From contig NZ_CALEMI010000138.1 in assembly GCF_937910895.1 (NCBI RefSeq), positions 5,280 through 69,279 of the forward strand: a stretch of 64,000 nucleotides of DNA, written 5' to 3'. The notes beneath the pieces were generated by a model. That model ran no database searches and had not been told where the DNA came from. It saw nothing but the letters and a program-made list of their open reading frames with translations. This document shows positions 1 to 64,000 of the stretch, piece by piece (positions within the stretch are counted from its first letter, which is position 1; each line of letters opens with the position of its first letter). Source of the DNA: an uncultured Dokdonia sp. (GTDB lineage Bacteria; Bacteroidota; Bacteroidia; Flavobacteriales; Flavobacteriaceae). Both the position numbers and the translations under genes were made by a program.

Positions 1-2150
1 GCTATATGAGTAACATTGGCTGGAATTGTAATACTTGTTAATTGGTTATTACGAAAGCCTTGCCCACCTATAGACACCAAATTATTGGGTAATATAACAC
101 TCGTTAATTGGTTATTGCGAAAACTACTTGCTCCAATACTCACTATCGTATTAGGAAGGATCACACTTGTTAAATCGCTAGCATCAAACGCGCTACCTCC
201 TATTGCGGTGACTGTAAAATCTGAATCACCACTACTAACCATAGCATCAATAACAAGGTCCTGAGGAACAGCGATTCCTCCTGTAATCGTCACTTCATTA
301 GGGGATATTGATGAAACCGTGTAGTTCAAATTATTTTCAGTAAAGATGTCTCCCTCTTCAAAATTAATCACTCCATTTACCGAATTAAAATTTACCCAAC
401 CCACAGCTTCATAAGCTGCTTCTGTGCCTTCTGGGACTGTTAAGTCTATGTTATTTTCGTTACTAAAAGAATCGTTACTAGTTCCTAAAACAACACTAGG
501 TGGTGTTGGATTTAAAGAGTTAATACTATTTAAAGTCGAATTATTAAAAGCAAGTTGACCAATACTTACTACATTTTCTGGCAGTAGAAGACTTGCCAAT
601 TCATTATTTTCGAAAGACCTAAAACCTATTGTTTCCAAGCTACTTGGAAATGTAACACTCGTTAAATCATTGCTGGAAAAACACCTGTTAGGTACGTCTG
701 TAACCCCTTCTGGTATAACTACAGAAGTAAGTGCATTAAATCGAAATGCCTCAGTACCTATAGCGCGGATCGTAGTAGGAAAAGTTACACTTGTCAAACC
801 AGAAGATTCAAAAGCTCCATCGCCAATACCCACGACAGTAAAGCTAACATCTTGGATTAATACGGCTTCAGGAATTATTAAATTGGTTGGTATGGTAGTT
901 CCTCCCGCTGCTTCAACTTCTGTAGGATCTAAGGCTGTAACCGTGTAGGAAAATCCACCAACCTCTAATGTATTTCCTACTTCTAGTGGTAATTCTCCAT
1001 TGATCGTTGCAAATCCTGTCCATCCATTATTAAGATAGTCTAGTTGTGTGCCTGATGGTATGGTTAAATCGATATTACTTCGTACCCCAAAAGAATCGGT
1101 AGTTACGTCTGTCGTGATATTTGCAGGAGTGCTTCCCAAAGCAGTAACCGCAACGAGCGGATTACCTAGAAATGCTCGAAAAGCGACAAGGCTTACATTC
1201 TCTGGAATAGTAATACTCGTTAATTGATTATTACGAAATGCCTGCCCTTCTATCGTTGTGATTGTATTAGGCAACGAAACACTTGTTAAACCATTAGAAA
1301 TAAACGCACTACTTCCTACAGCAGTAACTACAAAATCTGATCCTCCGTTGCTCACAGTTTCATTGATTGTGAGATTTTGAGGAACTGAATTCCCCCCTGT
1401 AACGCTCACTTCATTAGGAGATAATGAGGTTACCGTGTAATTCAAATTATTTTCGATAAAGGTATCACCTACTTCAAAGTTAACCACTCCATTCACTGAA
1501 TTAAAACCTACCCAACCTGCTGCTTCATAAGCCGCTTCTGTGCTATCTGGTACAGTTAAATCTATATTTCCTTCATTAGCAAAAGAGTCATTGCTTCCTC
1601 CTATAGCAATACTTGGCGGCATAGGATTTAAAGAGTTAATAGCATTTAATGGAGAACTTTTAAAAGCTAATTGTGAAATGTTCGTAATATTTTCTGGTAA
1701 AACAAGATTTGTAAGGTCATTATTTTCAAAAGATCTAAAACCAATCGTTTCAAGGCTATTAGGTAAGGTAACACTTGTTAAATCATTATTAGAGAAACAA
1801 CGTTGTGGGATATCAGTTATTCCCTCTGGTATAACCACTGTCGTTAAAGCGTTAAAACGAAATGTTACTTGACCCAAATCCCGTAGTGTACTGGGAAAGC
1901 TCACACTCGTTAAGCCTACGCTTTCAAAGGCAGCATTTGCTATAGCTACTACCGTAAAAGTATCTACCCCATCTGATACGGTTGCAGGTATGATTAAACT
2001 GGAAATAGCAGTAGTACTTCCTGTGAGTGTTACCTCGTTAGGGTTGATAGCTATTACCTCGTAGTTTAACCCATCTGCTGTAAAGGTGGTTTGCGCAAAA
2101 CTCGTTGCAGCTACTAAAAAAAAAACGAAATTTAATAAGTGTTGTTTCAT
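1..2150 (-). CDS. BspA-type leucine-rich repeat (LRR_5) surface protein, 3' end outside window
   Basis: Absent from the ORF track because it has no stop in the window. Translated by hand at both ends and over the 5' part: MKQHLLNFVFFLVAATSFAQ signal peptide, repeats such as LTSVTLPNSLETIGFRSFENN; same frame at position 3 (FRNNQLTSITIPANVTHI). Confidence 0.9.
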   Translation of the reverse strand, partial: MKQHLLNFVFFLVAATSFAQTTFTADGLNYEVIAINPNEVTLTGSTTAISSLIIPATVSDGVDTFTVVAIANAAFESVGLTSVSFPSTLRDLGQVTFRFNALTTVVIPEGITDIPQRCFSNNDLTSVTLPNSLETIGFRSFENNDLTNLVLPENITNISQLAFKSSPLNAINSLNPMPPSIAIGGSNDSFANEGNIDLTVPDSTEAAYEAAGWVGFNSVNGVVNFEVGDTFIENNLNYTVTSLSPNEVSVTGGNSVPQNLTINETVSNGGSDFVVTAVGSSAFISNGLTSVSLPNTITTIEGQAFRNNQLTSITIPENVSLVAFRAFLGNPLVAVTALGSTPANITTDVTTDSFGVRSNIDLTIPSGTQLDYLNNGWTGFATINGELPLEVGNTLEVGGFSYTVTALDPTEVEAAGGTTIPTNLIIPEAVLIQDVSFTVVGIGDGAFESSGLTSVTFPTTIRAIGTEAFRFNALTSVVIPEGVTDVPNRCFSSNDLTSVTFPSSLETIGFRSFENNELASLLLPENVVSIGQLAFNNSTLNSINSLNPTPPSVVLGTSNDSFSNENNIDLTVPEGTEAAYEAVGWVNFNSVNGVINFEEGDIFTENNLNYTVSSISPNEVTITGGIAVPQDLVIDAMVSSGDSDFTVTAIGGSAFDASDLTSVILPNTIVSIGASSFRNNQLTSVILPNNLVSIGGQGFRNNQLTSITIPANVTHI
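2116..2125 (-). repeat. T10 homopolymer in the signal-peptide codons of the LRR gene
   Basis: A10 on + strand; reads GTT TTT TTT TTA in frame. Confidence 0.9.
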
Positions 2151-2440
2151 GTTATAATGCTTTGTTATGTATGTGATGCAATACTAAGGTCTAGGTGCTT
2201 TTATATAAAAAAAATATAACTGAAGATGAAAAAACGACCCTAAACAGGAATATTAGAACTTGGCAATTCTTCTTCTTGATTGTATCTATTTAATGTGTGT
2301 TAAAACAGGGGTAAAAATACTTTTAGCTACGATATAAGGCTGTCACAATACCGCACAATGCTAGTACAAAACCGACATATTACATACAGTTTTGCATTTT
2401 TAATACGTTTGTATCTGTGTGTACTTTTTAAGAATATGTA

Positions 2441-4102
2441 TTAGGAAATAGCGATGCCTGTTGGCGTAAAGCCAAACTCTTTTTTAAAGCATTTTGTGAA
2501 ATAGGAAGGGCTAGAAAATCCACATAAAAATGCGATTTCAGCTACTGTATACCTATGATGTGTCAATGCCTCTTTGGCTTTACTCAAACGTGTACACGTA
2601 ATCAGTTGTCCTGGTGATTTGCCTGTTGCTTCTTTTACCTTGCGCTGTAACTGGCGCTCACTCATCCCAAGACTTTTCGTGAGCATTTCTACACCAAAAG
2701 AAGAATTATCAATGTGCTGATGTATAATCGTGATGAGGTCTTCTAAGAACGAATCATATTTAGAAAAACTACTTGAGTGTGCTAACAATGATACATTCTC
2801 AACGCTATCTGTATTACTTACTTGGTAGAGCTTACACAAGGCTCCAAAAGTATAGTGTAATATAGACGTTTCTTCTGTAAAGTGAAATTTTGATCCCGAT
2901 AGCAAGTGCTTAATGGTTTGTGTTATGATGAGGTTATGAGATACAGAATGAGGAAGTATTGTGTTATACATATACACATCCCTCCTATCTATACTGTATC
3001 CATCTGCTAAACAGTCTTCTTTAGCATAGAGTCCTAAATTTAAGTAGTTATTTTCATGTTGAAAACTATCTAGTATATCGAGACCACTCTGTACGGCTTT
3101 TCCCGGAACCTTAAAACCTGCGATAAAACGTTCATCATCTATATCTAATAGGATCCCAGAATGTTTAGCAATACATTGTTTTATAGCTGTAGATTTTGTT
3201 CTTCCCAATGAGGTAGCGATCACTTTACCAAATAGTATCGTGATGAGTCCTTTTTTAGGTGTTGCACTGGGTGTTAGTCCTTTAATAAAATCTTTTAGTT
3301 CATCCAACACTTCTCGTGTATTTCCTGCCCAAAAAAGGTGGTCATTCCCATCAAACTCCACAAATTTTGCCCCTTTAATATGTTTTGCAATAAACCGACC
3401 TTCTTCAATTTTTACATCAATGTCATGGGTGCGTTGCATGAGAAGGGTAGGTACTTTTATATACTCTAAAATATCGATGATATTTACTTGTGTATTCATC
3501 TTGGTAAGCTGCATCGCTGCTTGAGGGCTTGCGCCAGATCTAAAATAACTCGCTAACCAACCCATAAATTGTGGGTCATTGGCTTTAGAAGGTGCTAGCG
3601 TTTCTAGATTCATTTGACCACTCCCCCAACTATTCTCAATCATGTCATATACTTTCTGACGCTCGGCATCTGTGGGTGCCCAAGGGTAGTCTGCAGAATA
3701 GCGTCGCTTCGCAAAAATTCCAAAAGCTGTCAATGCCAAGACCCGATTAGGATAGGTAGCACTAAATAAGGCAGACACACTCCCGCCTTCAGAGTGTCCA
3801 AATAGCACAGCTTTTTCAGATCTTGTAGCATCCATGACTGCCTTGATATCTTCCATGCGTTCTTCTAAGGTAGAGATCTCCACAACACGATCTGAAAGTC
3901 CCGTACCTCGCTTATCAAAAAGGATCACTCTGGCTACCTTCCCTAATTCTTGGAAAAAATTGACTAACTCAGGACACGCCCACATCCAATCAATATTAGA
4001 AACCCATCCTGGGATATACACCAAATCGATAGGTCCTGAACCAAAAACTTGGTAGGCAATATTAATGTTTCCGCTTTTTGTGTATTGTATAGAGGGTTTC
4101 AT
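2441..4102 (-). CDS. alpha/beta hydrolase + degenerate class III cyclase-like domain + AraC HTH
   Basis: GHSEGG nucleophile motif and GNDH His; middle segment resembles a cyclase fold lacking catalytic Asp; C-terminal AEIAFLCGFSSPSYFTKCFKKEFGFTP. Confidence 0.85.
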   Translation of the reverse strand: MKPSIQYTKSGNINIAYQVFGSGPIDLVYIPGWVSNIDWMWACPELVNFFQELGKVARVILFDKRGTGLSDRVVEISTLEERMEDIKAVMDATRSEKAVLFGHSEGGSVSALFSATYPNRVLALTAFGIFAKRRYSADYPWAPTDAERQKVYDMIENSWGSGQMNLETLAPSKANDPQFMGWLASYFRSGASPQAAMQLTKMNTQVNIIDILEYIKVPTLLMQRTHDIDVKIEEGRFIAKHIKGAKFVEFDGNDHLFWAGNTREVLDELKDFIKGLTPSATPKKGLITILFGKVIATSLGRTKSTAIKQCIAKHSGILLDIDDERFIAGFKVPGKAVQSGLDILDSFQHENNYLNLGLYAKEDCLADGYSIDRRDVYMYNTILPHSVSHNLIITQTIKHLLSGSKFHFTEETSILHYTFGALCKLYQVSNTDSVENVSLLAHSSSFSKYDSFLEDLITIIHQHIDNSSFGVEMLTKSLGMSERQLQRKVKEATGKSPGQLITCTRLSKAKEALTHHRYTVAEIAFLCGFSSPSYFTKCFKKEFGFTPTGIAIS

Positions 4103-4350
4103 AAAAGTGCCTTTTGCTCGTTTGTGCCCCTTATTTTATTCTTCTACATCCATTAAAAATAAATGTAAAATATAAGTGTTTCGGACTTTTTTAAGACAAT
4201 AACAAAGTAACTGTAGTTGAGCTTACAAGTCAAACAAACTAGGGTAGCAAAAAGGTAGCAACATCTTTAAATCGCTTATAACCAGCGGTATATAACTATT
4301 CAGTCCAATCGCAATATAAAAACCTTGCTATAGGTATTCAGGTTTGGTGC

Positions 4351-4364
4351 GCTTTCGCGAAAGC
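4351..4364. repeat. GCTTTCGCGAAAGC palindrome copy 1 (intergenic)
   Basis: Perfect 14-mer. Confidence 0.9.
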
Positions 4365-4497
4365 GTATAAAAACACTATTCTCTTAAGATCATTAAGAAG
4401 TAGCGTCTTGATGATCAGAAAATAATCCTCGAGGCAAGTCCATGAGGCATTCAATAGAATATTTTTTTTAGTTTCCGAAGCATGCTTCAAAGTATTA

Positions 4498-4540
4498 GAT
4501 CCCTCTATTTACTGAAACAAGTTCAGTAAATAGAGGGATC
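4498..4540 (-). terminator. 19-bp perfect hairpin, probable terminator
   Basis: GATCCCTCTATTTACTGAA-acaag-TTCAGTAAATAGAGGGATC, downstream of the LuxR-type pseudogene. Confidence 0.55.
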
Positions 4541-4580
4541 AGTTCAACGAGCCATTTTAAATTTGTTGCTTCACAACTTT

Positions 4581-5210
4581 TTAAAACGGCGTCTCACTAA
4601 TAAAAGCAATAATATCTTGCTTAGAATCTAACCCGATTTTTTTACGAATACGATATCTAGAAGACTTTATAGCGGCTATCGTATTATTTTGAAGTTTACT
4701 AATTTCTGTTGTATTCAGTCCCATTTTCATCAAACACAACAATTCTTTTTCATTCGCTTTTAACTGTGGAAAATGCGTATCTAATACTACTTTAAAGTCG
4801 ATACTTATCTCATCGAGATACGCTTGAAGTGTAGAGGATGTTTTTTGAGATACTTTCTCTGAAAGTAGTGAGGCAGACAGGGACCGTAATGTTGCCTGGC
4901 GTTCTTTCTCATTTTCTAACGAGATCACCTGTTTGATCTCATCCAATGTATTTTTTATAATTTCTTCGCGTACAGAATTTTCTACCACCACTTTTTTTAG
5001 CTCACGTTCCCGATTTACTAGGGCAAGATCTGCTTTTAATTTTTCGACTCCTGCCTCTTATGTCTCATTTGCGGCGGGATTCTAATAGAATCTGAACTAG
5101 CTTATTGTACTTGTAACTTAAATGCAATGGCGATACTATCGTTTTCCTGTGTAGATGCAGAAAAAGAAATGATAAAAAATACGATGATTATGATACGCTT
5201 TACTAGCTTT
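4581..5210 (-). pseudogene. internally deleted membrane-anchored LuxR-type (probably TPR-LuxR) regulator
   Basis: C-terminal HTH intact (EKELLCLMKMGLNTTEISKL..IKSSRYRIRKKIGL), frame open only to a stop at 5058-5060 with no ATG. A signal-peptide-like fragment (RIIIIVFFIISFSASTQENDS..VQ*ASSDSIRI) lies upstream in another frame. Confidence 0.65.
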
Positions 5211-5272
5211 TAAATACCTTATTCTTACTTTTTATAACCTATGTATAGCTATTCTTATTAGCTATAAAAGTA

Positions 5273-6337
5273 TTAAAGCCATTTTCTCTTTTTAAAATAA
5301 AATAACATGGCTAAGGTTAGGAAAAACATCACTCCCCACATGACAAAATAGCTGTATTTATATTTTAATTCTGGAACAAAATCAAAGTTGGTTCCATAAA
5401 TACCTGCAATAAAGGTTAATGGTATAAAAATTACAGAAAATACCGTCAATAATTTCATGACATCATTCAGCTTAGAGCTTATGGTTGTATGATAAATATT
5501 TAATTGATCCGAAAGAATTTCTCGGTAACTATCTGAAGATTCTATCGCTTGATCAATATTTCCTACAAGCTCTTTAAAATGTACTAAACTTGCTTCATTT
5601 ATAAAATCGGACTCTATCTTAGAAAGCGCTAATATCATTTCCTTAGCAGGATTAATATTCTTTCTTAAAAAGTTAAGTTCTTTTTTTAACGAATTAATAT
5701 TTTCTAATATATCTCGGCTAGGATTGTCTAATAACTCATCTTCTAAGTCTTCTATTTTCTCCCCAAGATTACTGATAATAAAGATGTAGTTGTCTATTAC
5801 TATATCTAATAAAGCATACATTAAATAATCTGTTCCAGATTTTCTAATACGTCTTTTTTCATTTCTAATGCGCTCTCTTACAGGATCAAATACATCTCCA
5901 TCACGCTCTTGAAATGATAATAATACTGATTTTGTAAGAATGATACTTAAGTTTTCTACTGTAATTTCATAGGATGTCTCATCTTGTCTGAGCATTTTTA
6001 TAGATAATGCTACGCAATTATCATAATTATGCACTTTGGGACGTGCTTGCGTATCCATTACATCTGCTAGAATTAAATTATCTAACTTGAAGGTCATCGC
6101 AATATTCTTTAGGGCATCTGCATTGTGTAACCCATCAATATTAAACCAAGTAACTGAATTACTATCTCTATATTTAATAACTTCTTTGGTTTTTGATAAT
6201 TTTACCTCTTCATAGTTACTAGCGTCAAAATCAATGATTTTTAATCTTACACTAGCTATTTTCTTTTCTCCACGAAAGAATAACTCATCAGGGGGTCTTC
6301 CTATTTCGTCTCTTTTCTTTTTTGTAAATCTTGCCAT
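5273..6337 (-). CDS. corA: magnesium/cobalt transporter CorA
   Basis: Two C-terminal TM helices with GIYGTNF (GMN-like) and PELKYKYSY; WFNIDGLH N-terminal motif. Confidence 0.92.
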   Translation of the reverse strand: MARFTKKKRDEIGRPPDELFFRGEKKIASVRLKIIDFDASNYEEVKLSKTKEVIKYRDSNSVTWFNIDGLHNADALKNIAMTFKLDNLILADVMDTQARPKVHNYDNCVALSIKMLRQDETSYEITVENLSIILTKSVLLSFQERDGDVFDPVRERIRNEKRRIRKSGTDYLMYALLDIVIDNYIFIISNLGEKIEDLEDELLDNPSRDILENINSLKKELNFLRKNINPAKEMILALSKIESDFINEASLVHFKELVGNIDQAIESSDSYREILSDQLNIYHTTISSKLNDVMKLLTVFSVIFIPLTFIAGIYGTNFDFVPELKYKYSYFVMWGVMFFLTLAMLFYFKKRKWL

Positions 6338-6529
6338 TAACTATTTATTATTTTGTTTCTGTTCTTCTACAAGATAATTTGTTTTATGAAACTATTCAAA
6401 ACTGTTGGTAGAAAAGTAATTAAAAGTAACTATGTAAAAGAAAAATTACACATTAAAAAAGCTGAACAATATGATCATTATTCAGCTTTAATATAAAGTT
6501 TGCTATTTAGAATTTACAACAAAAATAGG

Positions 6530-6892
6530 TTATAATTGTTTTAAAGATATAATCGTGTTTACACTTGTAAGGATGTCTTCATCATCTTCATCTGGTACGT
6601 TTTCTGTAGAAAAAGTAAGCTCAAATGTTTTACCTACCAAAGCTTTTGTTGTAAGATCATACATCTTTTTTACTTCATCAGTTATTTTATCAAAGGTCAT
6701 TTTATCTTCCACTCCGTCTTCATCCTTGTAGCTAAATGTATATACATCACCTACCATACCTAAATAAACGGCTTTTACAGTAGTAAGTGAGCTTTCTTCT
6801 TCAAATTCGTCATCGTCTTCTTGAGCTACAGCGCTGTAGTTACAAAATAAGAATGCAATTAAAAATAACGGTACTAATTTTAATGTTTTCAT
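6530..6892 (-). CDS. small acidic secreted hypothetical protein
   Basis: Signal peptide ending AVA-Q, Asp/Glu-rich; motif promoter upstream. Confidence 0.8.
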   Translation of the reverse strand: MKTLKLVPLFLIAFLFCNYSAVAQEDDDEFEEESSLTTVKAVYLGMVGDVYTFSYKDEDGVEDKMTFDKITDEVKKMYDLTTKALVGKTFELTFSTENVPDEDDEDILTSVNTIISLKQL

Positions 6893-6960
6893 GATGTATA
6901 GGTATTTATGTTATTTTATTTTTCTTCCCAAAATCGTCTATTGCTATTGGGCTACATTTT

Positions 6961-6988
6961 TAAGACACTAAAAGTAGTATAAGGTCAC
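6961..6988 (-). promoter_or_regulatory. putative ECF-sigma promoter, site 1
   Basis: GTGAC-N17-GTCTTA, about 70 bp before the 6892 start. Confidence 0.7.
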
Positions 6989-6999
6989 ATTTTTTTTTT

Positions 7000-7013
7000 G
7001 CTTTCGCGAAAGC
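7000..7013. repeat. palindrome copy 2 (intergenic)
   Basis: Perfect 14-mer next to promoter site 1. Confidence 0.9.
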
Positions 7014-7118
7014 GTACCCAGCATAAACCCCAAATCATCTAGTGATACTCGTAAACCTATTTTCATAGGATTACTTATAACAACCATACTCTAGGATGTT
7101 TTTGCTTTATACTTTTTG

Positions 7119-8339
7119 TTAGCTTTTTATTTTGAGCGCCTTTTTCTTGTTATTCAATTGAAGACACTTTTCTGTAATAACAATCCAGAAAGGACTAATG
7201 ACGAGTGTAAGCGATATCAAACTAATCGTAAACTTATAGCCATAATCAGCAATGATACCTAAACTTAACGCTGTAGAGCTTAATAAAAAACTAAGTTCTC
7301 CTATCTGAGCTAGTAAAGCACCTCCTAACAAGGCTTCTTCCCAAGTACAGGAAAAGAAGCGTAAAATGACAGAATTCAAAAAATGGTTTGTTACATACAC
7401 AACCACTAAGACGAGTAAAATTGTAGACAAATGCTCTTCTAGAAAAACAAGGTCAATTTGTAAGCCTACACTTATAAAAAAGAAGGATACAAATAATACT
7501 CTAAAGGAATGTAATGTATCATGAATCCAATCTGTTTCTTTTGCCGCATTGATAATCATACCTCCTACAAAAGCACCAAGCGCTCCAGACAAGCCAAAGA
7601 GTAACGTGAATAAAGCACCTCCAAAACAGAGAAAAATTGCCATAAACACCTGTAGCTCATAATCACTTTCAATATGCTTTGCAAATGGAATATGCAGGCG
7701 TCCTTTTACATATATATAAATAAGCGTTGCCACAACCATAGTTGCCCCAATAATCATCAAAACAAGACTTTGAGTAGACTGTTCTTTTCCTCCCAATTGA
7801 GAGATGATAATTAACAAGGGGACTAAAGCTACATCTTGAGCTAATAAAATGCTCAATACGTTTTTACCTACTTTAGTCGTAATAAGCTGTTTGTCTTGAA
7901 GCAGTTTTATAACTACAGCAGAGCTGCTTAAGGCGATTACAAAACCTAGCACTATAGAACGTGCATAGGTCCAATCTATAAAATAACCGATAGTTAAAAC
8001 GATAATGACACTAAAAGATATTTGTGCTAATGTGCCTAAGACAGCAACCCTCCATCGTTTTACAAAATCAATAATATTAATTTCCATCCCTATAAAAAAG
8101 AGAAGGAGTATAATACCTAGTTCGCCTAATAAGTAAATAGATTCTTTATCTTCTATAAAACCAGCTCCATGCTCACCTAAAAGTACTCCTGTAATTATAT
8201 ACCCTATAATGTAGGTTTGATTGAATTTACGCAACACCATACTTAAACCAATAACGACTAACGCAAGGATAGATACCAAAATGATAATCCCATCAATAGC
8301 AGTAGAAGAAGTTAAAAGTGTTAAGAAGTATAAATTCAT
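7119..8339 (-). CDS. cation:proton antiporter, CPA2/Kef family
   Basis: About 12 TM; GELGIILLLFFIGME, LSSSAVVIKLL, QDVA, QIGELSF motifs. Confidence 0.9.
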   Translation of the reverse strand: MNLYFLTLLTSSTAIDGIIILVSILALVVIGLSMVLRKFNQTYIIGYIITGVLLGEHGAGFIEDKESIYLLGELGIILLLFFIGMEINIIDFVKRWRVAVLGTLAQISFSVIIVLTIGYFIDWTYARSIVLGFVIALSSSAVVIKLLQDKQLITTKVGKNVLSILLAQDVALVPLLIIISQLGGKEQSTQSLVLMIIGATMVVATLIYIYVKGRLHIPFAKHIESDYELQVFMAIFLCFGGALFTLLFGLSGALGAFVGGMIINAAKETDWIHDTLHSFRVLFVSFFFISVGLQIDLVFLEEHLSTILLVLVVVYVTNHFLNSVILRFFSCTWEEALLGGALLAQIGELSFLLSSTALSLGIIADYGYKFTISLISLTLVISPFWIVITEKCLQLNNKKKALKIKS

Positions 8340-8407
8340 TGGTTTTTAAAATAGTATCTTTTTTGAGATTTGGCTATTAAAAAGCTATAGATCTAACTTA
8401 AATATAA

Positions 8408-9103
8408 TTAATCAATACTAATTTCATCTTTATGTGTTGTCGCCTCAAAAGATTCAATAAATTTTAAATCATGAAACCAGTATAAAGATGAAATGACTTC
8501 AAAAGTGATCGTATTGCCTTCTGATCCTATTTTTCTGATTTGCCAGATAATGTCTTTTGCCTCTGTAAATGTTTCTCCCTCTAACTCCTCTTTAAAAAGT
8601 CGATGAATAAGAGTGTTTACTGGCATCCCTTTAATAAGCAATCTTAAGATAGCCGCTTCATTTTCTCCTTCAAAAACAGCTAATTCATTGGCGTTTTTTG
8701 CTGTAATAGTTACTTGAAATTGTACAGCTTCTGGATGAGGAAATTTCCCATTATATGCTTGATATAGAAACTGTCCAACATTAAAGAATTCTTCATGCAT
8801 GGAAAGGTCTGCGTATTCTTCCCAGATTTTTTCTTCAATCATCTCGTGAGAGAGATTGTTCTTTTGCCCCTCATTTAATCGATCACCAAAAACATAGTCT
8901 AGCATTATTTTTGCAGCTTCATCTGGCTCATTATCTGTGAGCGCCATCATGCACATTTCTTTTAAATCTGATGGTGCAATTTCTGAAGTATCACCATATT
9001 CCATTTGATCTAGAAGAGCTATATACTTCTGGTCCGTCCAAGCATTTTGTAGTTCATGAATGGTTTTAAATTTAGTGATATCGACGTTAAATAGTGTTTT
9101 CAT
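8408..9103 (-). CDS. conserved hypothetical acidic protein
   Basis: 231-aa ORF in operon position upstream of the CPA2 gene. Confidence 0.8.
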   Translation of the reverse strand: MKTLFNVDITKFKTIHELQNAWTDQKYIALLDQMEYGDTSEIAPSDLKEMCMMALTDNEPDEAAKIMLDYVFGDRLNEGQKNNLSHEMIEEKIWEEYADLSMHEEFFNVGQFLYQAYNGKFPHPEAVQFQVTITAKNANELAVFEGENEAAILRLLIKGMPVNTLIHRLFKEELEGETFTEAKDIIWQIRKIGSEGNTITFEVISSLYWFHDLKFIESFEATTHKDEISID

Positions 9104-9136
9104 TTTCTATAATACTATAAATAGGTTACTGATTGT

Positions 9137-9164
9137 TATGACACATCACTTTTAGAAAAGTCAC
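9137..9164 (-). promoter_or_regulatory. putative ECF-sigma promoter, site 2
   Basis: GTGAC-N17-GTCATA, about 35 bp before the 9103 start. Confidence 0.65.
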
Positions 9165-9229
9165 AATGGGATAGTTTCTATAATTTTAAAATACAATTTA
9201 CTCTTGAAGTAGTGAAAGCTGTGTACGAT

Positions 9230-9249
9230 CCTACCTGCTGGCAGACAGG
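9230..9249. repeat. Bacteroidota REP-like imperfect palindrome
   Basis: CCTACCTGCTGGCAGACAGG; the minus strand folds with G:T pairs; resembles CCTGCCTGCCGGCAGGCAGG-type repeats as I recall them. Confidence 0.5.
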
Positions 9250-9474
9250 AGCGCGAAATCGAACTTGTGAGATTCACGACTATAGGGAGAACGAAGCGTT
9301 AAAGCGTATAAATAATTTTTGGAAAAAGCTGACTAGGTATTCAACCAAATATATGTTCTTAATCTCCAAAGCAAGTGATATAGGAGATGCTAATTTAAAA
9401 TCCTTAAAAACCTTCGCGCCCACTGAATCGCAAGATTCATTCAACTAGCTATATTGAATTTATTACTTCGTAAC

Positions 9475-9488
9475 GCTTTCGCGAAAGC
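9475..9488. repeat. palindrome copy 3 (intergenic)
   Basis: Perfect 14-mer. Confidence 0.9.
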
Positions 9489-9512
9489 GCACTATGAAAA
9501 ATACGCATACGA

Positions 9513-10484
9513 TTATGGGGTATCTTTTGATATATGTATGATCGCATCTCCTTGATTTACAATTGGATATTGATTAATACATATCACATAACCCGCATAA
9601 AGTGCTTTCACAGGTTTTTCAAAATCTCCAAAAGGGTCTGAAATACTACCTAGTTTATCGCCTTTATGAATGTGTGCACCTAGCTGCACGTGAGAATGAA
9701 ACATTCCAGAATATTTTGCTCTGATCCAAGAAGAATGATTAATTATGGTAGGCTTTATGGTTGGACTTTCCATTGTCTCTAACTCCTTTGTAAAATCTCT
9801 CATTCCGAGATGTTGCATCACTCTAAGTGCTCCAGAAACTCCTGATTTTGTAACGTCGTCATCTAAAAACAACGTTTTCCCTCCTTCAAATAACAATACT
9901 TTTTTACCTAATTTACGTAGAGTTTCTCTGAAGGATTTTTCTTTATTTTTTGATTGTAATATAAAAGGACATCCAAATACTTCTGCCAATTTCATACTCT
10001 CATCATCTCCTTGACTTACTCTTATTTGAGGAGCGTTAAAACGGCTATCTCCTCCAGTATGATAATCAATACAATACTCGGCTAATGGAGATATTTCTTT
10101 AATGATATGATAAGCAAACCTACTTGCTAGTGAACCACGCAGACTGCCTGGAAAGACTCTGTTTAAATCACGTCCATCTGGAAACTCACGTGTTTTATTG
10201 AGAAAACCAAAAATATTGACCACAGGAATACAGATAACCATGCCTCGCTGAGGTTTATTATATCCTTTGGACACCAGCTGCCTAACGATCTCGATACCAT
10301 TTACCTCATTGCCGTGAATCCCTCCTGTTATTAATAAGGTAGGCCCATCTTCCTTTGCCCTCTCTACAATAATGGGCACTTCGATCTTGGTGCGTGTGTG
10401 CAACTTTGCAATATCAAGATTTATTTGTACTCCCTTTCCATTAGATATGGCACGGCCTAATATTTCGATTTTTTTATTCTGCAT
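9513..10484 (-). CDS. succinylglutamate desuccinylase/aspartoacylase (M14-like) family protein
   Basis: [31 protein letters not shown] motifs. Start probably ATG at 10484 (or 10496), overlapping the rimK stop, not 10541. Confidence 0.9.
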
Positions 10485-11349
10485 TTCTTTCGACATATTT
10501 AATAATTTGCCCAGCGATATCTTTACCTGTAGCAGCTTCAATACCTTCTAATCCTGGTGATGAGTTCACCTCCAATATTAAAGGACCGCGCTCAGATTGT
10601 AACATATCTACCCCTGCGATACCCAGTCCCAATACTTTTGCTGCTTTTAATGCTGCATTCTCTTCTTCATCTGTAAGTGTTATAATATCGGCAGAACCTC
10701 CACGATGCAGGTTGGATCTAAACTCCCCTTCTTTTCCTTGTCGCTTCATAGCTCCTACTACAACCCCATCTACAACAAATACTCTTAAATCTGCTCCTTT
10801 TGCTTCTTTGATAAATTCTTGAACAATTACACGGGCTTGAAGACCATTAAAAGCTTCTAGCATAGACTCCGCAGAATTTTGATTATCGGCTAATACGACC
10901 CCAATCCCTTGGGTACCTTCCAACAGCTTTATGACTAGAGGCGCACCGCCTACTTTAGCGACAACACTGCCCACATCTTTTGAATAATTACTAAAGACTG
11001 TTTTGGGTAAATCCAAACCTGCTCTTGATAATATTTGCAAGCTTCTAAGTTTATCTCTAGATCTTACCAACGCTTGTGACTCGGTAGCACTAAAAACTTT
11101 CATCATCTCAAACTGTCTTACTACGGCGGTTCCAAAAAACGTAACAGAAGCACCTATTCTAGGAATTACTCCATCAATACCTGTAATTTCAGTTCCTCTA
11201 TAAATGATTCCTGGCTTCTTTTTTTCGATAACTAAATCACACTTTGTATGATCAATGACCAACATTTCATGACCTTTTTTTTCGCCAGCTTCCACCAACC
11301 TCTTAGTTGAATATAGATTTGGATTTGCAGACAGTATTACTAATTTCAT
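10474..11349 (-). CDS. rimK: alpha-L-glutamate ligase RimK
   Basis: ATP-grasp motifs: [50 protein letters not shown]. Confidence 0.93.
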
Positions 11350-11503
11350 ATTTTAAATTATTTAAACATTAAAAACGCTCTTGGAGATGTATGGTAAAAA
11401 CCACAAAAGACTTCCAAATAAAATCAATCCAGAACTATTAAAGTCGATGAAGTATATTCGATTTTGATAAACCTCTATATAGTAGCGCGTGTTTAGCACT
11501 ATT

Positions 11504-11531
11504 ACAGACACTCAGAAAATAGAAAAGTCAC
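11504..11531 (-). promoter_or_regulatory. putative ECF-sigma promoter, site 3 (rimK operon)
   Basis: GTGAC-N17-GTCTGT facing rimK. Confidence 0.6.
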
Positions 11532-11576
11532 TCATTTTAGATCGTATTACAAAATTACTGCTATTTAAAATAAAAT

Positions 11577-11603
11577 GTGACCTAATCATAATTTAGTGTC
11601 TCA
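11577..11603 (+). promoter_or_regulatory. putative ECF-sigma promoter, site 4
   Basis: GTGAC-N16-GTCTCA, 75 bp before the 11678 start; divergent from site 3. Confidence 0.65.
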
Positions 11604-11677
11604 ACTATTGAATAAAACGATAATACCAAACATATATACTCAAAAAGAGATTTTCTTAAACACCATAGTATAATCCC

Positions 11678-12943
11678 ATGATAAAAACATTAAAAATAGG
11701 AGTCCTCGCCTTTATTTGCATGGCTTTTACGCTTCCTGTAAATGATACGGTCTATCCAATAGACGGGTATCAATATTCAGGAATCAAACGTTTAAAGCAT
11801 TTACAGCTTAGTATTTCTGGCGATCTGCCTGATGCTAAATTGCCTGCTGGTGCTTATAAAAGCATTAATGATATCAAGCTAAATTTGCTTTCGCGAAAGC
11901 AAAATACAACAGAAAGTATTTTAGTAGAAGATGCCGCATTACAAAAGAAAATCGATGCACTTTTCCCTCGTTTAGACAATAGCTACTCGGTGACTGTATT
12001 GGATATTTCTAAGCCTGACAGTTTACGATATGCACAGCAAAATGAGAGCAGAGGATATCAGCCTGGGAGCGTTGGCAAATTAGTAGTAGTGACCGCTTTG
12101 TTTGATCAATTAGCAAAAATATATCCTACTGATTATGACAAACGTGTATCTCTTTTAAAAACGAAAATAGTAAAAGGTGGAAACTGGGTGTTAACAGATG
12201 AGCATACCATTCCAGTATTTAATATAGAAACCAATAAATTGGTAAAACGTCAAGCTGTAGCTAGTGACGTTTTTTCACTCTTTGAATGGGCAGATCACGC
12301 GCTATCTGTAAGTAATAATGGGGCAGCAAGTGTGGTATGGAGAGAGGCTTTATTAATGGCTGCTTTTGGAGATAAATATCCAACTATGACTCAAGAAGAT
12401 GCTGATGCATACTTTAAAGCAGGACCTAAAAATGAGATTACAGACCTAGCCGTTTCTATTGTAAACCAACCCTTAAGAGATTTGGGTATTACAGAAGAGG
12501 AGTGGCGTTTAGGAACTTTTTTTACAAGAGGCGTAAACCCGTACGTGGGTAGTAAAGGAGGAAGCATAGGCTCTCCATTAGGTCTCATGAAATGGATGCT
12601 GCAACTAGAACAAGGCAAGATTGTAGACGAAAAATCAAGTCTTGAAATAAAGCGTTTAATGTATATGACCGATAGAAGAATACGCTATGCACAAGCCCCA
12701 GAATTGCGTGATGCTGCTGTCTATTTTAAATCAGGGAGTTTGTATAAATGTGATAAAACTAAGGGCGAGGGGTGTGGTAAATACAAAGGAAATGTTTTTA
12801 ACTATATGAACTCTGTTGCCATTATAGAGCATACAGATGGTTCAAAATACATGGTCTGCTTAATGACTAACGTATTGCGTAAAAACTCAGCGGGAGATCA
12901 CTTAGCATTAGCGAGTAGAATAGATAAAGTTATACGAAATTAA
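11678..12943 (+). CDS. serine hydrolase, class A beta-lactamase-like fold
   Basis: Signal peptide; SVGK (SxxK), SNN (SxN), KSG. Confidence 0.85.
   Translation: MIKTLKIGVLAFICMAFTLPVNDTVYPIDGYQYSGIKRLKHLQLSISGDLPDAKLPAGAYKSINDIKLNLLSRKQNTTESILVEDAALQKKIDALFPRLDNSYSVTVLDISKPDSLRYAQQNESRGYQPGSVGKLVVVTALFDQLAKIYPTDYDKRVSLLKTKIVKGGNWVLTDEHTIPVFNIETNKLVKRQAVASDVFSLFEWADHALSVSNNGAASVVWREALLMAAFGDKYPTMTQEDADAYFKAGPKNEITDLAVSIVNQPLRDLGITEEEWRLGTFFTRGVNPYVGSKGGSIGSPLGLMKWMLQLEQGKIVDEKSSLEIKRLMYMTDRRIRYAQAPELRDAAVYFKSGSLYKCDKTKGEGCGKYKGNVFNYMNSVAIIEHTDGSKYMVCLMTNVLRKNSAGDHLALASRIDKVIRN
11887..11900. repeat. palindrome copy 4 (in CDS, LSRKQ)
   Basis: Perfect 14-mer, extends to TTTGCTTTCGCGAAAGCAAA. Confidence 0.9.
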
Positions 12944-12946
12944 AGC

Positions 12947-13891
12947 ATGGTAGTATGGATCATTTTTATTAGCATTATTCTAGTATTTCTGGCATTAGAT
13001 TTAGGAGTGTTTAATAAAGTTCCTCATGTAATTAGTACCAGAGAAGCTTCTATATGGACAGGTATTTGGGTAAGTATTGGATTACTTTTTTCATTTGTTA
13101 TCTTTTTTATCTTTAAAAATAATTGGGTAGCAAATCCTAATCACTTAGCACCATGGGATGCATCTGTTACGTACGTGACAGGATATTTAGTAGAGTTATC
13201 TCTAAGTTTGGACAATATTTTTGTAATCTCTGTCATTTTTAGCTCTTTTAAAATTCCGCTAAAATTTCAGCATAGAGTTCTTTTTTGGGGAATTTTGGGA
13301 GCGCTGTTTTTTAGAGCACTCATGATATTTTTTGGGGTATTACTTATTCAAAAAATTAGTTGGATTACTTATATTTTTGGAGCTTTCTTGATTTTTACAG
13401 CATTGAAAATGCTTTTTTCTAAAGAAGAAAAAGAATATGATCCACAGCAATCTTTTGTTTTTAAAATGGTACGTAAAGTATTCCCGATAACTTCCGAAAT
13501 TAAAGATGAACGCTTTTTTGTAAAGAAGAAATATCTGCGAGTGGCAACTCCTTTATTTTTAGTACTTATTATTGTTGAATTTACAGATGTGCTTTTTGCA
13601 TTAGATAGTATTCCAGCTATTTTAGCGATTACATCAGATTCCTTTTTAGTGTTTACATCCAATATATTAGCCATCATGGGATTACGATCTATGTACTTTT
13701 TTCTAAGCAATATGACAACAAAATTTCATTACTTAAAATATAGTCTTGTAGCCATTTTAGTATTTGTGGGAATCAAACTAATAATGACTCATCTTTTTCA
13801 TTTTCCTGAATGGGTATCTCTAAGTTTTATTATTTTATCCTTAAGTATAGGTGTTCTGGCATCTCTTAAATCAAAACAGGATATTTCTTAA
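12947..13891 (+). CDS. TerC/Alx family membrane protein
   Basis: ELSLSLDNIFV, QHRVLFWGILGA, TDVLFALDSIPA, GLRSMYF. Confidence 0.92.
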   Translation: MVVWIIFISIILVFLALDLGVFNKVPHVISTREASIWTGIWVSIGLLFSFVIFFIFKNNWVANPNHLAPWDASVTYVTGYLVELSLSLDNIFVISVIFSSFKIPLKFQHRVLFWGILGALFFRALMIFFGVLLIQKISWITYIFGAFLIFTALKMLFSKEEKEYDPQQSFVFKMVRKVFPITSEIKDERFFVKKKYLRVATPLFLVLIIVEFTDVLFALDSIPAILAITSDSFLVFTSNILAIMGLRSMYFFLSNMTTKFHYLKYSLVAILVFVGIKLIMTHLFHFPEWVSLSFIILSLSIGVLASLKSKQDIS

Positions 13892-13903
13892 GTAAGATAG
13901 AAA

Positions 13904-14263
13904 ATGGAAGAAAAATATATTTTAATTGTCAATCAGGATATTATTGTTTCTTCTATAATGCAAAGATACTTGGTAGCTGATACCTTAACTTTTAGTTTAG
14001 CACAACGCTTTTTTGAAGTAGAGGAATTACTTAAAAAACAGAACGTTGATTTGGTAATTACAGATCTTATTATAGACGGCTTATCTACAAACGAATACAT
14101 TGCTTTTTTAAATAAGAAGTTACCTAATGTGCCTATTATTGTGACATGTCACATGGATCATACATCTATAAAAGCAGAAATTGAATTATTAGGAGCAACC
14201 ACGTCTATACCATTCCCTTTAAAGTTAAGCAAATTGAAGGCTACACTAAAACATTATTTATGA
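13904..14263 (+). CDS. single-domain response regulator receiver, atypical
   Basis: DLVITDL phospho-Asp context present; acidic pocket is NQD and the conserved Lys is absent (SIPFP). Confidence 0.75.
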   Translation: MEEKYILIVNQDIIVSSIMQRYLVADTLTFSLAQRFFEVEELLKKQNVDLVITDLIIDGLSTNEYIAFLNKKLPNVPIIVTCHMDHTSIKAEIELLGATTSIPFPLKLSKLKATLKHYL

Positions 14264-15189
14264 TGCAGGAACAATTATTATACACTATAGCCTTAGGTTT
14301 AGTTATTTTCTTAGTTTTTTTATGGGTCGTAATTGGGTATTCTATTATTATCAGACAATCGAGATATGTAACTCGCTCCAAAATAGATGCATTCTTTATA
14401 CAAAAACTATCCATGGAATACGCAGAAAGCAATGCACTGAACGTGCCAACGCACTTACATAATGATCAAACTATTGCTATCAAACTAAATAATGGGAGAA
14501 AACTACAATATGCATCAAGTATACTTATAAGAGTTCAGGATACATTTTATTCTGAAAATGACAACATGATCGAACAAGTTTGTAAAGAAAGTGGTATTTA
14601 TAAAGAGATAAATAAAAAGATAAAAAAGCAGAATTGGTATCCAAAAGCGATGGCTATTTGGTTGTCTTATGAACTGGATTTGAAGAGCCATCTAACGTGT
14701 ATCAAACCACTAATAAGCCATAAGAATGTTCTGGTACGACGAGAAGCTCAAATAGGATTGGTTCGGTTTTGGGGCTGGAAAAGCCTCAAAATACTACCAC
14801 AATTAAAATATCCCATCTCTTTATGGCAACAAATACGCATTATTGAAAACCTAATGGATTATTTTCCTATTCCAGACCTAACGTATATGAATAAAGCGTT
14901 GGAAACTCAAAATCCGTTTGGTATTGAACTTTTAATACGTCTTATACGGCGATTTGAAATGCATGCATATAAAAATTATGTGATTGAACAATTAGCGCAC
15001 CCTAATAAAAATGTATCAGAAACAGCTATAGAAGTACTTGAAACGTTTGATTTAAATGCAGACCAACTCTATAAAATAGAAAATCTATTAACATTACTAC
15101 CAACAGCAAATCAACCCATAAGAATCTCACAATTGATAGCTTTGCAACAAGTACCTACAAATAAAGAAAAGCAGCATGGAAATAATTAA
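14260..15189 (+). CDS. membrane-anchored HEAT-repeat protein
   Basis: N-terminal TM helix; HEAT-like segments (ISHKNVLVRREAQIGLV, LAHPNKNVSETAIEVL). Confidence 0.75.
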   Translation: MMQEQLLYTIALGLVIFLVFLWVVIGYSIIIRQSRYVTRSKIDAFFIQKLSMEYAESNALNVPTHLHNDQTIAIKLNNGRKLQYASSILIRVQDTFYSENDNMIEQVCKESGIYKEINKKIKKQNWYPKAMAIWLSYELDLKSHLTCIKPLISHKNVLVRREAQIGLVRFWGWKSLKILPQLKYPISLWQQIRIIENLMDYFPIPDLTYMNKALETQNPFGIELLIRLIRRFEMHAYKNYVIEQLAHPNKNVSETAIEVLETFDLNADQLYKIENLLTLLPTANQPIRISQLIALQQVPTNKEKQHGNN

Positions 15190-16591
15190 AAACGGGATTG
15201 ACTATTTTTTTCTCGTATATGGAATCGCACTATTTATATGCTATTTCTTTTTAATTTTATTTGCAATAGCTGCCATTCATAAAAATAAGAAAAGAAGCTT
15301 ATTTTTAAATGAAAATGATATGAAAGGAGCTATTGACTTACCTAGTATAAGTCTCATTGCACCTGCCTATAATGAAGGGAAATCCATTATTATTAACGTA
15401 TACTCATTACTATCTATCCAATATCCCTATTATGAACTCATTATTGTAAATGATGGAAGTAAAGACGATTCATTACAACAACTTATCGCAGAGTTTAAAC
15501 TTGAAATAGCCCCTTTTTATCAAAGTGACCAACATATTCAACACGCTACTGTTATTGGTATTTATAAAAGTACTGATCCGAAATACAAGCATCTTACCAT
15601 TATAAATAAACAAAATGGGGGTCGAGCAGATGCTCTTAATTGTGGTATTGCTTACGCGAAAACGAACTTAGTCCTCTGTACAGATGCCGACTGTATTATT
15701 GAACAAGATGCCTTACTTAAAATGGTACGCCCTTATCTTGAAGAATTAGACAAAGAGATTATTGCCTGCGGAGGTGCCATAGGTATCGCTAATGATTCAA
15801 TTATAGAAAATGGAATATTGAAAGAATTAAAAATACCTAAGAGTATTCTTGCCAGAATTCAAGTTGTAGAATATATAAGAGCCTTTTTATTAGGAAGAAT
15901 GGCTTGGCATCACATAGATGGATTGATGCTGGTTTCTGGCGCTTTTGGATTATATCCTAGGTCAAGAGTTCTAGAAGTAGGTGGTTTCGATAAAAATACA
16001 GTAGGAGAAGATCTAGAACTATGCATCAGATTGCGTAGTCATATGGAACAATTACGTGAACCTTATGAAGTGGTTTACATTCCCGAAACACTATGTTGGA
16101 CAGAAGCTCCTTCTACACGTAAAGTGTATATCACTCAACGGGATCGTTGGGCCCGAGGTTTGTGGGAAACTATCAAAAAACATCGTCAGCTCTTTTTTAA
16201 TCCAAAATACCGTACTATGGGAATGCTTTTCTTTCCATATTGGGTCTTTTTTGAATTAGGTGCTCCCATTGTAGAGTTTTTGGGGCTTATTTGCTTGATT
16301 GTACTTACGGTATTCGGATTAATTAATTGGCCTGTTGCTATTGCGTTATTTGTAGTAGTATATTTAATAGGCTGTATATTTTCTACCGCAGCTATATTAT
16401 TATATACCGTTAATTTTAAACATTATGCAAAAGGCTCCATGGTTATAAAATTACTTCTAGCAGCATATCTAGAATCTTTTATATCTCACCCTATAATGCT
16501 CTATGCAGAAATAAAGGGCTATTTTAAAAAGATATTTGGTATTAAATCTACTTGGGGAACAATGACAAGAAAAGGGTTCACAACTAAGTGA
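15176..16591 (+). CDS. processive glycosyltransferase family 2 (PgaC/IcaA/YaiP-like synthase)
   Basis: APAYNE, NDGSKD, DADC, GED, QRDRW (QxxRW); flanking TM helices. Confidence 0.9.
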   Translation: MEIIKNGIDYFFLVYGIALFICYFFLILFAIAAIHKNKKRSLFLNENDMKGAIDLPSISLIAPAYNEGKSIIINVYSLLSIQYPYYELIIVNDGSKDDSLQQLIAEFKLEIAPFYQSDQHIQHATVIGIYKSTDPKYKHLTIINKQNGGRADALNCGIAYAKTNLVLCTDADCIIEQDALLKMVRPYLEELDKEIIACGGAIGIANDSIIENGILKELKIPKSILARIQVVEYIRAFLLGRMAWHHIDGLMLVSGAFGLYPRSRVLEVGGFDKNTVGEDLELCIRLRSHMEQLREPYEVVYIPETLCWTEAPSTRKVYITQRDRWARGLWETIKKHRQLFFNPKYRTMGMLFFPYWVFFELGAPIVEFLGLICLIVLTVFGLINWPVAIALFVVVYLIGCIFSTAAILLYTVNFKHYAKGSMVIKLLLAAYLESFISHPIMLYAEIKGYFKKIFGIKSTWGTMTRKGFTTK

Positions 16592-16627
16592 TATAATTTT
16601 TGTTTGAGATTTGTTTAGTATTATGCT

Positions 16628-17881
16628 TTAAAATCTATAATTAATCCCAAGATTAAAAGCGATTTGATTGCCATTACGATTGTTTGATAGATCTTCCGTA
16701 AGATAACTTACACTTGTCTGAAAACTATATTTTTTTATACTCTTCTGTATTCCTAAAGAAGCATATCTAGCGGTAAGATCAGGGTTTGCTGCAATTTGTG
16801 TGAATCTGGTTCTATCATCAGGAGAAATCCCTACTCCTAATCTTACAAAAAGATAGTCTTCTGGATTCTCTAAATAATAGCGTATATTAAATTGATAATT
16901 CTGTATAAAGGTATCTTCTTTTTTTGGTCCTAAAAAAGCCCTCCCATTAAGGTAGAATTTGCCTGTATATTTTGTGACACCAATAACCATTGAGAAAAAA
17001 TCATTTGTATCAAAATCAAAGTATCGAAATCCTCCTTCCCCCTCAAAACCCTTTCCTAATGCATGAAATGACGACATACTCACCCCGTAGTTTTGATAAA
17101 AATCAGTATTAGAAGCATTAAGATTTATAAAACCATACCATTTTTCAGAAAAAACAGGGTATGCTTCTAGTTCATAAAGCGCTCCTTCATTTGTAAATCT
17201 ATCACTATAATTTATACGAGCAATCACTGCATGGTGTCCAAAATAATGCTGGTATTGAACACTTGTAGTATTCCAAGATTTTTGAACAGGATTATCTTTT
17301 AGAAAAGACAAGACCTCATGATTAACTCCTAGTTGATTAGAGTATGTTTTTTTAATCAATAATTGTAATCTGTATTTTTGGTCACTTGTTAGATTCTTTA
17401 AGTTCAAAATCTCACTGATAGTTTCTTTAGCGAGCTGTGTACTTTTCAACGTAATTAGTTGCTCAGCTTTAACGATTAAAAACGTTACATCATTCACAAA
17501 AAAAGGCTGTGTTAAATAGCTAAAGCGCTCGAGTTCTTTAGCATCATTTATAAGTGTTAGCTGCTCAAGAACTCGATTTTTTGAGTCTTGTAAACTATCT
17601 GTTTTTAAAAGTATAAGAATGTCCTCTTCTGCTTTTTTCAAATACCTTAACTGCTGTAGCACGCGAATTCTAAGTTGTCTTATTTCTACATACTCAGGAG
17701 CTATTAATAAGCTTTGATTTAGTCTATCTAAAGCGATGGTAAATTCTTCTTGATTATATAAATCACGAGCCTGTTTATAAAGTGCATCTACATCTACAGT
17801 ACTAGTCTGAGCAGATATAGTAGCGCATCCTAAAGTAGCAATACTCAAAAAAACAATTACCTTTTTACGAATTCCTTTCAT
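16628..17881 (-). CDS. TPR + YaiO-family outer-membrane beta-barrel protein
   Basis: Signal peptide, helical TPR-like N half, beta-strand C half ending GINYRF. Confidence 0.8.
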   Translation of the reverse strand: MKGIRKKVIVFLSIATLGCATISAQTSTVDVDALYKQARDLYNQEEFTIALDRLNQSLLIAPEYVEIRQLRIRVLQQLRYLKKAEEDILILLKTDSLQDSKNRVLEQLTLINDAKELERFSYLTQPFFVNDVTFLIVKAEQLITLKSTQLAKETISEILNLKNLTSDQKYRLQLLIKKTYSNQLGVNHEVLSFLKDNPVQKSWNTTSVQYQHYFGHHAVIARINYSDRFTNEGALYELEAYPVFSEKWYGFINLNASNTDFYQNYGVSMSSFHALGKGFEGEGGFRYFDFDTNDFFSMVIGVTKYTGKFYLNGRAFLGPKKEDTFIQNYQFNIRYYLENPEDYLFVRLGVGISPDDRTRFTQIAANPDLTARYASLGIQKSIKKYSFQTSVSYLTEDLSNNRNGNQIAFNLGINYRF

Positions 17882-17891
17882 TACAAATGTA

Positions 17892-20711
17892 TTATGATAT
17901 TATCGCATGAAATGCGTTTTCAGCAAAACTTTTTATTTTTTCATTATCATCATCTAGTGATTTTTCTACAAGTAATAAGTAGGAGTTATCTGCCAATTGC
18001 TCAATTAAAAAAAGTACTGCTAGCTTAAGTTTTAAATCTCTACCTTTTAATATAGTTTCAAAACATTCAAATTCTGTATACCTATTTTTACTTATAGCTG
18101 CAATCACTTCCTCTGACGAGGTATCCAAGATGGTTAACTCTACGATAGGAATTAATCTATTTTTAAGATTAGGGTTTAGTATGATATCTAAAAACTCTAT
18201 AGCGTTGGTTCTCTTTTCTTGACTATCACTTAAAATCCCTTTATACGCTATCTGAATATCTTTTTCAGAATACTTGAGTTCCAAGAGTTTAAATATTCGT
18301 TCTAAACCAGCATCTACTCTACGTTCTAATAGCTCCATTAAACTTTCCCGTGCATTCAGTTCTTTATCAGATATGGATTGCTTACTCTTTTTACGCTTTA
18401 AATAATGCACAATAATCTGTGTATGCATAGAAACAAGAGTTTGATCATAAATCTTACATTCGTCAAGAATGAGTTGTGCTAATTTATTTTTATCAAAATA
18501 CAGTATGGGATTACTCGCTTTGAGTCTTAAAAGCCCCTGGATACATTTTAAACGGATGGTTAAATCGTCAGAAACCATAAAAACATCAAATAAGGTATCT
18601 ACTGCTTTTTGAGATTTAAAAGCTTCTATAACACTAGGGACGTTGCGTTTTATATCTATAGAAATATCTTTTTGATAGATTCTTTGATGAAGCACCGCAA
18701 TCATAGATGGACCGTAATTAACCAAAGCTTCTTGTACTGTTTCTCTGAGTATTTTGTTAGGAAGCAATTGTAATAAATGATTTGTAAAAAAATCATTTAA
18801 GGTATTCCCAGCCGCCTTTATAGCTGTTTTTTGGAGTATTAAATTTGATGAATCCATACCTCTTAGGATATATTCATATCTTTTTTTATAGTCTGCCCAT
18901 CCAATAATAGTAACCAATTCAATAAATTCTTTCTCTTGTTCTGTTTTAGGTAACGCTTCTATTTGGAAAGCTTTTTTTTCTATTCTTTTATAAAGTTCAT
19001 AGCGAGTTCTAAGAAGAGAGTTATCCCTAGATTCTTTGGCTAAGCAAATGAGAGCAGCACCAGATATGTATTCACTAGTGTCATCTAGATAGCTATCAAA
19101 GACAATAGACTCATCCCTATCTGCATGCAATAGTAAATATTCAAGGGCAGCCATGACAACATCATCATCTTTGGTTTTTAGCAAGGCTTGTACTTCAATA
19201 GCGATACTGCCTTCATTAAGATAAAATAAGTTTTGTAAAACTGCAGTTTTCACCACATTGGATGGGTGCTGTAATAAAGCACATATAGGTTCAATGAGTC
19301 TTTTATCATTTACTTCTCGAGCTTTTGTAAGCATAAAAAGAATTTCTTTCTCTTTGCCTTCGCGAAAAACACGTTCCATGCCTTTCAGAAAAGATTCCTT
19401 AGATATCGTTTTTTCTCTCTTTACAGGAATAGGATTGATTTGATCTAAATTTCTTCTGAAGGATAAAAAATACTCTTTCCGTACCTTTAAAATATAATAG
19501 CCCCAAATACAACTGAGCGCTATGATTAATAGCATAATGTAGTTTTCTGAAACATCTAATCCTTTGATTAGAAAAATAAGAATACAACCCGCTATTCCAG
19601 TCGCAATACTATCTACTACAACATCAATAAATGATTTTGTTTTTTTCTTAAGTTGAAAAGGTAATGGCAATGCGATCAGTTCCATTGCAGATTTATGTAC
19701 CGATTGTTTTAGGCTTCCATCTATAGCTTTCAATATAATAATGACCCATAATTCAGGAAAGGATAGAAACAAAAGTCCACCAAAAAAGATAAGAATAGGC
19801 AATAGTAAGAGGGAGAAACCAACACCCCAAATTCCAACAATTTTACGAGTTAAAAATAACTGTAGTGCTAATGAAATCACATTAAAAGTTGATAACCAAA
19901 ACCCAAAAAAAGCGGTTAAATCATCACTATCTGTAATTCTATTAGACGCAATAAAACTAAATTGATAATCTACTAGTTTCGCAATAACAACACCCACGGC
20001 AATAATAATCGCTAAATAGCTGAGGTGCTTTGATTTTCTTATAAGTCGTATTGGATTATCTGTGACGATATCTGTACGTTTTTTTCGTTTAAAACTGTTA
20101 AGTTGAGAAACGCGTACGTTCCAAAGTTTATTCAAAATTGGAAAGCATAATAAGAGTAAAAAAGCTGCTACAAAAATAAGGTTCTCATTTCCTATATATG
20201 GAGCCAGAAGTGATGTGAGATATCCTCCAAAAATACCTCCCATAATAGCACCAGCACCAATAAAACTAAATAATCGTTTTGCCTCTCTAATATTAAAAAC
20301 CAGATTTGCTAATACCCAAAATTGAGAAGTTGCTAGGACCGCATAGATCGCGACTCCTATATAAAATCCGTACAAAATCCATCCTTCAATGAGATTCAAA
20401 TGTAGTAACGTGCCTAATATAAGTAAGGCGATAAGTGAAAATATAAGTGTAAACTTAATAATGGGCAGAAGCGAAAAACGTTCCGTTATTCTTGCATAAA
20501 AATAAGAAGTAATCACTGCTGCAACAGCAACCATTAAATAACCAAACGGAAGATTTTCAACACCTAAGTCTGAAATAAAAAGTGCATTAACCGTAGGTTT
20601 AATAATGAGTAGTGTAGCAATAACCAAAAAAATATAGCCCTGCATTAAGAAAGCTACAGGAAGCTCACCTTCTCTAATGTCAAAAACCTTTTTAATTGTA
20701 TTTTTTAGCAT
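17892..20711 (-). CDS. Npt1/Npt2 (TLC ATP/ADP translocase-like) transporter with HEAT repeats
   Basis: About 12 TM N half with SQFWVLANLVFNIREAKRLF and KKKTKSFIDVVVD; helical-repeat C half. Confidence 0.85.
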   Translation of the reverse strand: MLKNTIKKVFDIREGELPVAFLMQGYIFLVIATLLIIKPTVNALFISDLGVENLPFGYLMVAVAAVITSYFYARITERFSLLPIIKFTLIFSLIALLILGTLLHLNLIEGWILYGFYIGVAIYAVLATSQFWVLANLVFNIREAKRLFSFIGAGAIMGGIFGGYLTSLLAPYIGNENLIFVAAFLLLLCFPILNKLWNVRVSQLNSFKRKKRTDIVTDNPIRLIRKSKHLSYLAIIIAVGVVIAKLVDYQFSFIASNRITDSDDLTAFFGFWLSTFNVISLALQLFLTRKIVGIWGVGFSLLLLPILIFFGGLLFLSFPELWVIIILKAIDGSLKQSVHKSAMELIALPLPFQLKKKTKSFIDVVVDSIATGIAGCILIFLIKGLDVSENYIMLLIIALSCIWGYYILKVRKEYFLSFRRNLDQINPIPVKREKTISKESFLKGMERVFREGKEKEILFMLTKAREVNDKRLIEPICALLQHPSNVVKTAVLQNLFYLNEGSIAIEVQALLKTKDDDVVMAALEYLLLHADRDESIVFDSYLDDTSEYISGAALICLAKESRDNSLLRTRYELYKRIEKKAFQIEALPKTEQEKEFIELVTIIGWADYKKRYEYILRGMDSSNLILQKTAIKAAGNTLNDFFTNHLLQLLPNKILRETVQEALVNYGPSMIAVLHQRIYQKDISIDIKRNVPSVIEAFKSQKAVDTLFDVFMVSDDLTIRLKCIQGLLRLKASNPILYFDKNKLAQLILDECKIYDQTLVSMHTQIIVHYLKRKKSKQSISDKELNARESLMELLERRVDAGLERIFKLLELKYSEKDIQIAYKGILSDSQEKRTNAIEFLDIILNPNLKNRLIPIVELTILDTSSEEVIAAISKNRYTEFECFETILKGRDLKLKLAVLFLIEQLADNSYLLLVEKSLDDDNEKIKSFAENAFHAIIS

Positions 20712-20715
20712 TTAT

Positions 20716-21726
20716 CTATTGGTCTAACAGATTCTTTATTGATTGTTCCATAGCTAGGTGCTGCATATCAGCTACAACATCAACCTCATCTATGATTTCA
20801 ACTTTTAATATTTCTTCTATAACATCTTCAAGAGTAACAATTCCAATAAATGTACTGTATAGATCATATACAAAAGCGATGTGTACTTTTTGGGTAATAA
20901 AATGATTCATTAAACCATCTAGTAACATGGTGTCTTTTATAGTAATAGGTTTAGATTTACTTAAAAAATCTTCTACTGTTTTATTTTTATCAACGATGCC
21001 TATGAGATCTTTAGAATAGAGTATTCCTATCAACTTGTCTTCAACACCGCTATACACCGGGATTCGTGTAAATCCTTTATCTCTGATCTCTAATAACTTC
21101 TCTTGGGTTAGGATGGTGCTTTTTTCTAAGGTGTATAAAACGGGTTTTGGAGTCATTACTTTTTTCACACTCACCTCAGAAAAAGAAAGTGCTCCTATGA
21201 GAATACGCTCTTCATCTTTATCAATATCTGAGTTTTCATTGTTCTCGTGGTGCTTAATGATTTCTTTGATTTCTCTTTTACTCCAGATGGTTTGTATTTC
21301 TTCTCCAAGTAACTTATCTAAAATCCAAGATAAGGGATATGCAATAGGATACATTAAAAAAATAAAAGTCTTCACCAGCCAAACTGATTTGGCTCCTAAA
21401 GTCAACGCATATCTTGAGAAAAAAGCTTGCGGTAAGATTTCTCCAAATATCACAATAAGTACTGTAGACACAATACCAGCGACTAATCCACTCGCTATTT
21501 CTCCAAGAAATATAGCAGCCGCAGCATTTACTGCTACATTTCCTATAAGTAGTGTACATAATAGTAAATTTCCACGTTTACGAATGGGATATACCTTTGC
21601 TGCTCTGGCATCACCCAATTTCATTTTTCGCTCTAAAGAAGTCACATTAAGGCTAAAAAAACCTAATGTGAGTCCACTAAAACAAGCTGATAAAATGATT
21701 AAACTGGTTACTATTATGTATTGCAT
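20716..21726 (-). CDS. CNNM/CorC-like DUF21 + CBS domain protein
   Basis: SACFSGL, LLCTLLIGN, FGEILPQA, TRIPVY, VTLEDVIEEI. Confidence 0.9.
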   Translation of the reverse strand: MQYIIVTSLIILSACFSGLTLGFFSLNVTSLERKMKLGDARAAKVYPIRKRGNLLLCTLLIGNVAVNAAAAIFLGEIASGLVAGIVSTVLIVIFGEILPQAFFSRYALTLGAKSVWLVKTFIFLMYPIAYPLSWILDKLLGEEIQTIWSKREIKEIIKHHENNENSDIDKDEERILIGALSFSEVSVKKVMTPKPVLYTLEKSTILTQEKLLEIRDKGFTRIPVYSGVEDKLIGILYSKDLIGIVDKNKTVEDFLSKSKPITIKDTMLLDGLMNHFITQKVHIAFVYDLYSTFIGIVTLEDVIEEILKVEIIDEVDVVADMQHLAMEQSIKNLLDQ

Positions 21727-21732
21727 ATTAAA

Positions 21733-22632
21733 TTAAATTATAACTCTTTTCTTGCTTAGAACTTCTTCTATAGGTTGTACAAGATTTCTAATAATCTGTT
21801 CTCCATTACCGTTATCTATCAAAGCAACTAAAATATATCTTCTTGAAGGATTTCCCCATACCAATACAGAATCTGAATGATAGGTACTCCAAGAACCTGA
21901 TTTTCTGAACAAACGTGCATTAGGCGCAATTTTATCCAATGTATTTACAAATTTATGATGTAATGCCGGATCTTCCATAATATCTAGCATTTGTTGTGAA
22001 CGATCTTCTGTTACTAGTTTCCCTTGTGCTAACAAATAGTAAAATCTACATACCTGCGTTACTGTTGCTGCATGGCTTAAATTTTTTAAAGGATCTCTAT
22101 TCACAGCTCCTCCAGAGCCATATCGTTTTCCTACCCATAAACCACCTCCTAACTCCTCATCATAGAGGCTATAGCGATCACTTGTTAAAACAGCTTCTAT
22201 TTTATCATACCCCAAACGATCAATCATTCTCGTTGTAGCTTGATTATTAGATTTACTGATCATTAACTTCATATCATTTTTTATTTCTGAAGTTTCTACA
22301 AGTTCCCCTTTTTCTATAGCATCCATCGCAGCGAGTAATACTGCAATTTTTGGTAAACTAGCCGCATACATCATGTGATTACCATTAACTCGGGCAAATC
22401 GAATATTATTTACATCCGATAAATCAACAACACCTATCGCCATCTTTTTTTGATCAACGAGCTTTTTCCATTTTGGATTGTTACGTACCATACGTGTTAA
22501 ATCCTTCTGAAGAGAAACATCTATAAGCTCTCTTAAAGGCGTGTTATCATTGGGAATAACCACTGGCAAATCTTGCGCATGATTAAGTTGATAAAAAAAG
22601 AATGCAAAAACAAAAACACAAATTTTTTTCAT
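21733..22632 (-). CDS. serine hydrolase, class A beta-lactamase-like fold
   Basis: Signal peptide; SLPK, SNN, KSG. Confidence 0.85.
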   Translation of the reverse strand: MKKICVFVFAFFFYQLNHAQDLPVVIPNDNTPLRELIDVSLQKDLTRMVRNNPKWKKLVDQKKMAIGVVDLSDVNNIRFARVNGNHMMYAASLPKIAVLLAAMDAIEKGELVETSEIKNDMKLMISKSNNQATTRMIDRLGYDKIEAVLTSDRYSLYDEELGGGLWVGKRYGSGGAVNRDPLKNLSHAATVTQVCRFYYLLAQGKLVTEDRSQQMLDIMEDPALHHKFVNTLDKIAPNARLFRKSGSWSTYHSDSVLVWGNPSRRYILVALIDNGNGEQIIRNLVQPIEEVLSKKRVII

Positions 22633-22659
22633 AAATTTTAGGATTAAATAGTATCATAT

Positions 22660-22687
22660 TAAGACCCATACAACAGAAATACGTCAC
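22660..22687 (-). promoter_or_regulatory. putative ECF-sigma promoter, site 5
   Basis: GTGAC-N17-GTCTTA, 28 bp before the 22632 start. Confidence 0.7.
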
Positions 22688-22801
22688 TATTATTATATAA
22701 TTATTTTAAAATATTTTATATAATTATGCTTTTGATTATCAGCATTTTAAATTGATTATTTTATAAATCTACACGAGTATGGTTCTTATGTTGCTACATA
22801 C

Positions 22802-22815
22802 GCTTTCGCGAAAGC
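22802..22815. repeat. palindrome copy 5 (intergenic)
   Basis: Perfect 14-mer. Confidence 0.9.
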
Positions 22816-22922
22816 GGAATTACCCCTACTAAAATTTGAAATATTAAAAAAATAACTCAAACAAATGAATTATTAAAATGAGCTAACATATCTCTAAAAA
22901 AGAAATGTATACTATGTTTATC

Positions 22923-23882
22923 TCACTCTTTTATAAACTGAATGATGTAGGCGATAAGAATACTTACAACGAGACCAATATTTACTTTTGCGAGATCTTT
23001 AATAATTACTTTATACGAATATTTGAGTTGGTCAGATTTTAAAAGATAATTAATCGCGAGTTCACGACCTGCTAAAATGCCTATAAACGTCCAAGTAGTA
23101 CTCATAGGAATTGAACTCAGTGTACCCAAAAAATATAATAAGATTCCATAGATAAAGTCAATAATGGTAGCCGATCGTATGTTGGTTGTATTGGATTTTT
23201 TGGTTACGATATCTTGAATTTTACCTCCTTTATTTTTGAAGATATACATCATAATAAGAAGTATAATCCCTAATGAAACAAGTAATTCTTGAAGTGATAA
23301 AGCTCTAGGTAAAAACACATAAATATTTGCAAAATCTTGGATCAACCACTGAGACCACAAAAAGCCTGTAGAGACCCATTGTGCTACTAACCAATACTTT
23401 TTTTGATCCTTTTTTTCATTTTCAAGACGTTCCAAGCTTCGTTTAGATTCAAATTTTCTAGCGATGATATAGTATATAATAATTGCTGATGTAAAAGCTA
23501 ATGCGTATCCCAATACTGATTTTAAAATCATTTTTTCAATAATAACACTTGAGGAGAATAAGCTCAATATCATAAATGTAGTACTTACAGGAATTCCTAA
23601 TCTCGTAATAATTAATAATGATAATGGCGCTAGTAAATACCACCATTGGAGGTTTTCTGGGAGCGGTATTTTACCGAGTCTTCCGTAGGAAACATCGCCC
23701 CCATTATGATACCAACCATAGAATAATGTTGCTGTAAGAATCGTAGCTGCAAACGCCCAGAGCACCCACCATTTCTTTTTACTATTTGAGGCTAGAAAAG
23801 TCCCTAAGGTTTGTATCACATCATTTGCAATAACAGCATAAGCAGTAATAATAAATCCTAGGTATATAATTATATTGCTCAT
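22923..23882 (-). CDS. membrane transporter with PiT/PHO4-like repeated motifs
   Basis: ANDVIQT..GIPVSTT in the N half, QDFAN..SIPMSTT in the C half; about 9 TM. Confidence 0.65.
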   Translation of the reverse strand: MSNIIIYLGFIITAYAVIANDVIQTLGTFLASNSKKKWWVLWAFAATILTATLFYGWYHNGGDVSYGRLGKIPLPENLQWWYLLAPLSLLIITRLGIPVSTTFMILSLFSSSVIIEKMILKSVLGYALAFTSAIIIYYIIARKFESKRSLERLENEKKDQKKYWLVAQWVSTGFLWSQWLIQDFANIYVFLPRALSLQELLVSLGIILLIMMYIFKNKGGKIQDIVTKKSNTTNIRSATIIDFIYGILLYFLGTLSSIPMSTTWTFIGILAGRELAINYLLKSDQLKYSYKVIIKDLAKVNIGLVVSILIAYIIQFIKE

Positions 23883-24949
23883 TATGATTCTGCTATGGCT
23901 CCTAAGCCAGCTGCTTCACTTGGATATAAAATACCTTTGTCTAATTTGAACAAGCCCTTAAAAGGATCTGCGATCATATCTAAATGACCATCTAGGTCTG
24001 CAAACTTGATGTTTTGTCTTGATAATGCAAAGTGTAAGCCTGCAGAAATTCCTAATCTACACTCATCTATACAGCCTACCATCACCTCTAGTCCCGCAGA
24101 TTGTGCCACAGAGTTAATGTGCATGGCTTCTCGAATACCGCCTACTTTCATAATTTTTATATTGATCATATCAATACGTTCATTTTGAGCCAAGCGGAAA
24201 GTATCTTTTAATGTTTTAATACTTTCGTCTGCCATTACAGGAATATCTGTTCCTTCGGTTACTTGCCCTAAAAGTTCATCCATTCCTTCTTTGGTAGGTT
24301 GTTCAAAAATCTCAATACCTACCTTTTTTGTTCGCTCAAAAAAAGAAATTGCTTCCTTTACGTTGTATCCTTGATTTCCGTCAAAACGTAATTGCGTGCT
24401 TGGGAACATTTCGCGTAAGCGTACCATCTTTTCTACATCTTCATCCAGAGACAGTCCGCCTTTTATTTTTAGAATAAAAAAGCCTTCTTTTACATAGCCT
24501 TGTGCGATACGTAATGTTTCTTCTATAGGCAAAATACCTATCGTAATACTGGTAGGAATGCTATGACGATAACCACCCAAGAACTTATACATAGGTGTTT
24601 CTAGCTTTCTAGCAACAAGATCTAGAAGCGCGATGTCTACCATTGCCAATGCAGAAGATTTCCTTTTTAACAACAACTTCAGGCCTTGCAATATTTCTGA
24701 ACTCATATAGGCATTTCTTCCTTTTAAAAAAGGAATGATAATATCTTTGATATCTTTTTCTACCTCATCTGGCAACTCTCCCGTAACTACTAGATCTGGT
24801 GCCGCACACCCATAGCCCACAAATCCTGTAGCTGTTTCAATTTTAAGAATAAAATTGACTGCCTTATCAATGGTTTCATAAGCAATAGTATACGGATCAG
24901 ATAGTTTTAAATCAAGACGTTCATAAGAGACGTTTGTAATATGCATCAT
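23882..24949 (-). CDS. enolase-superfamily dipeptide epimerase / DgcA-like racemase
   Basis: KIK, FDGNQG, FEQP, MADES, NIKIMKVGG, DLDG motifs. Confidence 0.88.
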   Translation of the reverse strand: MMHITNVSYERLDLKLSDPYTIAYETIDKAVNFILKIETATGFVGYGCAAPDLVVTGELPDEVEKDIKDIIIPFLKGRNAYMSSEILQGLKLLLKRKSSALAMVDIALLDLVARKLETPMYKFLGGYRHSIPTSITIGILPIEETLRIAQGYVKEGFFILKIKGGLSLDEDVEKMVRLREMFPSTQLRFDGNQGYNVKEAISFFERTKKVGIEIFEQPTKEGMDELLGQVTEGTDIPVMADESIKTLKDTFRLAQNERIDMINIKIMKVGGIREAMHINSVAQSAGLEVMVGCIDECRLGISAGLHFALSRQNIKFADLDGHLDMIADPFKGLFKLDKGILYPSEAAGLGAIAES

Positions 24950-26016
24950 AGTTTTGCATCTATTAATTTCACCAATTTATCTGCTCCGTGTGCTAGCACA
25001 TCAAAAGCAGGTAATCCTGTGAGCTCAGTAATAGCTTTACATGCAGGTAAAATCTCTTCTGTTTTCATCCCCTCGTGATTTATGGTAATCGCCATGACCT
25101 TCACTCCCGAAATAGTTTCAATCGCTTGAATTTGCTTTTTTAACGAGTGTAGTTTATAGCCAGGGAAACCATCATATTCTTTACGCATAGGTGCGTGTTG
25201 TAATATCACAAAGTCAGGACGACCCGCAGCAAGAATTTCAAAACCACCTGGATAGGCAGGATTCATTAAACTCCCCTGTCCCTCAATTACAATCACATCT
25301 GGTTCTTCATGTTTGTAGGCACTTACTACGGCATGCTCAATCTCTCCAGACACAAAATCATTAATACAACTATCCATAATCATACTGTATTTTGCACCTT
25401 GCATCCATGCCGTTTGTCCTGTGCCAATCATCTCTGCACGACGACTAATCTTTTCTAAACCTTGCACTATCAGCCAAGCTGTTGTACGTTTCCCAATAGC
25501 AGAATCTGTACCTAAGACAGCCAATTTTAAGCAGTCTACGCTTTCTATATCTCCAGAAAAAAAGTGTAAGGTGTCTCTATCTGGTGTTTTACGAACGTCA
25601 CGAATACGGCAACCATGCTTTTTGGCTAGATCGACTAATGCGTCATCATTTGTTAAAAAATCGTGCAAGCCACTATCTACATTCCATCCTAATGTGAGCG
25701 CTTTCTTTATAGAAACTTTTGCAGTATCAGGTAGTCTTCCACCATCTGGCGCTAAACCTATCACTAGAGATTTTGGCATACTTCCTATCTCTTTTAATTC
25801 TTTGACAGCAACTTCTATACTTTTAAATATGGGAATTCCATTATTTTTTCCATCAAGAACTTTTCCTGCATCTTTTCCTTCATAAGTAGCATCTATCACG
25901 CCTACAATATCGTAACGACCCGTAAAGCGTACAAGTCCGTGTGCTGTTTTTCCGTTAGGAGTATTAAAGGCACCGTCACAATATACTAATGCTTTCCCGT
26001 CTATCTTTTTTTTCAT
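24946..26016 (-). CDS. DUF1611 protein, DgcN-like D-glutamate N-acetyltransferase
   Basis: TPNGKTAHGL, VDSGLHDFL, GTDSAIGKRTT, GTGQT, IEGQGSL motifs. Confidence 0.85.
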   Translation of the reverse strand: MKKKIDGKALVYCDGAFNTPNGKTAHGLVRFTGRYDIVGVIDATYEGKDAGKVLDGKNNGIPIFKSIEVAVKELKEIGSMPKSLVIGLAPDGGRLPDTAKVSIKKALTLGWNVDSGLHDFLTNDDALVDLAKKHGCRIRDVRKTPDRDTLHFFSGDIESVDCLKLAVLGTDSAIGKRTTAWLIVQGLEKISRRAEMIGTGQTAWMQGAKYSMIMDSCINDFVSGEIEHAVVSAYKHEEPDVIVIEGQGSLMNPAYPGGFEILAAGRPDFVILQHAPMRKEYDGFPGYKLHSLKKQIQAIETISGVKVMAITINHEGMKTEEILPACKAITELTGLPAFDVLAHGADKLVKLIDAKL

Positions 26017-26021
26017 GTTGT

Positions 26022-27083
26022 TTAATTTTTTGCTGTTAGGATCGCTACAAAGCGATCTGCTTCAAAGTTGAGTTTTTCATCAAGCTCTAAGAGCCCGATA
26101 AGTCCTGCGGTGGAGGCAGGTAATATTTTAAGCCCCTCTTTTTTAAGGAGGAAGGCTGCCATTTCTTTTAATTTTTTATCACTTACGTGAAAGGCTTCTC
26201 CGTCAGATTCCCGAATGGCGTAAAGTGCGTCGTCCCCATCAAAGCTATGCCAGTTAATGAGTGGCTCATTGTATTTTGTCTCTTTGATATCTTCTGGGTT
26301 AAGGTCTTTACATTTTTTTAATCCTTCCTTAAAAGAGCTTATGATTGGGTTTTTACGTGTAGAAGATGCTGCAATCATTTTAGGAATACGTGAAGTCTTC
26401 CCTCGTTTGTAAAGAGATACAAAACCTCTGTAAACTCCTGCAAATAAAGTTCCATTAGAAACAGGGATGGCACAGTATTTAGGTGCATCTCCAAGATCTT
26501 CTACAATCTCATTTGCTATTTGAGAGTAGGCACTAATTTGCAAAGGCGTATTCGCACCTCCAGGATTGGCATCATACCAGTCATACTCAAAGGCATAGTC
26601 TGTACTTGACTTAACCACATCTTCATAACTTCCTTCTAATCGGATGATCTCTGCTTGAAGTGCTTCCATCTCCTTGATACGTTCTGTATGGTACGATTCA
26701 GGTATGAAAATTTTACACTGTAACCCTGCAAGATTTGCGGCAAGCGCTACAGCCACACCATAATTACCACACGTAGCAAGGGATACAGTATCATAATCTC
26801 TACGCAAGGCATCATATACTTGTGCAAAGGCAATACGGTCTTTTTGAGTTCCTGTTGGGTTATCTCCTTCATACTTAATATATAGTTGGCGGATATCAAA
26901 TTCACGCTCTATGGTTTTAGCACGTGTTAATCCTGTATCCCCCACTTCTATATTAATAATATCTTCAAAACTTTCTAAACGATCATTAAGCGACTTCGTT
27001 TTATCTTTTACAAAATCACTTAATATTCTTGTTTCTGATGATACTTTAATCTCAGCATTCTTTACTCCATCTCGTAATAACAT
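26022..27083 (-). CDS. PLP-dependent fold-type II enzyme, threonine-synthase-like
   Basis: EGDNPTGTQKDR (PLP lysine), TCGNYG, PVSNGT, STAG. Confidence 0.85.
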   Translation of the reverse strand: MLLRDGVKNAEIKVSSETRILSDFVKDKTKSLNDRLESFEDIINIEVGDTGLTRAKTIEREFDIRQLYIKYEGDNPTGTQKDRIAFAQVYDALRRDYDTVSLATCGNYGVAVALAANLAGLQCKIFIPESYHTERIKEMEALQAEIIRLEGSYEDVVKSSTDYAFEYDWYDANPGGANTPLQISAYSQIANEIVEDLGDAPKYCAIPVSNGTLFAGVYRGFVSLYKRGKTSRIPKMIAASSTRKNPIISSFKEGLKKCKDLNPEDIKETKYNEPLINWHSFDGDDALYAIRESDGEAFHVSDKKLKEMAAFLLKKEGLKILPASTAGLIGLLELDEKLNFEADRFVAILTAKN

Positions 27084-27119
27084 AGTGGCATATCGAGATT
27101 ATTAATTCTCTCTTAACAT

Positions 27120-27146
27120 TAAGACACATAAAAAAAAATAGGTCAC
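27120..27146 (-). promoter_or_regulatory. putative ECF-sigma promoter, site 6
   Basis: GTGAC-N16-GTCTTA, 37 bp before the 27083 start. Confidence 0.65.
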
Positions 27147-27460
27147 ATTCATTTTTCTATAAACTCTTTCTAAATTCAATAATGATCATCAGCATGTTTT
27201 ATCTATCTTCTGTCTGCCTTGTAAAAGATACAACGAGAACTTATATATTTTGTAAAACAAGGCTTTACTACTAGAATCCTTACTATCTCCTATGCCTCTT
27301 TTAAAAAGTGTAGACATTATATTGTATAACTTTTACGACTGTAAAAATATCTGTTGTGTATACTGAATTTAAATACCTTTGATATGATAAATCTTTATAT
27401 ATTATACAATGTTATACTTTGTGCAAAAAACTAGGGTACTAATTCTCAAAAACGTTACTG

Positions 27461-29788
27461 TTGATTCATTATATAGAAAAATTTAAAAATGGGTGGCTTT
27501 GGGTAAAGAAAAAACCACTTAGAGCACTTATATATAGCTTACTCACTTTTTTAGCATTGGTGTTGGTATTGTTGTTTAGTATTTATATAGGATTATTTGG
27601 AAAGTTACCCACAAAAGCAGCACTAAAAAAACTTAAGAACCCTGTAACGTCTACCCTATTCGATTCAAAAAATCAAGCCATAGGCTATTATTTCTTACAA
27701 AACCGATCTAATGTAAATAGCAATCAAATTACAGAATTCTTAAAAAATGCCCTTGTTTCTACCGAAGATGTACGTTTTTATGAGCACAAAGGAATTGACT
27801 ACAAAAGCTATGGACGTGTTTTTGTGAAATCTATTTTAATGGGAGAAAACGCTGGAGGTGGTAGTACCATTACACAGCAGGTAGCAAAAAATCTCTTTGG
27901 AAGAAAAAAACAATTTTTTTTAAGTACCCCCATTAATAAGTTTAGAGAAATGTTTATTGCAAGGCGACTTGAATCTGTTTATACCAAAGATGAAATCTTA
28001 CTACTGTATTTTAATACGGTTTCTTTTGGTGAAAATCTGTACGGTATAGAAAAAGCATCTCATCGATTTTTTAATAAGCTCCCAGAAAGTTTATCCTTGG
28101 CAGAAAGTGCTACACTTGTAGGGGTATTAAAAGCCCCTAGTTATTATAGTCCGCGTAACCATCCAGAAAGAGCAGAACGCAGGAGAAATGTTGTTCTATC
28201 ACAAATGGAAAAATATGGCGTTTTAACAGAAGAAGAAAAAAAGAAAGCAAAAATCCCTTTGGTCATCAACTATCAACCCCCTAAAAAAACATCTTCATTT
28301 TCTACCTACTACAAAGATTATGTAGAAACCGAATTTAATGAATGGGCCAAAAATAATCCTGCAGCAGATGGTCATACCTATAATCTTCATAGCGATGGCT
28401 TACAAGTCTACACCACACTCAATAAGTCTATTCAAAACAGTTCTGAGAAAGCATTACAAAGACAGGTAGAAAACTTACAAAAGCTTATGGATACCTATTG
28501 GGCAGCGACTACAACAGAAGGAGGAAAAGAAGCGCTCCTAGATAAACTCGTAGCTGATTTGCCCTCTGTAAAAGTATTAAAATCTAAAGGTACCAGTGAA
28601 GCTGATGTTACTACATTTACTACAACTCCAAAAGAAAGAAAGTTTTGGAAAATTGGTCAAGGGTATGAACCAAGAGTACAATCATTACGAGACTCTATTG
28701 CGACAAGCCTTACAAGATTACACGCTGCCATTATTGCCATAAATAGCAGGTCTGGTGCTATCATGGGTTATGTTGGAGGTATTGATTATGGTTTTAGTCA
28801 GATAGATAATATCACAAACCCAAAACAAGTAGGGTCTACATTTAAACCCATCACCTATTTGGCAGCATTAGAAACAGGAGAAGATCCATGTAAATATTAT
28901 GACAATACTTTACAAACCTACACAAAGTATGAAAATTGGAGACCAAAAAATTCAAATGGTCGCTATGGGGGAAGTTATAGCATGCACGGCGCATTGGCAA
29001 ATTCGGTAAATACCGTATCGGTACAATTACAGTTAAAAGTGGGTGTTGAACGTGTGAAAGTGCAGGCAAAAAAAATGGGGATAACCACCTCATTGCCAAA
29101 TGTCCCTAGTATGGTATTAGGAACTTCATATTTAACACCTCTTGAAATGGTGACGGCTTATGCTAGTATTTCTAATGGAGGGACACGCATAAACCCCTAT
29201 GCCATTGAACGTATAGAAGATGAAAATGGTACAATAATCTATCAACGTAAAACAAAAAATGAAGGCCGAGTAGCAAGTCTTAAAAATATCAAAAACCTTC
29301 AAAAAATGATGGAAGAGGTTATTACAGATGGGACTGCATCAGGAATAAAAGCGTATGACATCAACTTCAATATTATTGGAAAAACGGGTACTACACAAAA
29401 TAATGGTGACGGCTGGTTTATAGGAGCCTCTCCAGAAATTGTGATAGGTGCATGGGTGGGAACCCGAGATAAACGAGTACATTTTGAAAGAACGTATATG
29501 GGCTCTGGTGCAAATACAGCTATGCCTATGGTGGCATCTGTTTTTAAAGGACTTAGTTTATGGAAATCTCCAATACTGACGAATTTTGAATATGATTTTG
29601 ATTATTTTCCTTGTGCATCTTTTTTAGAAATGCCATCACAAGAAGCTACACTATTTACACAAACAGATACTACCTATGTATACCATTTAAAAAGAAAAGA
29701 TTCTATTTTAATAAATAATAAAGCTCCTGTAACAAAAGACTCTATAGTCGTTGATACTGTCTCAAAACCTATACAAATTAATAAGTAA
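27461..29788 (+). CDS. class A penicillin-binding protein (transglycosylase/transpeptidase, PBP1A family)
   Basis: EDVRFYEHKG, GGSTITQQVAKN, STFK, SVN, KTG. Confidence 0.93.
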   Translation: MIHYIEKFKNGWLWVKKKPLRALIYSLLTFLALVLVLLFSIYIGLFGKLPTKAALKKLKNPVTSTLFDSKNQAIGYYFLQNRSNVNSNQITEFLKNALVSTEDVRFYEHKGIDYKSYGRVFVKSILMGENAGGGSTITQQVAKNLFGRKKQFFLSTPINKFREMFIARRLESVYTKDEILLLYFNTVSFGENLYGIEKASHRFFNKLPESLSLAESATLVGVLKAPSYYSPRNHPERAERRRNVVLSQMEKYGVLTEEEKKKAKIPLVINYQPPKKTSSFSTYYKDYVETEFNEWAKNNPAADGHTYNLHSDGLQVYTTLNKSIQNSSEKALQRQVENLQKLMDTYWAATTTEGGKEALLDKLVADLPSVKVLKSKGTSEADVTTFTTTPKERKFWKIGQGYEPRVQSLRDSIATSLTRLHAAIIAINSRSGAIMGYVGGIDYGFSQIDNITNPKQVGSTFKPITYLAALETGEDPCKYYDNTLQTYTKYENWRPKNSNGRYGGSYSMHGALANSVNTVSVQLQLKVGVERVKVQAKKMGITTSLPNVPSMVLGTSYLTPLEMVTAYASISNGGTRINPYAIERIEDENGTIIYQRKTKNEGRVASLKNIKNLQKMMEEVITDGTASGIKAYDINFNIIGKTGTTQNNGDGWFIGASPEIVIGAWVGTRDKRVHFERTYMGSGANTAMPMVASVFKGLSLWKSPILTNFEYDFDYFPCASFLEMPSQEATLFTQTDTTYVYHLKRKDSILINNKAPVTKDSIVVDTVSKPIQINK

Positions 29789-29811
29789 TAAGCACTTTTT
29801 TTAAGGGTTTT

Positions 29812-30700
29812 CTACTTTTTATCAACTATTTTTTGATAAGCTTCGACTAGCTTGCTACGAGCTCTTTTCAATCGCATTTTTACAGTATTTTACTAATATT
29901 TGATAATCTTTTTAATTGTCCTTAGAGTAGTATCATCTTGATATTTTAATAGTTAAATAGCTTTTTCTTGAAGTGGTATTATATCTAATACCTTTTTAAG
30001 TAAGTCAATTCAAAGTTCAAAGAGATTTTTATCTGTAACATCTTCTATTCCAGATATACGATACATATGAAAATCTATTAAATAGGTTATTTTAGATTTT
30101 TTTCTTGTGATCTCTATTTAACGTGAGTTCGATATAAGCTTTTCTTCTTTTTCTCCAGTATACGACAGAATGTAAGTTCTGGGCGAGATGAGGCGGGGCA
30201 ATTTCCGTTAAAAAATTTTTGAAGCCTTGGAAACGACAAAGTGTTAGCTTTGGGCGAGGAGAAGCGATGGCAGAAACTTCTTGTGGTTTTTCGCTTCAAG
30301 CGAAAAAATACCTAAGAAATCGAAGATTCATAAGTTCCAAAATTTAAGATAGAAATCACACGCATAAAAAGCGTCTTTTCTTTTGGTTCGGTTTTCTTTG
30401 AACGAGCAAAGAAAATGAAAAAATAACCTGAATTTAAGCTGATTACATTAAATTTTAACGTAATCACTTTAAAAGACTTACTAATTTTTTAAGTCGAACT
30501 CACGTTATTCACATAGTTTACACAAAAGTTATACATAAAACCAAGTAGAAAATTTAGACTCTCCCTGAAAAGTAGATAGCTTAATTATTTTTTTTTAAAC
30601 ATCATGAATAAGGTCTTCTGCTTCTGATTGGTTTTTTGAAAAATAGTAGCATTGATTGTATATTTTTTTTGAATAGCGATCGTAAAGAATAGAAAAAGGA
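29812..30700 (-). pseudogene. ECF sigma factor pseudogene split by a MITE
   Basis: Region 2 remnant LYDRYSKKIYNQCYYFSKNQSEAEDLIHDV*..TFQGESKFSTWF..NFCVNYVN at 30510-30700; region 4 remnant EDVTDKNLFEL*IDLLKK..EKAI*LLKYQDD..VKMRLKRARSKL at 29812-30116. Colinear with the intact sigma at 37513. Confidence 0.9.
30119..30507. mobile_element. 389-bp non-autonomous MITE with 14-bp perfect TIRs
   Basis: TAACGTGAGTTCGA (30119-30132) and TCGAACTCACGTTA (30494-30507), flanked by TT on each side; removing it restores in-frame N-Y-V-N-R-D. Confidence 0.88.
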
Positions 30701-31200
30701 ATCTGTATTATTAGAACCTCTAAGACTAGCGTGAGATATCTTCATTTTTTTACATCAAGTGAGGCTGGGTCCTGTAAGTCAGATAATGTACTATCTGAAT
30801 TCCCTTCTAGAGATAGCTATGTAGAATCGGTGAGTATTACTGTTGTAGAAACCGCTATGACACTCCCTTAAAATCTGATCTACCACTCATAGAAATTACG
30901 GTGTTCTCCGTACGGGCTTTTAGTTTACCCCCTGAATTATCTTGCATAGTCACTGTCATCCTATCTGCTTTGACATCTAACTCAAACATATTAGATTAAT
31001 ATACTTGAATATCCAATTGTTCAGACTCGACGAGACTTTTACCTTCTACACGAGCATCATTATGAAGAGTACTGTACTCAAGATTTATAAAATCAAGAGT
31101 AATCGCTAATTTTCTTTCACTACTTGTAATTTTATAAGAACTATAAATTGTAAGAATGTTTGTTTTTATAACAACCGAATAATCCACAGGTTTTAAAGAA
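30701..31200 (-). pseudogene. GIN-domain (DUF2807) pseudogene
   Basis: RKLAITLDFINLE..NDARVEG..*SNMFELDVK..NSGGKLKAR..DST*LSLEGNSDS, colinear with 36434-37267; two in-frame stops, a frameshift, both ends lost. Confidence 0.88.
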
Positions 31201-31248
31201 GTGAACTTTTATATGTCTTATTTTAGAAAATACAAGTGCTATAAATGC

Positions 31249-32517
31249 CTAGCTATTATCTTGCTCTATCGCAGGTGCTTTCCATTTGATTGTTTTTACC
31301 TCATTTTGGTTTGCTATGTTCAACGCTTTAGAGCTTCGTTTTTTGTCAAAAATCATAGCGCCTGTCATAATCAAGCTAGTTCCTATAATCACAAATAATA
31401 AGATTCCAGGTTCAAAAGCGGCTATTTGTGCTTCTACAGGAATGGCATAAAAAAGTAATACGGTAATCAAACCTCTTGGTGCTATAAATAACTGTGGCAA
31501 AATATCCTTTCCTACAAATATTCTAAGTATAATAAAACGTATAGCATAAATAGAAGCAATAATTAACGTACTTATAATCGCAACATCAAAATTAAAAAGG
31601 GAAGATACCACGATCGTAATTCCAAAAACAACAAAGAAAAACGTACGCACAACAAAAGCGGTTTCTGCTGTGATTGTATGTAACTCGTGATAGATATAAT
31701 GTGCTTTTTCAAAATGTAAAAACTTCTTTAACTTTCCAGCAAAAAATAATTTCATATTAGCAATCACCAATCCAAAGATTAAAATGATAAGAAGTGATGA
31801 CAAGTGCATTTTTTTACCTAATGCATACAGTAAGAGTAGTACTGCAATTAGTAGGAATAATTTAACATGACTTTTTATTTTCTGAAAAATAAGAATCAAA
31901 GCATAGCTAGCTACTAAAGAAATCACAATAGTCAATATAATGTTACCTGTAAAACCAATCACCCCTGAGTCTTCTGCAGGGTTTAATTTGCCCGTCAGGA
32001 AGTAAAACATCATGATGCCAACGATATCTGAAAAGGTACTTTCATAGATATGAAATTCCTTTTTTGCTACTTTAAGACCACTCACACTTGGAATAATAAT
32101 CGCACTAGAAAGTATAGATAATGGGGTGGCATATAGCCAAGCTGACTCCATTGTCATTCCGGGAATAAAGTTATAGAGAATCAATGCTGCAATCCATGCA
32201 GAAACGATAAGTCCTATAATAGCAATAGCAAACGACTTTAGGATAGGCATTAACTTCTCTCGTTTAAGCTCTAATTCTAATGCAGCTTCTAACACAATCA
32301 TAATCAGACCTACAATACCAAGTACCTCTAGAATAGGTAAAAACTTTATTTCTCCAGCATTAAAATATTTTAATAAATATTGTAATCCTACCCCAAATAT
32401 AATAAGCATCAATACAGCAGGAATATTCGTTTTTTTAGAAATACTATTGAATAAAAATGAAACAATAATAATGACAGACACCTCAATGATGAGGTTATAG
32501 GATGATAATACTTCCAT
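31249..32517 (-). CDS. cation:proton antiporter, CPA1/NhaP-like
   Basis: About 12 TM; IVLEAALEL, YESTFSDIVG, APRGLITVLL. Confidence 0.85.
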   Translation of the reverse strand: MEVLSSYNLIIEVSVIIIVSFLFNSISKKTNIPAVLMLIIFGVGLQYLLKYFNAGEIKFLPILEVLGIVGLIMIVLEAALELELKREKLMPILKSFAIAIIGLIVSAWIAALILYNFIPGMTMESAWLYATPLSILSSAIIIPSVSGLKVAKKEFHIYESTFSDIVGIMMFYFLTGKLNPAEDSGVIGFTGNIILTIVISLVASYALILIFQKIKSHVKLFLLIAVLLLLYALGKKMHLSSLLIILIFGLVIANMKLFFAGKLKKFLHFEKAHYIYHELHTITAETAFVVRTFFFVVFGITIVVSSLFNFDVAIISTLIIASIYAIRFIILRIFVGKDILPQLFIAPRGLITVLLFYAIPVEAQIAAFEPGILLFVIIGTSLIMTGAMIFDKKRSSKALNIANQNEVKTIKWKAPAIEQDNS

Positions 32518-33233
32518 TAGTTGGTTGTGTTGAGTGTTTTGTTAGAAATAATATTTTTTTCTTCAAGGAAGGCGATGAGATCTTCTGAAGAGGCTCCTTT
32601 TTCTAATGAATACTGAAGCTTGTATACGTGATCTTGACCTGAAGATTTTATCGTAGGAAACTCTTCATTATTTAATATCGGGTTGTCAAATAAAATATCT
32701 AGAATCGTATCTTTAGGTAGCTGTGATTCTATATATAAGGTTTGCCTTAGAAGGCTATTTTCAATTGATTTTACTAAGAATCCTTTTTGCTCAATCTCTG
32801 AATAGTTCATGTAACGTTCACCACTTTCCGTATTCATGACAATACCAAAAGCAAGCATCCGTTTGATTTCTCCTTGAAATGTATTGGACTCTAATACAGC
32901 TCTTTCTTTAATTAAAGGATTGGTTTTTAAAACAATCCCATTTATATAGTTATTAATATGCTTAAAGCCAAAAACTCCGATGACCACCAGAAATATGGTA
33001 TGGTTTAAGGGATTAATAGAGATAAGGTCTAGTAATAATAAGAGTACGGCAAAAGGCTTAAAAAACAAAAGCGCTCTTTTCAATTGATCTGTAATTTTTC
33101 TATTGGTAGCGTTTTTCTTTGTAAAACGCTTCACAGCATACACAAACGCTTTTAGTAACCAATAGCAGAGTATCAGCAAGATAAGTAATGCAAAAAAGCC
33201 CTCCCAGGTATTTATGGTATCCATTGTTTCCAT
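32517..33233 (-). CDS. hypothetical membrane protein, possibly a divergent MscS-like subunit
   Basis: Three N-terminal TM helices followed by a beta-rich region (FQGEIKRMLAFGIVMNT). Confidence 0.7.
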   Translation of the reverse strand: METMDTINTWEGFFALLILLILCYWLLKAFVYAVKRFTKKNATNRKITDQLKRALLFFKPFAVLLLLLDLISINPLNHTIFLVVIGVFGFKHINNYINGIVLKTNPLIKERAVLESNTFQGEIKRMLAFGIVMNTESGERYMNYSEIEQKGFLVKSIENSLLRQTLYIESQLPKDTILDILFDNPILNNEEFPTIKSSGQDHVYKLQYSLEKGASSEDLIAFLEEKNIISNKTLNTTN

Positions 33234-35608
33234 TAGTTTAAGGTTCCTCTATAGATTAAAATATCTTTTACATCATTTATGATGACTGGATTAATATAGA
33301 GTTGTGATCTTTGATTTCTAAGAAGTACTTTGAGATTTGTCAATCGTTTTAAACTTGATTTGTAGTTACTCTCAAAGTGCGTTTCTACATAGGTTTTTAA
33401 CCGTAGTTCGTGCATCTCTTTATGAAGAAATACAAACTTTAAAACAATAACCTCTTCAAGTGTAAAGAAGTCATAAAAAGAGTATCCTTTAGGGTTGTAA
33501 ATAACTTGGTTGTCTTCTATCAGCGTAGTTCCGTAGGTCCATGATTGAAGTACTTCACCTATATTATAGTGACAGTCTCTAGCAAGTTTTAATACCTGCG
33601 ATTCTATTTGTTTTTTTGAAAGTATTTCTTTTTTTTCTGAAACAAGCACTTTATGTGAGGCACCATGTCGTATTAAAAATGCTTTATGAATTTCTTCAAA
33701 AGAAGCTTTTTCTAAGGTAATGTGTGTACTAAAACTATCTGTAAATGATAAACGCTGATCTAATAGTTTTCGCATTTGTCTGGAAATACTAACAATGATC
33801 AGTACCCTATCTGATTCAGATTCTACAAAACGTAATAACGCTCTCATATTTTCGAGCAATGAATGCGTGTCATCTTGCCAAAACTCTAAATCATCAATCA
33901 CTAATAATGGTCGGATACCTGACAGATTTTTTTTGATGTTTCGGAGTGCTTCCCTAATATTTTTTGTGGTCTGTATTTTTCTTCCTTCAAAAGGGATACT
34001 ACTGTCTACCTTTAAGAAAATGGTATGTCTTTTAAAGTGTTTCTGTGAGATATTTTCTAAGAATGTAGACTTCCCACTTAACGGACTTCCTTCTAACAAA
34101 ACCGCTTTATTAAAACCGTTGTCCCAATCTGTTTTAGCTTTCGCGAAAGCGGACTCTTGCGATTCTCTACTAACAATAAATTGGTCTCCTATAAAATTCT
34201 TATTTAAAAATAAGGTGTCATAGTGTGCATTTGCTTCTTTAAACATCCTGTAAGAAACACAACTGATGGATTGATCTATGAGACTCTGATTTGAAAATAA
34301 TGTACCGCTTTCATATTTAGAATTCAGTGCATTTATTCGTTTTGTGATACTATTTTTTACAGCTGTAAAAATAGATCCTTGACTACTTGCAAATTGCGAT
34401 AATGAAGATTGTATAGAAACATCTAAAAAATCTTCATCACTGTATATAAGTGTTGCTTGAAATTGCTCCTCAATCTTACCTGTGATTTCTTCAATAGTTT
34501 TATGTAACTCTTCATCCTGAATAGTAAGCGTTTGATGCACGTTTTTTAATGCTTGTAATTGAGAAGGCATCGCACCAAGTGTATCATGGCCTTTCTCTAC
34601 AAGAAGACTACTTTTAAGATTTAATAAGCTATGATTAAAAAGCGTCTCCATCGTATTTTTTTGTTCCCACAAATCCATAAATAAGGGAATGATCTCAAAA
34701 TCAAACCATTTTTTTACGGCTTTGTTAAAATCAATATGTCTCGTAAGTAACAGACCATTTTCTGTAGCGACGGGTAGCGTTATTGTGGTGAGTACTTTTA
34801 CCTTTTCTTCTAAGTTTTTTGTATACTCGGTTTGTACAAGGTCTTTTGGGTTTTCTATAATGGCATGAGTTATCCAAGTGATCCGTTTAGGAATATCACT
34901 TGTGGTCGTCATATCATTGATAGACCCAATGGTCTCTCCAAGCAATTTAATTACTTTTTTAGACGTATCACTAGTATACAAAGCAGTATCTATAGTATAT
35001 TGCCCAATTTTTTTAAATGAAGTAATCGTCCTCGTCATTGGACCATGACTTTGTATGATTTCTTTAATTTGCTGGGTAGTTTTTATAAACTGTTCGCTGT
35101 AGACAGGCCAAGCATTTTTTTGATGCCTAATGTTATCACGTAATTTTTCATTCGTTTTTTGAGAATCATATATGGCTGCTCGTTCTTCTTTGAGATGTTG
35201 TATTGCATATTGCGTTGCTTCTGTGATGATCTGTACAGAAGCGACTACATGATTGTTTACGCTAACGTTATCTATACCTCCTTCAAGTTCTTTAAGTTCA
35301 GCAATTTCTAACTGAAGCATCACATCTCTATGCAATAAGAATACGTCTTTATATATTTTGGAAAAAGCATAGTGTAGCAAGTACACTTCATTTGTAGGAA
35401 CATCATGAGATGCGTTTATACGATCAAATTCTTGATTTCCTATTGCTAAGTAATCACTAGAAAGTTGTAAAAAATCTTCTTTGATGTACTGTTGTAATGC
35501 TTCGCTGGAACCTATTGTAGATAAGGTGGCTACGTAGTGTTCCATTTTTTTGAGAAACATTTCTGAAGCAACTATATCATCTACTTCTAATGATTGATTT
35601 TCCTGCAT
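33233..35608 (-). CDS. P-loop ATP-binding protein with a long helical N-terminus
   Basis: Walker A GSPLSGKST, Walker B LLVIDDLE. Confidence 0.8.
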   Translation of the reverse strand: MQENQSLEVDDIVASEMFLKKMEHYVATLSTIGSSEALQQYIKEDFLQLSSDYLAIGNQEFDRINASHDVPTNEVYLLHYAFSKIYKDVFLLHRDVMLQLEIAELKELEGGIDNVSVNNHVVASVQIITEATQYAIQHLKEERAAIYDSQKTNEKLRDNIRHQKNAWPVYSEQFIKTTQQIKEIIQSHGPMTRTITSFKKIGQYTIDTALYTSDTSKKVIKLLGETIGSINDMTTTSDIPKRITWITHAIIENPKDLVQTEYTKNLEEKVKVLTTITLPVATENGLLLTRHIDFNKAVKKWFDFEIIPLFMDLWEQKNTMETLFNHSLLNLKSSLLVEKGHDTLGAMPSQLQALKNVHQTLTIQDEELHKTIEEITGKIEEQFQATLIYSDEDFLDVSIQSSLSQFASSQGSIFTAVKNSITKRINALNSKYESGTLFSNQSLIDQSISCVSYRMFKEANAHYDTLFLNKNFIGDQFIVSRESQESAFAKAKTDWDNGFNKAVLLEGSPLSGKSTFLENISQKHFKRHTIFLKVDSSIPFEGRKIQTTKNIREALRNIKKNLSGIRPLLVIDDLEFWQDDTHSLLENMRALLRFVESESDRVLIIVSISRQMRKLLDQRLSFTDSFSTHITLEKASFEEIHKAFLIRHGASHKVLVSEKKEILSKKQIESQVLKLARDCHYNIGEVLQSWTYGTTLIEDNQVIYNPKGYSFYDFFTLEEVIVLKFVFLHKEMHELRLKTYVETHFESNYKSSLKRLTNLKVLLRNQRSQLYINPVIINDVKDILIYRGTLN
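34137..34150. repeat. palindrome copy 6 (in CDS, AFAKA)
   Basis: Perfect 14-mer. Confidence 0.9.
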
Positions 35609-35663
35609 AGTGTGGGTTCCTATTTGTACAACATTTTCTTTAAAGATAAAACCTATATTTGAA

Positions 35664-35691
35664 TGAGACCCTTATTTTTTAAAAAAGTCAC
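35664..35691 (-). promoter_or_regulatory. putative ECF-sigma promoter, site 7
   Basis: GTGAC-N17-GTCTCA, 56 bp before the 35608 start. Confidence 0.7.
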
Positions 35692-35770
35692 TTCTCACTA
35701 AATTTTCAAAGAAAAACGTTTATATTATTGAATTAAGAAATAGCTTTGCATAAAATATGCATCAACTAAA

Positions 35771-36295
35771 ATGAGCCCTTATCAAGAGAAACTACTGTAC
35801 ACCTTTATACTTCTAATTGCAGTACTTGTGGTTATACTTATCACAAAAAAAGCAATTAGTAGGTTTGGTCTTGTTCGATCTATTGAAGTGAACCGAAGAA
35901 AGGTTATTTACTACCTAAGCTACATGATTATTTACCTTATTGCTGGTTCTGCTTTGGCATTTATTTGGGGGTTTGAATTTAGACAAATTGTCATTGCACT
36001 TTCTTCTGTGTTGGCCGTTTTGGGCGTTGGCTTTTTTGCACAATGGTCTATCCTATCTAATTTAACAGCAAGTGTTATTCTCTTTTTCAATCACCCTATT
36101 CGTATTGGAGATAGAATAACAATTATAGATAAGGACTATAACTATACTGGTATTATTATTGACATTACAGGATTTTTCTTATTTATGAGAACAGATACAG
36201 GAAAAAACATCACGATCCCCACTTCTATAGTCATGCAAAAAGGGATTGAGATTTTAGATAAACTGGAAACTGGCGATGAAGAAGATCACGATTAA
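35771..36295 (+). CDS. small MscS-family mechanosensitive channel protein
   Basis: LSNLTASVILFFNHPIRIGDRI..G.IIDITGFF; TAGCTTTG sigma-A-type -7 box at 35741. Confidence 0.88.
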   Translation: MSPYQEKLLYTFILLIAVLVVILITKKAISRFGLVRSIEVNRRKVIYYLSYMIIYLIAGSALAFIWGFEFRQIVIALSSVLAVLGVGFFAQWSILSNLTASVILFFNHPIRIGDRITIIDKDYNYTGIIIDITGFFLFMRTDTGKNITIPTSIVMQKGIEILDKLETGDEEDHD

Positions 36296-36370
36296 ATACT
36301 AATTTTCAACTAGTTATCTTTTTACAGAAAGTTCTAATACACAGTAATCCTATACTGTTTTATAAAAAAA

Positions 36371-36392
36371 GAGCCTTCAAATTTGAAGGCTC
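36371..36392 (-). terminator. intrinsic terminator of the GIN gene
   Basis: GAGCCTTCAA-AT-TTGAAGGCTC with an adjacent A7 (T7 on minus strand). Confidence 0.75.
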
Positions 36393-36433
36393 CCGAAGAG
36401 ATATACTTTTAGAATTACCAAAGATACCCGCTC

Positions 36434-37267
36434 CTATTTTTTTATGATTTTTGATTTATCTGTTAATCCTTTCACTTCAATTTTAGGATCTCCATACACA
36501 TAAATATTACTTTTCCCCTCTGCAAATAATTCTAGATCCTTTCCTGCATATACATACACATCTGCATTATTTGAAGCATATAAGTTTACAGATGAAACTT
36601 TCATTTTCTTAGCATCAAGTTCTGCTCCATCTTTCAAATTAAAAGCAGCACTGTCTGAATCTCCTTCTAACTTTAACTGTGCTGTATCTGTTAAATTAAC
36701 TGTTGTTTCTTCTCCAACAATCGCCGCCTTAAGATCAGTCCTATCATTCATTGTAATTATTGCATTTGTAGCTCTTGCCTTTAATTTACCACCAGCATTG
36801 CGTTGCATCATAATGATTAATTCTTCTACTTCAATATCTATTTCAAATACACTAGAATCAAAGGCATTAATATATAATACTTCAGATTCAATTCGTCCTT
36901 CCCCTTCAATCTTAGCATCATTTTTTAGGGTAATGTGTTCTATATTCATAAAATCTAAGCTTATTTCAAGTTTCCTACTGCTTGTAATTTCGTTAGATGT
37001 ATAAATTCTTAAAACACTATCTATTACTTTAAACTGAACAATATCTTGAAGATTTTTATCTGTCGTTAATGTATACCCATTTTGCTCACCTTGCACTAAG
37101 GTTACTTCAAGTGCATCATCAATTTCTAAAGAATTAAAACTAGCCATTATGGTGTTTGTCATAGTGACCACATCTTTATCACCTTTTATTTTAGGTTTCT
37201 TTTGTGCGTATATACTTGTTGATATGATAAGAAATACGATAAGTATTATTGATTTTTTCATGTTCAT
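36434..37267 (-). CDS. head GIN-domain (DUF2807) secreted protein
   Basis: Signal peptide; KPKIKGDKDVV, beta-helix-like repeats, GKSNIYVYGDP. Confidence 0.85.
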   Translation of the reverse strand: MNMKKSIILIVFLIISTSIYAQKKPKIKGDKDVVTMTNTIMASFNSLEIDDALEVTLVQGEQNGYTLTTDKNLQDIVQFKVIDSVLRIYTSNEITSSRKLEISLDFMNIEHITLKNDAKIEGEGRIESEVLYINAFDSSVFEIDIEVEELIIMMQRNAGGKLKARATNAIITMNDRTDLKAAIVGEETTVNLTDTAQLKLEGDSDSAAFNLKDGAELDAKKMKVSSVNLYASNNADVYVYAGKDLELFAEGKSNIYVYGDPKIEVKGLTDKSKIIKK

Positions 37268-37305
37268 TTTAATTATTAAAAACCATATTAGGGTCTATAC
37301 ACATC

Positions 37306-37333
37306 TAAGACACCATATATTTTAAAAAGTCAC
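37306..37333 (-). promoter_or_regulatory. putative ECF-sigma promoter, site 8
   Basis: GTGAC-N17-GTCTTA, 39 bp before the 37267 start. Confidence 0.7.
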
Positions 37334-37352
37334 TTTCTAGTTTGGTTTTTTT

Positions 37353-37366
37353 GCTTTCGCGAAAGC
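37353..37366. repeat. palindrome copy 7 (divergent intergenic)
   Basis: Perfect 14-mer, extends to 22 bp. Confidence 0.9.
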
Positions 37367-37512
37367 AAAACCCTTCTCTTTATAAGTAATCGCCTTAAAA
37401 TCGAATAATCAAGTGGTAATACACTATAAAAGAAATGAGGTGTTTTTGTTTGATACGGTCTATTATTTTTTACCTTTAGATCATTAAATAACACGACGCT
37501 CCAACCAATATC

Positions 37513-38136
37513 ATGGGTTTTTTAAACAAAAATTTTCTGGTTCTTTTCAGCACAACCACTAGTGTTTTAAAGAAGTCTAAAGAACTTTCTGATGCCGAGT
37601 TAGTCGCTCAAATTGTCGCTACAAACAACACGTTACTATTTAGTACGCTCTACGATCGCTATAGTAAGAAAGTGTATAATAAATGTTACAGTTTTGCTCG
37701 TAATGAAGACGAAGCAGAAGATTTAACGCAGGATGTTTTTCTAAAATTATTTACAAAGCTGAATACGTTTAAAGGAACTGCAAAATTTTCTACTTGGCTA
37801 TATGCATTTACCTATAATTTTTGTGCTAACTACGTAAATAGAGATAAGGAGCATAAACTGAGTAAGGAATCTGATACGATGGATGACCACGAGTATCACT
37901 TATCTCATATAGAAGACATTCAGGAAGAGGAACTTTTTGATTTAAAAGCATCTAAGCTAGAAAAAGCACTTAATCGTATTGATCCTGAAGACAAAGCGAT
38001 CTTATTACTAAAATATCAGGATGATAGTTCTGTAAAAGAAATTCAAGCAGTATTAAAAATTGGAGAAAGTGCTGTTAAAATGCGTCTTAAAAGAGCACGC
38101 ATACGTGTAGTAGAAGAACATAATAAAATAGAATAA
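37513..38136 (+). CDS. ECF RNA polymerase sigma-70 factor
   Basis: Region 2 AEDLTQDVFLKL..KFSTWLY; region 4 LLLKYQDDSSVKEI..AVKMRLKRAR. Confidence 0.93.
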   Translation: MGFLNKNFLVLFSTTTSVLKKSKELSDAELVAQIVATNNTLLFSTLYDRYSKKVYNKCYSFARNEDEAEDLTQDVFLKLFTKLNTFKGTAKFSTWLYAFTYNFCANYVNRDKEHKLSKESDTMDDHEYHLSHIEDIQEEELFDLKASKLEKALNRIDPEDKAILLLKYQDDSSVKEIQAVLKIGESAVKMRLKRARIRVVEEHNKIE

Positions 38137-38138
38137 AC

Positions 38139-38330
38139 TTGAAAAAAAATCCATTTAAAGAAATAGCTACTCACAAAGAGACACCTCCTGAACTTAAAAA
38201 AAAGGTGCTGGGAGAGATTGCGTCTATAGGTTTGCTAAGTGATATGGTAGATCTTTTTTCAATAAAATTTGCTGCTGTTATCGAAAGTGCCTTAAAACCA
38301 TCAAAAGAAGCTGTTACTAAGAAAAAATAA
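38139..38330 (+). CDS. small protein, KNPFKEI family copy 1
   Basis: 63 aa directly after sigma; paralog of the next gene. Confidence 0.75.
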   Translation: MKKNPFKEIATHKETPPELKKKVLGEIASIGLLSDMVDLFSIKFAAVIESALKPSKEAVTKKK

Positions 38331-38336
38331 ATATAA

Positions 38337-38364
38337 GTGACTTACATTATTTTTCTGTGTCTCA
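38337..38364 (+). promoter_or_regulatory. putative ECF-sigma promoter, site 9
   Basis: GTGAC-N17-GTCTCA, 26 bp before the ATG at 38391. Confidence 0.7.
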
Positions 38365-38390
38365 ATAGATATTCCAAATATCTATGCTGT

Positions 38391-38585
38391 ATGGGAAGAA
38401 AAAATCCTTTTAAAGAAATAGGCTATCCTAAAAAAGAAGTTCCAAAGGAACTCCGTAAGAAAGTCTTGAATGATGTGGCTGCGGTTAAACTGCTTATAGA
38501 TATGAACTCCTTATTTACTGCAAATTATAAAAACACATTCTCTAGTATCTTCTTCACTGAAAAGAGATCTAACCAAACCAATTAA
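38391..38585 (+). CDS. small protein, KNPFKEI family copy 2
   Basis: MGRKNPFKEIGYPKKEVPKELRKKVL aligns to copy 1; start moved from 38337 to 38391. Confidence 0.75.
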   Translation: MGRKNPFKEIGYPKKEVPKELRKKVLNDVAAVKLLIDMNSLFTANYKNTFSSIFFTEKRSNQTN

Positions 38586-38596
38586 AGCATATACTT

Positions 38597-39427
38597 ATGG
38601 ATAGAGTTGCCAAATTCTCAGACCTTACATTTCAATCATTAAAAGCAATGGGAGAAAAGATAGTAACTGCACTGCCTGATATTCTTGGAGCCATCATCAT
38701 CCTTTTTTTAGGATGGCTGATTACTAAATTTATAGTCTATCTGATTAAAAAAGTATTGAAGATTGCACGTGTAGACAAACTCACCCAAAAACTCAATGAC
38801 TTAAAAGTTTTTGGGAATTCAAAAATCAAGTTCAATATTACAAAAATAGTTACCGTCTTTGTAAAATGGATTATGATGTTAGTCTTCCTTATTATTGCTG
38901 CAGATATTATGAATTGGGAGATCGTCTCTTTGGAAATAGGGAATCTTCTTCGATATTTGCCAAGATTATTCAGTGCGATAGCCTTATTTATGGTAGGTAT
39001 CTATATCGCTAAATTTGTCAAGAAAGCCATACAAGGGTTTTATGAAACATTTGATCTAGCAGGATCAAAAATTATAAGCACACTTGTGTTTTATATTATA
39101 GCCATCATCATTACCATTACCTCCTTAAATCAAGCAGGAATTGATACCACTGTGATTACAAATAATGTGACGGTTATTCTAGGTGCTTTTTTACTTGCAA
39201 TAGCTATTGGATTTGGGTTAGGATCCAGAGAGATTATTAGTGACTTGTTACGTACATTTTATACAAGAAAAAATTTCGAAGTTGGTGACGTTATTAAAAT
39301 AGAGAACCTTAAAGGCACTGTCGTTTCTATAGACAATATATGTATGATATTAGCTACAAACACAGGTAATGTAGTGATTCCTATAAGAGATATTGTTGAA
39401 ACCAAAATAGAAATCATAAAAGAGTAA
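38597..39427 (+). CDS. mechanosensitive ion channel family protein with TM-helix repeats
   Basis: LPDILGAIIIL/LPRLFSAIAL repeats, AIGFGLGSREIISD, FEVGDVIKI. Confidence 0.85.
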   Translation: MDRVAKFSDLTFQSLKAMGEKIVTALPDILGAIIILFLGWLITKFIVYLIKKVLKIARVDKLTQKLNDLKVFGNSKIKFNITKIVTVFVKWIMMLVFLIIAADIMNWEIVSLEIGNLLRYLPRLFSAIALFMVGIYIAKFVKKAIQGFYETFDLAGSKIISTLVFYIIAIIITITSLNQAGIDTTVITNNVTVILGAFLLAIAIGFGLGSREIISDLLRTFYTRKNFEVGDVIKIENLKGTVVSIDNICMILATNTGNVVIPIRDIVETKIEIIKE

Positions 39428-39513
39428 ATTTAAACGTATATAGGCACCCGTTATTTATTACTTTTATATCTCATTTGAGTTTTACATACTATAAACAATT
39501 TAAATAAAGAAAA

Positions 39514-39942
39514 ATGTCAATTTCAGAATTATACGAATCTGGAGGTCAAAAGAATAATATAGCCCATTTTGCTGCTATTGCAAACGTTGCTATTGTAGAT
39601 GGTGAAGCTAATGAACAAGAAAAAGCATTACTGCTTAAATTTGCGCATAAGTTATCGATCCCTTCAGATACCTTTGATAAAGTAATAAAAAATCCAGGAA
39701 AATATCCTATAAATCCTCCTAGCGTAAAAGAAGAACGCTTAGAATACTTATATGATCTCTTTAAAATGATATTTGTAGATCATAATATTGATGAACACGA
39801 GATGAAGATCATACATAGATATGCTATTGGTTTAGGTTCTTCCTCAGAAGCTGCTGACGAATTAATCAAAAAATCTATTAAGATTTTTAGCGGTAATATT
39901 GATTTTGAAGATTATCAATATTTGATTACTAAGAAAAACTAA
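39514..39942 (+). CDS. TerB-family protein
   Basis: AIVDGEANEQEK and FVDHNIDEHE repeated motif. Confidence 0.8.
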   Translation: MSISELYESGGQKNNIAHFAAIANVAIVDGEANEQEKALLLKFAHKLSIPSDTFDKVIKNPGKYPINPPSVKEERLEYLYDLFKMIFVDHNIDEHEMKIIHRYAIGLGSSSEAADELIKKSIKIFSGNIDFEDYQYLITKKN

Positions 39943-39980
39943 ATATACTACCTCGACATAAGTATCTGGAAGATATACAT

Positions 39981-40020
39981 AGAAAAACCTGATTACATTT
40001 ATGTGTAATCAGGTTTTTCT
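39981..40020. terminator. bidirectional intrinsic terminator
   Basis: AGAAAAACCTGATTACA-tttatg-TGTAATCAGGTTTTTCT between convergent genes. Confidence 0.85.
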
Positions 40021-40079
40021 ATGTATACGATTTATTGGATTGAGAATCTCTTATTCCTTCAGAAATTAAAGTCTCAATA

Positions 40080-41450
40080 CTATTTCTTAAACTTAAGTTT
40101 TTTCTCAATGGCTTCTATCATAATATTTGCGATATCAAGTCCTGTTGCCGCTTCAATCCCTTCTAAGCCTGGAGATGAATTTACTTCCAATAATAAAGGT
40201 CCTTTATTAGAACGTATGATATCTACGCCTGCTACAGGAAGTCCTAAAATCTTTGCTGCTTTTACAGCAAGTTTGCGCTCTTCTAGTGTTACCTTAATTT
40301 TTGAAGCAGATCCGCCTTGGTGTATGTTTGCCCTAAACTCTCCTTTTGCAGCTTGTCGTTGCATAGAGGCTACAACCTTCCCGTTTACAACAAAACAACG
40401 TATGTCCTGACCGTTTGCTTCTTTAATGAACTCTTGTACCAAGATGTTTGTCTTTACGCTCTTAAAAGCGTTGATTACACTCTCTGCTGCCTTTGAGGTT
40501 TCGGCTAGAACAACTCCTTTCCCTTGGGTACTTTCTAATAATTTAACAATGAGTGGCGCCCCATTGACCATTTTTATAAGATCTTTTGTATCTAAAGGAG
40601 AATTTGCAAAACCTGTAATAGGGATATGAATATCGTTTTTGGCAAATAACTGTGTTGCTTGTAATTTATCTCTTGATTGTGTGATGGCATCGGCAGAGTT
40701 AAGACAATAGGTACCCATGGCATCAAACTGACGAATAAGAGCACAGGCATAAAACGTAACAGAGGGTTTAATACGAGGAATAATCGCATCAAATTCATCA
40801 ATCACGTTACCTCCTCGATATCGTATTTGAGGTTCTCTTGCATCAAACTTCATATATGCCTGCTCTACATTAAGAAATATCATCTCATGACCTCGCATAC
40901 GACCAGCCTCCATCAAACGTTTATTACTAAACAAATCTGGGTTACTTGCTAGTAAAGCAATTTTTAAACCTGTTTTCTCACTATGAATCATAGTGTACAT
41001 ATTTTCCAAATCTTCTTCTGAAATTTCAGAAACCAGATATGTAGCAGAGGGGTTTACCAAATAACGGTTTTGTAATGCCTCACGTCCTAGCAACATTCTA
41101 AATTCCATAGAGTCACGGTTTGCCAGGGTTAACTCTATCTCAAAGGTATCTTTTCCAAAGGTAATTGGAGCCTTAATCACAATTCGTTCTTCAGAAATTC
41201 CCATCGAACTTTTTACAGATCGCTTTGCGTGTACTTTTGCCTCACAGGTAATACTTATGCTTCTATTCACTTGTAAAGGATTCACCTCAAAGCTTACCCA
41301 TTCTTGATTCTCCTTAAAGAATGTTTTGATAGCATTCGCTTGTATAGACGAGGTTTTAGCACCTGAATCTACACGCGCTTTTATTGCTGGTATCCCAAAG
41401 GTTTCAAAAGAGCACCACTCTTCACTTCCTATTATTTTTAAGTTTTCCAA
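40080..41450 (-). CDS. rimK: RimK fused to an N-terminal retropepsin-like (RimB/DUF785-type) protease domain
   Basis: N-terminal [14 protein letters not shown]; C-terminal RimK motifs ([28 protein letters not shown]). Confidence 0.88.
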
Positions 41451-41524
41451 ACTAATATTTTATAAATGAATTTTAATATGATACAAATAAACATCCAAAT
41501 GGTTATTTATATATGTATTTGATT

Positions 41525-43051
41525 TTATTTTTTTCTAAGTTCAAACAAATCTTTTCGTCTATCTCTAAGGTTTTTTACAGCCCCAAACTGATTTAATTCT
41601 CTAAGCAAATCTATATCTACATCTGCGATAAGGATCATTTCTGTATTTGGGGTAGCTTCGGCTTTGATCCCATTTGTTGGAAATGAAAAATCACAAGGTG
41701 TAAAGACCATCGATTGCGCAAACTGAATGTCCATATTTTCTACATTAGGTAGATTACCTACACTTCCTGCAATGGCAACGTAGCATTCATTTTCTATAGC
41801 TCTTGCTTGAGAACAATGACGCACACGAGAATATCCGTTTTGAGTGTCGGTTAAGAAGGGAACAAATAAGATATCCATTCCTTCGTCTGCAAGTAATCTG
41901 CTTAGTTCTGGAAATTCAGAATCATAGCAAATAAGAACACCTATTTTACCACAGTCTGTGTCAAATGCTTTGATCTGACTTCCTCCCTGCATTCCCCATA
42001 CTTTTGCTTCATCTGGTGTTACATGTAGTTTTTCATATCGATCTACACTACCATCTCGACGACATAAATAGCCTACATTATATAAGCGACCATCTTTCAT
42101 TTCTGGCATACTCCCTGAAATAATATTGATGTTATAGGAGATTGAGAATTCTGAAAATTTCTGTACGATTGCTGCCGTATGTTTTGCTAGTTCTCTAATA
42201 GCGTCTGGTGTACTTAAATGGTTGTCTTTTGCCATTAAGGGTGCATTGAAGAACTCTGGAAACAAGACAAAGTCTGATCGATATCCAGCGACAGCATCTA
42301 TAAAGTACTCAGCTTGATTCAATAATTCATCTAAATCCTTATAGGGACGCATCTGCCATTGTATCAACCCAAGACGAACATTTTTTTTCTTTGTCGCTGC
42401 TTTTTTACTCGGCTTCTTGTAGTAGATATTATCCCATTCCATTAATATCGCAAAATCACCTGAGTCTCTATCACCTTCTAAGTAGCCATTCATCACTCTA
42501 GTAGGATGAAAATCATTAGATATTTGGAAGTTTAATACGGGATCATTAATTTCTTTACGCTTTACTTTTTCTATATATTCTTTAGGTGAAATATTTTCTG
42601 AATATTTGCTATAATTAGGCATTCTTCCTCCAAAAGCAATTCCCTTTAAGTTCAATTTTTCACATACTTCTTTGCGATAATCATAAAGTCTTCTTCCTAA
42701 ACGCAATCCTCTAAACTCAGGTTTGATAAATACATCAACGCCATATAGAACGTCACCATCATTTGTATGCGTGTTAAAAGAGTAGTTACCTGTAATGTCT
42801 ACATAGGTATGATTTTCTTTAAAATCATCATAATTTACAATAATAGACAACGCACAACCAGCTAGCTGTCCGTTAATTTTTATGACTACTTGTCCTTCTG
42901 GAAATTTATGAATAAGCGATTTTATGTGATGTTCTTTCCAATACGAATCTGGCATATTTGTATATGCAGAAATCATTGTAGTTTTAAGCTCTTGATAATC
43001 ATCTAAATCAAGAAATTTTAATTCGATATTTTCTATATCTTTTGTTTTCAT
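41525..43051 (-). CDS. bifunctional GNAT acetyltransferase / carbon-nitrogen hydrolase
   Basis: GNAT FRGLRLGRRLY; nitrilase triad FPEF, YEKLH, ICYD; TATCTTTG -7 box at 43065-43072. Confidence 0.9.
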   Translation of the reverse strand: MKTKDIENIELKFLDLDDYQELKTTMISAYTNMPDSYWKEHHIKSLIHKFPEGQVVIKINGQLAGCALSIIVNYDDFKENHTYVDITGNYSFNTHTNDGDVLYGVDVFIKPEFRGLRLGRRLYDYRKEVCEKLNLKGIAFGGRMPNYSKYSENISPKEYIEKVKRKEINDPVLNFQISNDFHPTRVMNGYLEGDRDSGDFAILMEWDNIYYKKPSKKAATKKKNVRLGLIQWQMRPYKDLDELLNQAEYFIDAVAGYRSDFVLFPEFFNAPLMAKDNHLSTPDAIRELAKHTAAIVQKFSEFSISYNINIISGSMPEMKDGRLYNVGYLCRRDGSVDRYEKLHVTPDEAKVWGMQGGSQIKAFDTDCGKIGVLICYDSEFPELSRLLADEGMDILFVPFLTDTQNGYSRVRHCSQARAIENECYVAIAGSVGNLPNVENMDIQFAQSMVFTPCDFSFPTNGIKAEATPNTEMILIADVDIDLLRELNQFGAVKNLRDRRKDLFELRKK

Positions 43052-43276
43052 ATATTTTAGTTGCCAAAGATACCTTTAGCTTTCTTTTAACTTGTTTTAT
43101 AGTATATACTCTTTGGAAGTATAGAAGCATATTGATTTCTATAGAGGTCTATATAGATTTGTAAATCAACACGTTTTACGTATTTCGCGTAAGCGTATTT
43201 ATATAGAACTTTAGTTACTTTCTAGATTCCTTAGGGTCAAACTGCTCAATAGGCGGCTGCTTTAATAAGACACCTA

Positions 43277-43696
43277 TTAATTTGCTTTTTTTCTAAATTG
43301 ATCACAATACAACGCAACAGCACTACGATCTTCTTTGTCTAAAAATTCTAAAGCGTCATACCACGATACCCAAATTGCGTTTTTGAACTTTTCAGGTTCT
43401 AATACTTCGATATTTACAATAGGTTTTGTTGTGATAAAGTAGTGCTTGTAGACGACTCTTTTTTCTTTCGTAATATTCCTTATAGAAATAAAATAAGTAA
43501 GCTCTTTCTTTTTTAGTTTGACACCTATTTCTTCACGGGTTTCTCTTATAAGCGATCTATAATCTGATTCCTGTTTCTTTTGAATTCCTCCTGCTAAGGT
43601 GTACTTTTTCTTGGCATCTATTTTTTCAAGCACCAAGATATTGTCCTCTTTAAAGGCTATAAGACGTGATTTATGAATTGCTTTAAAAGTTTTCAA
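43277..43696 (-). CDS. NUDIX hydrolase
   Basis: GG.QKKQESDYRSLIRETREEIG NUDIX box. Confidence 0.85.
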   Translation of the reverse strand: MKTFKAIHKSRLIAFKEDNILVLEKIDAKKKYTLAGGIQKKQESDYRSLIRETREEIGVKLKKKELTYFISIRNITKEKRVVYKHYFITTKPIVNIEVLEPEKFKNAIWVSWYDALEFLDKEDRSAVALYCDQFRKKAN

Positions 43697-43731
43697 GAAT
43701 GGTTTACGTTACATTGCGTAAAATCTAATCC

Positions 43732-44031
43732 TTATTCAAAAGGATCTTGAACTGCGTCTGGATCAGTTGCATCAAGGTCTTCATACTCTTCCTCATCATA
43801 ATCTTCCATTACTTTTTCAAGCTTAGCACTTACTTTTACCAAATATTTTGTGTCTTCTGTCACAATCTCAATAGCTTCTATTAAATCATAGTTTGCATTT
43901 CTAAACCTAATAACATCTGCATCATCATAGCCGTCAGGATATTTTTGCACTACAAGAGCTAAAATTTCTGGCGTTAGCTTTTTAAAATCTACGATAACTC
44001 TTTTAAGGTTAGGGTTTTGATTCTTTTTCAT
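43732..44031 (-). CDS. conserved small protein with acidic tail
   Basis: 99-aa ORF, RVIVDFKKLT..KYPDGY, acidic C-terminus. Confidence 0.8.
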   Translation of the reverse strand: MKKNQNPNLKRVIVDFKKLTPEILALVVQKYPDGYDDADVIRFRNANYDLIEAIEIVTEDTKYLVKVSAKLEKVMEDYDEEEYEDLDATDPDAVQDPFE

Positions 44032-44033
44032 AA

Positions 44034-45008
44034 TTACATATCTAATAGGTAAGCAAATATTAAGGGTGCTACGATAGTAGCATCAGATTCTATAATGAAT
44101 TTTGGTGTATTCATATCCAATTTTCCCCACGTGATTTTTTCATTAGGTACAGCACCACTATAAGACCCATAACTTGTTGTAGAGTCACTTATCTGACAAA
44201 AATAACTCCAGAAAGGGGTATCGGTACGTTCCATATCTTGATATAACATAGGTACTACGCAAATAGGAAAATCACCAGCTATCCCTCCTCCTATTTGAAA
44301 AAAGCCAATTCCATTAGTAGAATTATCTGTATACCAATCTGCCAGGTAAGTCATATATTCTATCCCTGACTTCATGGTACTTGCTTTAAGTTCTCCTTTC
44401 ATCACGTAGCTAGCAAAAATATTACCCATCGTACTATCTTCCCAACCAGGAACAATAATCGGTAGGTTTGCTTTTGCAGCGGCATACATCCAAGAGTCTT
44501 TTATATCTATCTCGTAATGTTTTTCTAATACTCCAGAAAGTAATAGCTTGTACATAAACTCATGAGGGAAATAACGCTCACCAGCAGCTTCAGCATCTTT
44601 CCATATTTTGACAATATGCTCTTGAATCCTTCTAAAGGCCTCTTCTTCAGGAATACAAGTATCTGTCACACGGTTTAAACCACGTTCTAACAAATCCCAT
44701 TCGTCTTGAGGAGTTAAATCGCGATAGTTAGGTACACGCTCATAGTGACTGTGTGCGACAAGATTCATAATATCTTCTTCTAGGTTTGCCCCAGTACAAG
44801 AGATAATATGTACTTTATCTTGACGAATAATTTCTGCAAATATCTTCCCTAACTCTGCTGTACTCATAGCGCCTGCTAGAGATACTAACATTTTAGAACC
44901 TTTTGCGAGTTGATCTTCATATCCTTTGGCAGCATCTACCAGAGAGGCTGCATTAAAATGCAAATAGTATGTAGACAAAAATTGAGAAATAGCTCCTTTA
45001 GTCTTCAT
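44034..45008 (-). CDS. deoxyhypusine synthase-like protein (probable homospermidine synthase)
   Basis: GAMSTAELG, TGANLEED, QIGGG, SGAVPNEKITWGK. Confidence 0.9.
   Translation of the reverse strand: MKTKGAISQFLSTYYLHFNAASLVDAAKGYEDQLAKGSKMLVSLAGAMSTAELGKIFAEIIRQDKVHIISCTGANLEEDIMNLVAHSHYERVPNYRDLTPQDEWDLLERGLNRVTDTCIPEEEAFRRIQEHIVKIWKDAEAAGERYFPHEFMYKLLLSGVLEKHYEIDIKDSWMYAAAKANLPIIVPGWEDSTMGNIFASYVMKGELKASTMKSGIEYMTYLADWYTDNSTNGIGFFQIGGGIAGDFPICVVPMLYQDMERTDTPFWSYFCQISDSTTSYGSYSGAVPNEKITWGKLDMNTPKFIIESDATIVAPLIFAYLLDM
44161..44188 (-). promoter_or_regulatory. possible intragenic ECF-motif site 10
   Basis: GTGAC-N17-GTCTTA inside the DHS-like gene, about 130 bp before the 44031 start; may be a codon coincidence. 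Confidence 0.35.
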
Positions 45009-45939
45009 CTTGATCGTATTTTAACTTATTGATATTATTTTCTTCTTGAAAACTATAAAGATTGTCATTTTCTTGATCCTGATCTTGCTCTTTGAATTTG
45101 TAGCTCAACATTTTGTAATAAAGTTTTGCGGCAAGAAAATCTGAAGACTTATCTACTTCATTAGGACATAGTTCTACAATATCAAATCCAACTACATTTT
45201 TTTGTTCGAATATACTTTTAAGGAATTCTAAGGTTTCGTACCAGAATAATCCTCCTGGCTCTGGTGTTCCTGTGCTTGGCATAATTGAAGGATCGAGTGC
45301 ATCCAAGTCAAAAGTGATATATACGTTGTCACCTAATGATTCTACAACCTTGTCCACCCAATAATCATCTACTGCCATCTCATGTGCAAAAAACACATTA
45401 TCTGGACGCATTACAGACTTTTCTGAGATATCCATACTACGAATCCCTACTTGTATTAGGTTTGTAGTTTCGTTTGCTTCGTGTAAAGCGCACGCATGGT
45501 TATAAGGTGAACCTTCGTATTCTTTTCTTAAATCTGCATGTGCATCTATGTGCAGTACTGTAAGATCTTGATAGCATTCATTAAAAGCACGTATAGCTCC
45601 TATAGACACAGAATGTTCTCCACCAAACATAGTGACAAACTTGTTGCGTTTTATATGATCCTTGATCATTTCATGTACTGTATTCACCATAGCCTCTGGA
45701 GAGCTACTTTCTGTGATAGCATCTGCTAGGTGGATTCCTTGTTTGTATACTTGAGTATCGGTTTCTATATCGTAAAGCTCCATATTTTCCGAAGCGTGTA
45801 AAAATGCTTCTGGACCTTTATCAGCTCCTTTACCCCAAGTACTTGTTCCATCATAAGGAACGGGAATTAATACTATTTTTGAAGCATCAAGGCTTGCATA
45901 TTTTTCTGGAATCCCTGCGTATGTATTAAACGTTTTCAT
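44998..45939 (-). CDS. speB: agmatinase
   Basis: GGEHSVS, DAHADL, FDLDALDP, TGTPEPGG. Confidence 0.92.
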   Translation of the reverse strand: MKTFNTYAGIPEKYASLDASKIVLIPVPYDGTSTWGKGADKGPEAFLHASENMELYDIETDTQVYKQGIHLADAITESSSPEAMVNTVHEMIKDHIKRNKFVTMFGGEHSVSIGAIRAFNECYQDLTVLHIDAHADLRKEYEGSPYNHACALHEANETTNLIQVGIRSMDISEKSVMRPDNVFFAHEMAVDDYWVDKVVESLGDNVYITFDLDALDPSIMPSTGTPEPGGLFWYETLEFLKSIFEQKNVVGFDIVELCPNEVDKSSDFLAAKLYYKMLSYKFKEQDQDQENDNLYSFQEENNINKLKYDQDED

Positions 45940-45977
45940 TGTATTTTGTTCTAATTTGTTTTGACTTAGTAAGAGGT

Positions 45978-47435
45978 TTAAATAGGCTCACTAACTTCAG
46001 GTATGGTTTTTTTTGCTTTCGCGAAAGCGTTATTAATATCATAATCATATCCAAGAATAGACAGTAATTGCTCCGAGGTTTGCTGGTTTGCAAACACCGA
46101 AGTTGTGATCTCTCCATCTTCATTGCGATCTATTAAAATATGTTTAGGTGTTGGGATCAAGCAATGCTGCAATCCACCAAAACCTCCGATGGTCTCTTGA
46201 TAAGCACCGGTATTGAAAAAGCCGATATAGAGTGGTTTTTCTTGAGTAAATTTAGGTAAATAGATTGCATTCATGTGTTGCTCACTGTTGTAATAATCAT
46301 CACTGTCACAGGTAAGACCTCCTAATAAAACGCGTTCATATTCTTTATCCCACCCAGAAATAGGCAACATCACAAACCGTTTATTAATTGCCCAAGTATC
46401 TGGCATTGTGGTGATAAATGAAGAATTAATCATATTCCACTTTTCTCGATCATTTTGTTTTTTCTGATAGAGCACTTCATAAATAGCGCCTCCTGCTTCA
46501 CCTACCGTAAAGCTACCAAATTCTGTAAAGATATTAGGTACATCAACGCCAGCCTCATCACAGGTTTGCTTAATCTGTCGGATGATCTCATCAATCATGT
46601 ACGCATAATCATACTCAAAAGCGAGCGAATTTTTTATAGGAAAACCACCGCCTATATTGAGACTATCAAGCTTTGGATTTTCTTTTTTAAGAGCTACGTA
46701 CACCTTCAAACACTTAGAAAGTTCATTCCAGTAATAAGCTGTATCACGTATCCCTGTATTAATAAAAAAATGTAGCATCTTAAGCGTTACCTTAGGATTG
46801 TCCTTAATCTCACTGTTGTAAAAAGGTACAATATTTCTATATCCTATCCCAAGTCTGGACGTATAAAATTCAAACTTAGGCTCTTCTTCTGATGCAATTC
46901 GGATTCCTATAGTATAGGTGCCGTCTATGACTTCGCTAAGTAAGTTAATTTCTTCATAGTTATCAATAATAGGTATGCAGTTTTTATGTCCGTTATTGAT
47001 AAGTCTTGCAATATTTTGTATGTATTGATCACGTTTAAAACCATTGCTTATAACATAAGTTTCATTCGTTATTTTTCCTTGTGCTTTCAGGTTTTCAACA
47101 ATATCCATATCAAAAGCAGATGAGGTTTCAATATGAATATCATTTTTAAGAGCCTCGTCTAACACGTGTTTAAAGTGTGAGCTCTTGGTGCAATAGCAGT
47201 AATTATATGAGCCTTTATAGTCATTTTCTTTAATTGCATTTGCAAACCATCCTTTTGCTCTGTTTATATTTTCAGATATTTTAGGGAGATATGTAAACTT
47301 TAATGGCGTACCATATTTTGCTGTAAGCGCCATGAGATCAATCCCATGAAAATTGAGTGTATTATTTTTAAGTGTGAACTCCTCTTGTGGGAAATCAAAA
47401 GTTTGATCTATAAGATCAATATATTTTGTTTTCAT
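45978..47435 (-). CDS. speA: arginine decarboxylase (fold type III PLP)
   Basis: YCTKSSHF, SRLG, LNIGGG, TCDSDDYY, GAYQE; directly upstream of speB. Confidence 0.88.
   Translation of the reverse strand: MKTKYIDLIDQTFDFPQEEFTLKNNTLNFHGIDLMALTAKYGTPLKFTYLPKISENINRAKGWFANAIKENDYKGSYNYCYCTKSSHFKHVLDEALKNDIHIETSSAFDMDIVENLKAQGKITNETYVISNGFKRDQYIQNIARLINNGHKNCIPIIDNYEEINLLSEVIDGTYTIGIRIASEEEPKFEFYTSRLGIGYRNIVPFYNSEIKDNPKVTLKMLHFFINTGIRDTAYYWNELSKCLKVYVALKKENPKLDSLNIGGGFPIKNSLAFEYDYAYMIDEIIRQIKQTCDEAGVDVPNIFTEFGSFTVGEAGGAIYEVLYQKKQNDREKWNMINSSFITTMPDTWAINKRFVMLPISGWDKEYERVLLGGLTCDSDDYYNSEQHMNAIYLPKFTQEKPLYIGFFNTGAYQETIGGFGGLQHCLIPTPKHILIDRNEDGEITTSVFANQQTSEQLLSILGYDYDINNAFAKAKKTIPEVSEPI
46015..46028. 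repeat. palindrome copy 8 (speA tail, AFAKA)
   Basis: Perfect 14-mer. Confidence 0.9.
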
Positions 47436-47509
47436 TATAGTGTATGTTTGAAAAATTAGAATGTGTTAGATGTTGCTTGTAAAGCAATTGAAGATATATT
47501 TCTAATAAC

Positions 47510-47680
47510 TCAAATACGAAAGATAAAAATAGTAGAAGGATCAAAGCTTTTTTGCTCCAACAGACGATACATCGTTTTAATTTCAGAAGTCAACCTGATA
47601 ATTCGGTTCCCTATCCCTAGGGTAGCTTTTGGAGTAGACTTCTTTATACTCCTGAGCCCAAATCTGAAAAAATCTTTCAT
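47510..47680 (-). CDS. candidate speA leader peptide (56-aa uORF)
   Basis: Hand translation MKDFFRFGLRSIKKSTPKATLGIGNRIIRLTSEIKTMYRLLEQKSFDPSTIFIFRI*, lying between the promoter box and speA. Confidence 0.55.
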   Translation of the reverse strand: MKDFFRFGLRSIKKSTPKATLGIGNRIIRLTSEIKTMYRLLEQKSFDPSTIFIFRI

Positions 47681-47725
47681 TTAATTAAAGGCAATTCGTT
47701 CTTTAATGTGAACTCATTATCATAA

Positions 47726-47733
47726 CAAACATA
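47726..47733 (-). promoter_or_regulatory. Bacteroidota sigma-A -7 element for the speA leader
   Basis: TATGTTTG matches TAnnTTTG. Confidence 0.55.
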
Positions 47734-47985
47734 CTAAAAAAATGTATTGATTATTTTTTTTTGAAATTTATTTTAATAAAGTAATGATTTATTAACGATA
47801 AAAATACAACTATCTAATTAGCAACGCTTAGAGACTTTTTAGAGTAAAAAATACATATTCTTCACGAATCATTATTTATGGCTATACCCGAAGAGTATGT
47901 TTTATAATTTTCTTATCAAGATATTTGGAGTAATTTATAGGCTCATATTAAAATTGCATATAAGTACATCTTCAAAATTAATAGG

Positions 47986-48171
47986 TTAACAACCATTTGC
48001 TTGATCGGTCTGAGGACAAATTGGACGATCATACGTTTTGGCTGGAGGACAACCCATAGGCCGATCACTTATATCACATATTCCCGATCCTCCCATAATA
48101 GCTTCTGAATCTGTGAGCTTAGAAATTGTCAACTTGTCTAAGGATAATTTTTTTAAAGATTCTTTTCTCAT
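47986..48171 (-). CDS. double-glycine-leader RiPP (class I lanthipeptide-like) precursor
   Basis: Leader KKLSLDKLTISKL..MGG; core has 4 Ser/Thr and 4 Cys. Confidence 0.8.
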   Translation of the reverse strand: MRKESLKKLSLDKLTISKLTDSEAIMGGSGICDISDRPMGCPPAKTYDRPICPQTDQANGC

Positions 48172-48287
48172 CTTTTATTTTTTAGGGTTTAAGATACAAA
48201 AAATACATAGCAAACCAAGTTAAAATGAATCTTAAGCGATGTATGAATCAACTATTACGCACTAAAACATGTAAGGTTTTTATTATT

Positions 48288-49994
48288 TTATGCAGATTTT
48301 TTTAAATTTTTTATATAGTATGAAGGAGTGATGCCTGTTTTTTTCTTGAAAGCTGCTGTAAACGACTCGGCAGAGTTAAAACTTGCTTCTTTGGCAACTC
48401 CTAAAATCGTATAACGATGTAGTGTTGGATTCACTTTTAACTCATTAAGAATATACTCAATACGTAAATCATTAATGTAGTGAATAAATGTCTTTCCCTT
48501 ATACGTATTAATGATTTTAGAAAGGTATTTCGTATTTGTTGACAGCTTCCTTGCCAAAGAACTAATAGTTATAGTACTCTTTAAAAATCCATTCTTAGAT
48601 TCAAAAACAAGCAATTTATCTAAGATCACAGCGACTACGTCTGGATCAATATTAAGGCTTTGAGAAGATGTTTTTAATGACGCCGATTCTTTGCTACTTT
48701 TCGTGGGTTTTTCATTTAACGCAGCAATAATAGTATCAAATCGCTCTCTGTATATTTTATGTTTCCTGATTTGAAGAAAAAACAAGAATGTTATAATAAC
48801 AAACAGAATAAGCAGGGAGAGTACTTTTGTGCTAAGACTTTGATTTTTATTCTTTAATTTTTGAATTAAAAGCTCTTTACTTTTAACTAATTCAGGAGTA
48901 TCAAACTCTGAATTTAATGTATTTGTTGTATGAATTTTCCTAGCGTTCGTAATACTATCAAATCTTATTAATTTATTAATTGTACTTAAGTGTTCTTTGT
49001 AATTATTACTTGCTTTATAATCCTTAATGAGAGAAACATACGCATCTCTTACTTCTGGAAGTATCAAATCCGTTTTTGTAAGCAAAGAGTCAACTTTTAA
49101 AAAATAACCTGTATCGTCTTTTTCATTAGAAATTAGAGATATTTTACCTAAATAAAATTGAGCAATGATATAATATTTCAAATCGTACTGAGAAGTAAGA
49201 TTTGCTAAAGATGCCCCCTTCTGTAAAAAAGAATATGCTTTATCTATGTTTTTTTTATAGAACAAATTAACCCCTTCATTAATCATAGCAACGCTTAATG
49301 CATAGGTATGATCTTTATAAATCTTATCAATTACCAAATCGTAGTAATAAGAAGCCGAGTCATATTTTTTTTCATTCCTATATGATTCTGATAAGTTTAA
49401 AGAGATTTGAACTATCACACTAGAATTTGGAAATTTCCTTTTTTGTTCAAGGTCAAGACACGTTTTATATAATATCAATGCCTCTTTATAATTTCCAATA
49501 TCCTTTTTAATATCTGCTATATTATTAAGACCAATAATTTCATAATCTTTATCATTCTTCTTTTTTGAAAGTCTCAACACCTTAAGATATTGCTGTAGCG
49601 CATTTTCATAATCATACGCATTTTGATAATACAACCCCAACCTATTATATGCGGCTATAGAGTATAAAGAATCGACACTATTACTCTCTGTTAATGACTG
49701 ATTGACAAGATCAAACTGTCTTTCTCTATCGTCTGTATAATAAGAAAGATAATTCAACGCAATAGATCGTTTTATTCTATCATTGGCCGCAGTCGCTTTA
49801 TGTAGATATGCATTAAGATATTGTATAGAAGAGGTCGTATCCTCTGCGTGTTGCGCATATTTTTTGTATAGATACTCATAACTTTCGTTTGCCAATGAAT
49901 CTGGTATTATAGAAGCGCTCTTCTGCCCTAACAAAAGAGAATTGAAACTAAAAATTAACCAAAATAAGAAATAGAACTTTGTATTTGAACGCAT
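48288..49994 (-). CDS. membrane-spanning TPR-sensor AraC-family regulator
   Basis: Signal peptide, TPRs (AYNRLGLYYQNAYDYENALQQY), TM VLSLLILFVIITFLFFL, AraC HTH (LSTNTKYLS..FNSAESFTAAFKKKTGITPSYY). Confidence 0.92.
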   Translation of the reverse strand: MRSNTKFYFLFWLIFSFNSLLLGQKSASIIPDSLANESYEYLYKKYAQHAEDTTSSIQYLNAYLHKATAANDRIKRSIALNYLSYYTDDRERQFDLVNQSLTESNSVDSLYSIAAYNRLGLYYQNAYDYENALQQYLKVLRLSKKKNDKDYEIIGLNNIADIKKDIGNYKEALILYKTCLDLEQKRKFPNSSVIVQISLNLSESYRNEKKYDSASYYYDLVIDKIYKDHTYALSVAMINEGVNLFYKKNIDKAYSFLQKGASLANLTSQYDLKYYIIAQFYLGKISLISNEKDDTGYFLKVDSLLTKTDLILPEVRDAYVSLIKDYKASNNYKEHLSTINKLIRFDSITNARKIHTTNTLNSEFDTPELVKSKELLIQKLKNKNQSLSTKVLSLLILFVIITFLFFLQIRKHKIYRERFDTIIAALNEKPTKSSKESASLKTSSQSLNIDPDVVAVILDKLLVFESKNGFLKSTITISSLARKLSTNTKYLSKIINTYKGKTFIHYINDLRIEYILNELKVNPTLHRYTILGVAKEASFNSAESFTAAFKKKTGITPSYYIKNLKKSA

Positions 49995-50119
49995 ATTTAA
50001 TTTTGAGACTTAGGGGTGCAAACAATTTTGCATCTAAAATAGTTAAATCAAAAGTATCTATTTGCTATGACGCCTGAATAGTCACATTTCACATCACTTA
50101 ATGATGGTTTTAATAGTAC

Positions 50120-50133
50120 GCTTTTGCGAAAGC
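50120..50133. repeat. palindrome variant (one mismatch)
   Basis: TACGCTTTTGCGAAAGCGTA. Confidence 0.8.
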
Positions 50134-50511
50134 GTACACAACATAGACTCCTTCAATTCGATAGTTAAGATTTAAAAACCAATTCGTATAAGACAAAAAA
50201 TAAAAATTCCTACTAGAAAATCTGTAACATAGTATCGTACCGACACGAACTTACCACAGTTATTACATTCTAATCAAAAACACTTCAAATTACTAAATTT
50301 CAAATATTTGTATTTAAAATTAAGTACTTGAATTCGCCGAATTCCTGTAAATTTTTATTGTATCTCCCTAAAAAAAAAGTGAAGTTTGAATATATGAGAT
50401 CGTACAAAAATAATAGCATTTTAGTTTAAAGATATACACACAGTAAACAGACAGACCCCTTGAATGTCTCTAAACGATCAAGGTATTTTAGTAATCATAA
50501 ATAATTAAATT

Positions 50512-50751
50512 ATGAGAGATTTATTAAAAATTGGAAGAAGTTTAAACAGTGTTGAATTAAAAGGAATTACCGCAGGTAGAAATCCTTTTATTTCTGACGG
50601 CTCAGATCAGTGTCAAGTAGGACAGTGCCCTAATGGATTGGTTTGTAACATTGTAAATGGAGAATGCATCATGCCCGGCGGTGGCGGCGGTGGTGGCGGT
50701 GGTGGAATCTGCCCAGAGAATGTTGGACAAAACTGCGATTCTCCAGTTTAA
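50512..50751 (+). CDS. Cys-rich, Gly10-containing peptide with a double-glycine-type leader
   Basis: MRDLLKIGRSLNSVELKGITAG leader, Cx4Cx5Cx6C, Gly10, Cx7C. Confidence 0.8.
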   Translation: MRDLLKIGRSLNSVELKGITAGRNPFISDGSDQCQVGQCPNGLVCNIVNGECIMPGGGGGGGGGGICPENVGQNCDSPV

Positions 50752-50847
50752 AAATATAATATTAAACTTTATAGTTGGGTTGGCTTTTAAAAGCTACCTG
50801 CTACTTTATAAGTAAGTAAATTATAGAGGGTTTAGTGAAATAAGAAC

Positions 50848-50887
50848 ATCATTCAGATATGTGCAAGTTACTACATATCTGGATGAT
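50848..50887 (+). terminator. hairpin downstream of the peptide gene
   Basis: ATCATTCAGATATGT..ACATATCTGGATGAT followed by a T tract; a second weaker hairpin near 50778-50798. Confidence 0.6.
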
Positions 50888-51290
50888 TTTTTTAGCCTCA
50901 TCTCCGTCTGTCATAGCTAAACCATAAGATCCAAACAACTCTTTTGTGAATCTTCTAAAAACTTCATATGTCGTTCTTTAGTACCTTATCTCGTTACTCT
51001 TTATCTCTATGTGTTTAACAAGGCTTGATTTTGAAATATTGTTAATAATATGTCTTCATAAAGCGCTTCTTATTTGTTTCTTGCACACTACAGCAAAACC
51101 TATAAATTTCGGAATCTAAATTTTAGATATGATTAAGGATTTGTAAAATTTCAAGTTAAGATTCTGTAAAATCAGTAACATAAAATCAACCTTTTTATAA
51201 ACTAGAATATATACTAACGTAACAAGCTTTCAAGACTTTGAAATTAATTTTATGAGCATTAATAATCAACTTTATTAAATCAAAAAACTC

Positions 51291-52853
51291 ATGAAAACTT
51301 TCAAATTACTTTTTTTTAAAATACTACTGTTAGTAGTTGTAGGAACCCACATAACGAGCTGTGAAGACGGTGAAGATGGACTTAATGGTATAAACGGTCA
51401 AGATGGCGTAGATGGACAGGATGGTGTCGATGGACAAGACGGACAGGATGGCGACGACTTTGTTATGGAAGAAACTATTTTTGCTGACAAATCCCCTACT
51501 CCTCCGTTGGTAGCAATTACACCTCAATTTAATTATGTGCAAGCGTATTCTTTAATTTCTACTCCAGATGTAATTGGGGAGAATTTCCAACTTGCAGGAT
51601 CTGCCGATGGTGCTGGTTTTTTAGTAGATGGAGATGAATATATATACGTTACAAACTGTGAGGATAGTTATGCTGTGGCTCGTATCCGTTTAGATCAAAA
51701 CCTTATTCCTATTTCTGGCGACTATTTATTAGACTCTGGTGTTGCCGATTTTGCAAGACAATGTTCTGCAACAATGTGGGAAGCTGATATCCATGGAGGC
51801 TCTGAAGATATTTTTTTATCTGCTTCAGAAAGCATTAGTCACGACGTAAAAGCAATTAATCCCCGTGTAACAACACCTACACCACAAGCTGACTTTGGTT
51901 TAGATGCTTTAGGAGAATTTTCTTGGGAAAATGCAGTCCCACTTCCTCAAAATGCATATCCTAATGCCACTGTAATTATAGGAGGAGACGATGATTCTAG
52001 TGGTTCAGAAGGTCAAATAACGATGTATTACTCTACAAATGGAGATGCTGATTTTAATAACGGTAGTATCTATGTATTACGTTACAAACAAATATCTGAT
52101 GGCGCTGGAGGCGTAGAAGATGTTGTAGCAAATACGCAATACAATGAGTCGTCATTAGATTTTGGGAGCTCATACGATGTTGAGTTTGTAGAAATTCCAA
52201 ACGGTGCTTCTCTTACTAAAAATGAAATGGAAACTGCCTGTAATGATGTATTTGCTTCACAATTTATGCGTGTAGAAGATATTGATTATCAAAAAGGAAG
52301 TGACTCAAATGCAAGAAATCTATTTGTAGCTGTTACCGGTAGGGGACCTGGACAAGGAACATACAACGATTGGGGAACCGTTTATAAATTGACATTAGAT
52401 CCTTCAAATCCTTTAGAAGGAACCCTTACACAAATTGTAAGTGGGAATACAGATACTAACAATGCAGATGGTAATCTTCCTGAGCTTCAAAGCCCAGACA
52501 ACATTACAGTAACAGAAAACTTTGTATATATTCAAGAAGATCCTAACTCTTTCAGTAGAGGGCATGCCGCTTACATTTATCAAACAGATATTAATGGAAA
52601 TAATCCCGTAGTCGTTCTTGAACTAGTTGTACGTATGGATCTTGCTGAAAATAATAGCACTGGATTAAACGGAGAATTTGGAGCACTTATCGATATTTCT
52701 GATAAAATAGGAGAACCTAATACCTTCTTATTAAACATACAGCCTCATTATTGGACAAGTGACGAATTTGCAGGATTAGATGGACACATCAACGCTACAA
52801 ATGAAGATCGCCAAGCATCTCAAGTGGTTATCTTAAGGGGGCTTCCAAGATAA
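51291..52853 (+). CDS. PhoX-like (DUF839) lipoprotein with a collagen-like linker
   Basis: Lipobox ITSC, G-X-Y repeats, TNCED, RQCSAT, WENAV, RVEDIDY, SPDNI, IQED. Confidence 0.82.
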   Translation: MKTFKLLFFKILLLVVVGTHITSCEDGEDGLNGINGQDGVDGQDGVDGQDGQDGDDFVMEETIFADKSPTPPLVAITPQFNYVQAYSLISTPDVIGENFQLAGSADGAGFLVDGDEYIYVTNCEDSYAVARIRLDQNLIPISGDYLLDSGVADFARQCSATMWEADIHGGSEDIFLSASESISHDVKAINPRVTTPTPQADFGLDALGEFSWENAVPLPQNAYPNATVIIGGDDDSSGSEGQITMYYSTNGDADFNNGSIYVLRYKQISDGAGGVEDVVANTQYNESSLDFGSSYDVEFVEIPNGASLTKNEMETACNDVFASQFMRVEDIDYQKGSDSNARNLFVAVTGRGPGQGTYNDWGTVYKLTLDPSNPLEGTLTQIVSGNTDTNNADGNLPELQSPDNITVTENFVYIQEDPNSFSRGHAAYIYQTDINGNNPVVVLELVVRMDLAENNSTGLNGEFGALIDISDKIGEPNTFLLNIQPHYWTSDEFAGLDGHINATNEDRQASQVVILRGLPR

Positions 52854-52900
52854 CAAGATCTAGTATTAGCCAATTATATTTCATTCTCGTTTTAGTATCA

Positions 52901-52923
52901 AGCAACCCTTTATAAGGGTTGCT
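52901..52923 (+). terminator. intrinsic terminator hairpin
   Basis: AGCAACCCTT-tat-AAGGGTTGCT followed by TTCTT. Confidence 0.7.
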
Positions 52924-52948
52924 TTCTTAACATATATGTCTATTTCTT

Positions 52949-54790
52949 ATGAGCACTATAAACTACTCTTCACAAATCAAATTTTCTCTTTTAAACATTT
53001 TTATTTTTGGATTTTTCTTTTCTTGTAACGAAAACTCAAAAGATACTTCTTACATACAAACCTTAGAACCTGATTGGAAAAGCACACAAGTATTATATCT
53101 ACAAGAAATCAATAAAACGATTGTCTTATTAGATAGCCTAAAAGACATATCTCCTAACGCACCAGAAGCCAAAGAAATATTTAAAAAGATACGTATTGCA
53201 TTTAAAAAAGCAGAACCTTATGCTTCGTATCTTAATCCTGAAGTAGGACATCGCATTAACAGTCCCGCCCTACCTATTTATAAAGAAGACAATGGTAAAA
53301 CTTTATATCCCATAGGATTACAAAAAATAGAGGAAAGTATTTATGAAGGAGAAAGCTCTAAAAAACAGTATAAAAACGAGTTAAAAACAACTATTGGATT
53401 ATTGAATAGTCTTAAAAAAAGTATTGAAAAAAGAGAGCTTACAGCGCAACGTTATTTCATTGCAACACACCAACAATTATTTCGTGTATTAAGTTTTTCT
53501 ATCTCAGGATTTGACACTCCTGTAAGCCAATTAGGAATTCAAGAAAGTAGGATCTCACTACAAAACCTATATGATAGCTATGTTATAAGCATTCAGAAGA
53601 TTATTCAATCTAAGAATAAAGATTTAGATATGACGTTCAAAAAACAGATAGAAGCGGCGACATACTATACCGCATCAAATCCAGACTTTGACAGCTTTGA
53701 TCGCTATACATTTATCAAAGAATATCTAAACCCTATCACACGCTCTTGGGTCGCTATTAGAAAAACATCTAAATTATGGGAGGGTACAAACTCCCAACCA
53801 TTTAATTTTGATGCACCTACTTTCTTTGAAAATGATAGTTATAATGTCTCTTTCTTTATTTCAGGAACTAATAAAAAACCTACTGATGCACAAATAAAAT
53901 TAGGTAAAAAACTATTCTTTGATAAAAAATTATCTGCAAACAATCAAATGGCATGTGCTACGTGTCACATTCCTTCCAAAGCATACACGGATGGTCTTAT
54001 GCTAAATAAGGGAAATAAAGGAAATAATTTAAAACGCAACACCCCAACTTTAATAAATACCATATTTCAAAAGAATTTCTTTTGGGATGGACGCTCACAT
54101 ACATTGATGGATCAAGTGTCATCTGTTTTTACAAATACAGACGAATTTAACTCTAATGTTCATACGTTTTCAAAAGATATTTTACAGGATTCTACATATA
54201 AAAATCTTTTTCAAGAAGCCTACCGCGGAGTGTCAAATCGAAATATTGATGTTATAAAAGCGATTGCTGCGTATGTAGCAACTCTTAATGGGTTTAATTC
54301 AAAATTCGATCGCAATATGAGAGGAGAGGAAGACACATTTACGCAAAGTGAAAAAGAAGGTATGAACTTGTTTATGGGAAAAGCACTTTGTGCTACATGT
54401 CACTTTATACCACTTACCAATGGTACAGTACCTCCGTTTTTTCAAGAGACAGAACGCGAAGTAATAGGCGTTCCTAATACCTCTGAAAATAGAGCTCTTG
54501 ATGATGACTTAGGGTATTACTGGAAGTTTAATGAGTCCCTACACAAAGGTATGTTTAAAACCCCTACCGTACGTAATGCATCATTAACCGCACCGTATAT
54601 GCACAATGGCGTATATAATACTTTAGAAGAAGTGATAGACTTCTATAACAAAGGCGGCGGTGGTGGATTAGGTTTTGATCTAGAACACCAAACTTTACCT
54701 TTTGACAATTTGAAATTAACAGATAAAGAGCAACGAGCACTTGTTGATTTTGTAAAGACCTTAACCGATACACAAGTAGATTCTTATTAA
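52949..54790 (+). CDS. di-heme cytochrome c peroxidase (MauG-like) lipoprotein
   Basis: Two CATCH motifs, RNTPTL, FWDGR, FKTPTVRN..PYMHNG. Confidence 0.9.
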   Translation: MSTINYSSQIKFSLLNIFIFGFFFSCNENSKDTSYIQTLEPDWKSTQVLYLQEINKTIVLLDSLKDISPNAPEAKEIFKKIRIAFKKAEPYASYLNPEVGHRINSPALPIYKEDNGKTLYPIGLQKIEESIYEGESSKKQYKNELKTTIGLLNSLKKSIEKRELTAQRYFIATHQQLFRVLSFSISGFDTPVSQLGIQESRISLQNLYDSYVISIQKIIQSKNKDLDMTFKKQIEAATYYTASNPDFDSFDRYTFIKEYLNPITRSWVAIRKTSKLWEGTNSQPFNFDAPTFFENDSYNVSFFISGTNKKPTDAQIKLGKKLFFDKKLSANNQMACATCHIPSKAYTDGLMLNKGNKGNNLKRNTPTLINTIFQKNFFWDGRSHTLMDQVSSVFTNTDEFNSNVHTFSKDILQDSTYKNLFQEAYRGVSNRNIDVIKAIAAYVATLNGFNSKFDRNMRGEEDTFTQSEKEGMNLFMGKALCATCHFIPLTNGTVPPFFQETEREVIGVPNTSENRALDDDLGYYWKFNESLHKGMFKTPTVRNASLTAPYMHNGVYNTLEEVIDFYNKGGGGGLGFDLEHQTLPFDNLKLTDKEQRALVDFVKTLTDTQVDSY

Positions 54791-54859
54791 CACAAATACA
54801 CAAATATTTTTTTGACTAGTAGTAGCTTAGAGTTATAAAGATTCTGTCGTGTATAAGAT

Positions 54860-55125
54860 AGTACTAAAATGAGTAGCCTATTGGTTTTGAGTAGCATCCT
54901 TTATTTCATGTTTCTTATGAGGGAGACTATGCAATCACGGAAAGACAATCTATTATTAAAATCCCAACAAAAGATAACCGCTACATCGCTTCCTTAAAAA
55001 AGGATATCAAGTCTTCTTACAACCCTACTGTGATAGAAAATGACATTGATTTATGGGATACGGTGCCTTTAGGAGAAGCCCTTAAAAAATACATCAACAC
55101 TTATAGAGAGTATTACAAAAATTAA
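54860..55125 (+). pseudogene. gene remnant (C-terminal fragment)
   Basis: E*PIGFE*HPLFHVSYEGDYAITERQ..LKKYINTYREYYKN*: about 75 open codons after two in-frame stops, no start. Confidence 0.5.
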
Positions 55126-55577
55126 AATACCAATTCATACACAGGAGTTTCATCCTCCTTGAACTCAAACAATCTTGAATAATCCATCACATTAGTAACA
55201 CCGTCAAGTGTGCATAAAAAAGCAATAGTTTCAGAAAGTCCTTGAAACAGCATATCTTTATCTGTTGGATTGGATGGTTTTACCCCTTTATGATGAAGTG
55301 GCAGCGTATAACCACAAGCTTTTAAAAACACAGCTTCTATTTGTAACAATTCTTGAGGTGAATATCCATTAAATTTCCTTCCTAATCCTTGATGTACTTT
55401 CCCTACATAGTTGAGCACAATAGAACCATGACCATCAGAAAGATGCTTCCAAGCCTCTGTATGATCAAGAATATTTCCAACTGCACAAGACTTACAACAT
55501 TCTGGATGTAAGGTATTTTTATGAAAAGCGGTGTATAATTTTGTAATTGCTTGTTCTAATCTTTTAGGCGTATACAT
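55122..55577 (-). CDS. conserved hypothetical Cys-cluster protein
   Basis: ECCKSCAVGNILD; 151 aa. Confidence 0.8.
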   Translation of the reverse strand: MYTPKRLEQAITKLYTAFHKNTLHPECCKSCAVGNILDHTEAWKHLSDGHGSIVLNYVGKVHQGLGRKFNGYSPQELLQIEAVFLKACGYTLPLHHKGVKPSNPTDKDMLFQGLSETIAFLCTLDGVTNVMDYSRLFEFKEDETPVYELVF

Positions 55578-55664
55578 AGCATTCTTTTTACGGATTAAAA
55601 TACTACAAATTCATAGAATAACCATAAAAATTAACACTATCTGAAGGATCCTTTTTCTGAGTAC

Positions 55665-55678
55665 GCTTTCGCGAAAGC
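55665..55678. repeat. palindrome copy 9 (divergent intergenic)
   Basis: Perfect, extends to TACGCTTTCGCGAAAGCGTA. Confidence 0.9.
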
Positions 55679-55996
55679 GTATAAATAGACAAAATACTCC
55701 TGCATCATCTGTAGAACAAGAATTATTAATATTTAAAATAAGAACAAAAAATCAAAGTTAATTTTCATAACCGTAGGTAGGGATTTTTAGCATTAAGTTG
55801 TTACTTTAGTAAGCTATCACAGATTGATACATTTTTAACACTTTGACAATATAATATTTAAAACAATAACACTTTCTACGCTATGTCTCTCGCATCACCG
55901 ACTACATGCTAGAAATAATACTATTCCTATATTTGTTACTAGTTCTTTAACCAATTATAAACTAAAAACCCATATTTCTCAAAATTACACACACTT

Positions 55997-57121
55997 ATGA
56001 GTAAATATTATTTAACACTTACTACATTCCTTTTTACACTATTACTATCCTGTGGAAATGATGACAATTACATCCCAATAAGTGAAACCGATGATGATCC
56101 TATAATGACTGATGATGAAGGAGGCACAGATAATATGGGCGTCACTATTGACCTTACCGCGGTTCCATTTACAACCTTATCTGAATATGGTTTTTTTGAT
56201 GGGGAATTAAAAAACCTAATCCCTAATGATGGCGTTCTTGAATACTCACTTATAAATACCCTGTTTTCTGACTACTCTAAAAAAAAGCGCTTTATATGGA
56301 TGCCAGAAGGGGTTACAGCTACTTATGATGCAGATGATACATTATTAGTTTTTCCTGTTGGCACAATTATTATAAAAAATTTCTTCTATGATAATGTACT
56401 TCCCCAAAATGCAAGACGTATTCTTGAAACACGTCTTCTTATAAACACGATAAACGGATGGGAATTTGCAGATTATATTTGGAATGAATCACAAACAGAA
56501 GCTATCTACAATCTTGACGGAAGTAATGTGGATATCATGTGGGAATTAAATGGCGAAACAAGATCTGTTAATTATAGAATACCAAGCGAAGCCGAATGTC
56601 AAACCTGCCATAAGACAGGTGACACCTCTGTTCCCATTGGACCAAGACCTCAAAACCTTAATAGACAATTTACATACACAGACGGCACCACAGCAAATCA
56701 GTTAGACAAATGGATAGAAGAAGGGTATTTACAATCTGCTCCAACAGATATAAATGCTTTGGTAGATTGGCAAGATACAAGTGCTCCATTAAAAGAGAGA
56801 GTGCGTAGTTATTTTGAGATTAATTGTGCACATTGCCATATAGACGAGGGGCATTGCTCATACAGACCCATACGTTTAGACTATACATCATCTATTCTTG
56901 ATGAGAATATTGGAATATGTGTAGAACCTGAAGAAGATTTAGGAAATGGAATTTCACACATTATTAGGCCTAACAACATAGGGCGATCTGCTATGTATTT
57001 TAGATTGAATACGACTGCCGAAGAAGTGCGCATGCCACTTTTAGGAAGAACACTTATACACGATGAAGCAATAGTACTTCTCGAAGAATTTATAAACAAC
57101 TTAGACATAGAATGTGAATAA
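55997..57121 (+). CDS. SO2930-like di-heme c-type cytochrome lipoprotein
   Basis: Lipobox LLSC, LFSDYSKKKR, FPVGTIIIKNF, CQTCH, CAHCH, MPLLGR. Confidence 0.8.
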   Translation: MSKYYLTLTTFLFTLLLSCGNDDNYIPISETDDDPIMTDDEGGTDNMGVTIDLTAVPFTTLSEYGFFDGELKNLIPNDGVLEYSLINTLFSDYSKKKRFIWMPEGVTATYDADDTLLVFPVGTIIIKNFFYDNVLPQNARRILETRLLINTINGWEFADYIWNESQTEAIYNLDGSNVDIMWELNGETRSVNYRIPSEAECQTCHKTGDTSVPIGPRPQNLNRQFTYTDGTTANQLDKWIEEGYLQSAPTDINALVDWQDTSAPLKERVRSYFEINCAHCHIDEGHCSYRPIRLDYTSSILDENIGICVEPEEDLGNGISHIIRPNNIGRSAMYFRLNTTAEEVRMPLLGRTLIHDEAIVLLEEFINNLDIECE

Positions 57122-57137
57122 CTAAACTACACCAATC

Positions 57138-59186
57138 ATGAAAAAATTACTTTACACCTTTTTGCTATGTATACCTATGGTATTAGTAGCGCAATCAGGT
57201 CAAAATTGCGAAGAAGCAATCCCTGTAAGCACTGGAATACATACCGTAGACGTTATAGACGGAGAAGCACCAATTCCCGTATGTAGCACAGAAACCACAA
57301 ATCCTGCTAATAATGGAGAATGGTATCTCTATACCGCTCCTGCTGGAGAAGATGTATACGTTACCGTAACATCAGACCTAGAAGTAAACTCAGGAGGTGA
57401 TACACGTGTTCAAATATATGGAGGTAGCTGTAGTGATTTAAATTGTATCGTGGGAGATGATGACGGAGGAGATGTAGGAAATGGTTTTTTATCTATTGCA
57501 TCATTTCAAGCAGTGGCTGGAGAGTCTTACTACATTGCTTGGGATAACAGATGGTCTTCTAATGGCTTTGACTTTGAAATAAGTGAAGCAGATGCACCAC
57601 CTCCAAGTCAACTTACATTTACCGCTCAAGGGGTTTCTACGTCAGGATCTAGATTAGCCGTAGTAGATATGAATGGAGATTATCTTGATGATCTCGTATC
57701 TATTTCTGCTACTAACATCAATATCAATTATCAATTAGAAGGAGGTGGTTTTAACACTGTAAATATTAATACAACTGCAGCAGACAACACTCCATCATGG
57801 AGTCTTGCGGCTGGGGATATAGATGGTAATGGCTATAATGATCTTTTATATGGAGGCGGTAGTGGCGTTACTTTTATGATTGCTAATGATAATGGCACTG
57901 CATTTACAGAAATATCAGGCCCAGAATATGTTTTCTCTCAACGATCTAATTTTGTAGACCTTAATAATGATGGAAACTTAGATGCATTTGTATGTCACGA
58001 TGTACAACCTAATGTATATTATATTAATGATGGGGATGGCAACCTTACTTTCTATCAAGGAGCAGATCCTGACGGAATTCCTTCTGGACTAGGACTTGTG
58101 TCTAACGGAGGTAATTATGGTACGGTGTGGATTGATTATGATAATGATCGCGACATGGATCTCTTTATAGCAAAATGTAGAGGTGGTGATACGCAAGCAA
58201 AAATCAATGAACTACATAGAAATAATGGAGATGGAACCTATACAAACGTAGCTGGAGATACGGGTGTTAATCTTGCTGACCCTGTACAGACATGGTCTTC
58301 TGCTTGGGGTGATTATGATAATGATGGAGACATGGATGGATATATAGGAGCAAGCTCTACATCTGACGGACCTACAAAATATATGCGTAATAACGGAGAT
58401 GGTACATTTACAGATATTTCTGGTTCTGTAGATTTATCTGGAACACCCTTAGGGATAGAAAACGCACCTGCCGATTTTAATAACGATGGACATATTGATA
58501 TATTCTCAAATGGTCAGATTCTTCTTAATGGTGGCGATGGATTATCTTTTAATGTCATCTCACAGACTGTTCCCCAAAGTGGTGCTATAGGCGATGTAAA
58601 CAATGATGGATTCCTTGATATTTTCAGTAATGGCCTTTTTCTCAACAACGGAAACGATAATAACTGGATTAAAATTGTAACAATAGGAGATCAAAGTAAT
58701 AGAAATGGTATTGGAGCACGTGTAGAAATAACATCTCCAGGATTAGGAACACAAATAAGAGATGTTAGGAGCGGAGAAGGTTTCAGATATATGAGTACAC
58801 TTAATACACATTTTGGCTTGGGACAAGATGAGTCTATAGAGACTGTAACTGTGTATTGGCCTTCTGGAGTGATTACAGTTATAGAAGAACCAAATATTAA
58901 TGAAACGTTGATCATAAATGAGAATGAAGCTCTAAGTGTTGATGATATCACAGGGAACAATCTTCGTATATATCCAAATCCAGCTAGTGACGTTATCAAC
59001 TTAGAAACTACATTTCAATTAAAAAACGCCATATATTCTGTATTTACAGTAGATGGAAAACGTGTATTAAATGCTAGACTGAGTGAAACAAACACGATAG
59101 ATGTAAGCAATCTTGCTACTGGAAATTATTTTATACGCATCTTACAAGAAAATAGTACATACGTACAACAGTTTCTTAAAAAGTAA
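57138..59186 (+). CDS. FG-GAP/ASPIC-UnbV (CRTAC1-like) protein with T9SS C-terminal sorting domain
   Basis: DxNxDGxxD repeats, NRNGIGARV, HFGLG, IYPNPAS..GNYFIRI. Confidence 0.9.
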   Translation: MKKLLYTFLLCIPMVLVAQSGQNCEEAIPVSTGIHTVDVIDGEAPIPVCSTETTNPANNGEWYLYTAPAGEDVYVTVTSDLEVNSGGDTRVQIYGGSCSDLNCIVGDDDGGDVGNGFLSIASFQAVAGESYYIAWDNRWSSNGFDFEISEADAPPPSQLTFTAQGVSTSGSRLAVVDMNGDYLDDLVSISATNININYQLEGGGFNTVNINTTAADNTPSWSLAAGDIDGNGYNDLLYGGGSGVTFMIANDNGTAFTEISGPEYVFSQRSNFVDLNNDGNLDAFVCHDVQPNVYYINDGDGNLTFYQGADPDGIPSGLGLVSNGGNYGTVWIDYDNDRDMDLFIAKCRGGDTQAKINELHRNNGDGTYTNVAGDTGVNLADPVQTWSSAWGDYDNDGDMDGYIGASSTSDGPTKYMRNNGDGTFTDISGSVDLSGTPLGIENAPADFNNDGHIDIFSNGQILLNGGDGLSFNVISQTVPQSGAIGDVNNDGFLDIFSNGLFLNNGNDNNWIKIVTIGDQSNRNGIGARVEITSPGLGTQIRDVRSGEGFRYMSTLNTHFGLGQDESIETVTVYWPSGVITVIEEPNINETLIINENEALSVDDITGNNLRIYPNPASDVINLETTFQLKNAIYSVFTVDGKRVLNARLSETNTIDVSNLATGNYFIRILQENSTYVQQFLKK

Positions 59187-59245
59187 TTTTCACGCTATAA
59201 AAAGAGCATTAAAGCAGTTTTAAAATTTATCTAAAATAGATTAAT

Positions 59246-59269
59246 CCCAAAGAAGTTAACTTCTTTGGG
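59246..59269 (+). terminator. intrinsic terminator
   Basis: CCCAAAGAAG-ttaa-CTTCTTTGGG followed by GTTTTTT. Confidence 0.85.
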
Positions 59270-59625
59270 GTTTTTTATCTCTAAGATCAGGTGCCGTAGA
59301 GATACTAGTTAAGCATACTTTTTATGTCTATAATTTTTCATAAACACCACTATCACAAATTGTTAACAAAAAGTTAATATGCAACAAATATGATTATTTA
59401 TAGGCTATTGTTAAAGAATTAGGAATTCTTATTCATTACAATACGTACTTTTATAAAGGCCAGTTTGCAGATCAAAGTATACTGTATAGCTGGAACTCTA
59501 ATTTTAAATACGTCTCATACAATATTCAGATATATTTAAAAATTCTAAAATTTAGGAGTAAATAGTTGTGTAATTAACTTTTTATTGTGATTTTTGACAT
59601 TGGCTAATTCAAATAATTTATAAAA

Positions 59626-62600
59626 ATGAAAACAAAGTTTAGTGGAATTTTAACGCTCTTGTTAGCGTTTGTCGTGCAAGTTTCATTTGCACAAACAACA
59701 GTTTCCGGAACTGTTTCTGAAGAAAACGGACCATTGCCTGGGGCAAGTGTCTTAATCAAAGGAACTCAGACTGGAGCTCAAACAGATTTTGATGGTAACT
59801 ATACTATTCAAGCAAGCCCAAATGATGTGCTTGTTTTTAGTTATGTAGGCTATTCAAATCAAGAAGTTACTGTAGGTAATAAAACTACAATTAATGTTAC
59901 TCTTGCTTCAGACAATCAACTTGAAGAAGTAATCGTAACTGCTCAGGGTATTAAGCGTGAGAAAAAAGCGTTAGGATATGCTGTAAGTGAAGTTTCTTCA
60001 GAAGAAATCGAAAATCGTACAGAAGGTGATGTAGGACGTATACTTTCAGGTAAAGCATCTGGGGTAGCTATTACTTCTCAGAGTGGTGCATCAGGATCTG
60101 CAACAAATGTTGTTATTCGTGGGTACAACTCTATTAATGGTGACAACCAAGCACTTTTTATCGTAGATGGTGTTCCTTTTAGTAGTGACACAAACGCTGA
60201 TGGAAACTTTGCAAACGGTAACAACGGATCTTCTCGTTTCTTAGATCTTGACCCAAACAATATTGAAAGCGTAAACGTACTTAAAGGATTAGCAGCAGCT
60301 ACTCTATATGGTACTCAAGGACGTAATGGGGTTATCGTAATTACTACAAAATCTGCTTCTGCTCAAGGACAAGGTCCTAAGAAAACAGAAATCACAGTTA
60401 ACCAGTCTTATTTTGCAAATGAAATCGCTTCTTTACCTGATTACCAAAATACATACGGTGGAGGTTTTGATCAATCATTTGGATGGTTCTTCTCAAACTG
60501 GGGACCTTCTTTTACTGCTGGTGGGGTTGATGGATACTTAAATGATCCTGCTCAATTAATTGATGCTGATGGTACTGTAGAGCACCCTTACTCTTCTTCT
60601 TCTTTCTTACAAGGATTTTTGAATGGTAACAACATCTTATTTCAAGAATTCCAAGGTCAACGATACGATTGGAGACCTTATGATAACGTATCTGCATTCT
60701 TTAGAACTGGTGCTGTTTCTAATACTTCTATAAATATAAATGGAAGTTCAGAAAACGGAAAAGTATCTTACAATGTAAATTACGGACACTTAGATGATCA
60801 AGGATTTATCCCTGGAAACACAATAAGAAGAAATAACTTATCTATTGGTGGTAGAGCTCAATTATCTAACAAGTTTACAATCTCAGGATCTTTAAACTTT
60901 GCTAGAACTGACTTTTCAATCCCTCCAGTAGCAGCTTCTTTAGGAAACGGTACTACAGGATTCTCTGTATTTGCAAATGTATTCTTTACACCTCGTAACG
61001 TAGATTTAGCAAATCTTCCTTTTCAGATTCCTGAAACAGGTGGAAGCATCTACTATCGTGATGGTAATGACATTAACAACCCTAACTGGATTGTGGCTAA
61101 TGCAAAAGATTCTCAATTAACACATCGTGTATTTGGAACTGCAACGCTAGATTATTCTATATCTGATAACTTAAATGTTCAGTATAGAGCGGGTGTTGAT
61201 TTCTTTAACCAAAGAAACGAAAGCTATATTAATAAAGGAGGAGTATTAGGTGCTGCACGTGATGATATCCGTGGTGAGTATAATACTGGTGATATTAATA
61301 CTAGAATCTGGGATCATTATGTCGCTTTAAGCGGTGATTATGAGCTTAGTGACAAAATTGGACTTACTTTTATAGCTGGTGCTACGTCTAGATCTAGACA
61401 AAGAGAACGTTTCAGTATCAATAGTACAGATCAAATCGTATTTGGAGTTCAATTACATCAAAACTTCAGACAAGTAGTGGCTACACAAAATTTAGATTTT
61501 CAAAATATTGTTGGGGTACTAGCTCAAGCAGATTTTGATTATGATAATTTTGCGTTCATAACACTTTCTGGGCGTAATGACTGGGTTTCTAACTTACCTA
61601 CTGAGAACAACTCTCAGTTCTACCCAAGTGCTAGTATTTCTTTCTTACCAACAGCAGCGTTTGATGGTTTAAAAAGTGATGCGTTCAACTACTTGAAATT
61701 AAGAGCTGGTATCGGAACATCTGCTGGATTCCCTGGAGGATTCCCTACAACTCAAAATGTTATACAAACATTGAATATACAACAACAAGGTTTAGTAACT
61801 AACTCTATAGATAACTTTAGAGCAAATCTAGATTTAAAGCCTGAGCTTATTAGTGAATTTGAAGTAGGATTTGATGCTCGTTTATGGAAAAATAGAATCA
61901 GTCTTGATGTATCTTATTTTGATCGTGCAACTGAAGACTTAATTGTATTCCAAAACTTAGCACCATCAACAGGTTTTACTCAAACACAATCTAACATTGG
62001 TAAAGTAGAAGGTGATGGATGGGAAGTTGATTTAGGTGTTGACATTTTTCAAAGTGAAAACAATGGTTTCAACTGGAATTCAAGAGTTAACTTTACACAG
62101 TCTGAGCAAATCGTAACTGAGCAAGCTGATGACATTATTGTATATGCTGGATTTGGAAATTTAGGAAATGCAGCTATCCAAGGTGAGCAATTAGGTGTAA
62201 TCGTTGGAGATCGTATCTTAAGAGATGATAATGGTAATTTTGTTGTAAATGCAGCGGGTAATTATGTAAGCCAAACTGACATTACTTTAGACGACGGACG
62301 TAATATCCAACCAATCATCGGAAATCCACAACCTGATTATGTAATGAACTTTATCAATACATTATCATACAAGAATTTTAATTTAGGATTCCAAGTTAAT
62401 CATACAAAAGGAGGAGACATATATGCATCAACTATATCTGTACTTCTAGGACGTGGATTGATTGTTGAAACTGAAGATAGAGAAAATACATTTATCCTTC
62501 CTGGTGTAAATGTTGATGCTGCTGGAAATTCAACTCCAAACCAAACTCAGATTAACAACTCACAATATTACTTCTCAAACATATTGTTCGGCCCATCTGA

Positions 62601-62871
62601 ATTACAAGTATATGATGGATCTGTCGTTAGACTTCAAGAAGTTTCTTTCGGTTATAATGTACCTAAGAAATATTTAGAGAAAACACCATTTGGTTCATTC
62701 AGCATTACGGCTAGTGGATTTAACCTTTGGTATGACGCATACAATACACCAGATGGAGCAAACTTTGATCCAAACGTAGCAGGTGTAGGTGTAGGTAACG
62801 GACGTGGATTTGACTTCCTTAACGGACCATCATCTAAGCGTTACGGTGTAAGTGTTAAAGCATCATTTTAA
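59626..62871 (+). CDS. susC: SusC/RagA TonB-linked outer-membrane protein
   Basis: QTDFDGNYTI, LEEVIVTAQGIKREKKALGY, VLKGLAAATLYG..GVIVITTK, C-terminal F. Confidence 0.95.
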   Translation: MKTKFSGILTLLLAFVVQVSFAQTTVSGTVSEENGPLPGASVLIKGTQTGAQTDFDGNYTIQASPNDVLVFSYVGYSNQEVTVGNKTTINVTLASDNQLEEVIVTAQGIKREKKALGYAVSEVSSEEIENRTEGDVGRILSGKASGVAITSQSGASGSATNVVIRGYNSINGDNQALFIVDGVPFSSDTNADGNFANGNNGSSRFLDLDPNNIESVNVLKGLAAATLYGTQGRNGVIVITTKSASAQGQGPKKTEITVNQSYFANEIASLPDYQNTYGGGFDQSFGWFFSNWGPSFTAGGVDGYLNDPAQLIDADGTVEHPYSSSSFLQGFLNGNNILFQEFQGQRYDWRPYDNVSAFFRTGAVSNTSININGSSENGKVSYNVNYGHLDDQGFIPGNTIRRNNLSIGGRAQLSNKFTISGSLNFARTDFSIPPVAASLGNGTTGFSVFANVFFTPRNVDLANLPFQIPETGGSIYYRDGNDINNPNWIVANAKDSQLTHRVFGTATLDYSISDNLNVQYRAGVDFFNQRNESYINKGGVLGAARDDIRGEYNTGDINTRIWDHYVALSGDYELSDKIGLTFIAGATSRSRQRERFSINSTDQIVFGVQLHQNFRQVVATQNLDFQNIVGVLAQADFDYDNFAFITLSGRNDWVSNLPTENNSQFYPSASISFLPTAAFDGLKSDAFNYLKLRAGIGTSAGFPGGFPTTQNVIQTLNIQQQGLVTNSIDNFRANLDLKPELISEFEVGFDARLWKNRISLDVSYFDRATEDLIVFQNLAPSTGFTQTQSNIGKVEGDGWEVDLGVDIFQSENNGFNWNSRVNFTQSEQIVTEQADDIIVYAGFGNLGNAAIQGEQLGVIVGDRILRDDNGNFVVNAAGNYVSQTDITLDDGRNIQPIIGNPQPDYVMNFINTLSYKNFNLGFQVNHTKGGDIYASTISVLLGRGLIVETEDRENTFILPGVNVDAAGNSTPNQTQINNSQYYFSNILFGPSELQVYDGSVVRLQEVSFGYNVPKKYLEKTPFGSFSITASGFNLWYDAYNTPDGANFDPNVAGVGVGNGRGFDFLNGPSSKRYGVSVKASF

Positions 62872-62894
62872 TTGAAAAAATTTAAATTATAATT

Positions 62895-64000
62895 ATGAAA
62901 AAAATAATTAAATATATAATGGCAATTGCAGTTGCAAGTTCTGCTATGTTTTACTCGTGTGAGACTATAGAGCTTGAACTGGTAGAAAATCCTAATGGAT
63001 TGAGCGAAGACCAAGCTGATCCTGATTTACTATTAAATGCAGTACAACTTGGATATTTATCTAATATGGGCTATTTTAATGGTCAAGCATCTTCATTAAC
63101 GAGGCTTAATGTGTTTTTCTCTAGAGATTATTTCAATGGAATTACACCTGTGTCTGTAAACGCTGTCTGGACTAGAACATATTCTACGACAGGTACTAGA
63201 GGAATGATTCCTAATACGTTTGCAATAGAAGCTCTCAATGCTGCTGCTGGCGACGGTTCTTTAGATTATCAAGAAGCGGTTGCAAAAACACTTTTAGCTC
63301 ATAATATGATGCTTTTAGTTGACTTTATTGGAGACGTTCCTTTTTCTGAAGCTAACAATCCAGAAGAATTCCCTGCACCTAATGTAGATCCAGGAGCTTC
63401 TGTTTATGAGGCAGCTTTAGAACTTTTAACTGAAGCACAATCTTTATTTGCAGGAGGTGCTGTCGGTACGGATTTATTTTATAATACAGGCGCTGCTGCT
63501 AATGGTGATCAATATATAAAACTTATCAGAACGCTAAGAATGAAGGCTGCATTGACAACTGGAGATTTAGCTACTTTTACATCTATTGAGTCTACAGGAA
63601 ATTTCATATCGTCTAACGATGATGATTTTCAGTATAACTACGTTACGAATGATGTAAATCCTGATGGTCGTCATCCTGATTATGCTGCTGATTATACTCC
63701 TTCTGGAGCTGCGTTATACCAATCAAATTGGTTAATGAATCAAATGATAGAAAGTGATGACCCAAGAATCCGTTATTACTTCTACAGACAAAACGATTGT
63801 ACACCAGGTGCTTCTTGTGACCCTGATGGAGACGGACAAACATTATCTTGTTCTTTAATAGCACCTCCTGTACATTATGTAAATAATCCAAATGGTAATT
63901 TTGGTGATATCTTTTGTTTCTTAGAAGATGGGTATTGGGGTCGTCCACATGGAGATGATCAAGGAACTCCTCCTGATAGCTTCTTTAGAACTGCTGTAGG
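62895..64000 (+). CDS. susD: SusD/RagB lipoprotein, 3' end outside window
   Basis: Not in the ORF track. MKKIIKYIMAIAVASSAMFYSC lipobox, LVENPN, LLVDFIGDVPFSEA; follows susC. Confidence 0.9.
   Translation, partial: MKKIIKYIMAIAVASSAMFYSCETIELELVENPNGLSEDQADPDLLLNAVQLGYLSNMGYFNGQASSLTRLNVFFSRDYFNGITPVSVNAVWTRTYSTTGTRGMIPNTFAIEALNAAAGDGSLDYQEAVAKTLLAHNMMLLVDFIGDVPFSEANNPEEFPAPNVDPGASVYEAALELLTEAQSLFAGGAVGTDLFYNTGAAANGDQYIKLIRTLRMKAALTTGDLATFTSIESTGNFISSNDDDFQYNYVTNDVNPDGRHPDYAADYTPSGAALYQSNWLMNQMIESDDPRIRYYFYRQNDCTPGASCDPDGDGQTLSCSLIAPPVHYVNNPNGNFGDIFCFLEDGYWGRPHGDDQGTPPDSFFRTAV

What the first reader, a model, noticed from the sequence alone, without database searches (positions are those of the whole stretch)
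47436..47733. 56-codon uORF in a roughly 280-nt speA leader: candidate polyamine- or arginine-sensing arrest peptide
Seen: a TAnnTTTG box at 47726-47733, an ATG about 45 nt downstream in an A/T-rich context with A at -3, 56 open codons with 6 Arg (AGA, AGG x2, CGA, CGT x2) ending IFIFRI-TGA, then a TTGCTT-tac-AAGCAA hairpin and speA 74 nt after the stop. It is below the ORF-track cutoff. Established: polyamine genes are often controlled by ribosome-stalling leaders (SpeFL for speF; eukaryotic AdoMetDC and antizyme-inhibitor uORFs). Inference: an unrelated Bacteroidota analog.
Basis: partly seen in the sequence, partly recalled or inferred. Interest (0 to 1): 0.65.

Follow-up and report, generated by a model that had tools for sequence, protein, structure and literature searches.

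The report
Translated pseudoknot leader before speA
The small reading frame ahead of the arginine decarboxylase (polyamine) operon is real and conserved across about half of the Flavobacteriaceae genera sampled. It is only half of the device: it is laid over a conserved pseudoknotted RNA, and I found no published description of this combined leader.

Summary

**Reading frame.** I collected 107 copies of this leader. In 104 the same frame is open for 50-66 codons. It starts at A/T/G-TG at one fixed position. It ends in TGA in 95 of the 107, although TGA is rare in this genome. Frame 0 has no stops, against hundreds in the other frames. The last 12 codons change mainly at third positions (58/33/166, p=5e-26). 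The consensus is F-[VI]-P-[TY]-T-x3-[IFL]-[RQ]-[IV]-UGA.

**RNA structure.** The first 33 codons show no codon periodicity (156/154/168). They form a covarying RNA with helices P0-P3 and a pseudoknot: 90% of cells are paired against 28-52% in slid controls, and 27 of 31 pairs change on both sides.

**Known families.** Rfam, Pfam, NCBIfam, the PDB sequences and the literature search hold nothing like it.

**Best reading (inferred).** The folded RNA blocks initiation of the leader ORF. A ribosome held at the ORF's stop codon opens the speA start region.

**What is not supported.** Arg-richness is not conserved, and no ligand is known.

**Earlier scan notes.** The same leader was noted on two other genomes (e1-5166015, e1-5192680).

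**Verdict.** A new variant of uORF and riboswitch-type leaders.

The parts
47726..47733 (-). Bacteroidota-type -7 promoter box TATGTTTG. The inferred transcription start is about 7 nt downstream, which gives a leader of about 280 nt.
   Evidence: Read. Nearly invariant in same-genus relatives (A1). The transcription start is inferred, not mapped.
47585..47694 (-). Aptamer-like RNA domain. P0 47692-47689 / 47596-47593. P1 47663-47658 / 47606-47601. P2 47657-47649 / 47634-47625. P3 47622-47618 / 47613-47609. Pseudoknot: P2 loop 47643-47637 with 47591-47585. The leader ORF's start codon lies between P0 and P1.
   Evidence: Compensatory changes are visible in A1 and A2. Pair counts: 87-90% of cells paired against 25-53% in slid controls, and 27 of 31 pairs changed on both sides. 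Window coordinates were mapped.
47510..47680 (-). Leader ORF of 56 codons plus a TGA stop.
   Evidence: The frame is open in 104 of 107 homologous leaders, with start codons TTG 66, ATG 35 and GTG 5. Frame 0 has no stops, against 352 and 178 in the other frames.
47513..47545 (-). Conserved C-terminal peptide motif, here FDPSTIFIFRI. Family consensus: F-[VI]-P-[TY]-T-x3-[IFL]-[RQ]-[IV].
   Evidence: Residue frequencies counted from the stop are. Differences by codon position in the last 12 codons are 58/33/166, p=5e-26.
47510..47512 (-). Conserved UGA stop codon of the leader ORF.
   Evidence: TGA in 95 of 107 leaders. Long frames in the window end in TAA 30, TAG 4, TGA 3.
47451..47505 (-). Spacer hairpin. 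Outer stem 47505-47500 / 47461-47456, apical stem 47487-47482 / 47478-47473, then a U-run at 47455-47451. It resembles a terminator, but only weakly in this genome.
   Evidence: Folds. A hairpin of variable sequence occupies this place in the relatives. Only about one third score -6 kcal/mol or better as hairpin plus U-tract.
47442..47517 (-). Candidate long-range helix. The last leader codons plus the stop (GTATTTGA, 47517-47510) pair with TCAAACATAC (47451-47442), just upstream of the speA start.
   Evidence: Folds and sequences. Mean duplex energy is -5.85 against -4.57 +/- 0.15 for permuted partners. Blocking the stop region raises the unpaired probability of the speA start region from 0.44 to 0.58 across the family, and from 0.50 to 0.68 for the window. 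This is prediction only.
45978..47435 (-). speA-like PLP-dependent decarboxylase (485 aa), the first gene of the controlled operon.
   Evidence: Pfam PF02784. The best NCBIfam match is arginine decarboxylase, below that model's cut-off.
44034..45939 (-). Agmatinase (44998-45939) and a deoxyhypusine-synthase-like protein, probably homospermidine synthase (44034-45008).
   Evidence: Pfam PF00491 and PF01916. NCBIfam TIGR01230 agmatinase scores above its cut-off.

Best explanation
This is a composite cis-regulatory leader of the speA-speB-homospermidine-synthase operon.

**Shown.**
- The leader RNA folds into a conserved structure: a junction of helices P0-P3 plus a pseudoknot between the P2 loop and the 3' tail.
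- The same nucleotides, from a start codon enclosed between P0 and P1, are read as a roughly 55-codon ORF.
- The first 33 codons of that ORF are shaped by the RNA. The last 11 codons are under peptide-level selection and end at a conserved UGA.

**Inferred.**
- When the RNA is folded, stabilised by an unidentified ligand (a polyamine of this pathway is the obvious candidate), a ribosome cannot start on the leader ORF. The speA start region then stays paired with the leader ORF's 3' end and the spacer, and in some species a terminator-like hairpin forms. The operon is off.
- When the RNA is open, the ORF is translated and its C-terminal motif holds the ribosome at the UGA. That ribosome covers the partner strand and frees the A-rich, Shine-Dalgarno-less speA start region. 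The operon is on.

The confidence of 0.45 applies to this whole chain of events. That the composite element is real and cis-regulatory I put at about 0.9.
For: **ORF.**
- 104 of 107 copies are open for 50-66 codons from N-TG (N = A, T or G), and 95 of the 107 copies end in TGA.
- Frame 0 has 0 stops against 352 and 178 in the other frames. In the variable and C-terminal part the counts are 0 against 78 and 109.
- An independent set drawn from 30 other genera gave 29 of 30 open.
- The last 12 codons differ 58/33/166 by codon position, p=5e-26.

**RNA.**
- The first 33 codons differ 156/154/168 by position, p=0.70.
- 25 of the 26 nested pairs have changes on both sides, and 88% of cells are paired against 25-51% in slid controls.
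- The pseudoknot is 97.6% paired on an alignment whose model did not include it.

**Linkage of the two parts.** Of the 28 speA loci where the nucleotide profile found no RNA, 27 also lack the peptide motif; the 28th, L100, keeps the motif.

**Output.**
- A ribosome-sized block at the leader stop raises the predicted openness of the speA start region from 0.44 to 0.58 (52 of 97 rise by more than 0.1). A block 48 nt upstream gives 0.45 (3 of 97).
- Duplex energy between the ORF end and the speA start region is -5.85 against -4.57 +/- 0.15 for permuted partners.
- Clade-specific matching sequences are visible, such as TTTCGTA/TACGAAA against TTTCGC/GCGAAA.
Against: - No ligand, stall or transcript end has been observed.
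- The start is TTG in 62% of copies, a weak start codon.
- The masking helix is strong (-8 kcal/mol or better) in only 20% of leaders.
- Terminator-like hairpins are convincing in only about a third, so the output step may differ between clades.
- A few copies precede genes unrelated to polyamines: SET domain plus NUDIX, a glyoxalase-family protein plus TerB, and a small protein with a signal-peptide-like N-terminus. This does not point clearly to a polyamine ligand.
- The sequences are related, so the p-values overstate independence.
Confidence: 0.45

Rival explanations
1. The nascent peptide is the sensor. The C-terminal motif blocks RF2-mediated release at UGA only when a small molecule (arginine, agmatine or a polyamine) sits in the tunnel or the peptidyl-transferase centre, as in TnaC, SpeFL or the fungal arginine attenuator peptide. 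The RNA fold then only sets the initiation rate or timing.
For: The conserved residues lie at -1 to -3 and -7 to -11 from the stop, the span between the catalytic centre and the tunnel constriction. UGA is kept in 89% of copies in a genome that rarely uses it. The block-at-stop prediction fits this reading equally well.
Against: It does not explain why an elaborate, covarying pseudoknot with invariant unpaired bases has been kept for the whole history of the element. Residue -2 alternates between R and Q. There is no similarity to any solved arrest peptide.
Confidence: 0.25
2. The element is a pure riboswitch or protein-binding RNA, and the open frame is a by-product of RNA conservation.
For: The first 33 codons carry no coding signature. 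Amino-acid changes there follow the compensatory base changes.
Against: The poorly conserved middle and the C-terminal part have 0 in-frame stops against 78 and 109 in the other frames. All length changes are multiples of three. The last 12 codons show third-position bias at p=5e-26. The start position is always A/T/G-TG.
Confidence: 0.05
3. The ORF encodes a free-standing small protein of about 55 aa with a function of its own, for example an antizyme-like regulator of SpeA.
For: It is occasionally annotated as a hypothetical protein. It is basic and hydrophobic.
Against: Sixty percent of the sequence evolves without regard to the amino acids it encodes. There is no Pfam, NCBIfam or PDB relative. 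It is always in cis, directly before the regulated gene.
Confidence: 0.04
4. It is a classical amino-acid attenuator, in which ribosome speed over Arg codons reports the supply of charged tRNA-Arg.
For: The window's ORF has 6 Arg codons. In Salmonella orf34, two Arg codons act this way (PMC6386406).
Against: No run of Arg codons is conserved. The kept internal Arg codon lies inside helix P1. Residue -2 is as often Q as R.
Confidence: 0.03

Closest known systems
speF leader with orf34 / SpeFL in gamma-proteobacteria (PMC6386406; SpeFL as an ornithine-sensing arrest peptide is from established knowledge)
   Same: A leader ORF lies ahead of a polyamine-pathway decarboxylase. In that system, translating the ORF counters premature termination and unfolds a structure that sequesters the downstream ribosome-binding site. 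The same logic is inferred here.
   Different: There is no sequence similarity. The controlled gene is different (arginine, not ornithine, decarboxylase) and so is the phylum, which has no Shine-Dalgarno sequences. Here the ORF runs through a covarying pseudoknotted domain, and only its last 11 residues are selected as peptide.
mgtA leader of Salmonella: a Mg2+-sensing RNA with the embedded ORF mgtL (established knowledge)
   Same: A sensing RNA fold and a short translated ORF share one leader, and translation of the ORF changes which RNA structure forms.
   Different: mgtL is short, proline-rich and occupies a small part of the leader. Here the ORF covers the entire fold and carries a conserved C-terminal motif and a conserved UGA stop.
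TnaC, the tryptophanase leader peptide (PMC8429421)
   Same: A peptide with conserved residues spaced over about 12 positions from the C-terminus, ending at a UGA. The ribosome held at the stop controls the downstream genes.
   Different: The sequence is unrelated. TnaC has no aptamer-like RNA. Ligand dependence is unproven here.
Spermidine riboswitch, a SAM-I variant (PMC10853860)
   Same: An RNA element before polyamine biosynthesis genes that acts as an off switch.
   Different: The fold is different: no SAM-I or any other Rfam match. That class is not translated, and it works through an adjacent terminator.

Membership tests
SpeFL / orf34 leader peptide | Sequence homology to SpeFL | tested here: not met
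   No NCBIfam family for any of the 23 peptides at E<=1 beyond two chance hits. No Pfam family. No PDB nascent-chain match.
SpeFL / orf34 leader peptide | Located before speF (ornithine decarboxylase) and potE | tested here: not met
   The downstream genes are a speA-like decarboxylase, an agmatinase and a DHS-like protein.
Arrest peptide (functional class) | C-terminal residues conserved as amino acids, acting in cis | tested here: met
   Consensus and frequencies. Codon-position bias of 58/33/166.
Arrest peptide (functional class) | Ribosome stalls at a defined codon | not testable with these tools
   Requires toeprinting or ribosome profiling.
Riboswitch | Conserved structured domain supported by covariation | tested here: met
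Riboswitch | Direct, selective binding of a small ligand | not testable with these tools
   Requires in-line probing or ITC. The gene context suggests polyamines, but a few copies precede unrelated genes.
Riboswitch | Expression platform that competes with the aptamer | tested here: inconclusive
   No adjacent competing helix was seen. The terminator-like hairpin lies about 90 nt away and is convincing in only about a third of leaders. Coupling through translation is inferred.
SAM-I-variant spermidine riboswitch | SAM-I fold | tested here: not met
   No Rfam match at E<=10 in the window or at E<=1 in 14 other loci.
Classical attenuator leader peptide | Run of codons for the regulatory amino acid | tested here: not met
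   No conserved Arg run.

The most novel reading that the evidence does not exclude
A two-input leader in which one stretch of RNA is both aptamer and message. The pseudoknot would sense the pathway's product (a polyamine such as homospermidine) and gate initiation of the leader ORF. The nascent C-terminal motif would independently sense the substrate (arginine or agmatine) by blocking RF2 release at UGA. That would make it a new riboswitch class and a new arrest-peptide class fused in one element.
Probability: 0.15. Interest if true: 0.9.

Novelty: new variant of a known kind. Interest (0 to 1): 0.7.

Why it matters
- **Polyamine control.** Outside the enterobacteria and the recently found SAM-I-variant spermidine switch, polyamine control in bacteria is poorly understood.
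- **A testable element.** This would give the marine Flavobacteriaceae, major degraders of algal carbon, a defined regulatory element for their homospermidine pathway.
- **Dual coding.** It is an unusually clear case of one sequence under two codes: RNA structure for the first 33 codons and peptide for the last 11.
- **Translation without Shine-Dalgarno.** This phylum lacks Shine-Dalgarno sequences, so it is a good place to learn how leader translation is coupled to downstream initiation.
- **Candidate new classes.** Both a candidate new aptamer and a candidate new termination-arrest motif can be tested directly with standard assays.

Tried and rejected
- **Rfam.** Permissive scans of the window leader and of 14 other loci gave no family for the element.
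- **Protein libraries.** Pfam, NCBIfam and PDB-sequence searches with the peptides gave nothing. The large protein database holds only sporadic 'hypothetical protein' calls.
- **Literature.** Seven literature searches found no description. The 'speA' hits in the F. johnsoniae ribosome-profiling paper were the word 'Spearman'.
- **Spread beyond the family.** No hit in 150 genomes across the class, under strict filters. No hit in 16 speA loci that lack the motif, with filters off.
- **Peptide-only leaders.** None among 27 speA loci without the RNA.
- **Universal intrinsic terminator.** Rejected: only 31% score -6 kcal/mol or better.
- **A conserved hairpin P4 in the variable middle.** Weak, with a mean z-score of -0.87.
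- **Short alternative-frame ORFs.** ORFs ending ..FFHIRA overlap the start in several relatives. They arise from a TAG inside helix P2 and are absent from the window, so I judged them incidental.
- **Ligand from gene context.** The non-speA neighbours are too few and too mixed to name a ligand.

Full report
**1. The observation**

- The box TATGTTTG lies at 47733-47726.
- The ATG is at 47680, 45 nt after the box, with A at -3.
- The frame has 56 codons, reading MKDFF...IFIFRI with six Arg, and stops at TGA 47512-47510.
- The hairpin TTGCTT-tac-AAGCAA lies at 47487-47473.
- The next gene starts 74 nt after the stop, at 47435.

Three genes follow.
- A 485-aa PLP decarboxylase. Its best NCBIfam match is arginine decarboxylase, below that model's cut-off.
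- An agmatinase, which scores above its cut-off.
- A deoxyhypusine-synthase-like protein, probably homospermidine synthase.

Upstream lies an 852-nt gap and then an AraC/TPR regulator gene.

**2. The ORF is conserved and translated-like**

I fetched speA loci from the same genus and from 80 named Flavobacteriaceae genomes. The closest speA genes are from Kordia and Aquimarina. An ORF at the same place, of the same length and with a similar ending turned up repeatedly.

A nucleotide profile of the leader core found the element in 67 of the upstream regions scanned. In 66 of them the window's frame runs 54-64 codons to a stop. A covariance-model scan of one genome from each of 150 other genera of the family, plus the window's own genome, found it in 74 of 151. 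In the 30 new loci fetched from that scan, 29 had the frame open for 54-56 codons. Within the window's genus, 18 of 34 genomes have it, tracking the presence of speA.

Pooled over 107 instances:
- 104 have an open frame of 50-66 codons;
- the first codon is TTG in 66, ATG in 35, GTG in 5, and never CTG;
- the stop is TGA in 95, although long frames in the window end in TAA 30, TAG 4 and TGA 3.

Frame 0 has no stops in 3691 codons, against 352 and 178 in the other sense frames. In the poorly conserved middle plus C-terminal part alone the counts are 0 against 78 and 109. All length variants are multiples of three.

**3. Two different kinds of constraint along the ORF**

I compared phylogenetically independent nearest-neighbour pairs.
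- The first 33 codons differ equally at the three codon positions: 156/154/168, p=0.70.
- The last 12 codons differ 58/33/166, p=5e-26.

Entropy by codon position shows the same split. Counted back from the stop, the C-terminal consensus is as follows.

| Position | Residue | Frequency |
|---|---|---|
| -11 | F | 84% |
| -10 | V or I | not tallied as a group |
| -9 | P | 82% |
| -8 | T or Y | not tallied as a group |
| -7 | T | 79% |
| -6 to -4 | any | not conserved |
| -3 | I, F or L | 97% |
| -2 | R or Q | 87% |
| -1 | I or V | 93% |
| stop | UGA | 89% |

So only the tail of the peptide is selected as peptide.

**4. The front of the ORF is a structured RNA**

Alignments show compensatory changes in four nested helices and a pseudoknot.
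- P0 closes the domain and lies 5' of the start codon.
- P1 is TTCGG/CCGAA, with variants TTTGG/CCAAA, TCCGG/CCGGA and ACTCG/CGAGT.
- P2 is nine pairs long.
- P3 has many variants, such as CCCTA/TAGGG, GCTTA/TAAGC and CTCGC/GCGAG.
- The pseudoknot pairs the P2 loop (GGAAGT or AGAAGTC) with the 3' tail (ACTTCC or GACTTCT).

The pair counts support the fold.
- On the MAFFT alignment, 87% of cells are paired against 28-53% when partners are slid, and 21 of 31 pairs change on both sides.
- On the model-based alignment of 102 hits, 25 of 26 nested pairs change on both sides.
- The pseudoknot was not part of the model, yet it is 97.6% paired, with GC/AU exchanges at two pairs.

Window coordinates for the helices are given under parts. 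The start codon sits between P0 and P1, so an initiating ribosome and the folded domain exclude each other. This last point is inferred from ribosome footprint size.

**5. RNA and peptide go together; distribution**

- The nucleotide profile missed the RNA in 28 speA loci. Of these, 27 also lack the peptide motif; the 28th, L100, keeps the motif, and its aptamer was not checked.
- The RNA was not found in 150 genomes sampled across the class outside the family.
- It was not found in 16 speA loci without the motif when filters were switched off.
- Almost all copies precede speA.

The exceptions are few.
- A second copy in the window's own genome (contig C51) has a 62-codon ORF ending in TGA, before a SET-domain gene and a NUDIX gene.
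- A divergent second copy in a Kordia genome precedes a 100-aa protein with a signal-peptide-like N-terminus and a weakly ATP-grasp-like protein.
- A decayed copy in another genome precedes a homolog of that same small protein.
- A copy precedes a glyoxalase-family gene and a TerB gene, upstream of a weak copy before speA.

**6. Output side**

The spacer between the leader stop and speA has a median length of 76 nt. It is A/T-rich and almost free of G near the speA start.

A hairpin of variable sequence sits in the spacer. It is followed by a U-tract convincingly in about one third of leaders, with clear examples. In the window it is weak.

In many leaders the last codons plus the stop are complementary to the 10-25 nt before the speA start. 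In the window, GTATTTGA pairs with TCAAACATAC. Flagellimonas has GAATTTCGTA with TACGAAATTC, and a relative has the matching TTTCGC with GCGAAA. Mean duplex energy is -5.85 kcal/mol, against -4.57 +/- 0.15 for permuted partners and about -4.3 to -4.9 for shuffles. Only 20% reach -8 kcal/mol.

In partition-function folds, blocking -18 to +15 around the leader stop (a terminating ribosome) raises the unpaired probability of the speA start region from 0.44 to 0.58. In 52 of 97 leaders the rise exceeds 0.1. The same block placed 48 nt upstream gives 0.45, with 3 of 97 rising. These are predictions on related sequences, not measurements.

**7. Mechanism proposed**

Shown: a covarying pseudoknotted RNA and a leader ORF overlap, and the ORF has a conserved tail and a conserved UGA.

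Inferred: the folded RNA, probably stabilised by a ligand, prevents initiation on the leader ORF. When the ORF is translated, its tail holds the ribosome at the UGA. That ribosome unmasks the speA start region, and in some clades it may also prevent termination.

I put about 0.9 on the composite element being real and cis-regulatory. I put about 0.45 on this particular chain of events. RNA-only, free small protein and Arg-codon attenuation are each unlikely, for the reasons given under rivals.

**8. Comparison with what is known**

- Rfam 15 has no match.
- The peptide has no Pfam, NCBIfam or PDB relative. In the large protein collection it appears only as scattered 'hypothetical protein' calls.
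- The literature searches found no description.
- In function, the closest known system is the speF leader with orf34/SpeFL. There, translating the leader ORF counters Rho termination and unfolds a structure that hides the ribosome-binding site (PMC6386406).
- In architecture, the closest is the mgtA/mgtL type of leader, from established knowledge.
- The one validated polyamine riboswitch is a SAM-I variant (PMC10853860) and has a different fold.

This element is not a member of any of these families.

**9. Earlier notes of this scan**

Two follow-up notes on other genomes (e1-5166015, e1-5192680) describe the same Flavobacteriaceae leader, one of them as an ORF overlapping a pseudoknot. I reached the same reading independently before seeing them and re-tested it here. 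They are AI notes, not independent evidence.

**10. Verdict**

This is a new variant of the known kind 'leader ORF plus sensing RNA'. The RNA fold and the C-terminal motif match no described family in any library searched. Interest 0.7.

Noticed in passing
G000 contig C51:30346-30487 (locus L103:1501-1713): A second copy of the leader lies in the window's own genome. The RNA scores 92 bits, and the ORF has 62 codons ending ..NNMRIC-TGA. It sits 154 nt before a SET-domain gene (PF00856), which is followed by a NUDIX hydrolase gene.
   Followed up: partly
L025:1827-2010 (- strand), Kordia sp. TARA_039_SRF: A second copy is transcribed divergently from the speA leader. The RNA scores 117 bits, and the ORF has 52 codons ending ..IYIRA. 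It precedes a 100-aa protein with a signal-peptide-like N-terminus (..TATYDGYEDGTYYFTD..) and a protein of 409 aa or more with a faint RimK/ATP-grasp likeness. A decayed copy precedes a homolog of the small protein in another genome (L134).
   Followed up: partly
L142:2950-3173 and 1673-1869 (- strand): Two copies lie in tandem in one genome. A strong copy (92 bits, 65-68-codon ORF) precedes a glyoxalase-family gene and a TerB gene. A weak copy (33.5 bits, 61-codon ORF ending ..LELRV) lies directly before speA.
   Followed up: partly
L107:1342-1420: A Flavo-1 RNA (RF01705, 58.7 bits, above the gathering score) lies about 80 nt upstream of the speA leader in this genome.
   Followed up: no
L008 (G009, same genus), about -235 to -67 before speA: speA is present but the RNA model does not match, so the aptamer sequence appears decayed. 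Even so, a 55-codon ORF from an aligned ATG remains open and ends ..YYYFKI.
   Followed up: no
L028:2253-2506 (uncultured Aquimarina MAG): The aptamer is intact, but the C-terminal motif (..FMPSTIFEYRM) is in a different frame from the start. This is either a frameshift or an assembly error.
   Followed up: no
window 45978-47435: The speA-like decarboxylase has 485 aa, far shorter than the 624-636-position arginine decarboxylase models. It scores well below their cut-offs (170 bits against 369), so its substrate is inferred mainly from the agmatinase gene next to it.
   Followed up: no
window 47698-47713: An extra 5' hairpin (GTTC...GAAC) lies between the promoter box and P0. It is present in the window's clade, where the box is about 53 nt before the start. 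It is absent in most other genera, where the box is about 29 nt before the start.
   Followed up: partly

Follow-up and report, generated by a model that had tools for sequence, protein, structure and literature searches.

The window analysed here, a stretch of 64,000 nucleotides (64 kb) from an uncultured Dokdonia sp., contains a small gene whose translation resembles a lanthipeptide precursor. The question raised by this locus is what the gene encodes and, if it does encode such a precursor, which enzymes would act on it. A first-pass annotation, made from the letters of the DNA, had described it as an orphan lanthipeptide-like precursor, which would be modified in trans into four non-overlapping rings or else be disulfide-bonded.

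The gene is an ATG-to-TAA open reading frame of 61 codons, encoding 61 aa (Table 1). The leader motif can be read directly as L9-S-L11-D-K13-x5-L19, with GG at residues 27-28. Walker et al. (2020; PMC7268733) described the LxLxKx5L motif, the GG end and a link to a C39 protease in class I precursors of Bacteroidetes, and the NCBIfam model NF038153 (lant_leader_L1a) matches residues 1-23 with 25.0 bits against a cut-off of 22. The earlier statement that such leaders are typical of Bacteroidota class I lanthipeptides thus holds. For an identical protein in a public collection PF28317 (Lant_leader_dom) is recorded, and the Protein Atlas gives the label 'class I lanthipeptide family', with scores at lead level only. 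An rSAM-modified RiPP with a GG leader was considered and rejected, the corresponding model (TIGR04149) giving 11.6 bits against a cut-off of 25.

The core had been parsed as SGIC-DI-SDRPMGC-PPAK-TYDRPIC-PQ-TDQANGC, with four Ser/Thr-Cys pairs, and this agrees exactly with the translation. Numbered from S1, the pairs are S1-x2-C4, S7-x5-C13, T18-x5-C24 and T27-x5-C33. Ser/Thr and Cys, exactly four of each, alternate strictly, such that every Ser/Thr is N-terminal to its own Cys (spacings i+3, i+6, i+6 and i+6), and three of the four pairs have the form S/T-x5-C. Shuffling of the core gives P = 0.014 (1/70) for this alternation, which is modest when taken alone, and the weight of the evidence therefore rests on conservation. 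The computed monoisotopic mass of the core is 3508.53 when unmodified, 3504.50 with two disulfides, and 3436.49 with four dehydrations. The core ends in Cys, and this residue is invariant among the relatives described below, but an AviCys structure of the epidermin/mersacidin type is unlikely because a LanD-type flavoprotein was not found in the genome: the sole PF02441 match is a 405-aa frame of CoaBC size on contig C159, and there is none in the cluster on contig C31. This candidate was therefore rejected. Our literature searches found no characterised product matching the core family SGIC...S.P...CPP...TDQANGC, and no characterised lanthipeptide from the Flavobacteriaceae.

Table 1. Features of the precursor gene and its surroundings, in window coordinates.
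Feature	Position	Strand	Basis
Precursor peptide gene	47986..48171	-	ORF, translation, NF038153, homologues, profile matches, L180 divergence
Leader, codons 1-28, GG end	48088-48171	-	
Core, 33 aa, C-terminal Cys	47989-48087	-	
Stop codon of precursor gene	47986-47988	-	
Ring-2 unit SDRPMGCPP, duplication copy 1	48043..48069	-	Local DNA alignment
Ring-3 unit TYDRPICPQ, duplication copy 2	48010..48036	-	Local DNA alignment and family alignment
Conserved upstream region, ~90 nt, travels with peptide gene	48172..48262	-	L180 comparison; candidate promoter
Membrane regulator, 568 aa, 116 nt upstream of peptide gene	48288..49994	-	Pfam, hydropathy, AlphaFold2
Perfect palindrome GAATTCGCCGAATTC (GAATTCG-C-CGAATTC), candidate operator	50330..50344	.	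Sequence
Second exported-type peptide gene, 79 aa	50512..50751	+	ORF; divergent from regulator

Full-length homologues are found in eight other Dokdonia genomes, where the arrangement is maintained, and the window neighbourhood (arginine decarboxylase, agmatinase and deoxyhypusine-synthase-like genes) is retained exactly in L049 and L052. Among cultured strains, D. pacifica DSM 25597 and D. ponticola CGMCC 1.16527 are examples of carriers. A profile built from 18 family members matches 54 peptides in public data, most of them without a name; NCBI has named one member 'class I lanthipeptide'. Retained in the alignment are the leader, SG(x)0-3C, S-x-P-x2-3-C-P-P and the terminal T-D-Q-A-N-G-C, with the GG and the C-terminal Cys invariant. 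The metagenomic variant L180 is 85% identical in amino acids to the window peptide, and its core differs by four synonymous changes and one replacement of D by VG, which adds a codon. This predominance of synonymous changes implies purifying selection. Frameshifted or stop-containing copies were not seen among close relatives. No RNA run is listed as holding the gene, and the locus is recorded only in DNA metagenomes. The sequence comparisons indicate that the precursor gene is real, conserved in Dokdonia and under purifying selection.

Within the family, Ser/Thr precedes every Cys in 40 of the 52 Cys-bearing profile matches. Members have 3, 4, 5, 6 or 7 Cys, the number of Ser/Thr tracks that of Cys, and many members have 3/3, 4/4 or 6/6 Ser/Thr and Cys in perfect alternation. 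An odd Cys count (3, 5 or 7) is found in 15 of 53 relatives, although these are related sequences and hence dependent trials. The odd counts, together with the joint gain and loss of Ser/Thr and Cys, argue against a design based on disulfides only, while thioether pairs predict both. The relatives with six Cys have some Ser/Thr immediately next to a Cys (TC, SC), and for these relatives a simple model of consecutive one-to-one rings fails.

The identical spacing of three pairs, which had been remarked upon at the outset, is present, but is in part a by-product of an internal duplication. Aligned with one another, the DNA segments for the predicted rings 2 and 3 agree at 18 of 20 bases and need a single gap of 3 nt (P ~0.0005 by codon shuffling), and in the family alignment the duplicated unit stands in place of the T-C-x-x-T-x-C-x-S-C segment of the six-Cys relatives. 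Rings 2 and 3 are thus an internal DNA duplication, which is a new observation. The duplication of the ring unit appears to be recent.

The gene upstream of the peptide gene on the same strand encodes a membrane regulator with Pfam matches to TPR_12 and HTH_18/HTH_AraC. Its hydropathy peaks at residues 385-394, with a transmembrane helix at about 389-410. The AlphaFold2 model (mean pLDDT 87) has an N-terminal helix (3-22) and a TPR solenoid (32-328). C-terminal to these, a single long helix spans the membrane segment, and a disordered linker leads to the HTH (451-567). The TPR domain is predicted to lie outside the cytoplasm because it is located between the signal or anchor helix and the transmembrane helix; in this model it would face the periplasm, with the HTH in the cytoplasm. 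A Foldseek search against PDB structures returned peptide-binding TPR proteins such as LGN/Pins and KLC, with LGN/Pins and designed TPRs at the top and Rap receptors at lower rank, including the Rap of phage phi3T with bound pheromone. These matches are generic.

At all homologous loci in Dokdonia the peptide gene comes after such a regulator, and tandem doubling of the unit is common. Six of the eight regulator paralogues in this genome are followed by a leader peptide, three of these units being within the C31 cluster described below. The same order was found more widely. We compared 77 loci with related regulators (Dokdonia, Aquimarina, Kordia, Leptobacterium, Tenacibaculum and others), and at 55 of them the leader HMM has a match within 700 nt downstream on the same strand, compared to 0 on the opposite strand. 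The parts of the unit have mean identities of 0.29 (TPR), 0.18 (core), 0.51 (HTH) and 0.44 (leader). By these comparisons the regulator gene and, downstream of it, the precursor gene form a conserved unit of two genes, which is new here; literature searches did not find a description of a pairing between a TPR-AraC regulator and a peptide. To call the gene an orphan was thus an overstatement, given that sister copies of the unit are located inside a lanthipeptide cluster.

The assembly consists of 169 contigs and is 99.7% complete. When the genome's own LanC, LanB, PCAT and HlyD proteins were compared by tblastn with the 64-kb window there was no match, which bears out the first-pass annotation that LanB, LanC and a peptidase-ABC exporter are all missing from the window. 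The genome as a whole has three matches to PF04738 (LanB; 388-490 bits) and three to PF05147 (LanC; 135-191 bits), paired at three loci, on contigs C31, C15 and C66. A peptidase-containing transporter (PCAT) is found on C31 and a second on C85, giving two complete C39-ABC exporters. The search of the genome for lanB, lanC and PCAT genes suggested earlier has therefore found all of them, and a genome devoid of lanthipeptide synthetases, which had been named as the refuting outcome, is not what is seen. The contig that carries the precursor differs from that of every LanB and LanC, so that the precursor is not clustered with these genes, which is the usual operational criterion. The same separation of precursor and LanB onto different contigs is repeated in five other genomes (G006, G010, G020, G024 and G027).

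The cluster on C31 begins with two units of regulator and peptide, both on the minus strand; after these come a VKOR-thioredoxin fusion (which has a paralogue on C145), a third regulator, four to five leader peptides, LanC, a split LanB, a C39-peptidase ABC transporter and HlyD. The two parts of the split LanB are separate proteins, Lant_dehydr_N of 743 aa and Lant_dehydr_C of 295 aa. The flanks of the cluster are unrelated housekeeping genes. About 19 small ORFs of the leader type are spread over the genome, compared to three synthetase loci, and a search for leaders similar to that of the window peptide, which had also been proposed, shows the closest to be the two regulator-paired peptides of C31 (17 of 28 residues identical, the best in the genome).

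The regulators agree with this. The closest paralogues of the window regulator are the regulators of these two C31 peptides, to which it is 40-42% identical, and in a neighbour-joining tree (BLOSUM62, no support values) regulators of the window type form a clade that is sister to the cluster-embedded clades. In relatives, for example G024, G006, G010 and G020, regulators of the sister clades are located about 10 kb from LanB on one contig (C9, C13, C31 and C17, respectively), and the window-type unit sits each time on a different contig. Among 33 other Dokdonia genomes, 12 are LanB-positive and 21 LanB-negative; the peptide family (E < 1e-5) is present in 8-9 of the 12 and in 0 of the 21. In several of the peptide-positive Dokdonia genomes the C31-type LanB is the only LanB. 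The earlier proposal of modification in trans is thus supported at the sequence level by the three LanB/LanC loci, the likeness of the leaders and the co-occurrence with LanB. Since the contigs differ, the pairing of enzyme and substrate rests on similarity and on co-occurrence in genomes that are related and therefore not independent.

A wider sample was made of 200 Flavobacteriaceae genera, with one genome for each. LanB is present in 15 of the 200 genomes. Members of the regulator family (E <= 1e-30) are encoded in 66, among which are 13 of the 15 genomes with LanB; in nine of the LanB-positive genomes the regulator is within about 5 kb of LanB. NF038153 leaders occur in six genomes, five of which are LanB-positive. 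Downstream of strong regulator matches, a peptide with the LxLxKx5L motif is found at 12 of 20 loci in LanB-positive genomes and at 0 of 20 in LanB-negative ones, and in the latter the peptides downstream of the regulator, if there are any, have other leaders and no Cys. These counts suggest that the regulator family is broader than lanthipeptides, and that it is the LxLxKx5L leader type that goes with LanB. In other genera, some of the peptides that follow related regulators contain only 0-1 Cys, so the leader is no guarantee of lanthionine rings.

Conservation extends upstream of the peptide gene. L180 shares with the window a stretch of about 90 nt in front of the start codon, at the upstream end of which the similarity stops abruptly; beyond this point the window has the 3' end of the regulator gene, and L180 has unrelated sequence. 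A T-rich block at 48191-48210 within this region recurs before orthologous peptides in L063-L068 and L078. The -7 element of Bacteroidota promoters is TAnnTTTG. We read the T-rich block as resembling this element, which would give it a promoter function. A scan for sigma-70 promoters and terminators gave results at or below shuffle expectation, a repeat search of the 116-nt spacer between regulator and peptide gave no convincing palindrome, and an Rfam scan of 40000-56000 matched no family. The palindrome GAATTCGCCGAATTC listed in Table 1 is not upstream of the peptide studied here. It falls within the 517 nt that separate the regulator from the divergent second peptide gene, and L046, L047 and L050 have GAATTCGCGGAATTT at the corresponding place, some 335-346 nt upstream of the start codon of the regulator gene. 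An operator shared with the units of the cluster was also considered. In several Dokdonia, GTCGAAATTC-N4-GAATTTCGAC is found between regulator and peptide in units of the C31a type; it is absent from the window unit, and a shared operator was rejected.

From these results, the explanation that we consider likely is that the ORF is a functional lanA-type gene, encoding a satellite class I lanthipeptide precursor that is modified in trans. The gene would be transcribed from its own promoter in the conserved 90 nt, probably under the control of the neighbouring regulator. The leader would dock the peptide on the C31-type LanB, which could carry out up to four dehydrations (S1, S7, T18 and T27), and LanC would then add C4, C13, C24 and C33 to form up to four consecutive, non-overlapping lanthionine or methyllanthionine rings. 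The C39-ABC/HlyD exporter would cleave after GG and secrete the product of 33 residues, with a mass of 3436.49 if all four dehydrations take place. The peptide could be an antimicrobial, a signal, or both. That the ORF is instead a chance open frame or a decaying remnant without a product might be suggested by its short length and the lack of a listed RNA run, but is extremely improbable given that homologues in other species are full-length and keep Cys and GG invariant, and given the predominantly synonymous divergence, the conserved upstream block, and the match to a curated family model above its cut-off. A more serious rival is a GG-leader peptide that is cleaved and exported by a PCAT without modification by LanB and LanC, and that forms two disulfides, either in the periplasm or extracellularly, in the manner of a class II bacteriocin. 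The window peptide has an even number of Cys (four) as well as the GG leader, the two C39-ABC exporters are complete, the window is without a synthetase, and the neighbouring second peptide looks like a disulfide-rich peptide of the GG type; moreover, the VKOR-thioredoxin fusion inside the C31 cluster, with its paralogue, makes disulfides chemically possible. Against this, the leader type is tied to LanB (five of six genera positive, compared to the base rate of 15 in 200), the family was not found in the 21 LanB-negative Dokdonia genomes, odd numbers of Cys occur in 15 of the 53 relatives, and the counts of Ser/Thr and Cys vary together, with Ser/Thr upstream of every Cys in all close relatives. 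The disulfide alternative, which the first-pass annotation had left standing, is weakened, and we regard it as unlikely, if conceivable, for this member with four Cys.

A different suggestion concerns the function of the peptide and is compatible with its identity as a lanthipeptide. This is that the mature peptide, whether modified or not, is mainly a signal, sensed once exported by the outward-facing TPR domain of the adjacent regulator and leading to autoinduction of its own gene and perhaps of C31. The regulator comes first and the peptide second at 55 of the 77 loci compared above (opposite-strand control, 0), six of the eight paralogues in the genome have a peptide of their own, and the predicted topology places the TPR outside the cell and the HTH inside; all three point in this direction. 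The fold of the TPR resembles that of peptide-binding TPRs including Rap receptors with bound pheromone, and within the unit it is the TPR domain and the core that evolve fast. There is also a precedent, in that nisin and subtilin are lanthipeptides that induce their own genes. However, adjacency is equally expected if the regulator answers some other cue, and the fold matches are generic, headed by LGN/Pins and designed TPRs. The co-variation between TPR and core is weak (partial correlation 0.21) and does not discriminate, because both parts are inherited together. In addition, the conserved palindrome is in the other spacer, and the L180 variant has no regulator immediately upstream. The case for signalling is thus made up of adjacency, modelled topology and fold, and we consider a mainly signalling role to be possible, if rather doubtful. 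It can be put forward just as tentatively that the cognate ligand of the regulator's TPR is the mature (lanthi)peptide, and that each unit is a private channel for autoinduction or kin recognition; on this view the unit in the window would have been spun off as a copy from those that control the C31 lanthipeptide cluster. A receptor and pheromone pair of the RRNPP type, in which a short peptide is re-imported and bound by a cytoplasmic TPR receptor encoded beside it, was rejected: adjacency and the TPR fold are both found here, but the TPR is predicted to be outside the cytoplasm.

As a probable satellite lanthipeptide precursor, the peptide is of an ordinary kind, namely a Bacteroidota class I precursor, and trans-encoded precursors are already known from prochlorosins. 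The leader motif and GG are shared with Bacteroidota class I precursors (PMC7268733; NF038153/PF28317; Pedobacter lusitanus PedA15, pinensin-type), as is the core rich in Ser/Thr and Cys; and as in the PedA15 and pinensin-type clusters with split LanB, this genome has LanC, a split LanB and a C39-ABC exporter. The difference is that the window gene is more than seven genes from any LanC and is paired with a TPR-AraC regulator. The neighbourhood used by RODEO is seven genes around LanC (PMC7268733), and mining centred on clusters would miss the window gene because it is not within that distance of any LanC. Some lanthipeptide precursors of Bacteroidota thus escape genome mining that starts from clusters, despite a recognisable leader. 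The gene also provides a compact substrate for experiments, for which four rings in a row are predicted; two of these go back to the duplicated ring unit. In Pedobacter lusitanus, precursors are reportedly also encoded outside the clusters. For PedA15.2, LahT150 has been used to take off the leader (cited in PMC12328550).

In the prochlorosin system, many scattered ProcA precursors are modified in trans by one ProcM (PMC7268733). The window gene is similar in that the precursor is far from the synthetase, and divergent cores stand behind a conserved leader, modification in trans being in our case a prediction. Prochlorosins are class II (LanM) products of cyanobacteria with Nif11-type leaders, whereas here we have class I LanB/LanC in the Flavobacteriaceae; and unlike prochlorosins, this satellite gene has its own dedicated regulator. 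The encoding of a leader-bearing peptide beside a sensor-regulator is reminiscent of NisK/NisR for nisin, SpaK/SpaR for subtilin and the GG-leader pheromone circuits of Firmicutes, and the TPR-type receptor domain, as judged by fold match, of the RRNPP proteins (Rap/NprR/PlcR). Unlike the histidine kinase and response regulator of NisK/NisR and SpaK/SpaR, and unlike the cytoplasmic RRNPP receptors, the regulator is predicted to be a one-component membrane protein, with an outward TPR and an AraC HTH. Regulators of this membrane TPR-AraC type form one-to-one pairs with leader peptides in marine Flavobacteriaceae, often beside LanB. To our knowledge, no peptide-based cell-cell signalling has been established in Bacteroidota. 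Sensing of the peptide by the regulator would amount to a new design of signalling, and would bring peptide-based signalling between cells to the Bacteroidota; without such sensing, the regulator would still be a likely switch for waking silent clusters.

The second peptide gene, on the far side of the regulator, matched no Pfam or NCBIfam model. Its product has a different leader with an AG end, six Cys and a run of Gly10, and homologues are found at the equal relative position in L046, L049 and L050.

The gene that diverges from the regulator (the membrane TPR-AraC protein) encodes a second small peptide with six Cys, a run of ten Gly, and a GG-type leader of another kind, which ends in AG. 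It has no match in Pfam or NCBIfam. Homologues in other Dokdonia (...IQGA/RRPFIGSGC...) keep the same relative position. The predicted lipoprotein, which has a short collagen-like G-x-D repeat close to its N-terminus, is conserved beside the cassette in two relatives (L049 and L050).

Coordinates of the features discussed (C31 and C160 are other contigs of the same genome, G000)
Feature	Location	Strand	Length	Setting
Second small peptide gene	window 50512-50751	+	79 aa	divergent to regulator
Predicted lipoprotein	window 51291-52853	+	520 aa	
Perfect palindrome GAATTCGCCGAATTC	window 50330-50344		15 nt	within divergent spacer
Inverted repeat GTCGAAATTC-N4-GAATTTCGAC	C31:16872-16894; also loci L071-L076, L079			
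VKOR-thioredoxin fusion	C31:22016-23599 (= L055:10017-11603)		528 aa	mid lanthipeptide cluster
Arrays of small Cys-rich peptide genes	C160:25110-26530 and 31292-31810			

Two symmetrical DNA elements lie near the regulators. The palindrome of the divergent spacer is kept in the form GAATTCGCGGAATTT in three relatives (L046, L047 and L050), approximately 335-346 nt 5' of the regulator ATG. The inverted repeat is located immediately 3' of the stop codon of the C31a-type regulators, and about 85 nt 5' of the paired peptides; it is kept among Dokdonia species, and is absent from the window-type unit of regulator and peptide.

The closest variant of the lanthipeptide-type precursor is on a metagenome contig of 638 nt (L180), which retains the gene together with roughly 90 nt on its 5' side, and has unrelated sequence at the position occupied in the window by the 3' end of the regulator. 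The peptide-promoter unit can therefore exist without a regulator directly upstream. In the tandem units of D. pacifica, D. ponticola and uncultured Dokdonia (L063, L065, L067 and L068), the tblastn alignment of the second regulator covers almost the whole regulator length, but the frame counted from the first ATG is just 45-453 aa, implying that these copies either start at another codon or are interrupted.

The presence of a VKOR-thioredoxin fusion inside the lanthipeptide cluster hints that disulfides are also made in some of the C31 cluster peptides. A paralogue of this fusion is found on contig C145.

The C160 arrays have neither a regulator nor a synthetase close by, and intermix two leader types, MKKKNLKSLSLHK...GG and MLKNISNLxxxL...GG. 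At three regulator loci from LanB-negative Flavobacteriaceae genera (L150, L158 and L159), the regulator is followed on its 3' side by a basic, Cys-free peptide with a GG leader (for example ...KGG/GDGPIDTDKIKRPKRGHRD), and then by a secreted protein of about 295 aa. These peptides look like a separate class, served by the same regulator family.

Follow-up and report, generated by a model that had tools for sequence, protein, structure and literature searches.

The window analysed here, a stretch of 64,000 nucleotides from an uncultured Dokdonia sp., contains a cassette of three genes that were located by an open reading frame (ORF) check. On the minus strand, a gene for a regulator of 568 aa (48288–49994) is followed, after a spacer of 116 bp (48172–48287), by a gene for a 61-aa GG-leader precursor, which we call peptide 1 (47986–48171). 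The gene for peptide 2, of 79 aa (50512–50751), lies on the plus strand and is divergent from the regulator across a gap of 517 bp. A sequence-only reading of this DNA had proposed these ORF positions and gaps, which the coordinates bear out, and had interpreted the locus as a candidate peptide signalling cassette. Its view of the whole survives in that the cassette is recurrent, but the class of peptide 1, the leader classes and two of the palindromes that it pointed to have been corrected, as described below.

The regulator was characterised through Pfam matches, hydropathy, an AlphaFold2 model, Foldseek and a family alignment. It belongs to the AraC/XylS family by virtue of its C-terminal double helix-turn-helix (HTH; PF12833/PF00165): HTH_18 matches with 49.9 bits (cut-off 33.6) and HTH_AraC with 35.9 bits (cut-off 26.6) at residues 480–562, and comparison with PDB profiles matches the HTH to AraC-type domains, ToxT among them at 6e-7. 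Further Pfam matches, to TPR_12/TPR_2, lie at residues 113–185, and the strongest hydrophobic segment spans residues 391–409, followed by the basic stretch RKHKIYRER. The AlphaFold2 model (mean pLDDT 88.4) has an N-terminal helix (residues 2–23), a TPR superhelix (32–351), a long helix (366–427) that contains the membrane segment and, after a disordered linker, the AraC domain (451–567). On the minus strand of the window, the signal peptide (aa 1–23) corresponds to 49926–49994, the eight TPR repeats (aa 32–351) to 48942–49901, the transmembrane segment (aa 391–412), within the stalk and membrane helix, to 48759–48824, and the AraC-type double HTH (aa 451–567) to 48294–48644.

Just past the signal peptide, Q24 is nearly invariant in the family alignment of regulators, and a Gln at this place agrees with the Bacteroidetes Q-rule (PMC5837995). 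Together, the AlphaFold2 model and this residue support the topology suggested by the sequence-only reading, in which a periplasmic TPR domain is connected through a single transmembrane (TM) helix to a cytoplasmic AraC domain; a periplasmic location is predicted for the TPR domain, with the regulator exported via a cleaved signal peptide. The top fold matches of the model are the peptide-binding TPR superhelices of LGN/Pins and KLC, followed later by NprR and RapI (Foldseek ranks 40 and 44), to which the likeness is generic only. Mean identity within the clade is 46% for the TPR domain versus 69% for the HTH, meaning that the TPR domain is diverging faster.

Peptide 1 was recognised from its ORF, a match to NF038153, and its orthologues and paralogues. 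Its leader, MRKESLKKLSLDKLTISKLTDSEAIMGG, follows the pattern LxLxKx5L...GG, which can be read straight from the sequence and is the leader motif of Bacteroidota class I lanthipeptides (Walker et al., 2020, PMC7268733); the score against NF038153 (lant_leader_L1a) is 25.0 bits, with a curated cut-off of 22. The core of 33 aa contains four Cys, each with a Ser/Thr ahead of it (S-x2-C, then S/T-x5-C three times), a pattern that is loosely retained among orthologues. The motifs GG-SG..IC, CP and ..NGC are conserved and common to the orthologues and paralogues downstream of related regulators. Leader and core mark peptide 1, one of the two secreted-type peptides of the sequence-only reading, as a precursor of the class I lanthipeptide type, and the two peptides fall into different leader classes. 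Neither LanB nor LanC is encoded in the window, and peptide 1, at a great distance from both, is an orphan precursor. The genome has three LanB/LanC pairs, on contigs C31, C15 and C66, and two full-length C39 ABC transporters, on C31 and C85, and peptide 1 is most likely modified in trans by LanB/LanC encoded elsewhere.

In the 116-bp spacer between the regulator and peptide 1, neither a terminator scan nor RNA folding found a terminator; the RNA folds no better than shuffled sequence (z = +0.83). The spacer includes a -7-like T-rich box, TATTTTTTG, ~30 nt ahead of the peptide 1 ATG. Equivalent spacers in Dokdonia are just 40–83 bp long. Such short distances fit a joint transcript, and transcription of peptide 1 together with the regulator is probable. 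The ten regulator-to-peptide spacers showed no motif shared by all of them.

Peptide 2, supported by its ORF, orthologues and a leader HMM, has a leader of a putative second GG-leader class, MRDLLKIGRSLNSVELKGITAG, with AG as its last two residues; among orthologues and paralogues the ending is GG, GA, AG or AS. The core contains a Gly10 tract as well as six Cys. The leader scores 40 bits against an HMM built in this analysis, and peptide 2 has zero matches to curated families. An orthologue in D. pacifica occupies the same divergent position and shares the end ...ICPENVG.NCDSPV with peptide 2, and Dokdonia sp. 807 has a related copy. The genome encodes ~45–60 cysteine-rich GG-leader (type-2) peptides, of which peptide 2 is one; given this number, its adjacency to the regulator could partly reflect island clustering. 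The terminator scan and fold energy reveal a strong intrinsic terminator after the gene (50848–50894, plus strand), with a 16-bp stem followed by a T-run (−41.8 kcal/mol, z = −4.7, 0/200 shuffles as stable), and peptide 2 is therefore monocistronic. The same terminator rules out the 520-aa lipoprotein and the di-haem peroxidase encoded downstream of peptide 2 as members of the cassette; their synteny with peptide 2 is retained in D. pacifica. A scan of 47400–51400 against Rfam returned no credible match.

The sequence-only reading had drawn attention to three palindromic elements in the intergenic region, of which one proved to be a conserved and rare cis-element. This is AATTCGCCGAATT (50331–50343), the core of a 15-bp palindrome, GAATTCGCCGAATTC (50330–50344), of the form GAATTC-N3-GAATTC, that is kept upstream of related regulators. 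The core ATTC-N3-GAAT is conserved in 5/5 of the Dokdonia-type upstream regions, among which the spacers vary and changes in the arms compensate each other. The two closest paralogues, on contig C31, each have two copies of the palindrome in their upstream region at a spacing of 22 bp. Only two perfect copies exist in the 4.8 Mb genome, each less than 200 bp upstream of a Cys-rich GG-peptide gene, the second of them at position 22390 of contig C27. Both abut a 13-mer, CTGTAAATTTTTA, which has three copies in the genome. These short cis-elements have been preserved although the DNA around them has diverged. On account of its conservation and rarity, we regard the palindrome and the adjoining 13-mer (50345–50357) as a candidate operator (50330–50357, no strand assigned). 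From the palindrome it is ~280 bp to the likely promoter of the regulator and ~170 bp to the start codon of peptide 2, distances that are unusual for a simple AraC-type activator site.

The other two elements have been set aside. TCGTACCGA (50235–50243) is moderately conserved and is a weak palindrome, with arms of 3 bp that on their own have no statistical meaning. The variant of the 'iterated palindrome', GTACGCTTTTGCGAAAGCGTAC (50116–50137, no strand assigned), is a generic REP-like repeat with 562 copies genome-wide, five of them in the window, and is thereby ruled out as a cassette-specific site.

Bacteroidota promoters have the -7 consensus TAnnTTTG. This is matched by TACTTTTG (50049–50056, minus strand), 55–62 nt upstream of the regulator ATG and inside a block conserved across the five Dokdonia-type upstream regions; it is the likely promoter of the regulator. 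Upstream of peptide 2, an inverted repeat, Block A (CTTGAATGTCTCTAAACGATCAAG, 50459–50482), stands directly before a -7-like box (TATTTTAG, 50484–50491), ~20 nt ahead of the ATG; the two span 50459–50491 on the plus strand. Dokdonia sp. 807 and D. pacifica conserve Block A and the box ahead of their peptide 2-type genes, and the element can still be recognised in front of the divergent peptide of the first C31 cassette. This conservation suggests a candidate activator site and a putative promoter of peptide 2. Scans of consensus sequences stayed at chance level, both for sigma-70 promoters (25 found versus 20.9 expected), whose consensus is not used by the organism, and for TAnnTTTG over the whole window (97 versus 92), and our promoter calls are therefore made on position and conservation only.

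The association between regulator and peptide is repeated throughout this genome. All eight paralogues of the regulator, which have 23–41% identity to it and are spread over six contigs with unrelated flanks, have a co-directional gene for a GG-leader, Ser/Thr/Cys-rich peptide directly downstream, in every case within 700 bp (gaps of 82–175 bp and one of ~670 bp). As there are 21 such peptides in 4.8 Mb, only ~0.012 regulators would be expected to have such a neighbour by chance, and the adjacency is far beyond this. The full layout of a divergent Cys-rich peptide, a regulator and a lanthipeptide-type peptide recurs at 16.5–19.2 kb and at 19.4–22.0 kb of contig C31, a locus that also holds a VKOR-thioredoxin gene. 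One paralogue directly heads a LanC/LanB/PCAT cluster, in which the regulator-adjacent peptide (DCLPTE type) is unlike the three structural precursors after it. The downstream neighbours of the eight cassettes show no homology to each other, and only S8 or S9 peptidases recur, in some clades.

In a sample of 99 TPR-TM-AraC homologues from Flavobacteriaceae, 34 have a co-directional peptide gene downstream. The presence of the peptide clusters on the tree, with 13 state changes versus 28 in shuffles (0/500 shuffles as low), and the window's regulator is located in a clade with 100% support, seven of whose eight members have the peptide. The count of GG-leader peptides beside such regulators, which the sequence-only reading had proposed as a check, is thus strongly positive both within the genome and, grouped by clade, across the family. 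Dokdonia sp. 807 and D. pacifica each have the full three-gene layout twice, and the same gene order occurs in Kordia, Flavobacterium and many other Flavobacteriaceae genera. Peptide families follow the regulator clades, each of which has its own: SG..IC...NGC peptides, DCLPTE peptides, or acidic peptides followed by S8/S9 peptidases.

The pairing is a property of some clades, however, and the family extends beyond them. Approximately two thirds of the sampled members have no adjacent peptide gene; some of these are in housekeeping synteny, and some adjoin a beta-lactamase-like lipoprotein. For this reason, the TPR domain of the family is not intrinsically a peptide sensor. There are also tandem arrays of 6–7 regulators without intervening peptides. 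Peptide divergence correlates with divergence of the TPR domain (r = 0.85) and of the HTH (r = 0.88) alike, and we rejected the former correlation as a test of binding, since the HTH correlation is equal and shared duplication history explains the joint divergence of peptide and TPR domain just as well.

That the regulator and its peptide form a functional module is well supported. The explanation that we favour, tentatively and at a little under an even chance, is that the cassette is a conserved Flavobacteriaceae unit in which a membrane one-component regulator controls the flanking peptide genes and is autoinduced by an exported peptide. The regulator would be exported via its cleaved signal peptide, leaving the eight-repeat TPR superhelix in the periplasm and the AraC domain in the cytoplasm. 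Peptide 1 would be dehydrated and cyclised in trans by LanB/LanC, after which a C39 peptidase-ABC transporter would cleave it at the GG and export it. We propose that the regulator binds the GAATTC-N3-GAATTC element and/or the inverted repeat beside the peptide 2 promoter. It would thereby control its own operon of regulator and peptide 1 as well as the divergent peptide 2 gene, and possibly the cysteine-rich peptide gene on C27, which shares this rare element. An exported peptide, most probably mature peptide 1, would be sensed in the periplasmic TPR groove, and peptides of the antimicrobial type would thus be under an autoinducing switch. Sensing of a peptide by the TPR domain is plausible, and the identity of the ligand is the step that we propose with the greatest reserve. 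A point that speaks against autoinduction is that GG-leader peptides travelling via PCAT/MFP/OMP would exit the cell and would need to re-enter the periplasm.

The linkage and cis-element evidence would serve equally well for a pathway-specific regulator that controls the flanking RiPP/bacteriocin precursors while its TPR domain senses another cue, be it envelope stress, a competitor's product, a nutrient or oligosaccharide as for SusR, or a protein partner, with the peptides as outputs only. We consider this a serious contender, if not a probable one. SusR, which has the same topology, senses maltose (PMC3878776), and the many family members that are found without a peptide, beside unrelated genes, imply that the TPR domain senses other things in those clades. 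Yet the peptide gene lies immediately downstream of the receptor gene, probably on the same transcript, and peptide families are specific to regulator clades, two features that are typical of receptor-pheromone pairs (plcR-papR, nprR-nprX and IP-HK-RR operons). The DCLPTE peptide next to the regulator of the LanBC cluster, in its unlikeness to the three structural precursors, also speaks against this reading.

In Firmicutes, regulators of the Bce/LanFEG type switch on protection genes on sensing lanthipeptides or bacteriocins. The regulator could similarly be an immunity or resistance sensor for its own or foreign lanthipeptides/bacteriocins that induces protection genes elsewhere, the peptides being merely co-inherited. 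Its periplasmic sensor would suit this role, as would the association with antimicrobial-type peptides and with the VKOR-thioredoxin gene at C31, and arrays of many paralogous regulators could detect many foreign peptides. We find it unlikely, because no transporter or immunity-like gene is conserved beside the cassettes, where downstream neighbours vary by locus, and because the conserved cis-elements lie between the divergent genes of the cassette and ahead of a further peptide gene rather than ahead of transporters. Finally, there might be no functional link at all if peptide genes pile up in variable islands and are duplicated along with whatever adjoins them. The genome does contain ~65–80 GG-leader peptide genes, often clustered, several of the cassettes are paralogous duplicates and so not independent, and the Chryseobacterium homologue is located on a mobile element. 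Such an origin is very improbable when all eight paralogues keep the strand and short gap amid unrelated flanks, when the order is the same in so many genera, and when short cis-elements are conserved within diverged DNA.

The RRNPP pairs of Firmicutes and their phages include PlcR-PapR, NprR-NprX, Rap-Phr, Rgg-SHP, ComR-ComS and AimR-AimP. As in these, the cassette joins a TPR sensor and a DNA-binding domain in one protein, places a small exported pro-peptide gene after the receptor gene (here for 8/8 paralogues and 34/99 homologues), and occurs as many paralogous, diverging cassettes per genome; the resemblance of the TPR fold to NprR and RapI is generic. RRNPP receptors have an N-terminal XRE-type HTH (or phosphatase) and a C-terminal TPR domain, and are soluble and cytoplasmic; their peptide is re-imported and, in its mature form, switches their activity by binding in the groove of the TPR domain. 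Here, the TPR domain is N-terminal and the HTH is C-terminal and of the AraC type, and the receptor is membrane-anchored with a TPR domain predicted to be extracytoplasmic, which would make re-import by Opp unnecessary. The GG leader marks the peptide for a C39 ABC exporter, lanthionine modification is probable, and the host is a Gram-negative member of the Bacteroidota. The relationship is at most one of analogy, not of homologous membership.

The plantaricin A and sakacin P systems consist of a GG-leader induction peptide, a histidine kinase and a response regulator, and nisin and subtilin autoinduce via LanRK. The cassette resembles the former in having a GG-leader bacteriocin-like gene in a probable operon with a presumed sensor and effector bacteriocin genes under separate promoters, and the latter in that a lanthipeptide would be its own inducer. 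It differs from both in having no histidine kinase or response regulator; a single transmembrane polypeptide would both sense and bind DNA. In SusR, a single membrane helix links a sensor in the periplasm to a DNA-binding domain in the cytoplasm that is reported to be unlike other families; the protein senses maltose and controls a polysaccharide utilisation locus (PMC3878776). The regulator shares this arrangement with SusR and ToxR/CadC, as an architectural match only: SusR is sugar-sensing and its DNA-binding domain is not AraC-like, that of ToxR/CadC is N-terminal where ours is C-terminal, and neither SusR nor ToxR/CadC has a peptide gene as its partner. Peptide 1 is similar to the pinensin-type class I lanthipeptides of Bacteroidota in its leader and Ser/Thr-Cys core, and the genome has the LanC, split LanB and C39 transporter of such systems, with one regulator paralogue heading such a cluster, but peptide 1 itself differs in its orphan position. 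In the literature searched, we found no description of a TPR-TM-AraC regulator for Bacteroidota lanthipeptide clusters.

Beyond the autoinducing cassette itself, a bolder proposal, which we think somewhat unlikely, is that Gram-negative Bacteroidota have, in these cassettes, a family of receptors for peptide pheromones that act outside the cytoplasm. The mature neighbouring peptide, probably lanthionine-bridged, would bind the periplasmic TPR groove of its own receptor and, by way of this one transmembrane polypeptide, switch on both itself and a set of cysteine-rich bacteriocin-like peptides. If true, a single protein would here be the counterpart of both RRNPP and three-component bacteriocin quorum sensing, and each genome would have several orthogonal channels.

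To our knowledge, there is no established peptide quorum-sensing system in Bacteroidota. The literature searched, in which most subscription journals were beyond reach, gave no description of the regulator-peptide pairing and nothing on the regulation of Bacteroidota lanthipeptide and GG-leader peptide genes. According to the literature, Bacteroidota peptide clusters are often silent in culture, and over-expression or induction of the regulator is a lever to activate such cryptic clusters. A regulator that travels with its precursor also provides a handle for genome mining, as a small ORF downstream of a clade member becomes a candidate orphan precursor. Should the ligand not be the peptide, the regulator would still represent a type of Bacteroidota RiPP regulator for which we found no description in the literature searched. 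The cassette is a concrete, testable candidate for extracytoplasmic peptide sensing by a single transmembrane transcription factor, and in this marine, Dokdonia-like flavobacterium it may put the switching of antibiotic-like peptides under peptide control.

The three genes lie exactly where the sequence-only reading placed them, namely peptide 1 at 47986-48171 (minus strand, 61 aa), the regulator at 48288-49994 (minus strand, 568 aa) and peptide 2 at 50512-50751 (plus strand, 79 aa), separated by 116 bp and 517 bp, respectively. Its two palindromic sequences were also recovered in the larger gap, AATTCGCCGAATT at 50331-50343 and TCGTACCGA at 50235-50243. We found no terminator in the 116-bp spacer, and the equivalent spacers in Dokdonia are 40-83 bp long, so the regulator and peptide 1 are likely to share one transcript. 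Peptide 2 is followed by a strong terminator of its own (50848-50894) and is thus predicted to be monocistronic. Beyond it (51291-54790) lie genes for a 520-aa lipoprotein, which has collagen-like GxDGxDG repeats at its N-terminus and no other family match, and, after it, a di-haem cytochrome c peroxidase/MauG-domain protein of 613 aa. The lipoprotein is 90% identical to its D. pacifica counterpart over the 433 available residues, while the adjacent regulator is only 55% identical, and the synteny of this region with the peptide 2 block is preserved.

The regulator is a member of the AraC family. It matches Pfam HTH_18/HTH_AraC at residues 480-562 and TPR_12/TPR_2/TPR_10 at residues 113-185, and no curated NCBIfam model covers the whole protein. 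The AlphaFold2 model (mean pLDDT 88.4) comprises a hydrophobic N-terminal helix (residues 2-23), some 16 helices wound into one uninterrupted superhelix (32-351), a single very long helix (366-427) and, after a disordered linker, the AraC domain (451-567). The long helix contains the protein's only strongly hydrophobic segment, 391-412. Gln24, the first residue past the N-terminal hydrophobic segment, is conserved in at least 90% of homologues in an alignment of 73 sequences (the regulator and 72 database homologues), in agreement with the Bacteroidetes Q-rule for signal peptidase I substrates (PMC5837995), and RKHKIYRER follows the membrane helix, consistent with the positive-inside rule. These features predict a TPR domain in the periplasm and an AraC domain in the cytoplasm; model, hydropathy and these residues all support the topology first proposed, with one transmembrane helix. 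One database gene call (P0001, 535 aa) starts at residue 34, 33 codons past the ATG at 49994 (49896-49994), which would delete the predicted signal peptide; the conservation of N-termini among paralogues argues for the longer, 568-aa form. In fold and profile searches, the TPR domain is matched best by peptide-binding TPR superhelices, with LGN/Pins, kinesin light chain and OGT on top and NprR and RapI ranked lower, a result that is compatible with a peptide ligand, though non-specific.

Peptide 1 is a GG-leader precursor and peptide 2 a putative one. The peptide 1 leader, MRKESLKKLSLDKLTISKLTDSEAIMGG, scores 25.0 bits with NF038153 (lant_leader_L1a, 'class I lanthipeptide'; cut-off 22) and agrees with the Bacteroidetes class I LanA leader motif LxLxKx5L...GG (PMC7268733); each of the four cysteines in its core has a Ser or Thr ahead of it. 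The 64-kb window contains no LanB, LanC or C39 transporter. Elsewhere the genome encodes three LanB/LanC pairs (contigs C31, C15 and C66) as well as a total of two C39 ABC transporters of full length (C31 and C85). The peptide 2 leader, MRDLLKIGRSLNSVELKGITAG, was assigned to a second class, for which we built an HMM from seven leaders. This type-2 HMM detects 44 members in the genome at E < 0.01, and relaxing the threshold raises the number to about 55-60. All have cysteine-rich cores, and none matches a curated family. The glycine tract of peptide 2 (50659-50700) is a (GGN)n microsatellite that varies in length, with 10 Gly in peptide 2 and six both in Dokdonia sp. 807 and in the paralogue on C161; in D. 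pacifica the tract is interrupted (GGGDYPGGGG). The genome's repertoire of small GG-leader genes is very large, with about 45-60 cysteine-rich type-2 genes (leader pattern M.K.L..LG..L...EQK.I.GG) and about 21-24 of lanthipeptide type. Many stand in tandem clusters (e.g. C95:1750-3812, C8:8989-10482 and C160:25110-32254), and the majority would be smaller than the usual ORF cut-offs.

A phmmer search of all ORFs in the 4.8-Mb genome identified eight regulator paralogues, on contigs C138 (the window's own, which spans its bases 5280-69279), C31 (three copies), C139, C52, C11 and C93; the seven aligned full-length copies are 23-41% identical to the window's regulator. Counting GG-leader ORFs beside TPR-AraC genes, as had been proposed, gave a clear answer: all eight have a type-1 peptide gene directly downstream on the same strand, at gaps of 82-175 bp (one of about 670 bp), whereas random placement of the roughly 21 type-1 genes found with the leader HMM would give about 0.012 such regulators. 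Since the flanking genes are unrelated between the eight loci, the conserved unit is the regulator plus the peptide. The C31 'super-locus' (C31:16574-33796) carries two full cassettes, each consisting of a divergent Cys-rich peptide, a regulator and a lanthipeptide-type peptide, followed by a complete cluster headed by the third C31 regulator, with a VKOR-thioredoxin fusion, the regulator, four precursors, LanC, a split LanB and a C39 transporter. Here, the precursor next to the regulator (DCLPTE type) is unlike the three near-identical structural precursors (HCCPT...CPPPG.QCY). The peptide at C52 (C52:153641-158518) precedes an S9 prolyl oligopeptidase, and the one at C11 (C11:1503-5234) an S8 subtilase.

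The flanking of the regulator by two peptides proved to be a recurrent architecture. Upstream of each of the two closest paralogues, both on C31, lies a gene for a cysteine-rich GG-leader peptide in divergent orientation; one of these two peptides escaped the type-2 HMM and was recognised by eye. The orthologous locus of D. pacifica and Dokdonia sp. 807 has type-2 peptides, about 400-500 bp of intergenic DNA, a divergent regulator and a peptide 1-type gene, and each of these genomes holds a second such cassette. D. pacifica has a true peptide 2 orthologue, with an identical ICPENVG.NCDSPV end, and Dokdonia sp. 807 a related copy. Much of this recurrence is common descent and so does not represent many independent events.

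The closest relatives are Dokdonia species. Across the Flavobacteriaceae, 82 of 200 sampled genera have a family match at E <= 1e-20, and in a phylum-wide sample of 400 other genomes the family is nearly confined to Flavobacteriaceae and to a handful of other families in that order or class. Our peptide census covered 99 regulators (92 full-length homologues with flanks and seven from the window's genome), of which 34 are followed, within about 300 bp, by a GG-leader peptide gene on the same strand. The trait is strongly clustered on the maximum-likelihood tree, with 13 changes against a shuffle mean of 28 and none of 500 shuffles as low. It is present in seven of the eight members of the window regulator's clade (100% support), and one large clade with housekeeping synteny is essentially without peptides. 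Other clades (loci C11, C52, L063, L065, L031, L035, L036, L041, L046, L048, L050, L051 and L053) have the order regulator, acidic peptide and peptidase, as in Kordia algicida (L063) and Flavobacterium amniphilum (L065), where the peptidase is of the S8 family. These acidic GG-leader peptides are Gly/Asp/Thr-rich with zero or few Cys, and the peptidase is a lipoprotein S8 subtilase or an S9 prolyl oligopeptidase, families that include known RiPP macrocyclases and leader peptidases. In a Chryseobacterium-type genome (L064), a distant family member sits on an apparent conjugative or mobilisable element with RteC, a relaxase, MobC and a TraG-like gene, and adjoins a MauE-domain protein, a DUF6520 protein and an S9 peptidase.

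Alignment of five Dokdonia-type upstream regions revealed three conserved blocks: a promoter-like block immediately ahead of the regulator gene, containing TACTTTTG at 50049-50056; a palindrome (core ATTC-N3-GAAT) whose spacers vary and whose arm changes compensate one another; and an inverted repeat, CTTGA-N14-TCAAG, that adjoins a -7-like box just ahead of the peptide 2-type gene (50459-50491). The palindrome occurs twice upstream of each of the two C31 paralogues, exactly 22 bp apart. Its perfect form, GAATTC-N3-GAATTC, is found only twice in the genome, at 50330-50344 and at C27:22390. From the second site it is 74 bp to a type-2 Cys-rich peptide gene downstream, an orphan without a neighbouring regulator (locus C27:22116-22424). 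The 13-mer CTGTAAATTTTTA, of which the genome has three copies, adjoins both sites, and the two regions have nothing else in common, which points to the palindrome plus 13-mer as a discrete candidate operator and to a small regulon acting in trans; the window's regulator may control the C27 gene in trans. The 'iterated palindrome' variant noted earlier is present at 50116-50137 but, unlike the rare candidate operator, belongs to a REP-like perfect palindrome, (G/A)TACGCTTTCGCGAAAGCGTA(T/C), with 562 copies in the genome, five of them in the window (4347, 9471, 22798, 50116 and 55661). It also occurs at the matching intergenic position in two Dokdonia genomes.

The cassette would work like an RRNPP pair or a three-component bacteriocin regulator, but lacks the defining features of both: the regulator, with reversed domain order and an AraC-type HTH, is not a cytoplasmic protein, and there is no kinase or response regulator. 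In architecture the regulator is a membrane one-component regulator like SusR and ToxR. We found no description of the regulator-peptide pairing in the literature searched.

We tentatively favor autoinduction, in which the exported peptide would be the ligand of the regulator's own periplasmic TPR domain. Four features speak for it: the receptor-then-propeptide gene order, the specificity of peptide families to regulator clades, the distinct precursor beside the regulator in the LanBC cluster, and a TPR domain that diverges faster than the HTH domain (46% versus 69% identity). The regulator may instead control the peptides without sensing them, a reading we consider somewhat less likely. Several points speak against the peptide as ligand: many family members have no peptide, the regulator arrays have none between their genes, and SusR, with the same membrane architecture, senses a sugar (PMC3878776). 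Such tandem arrays, of three to seven copies, occur in several genera; at L069 (G100:C1:1053300-1068000), L074 (G139:C1:1584400-1604300) and L091 the full-length regulators stand head to tail with barely any spacer, and at L074 a GG-leader peptide follows only the last regulator gene. Weighing these points, we take autoinduction as a possible working model. That regulator and peptide form a functional module is well supported, and we regard it as highly probable.
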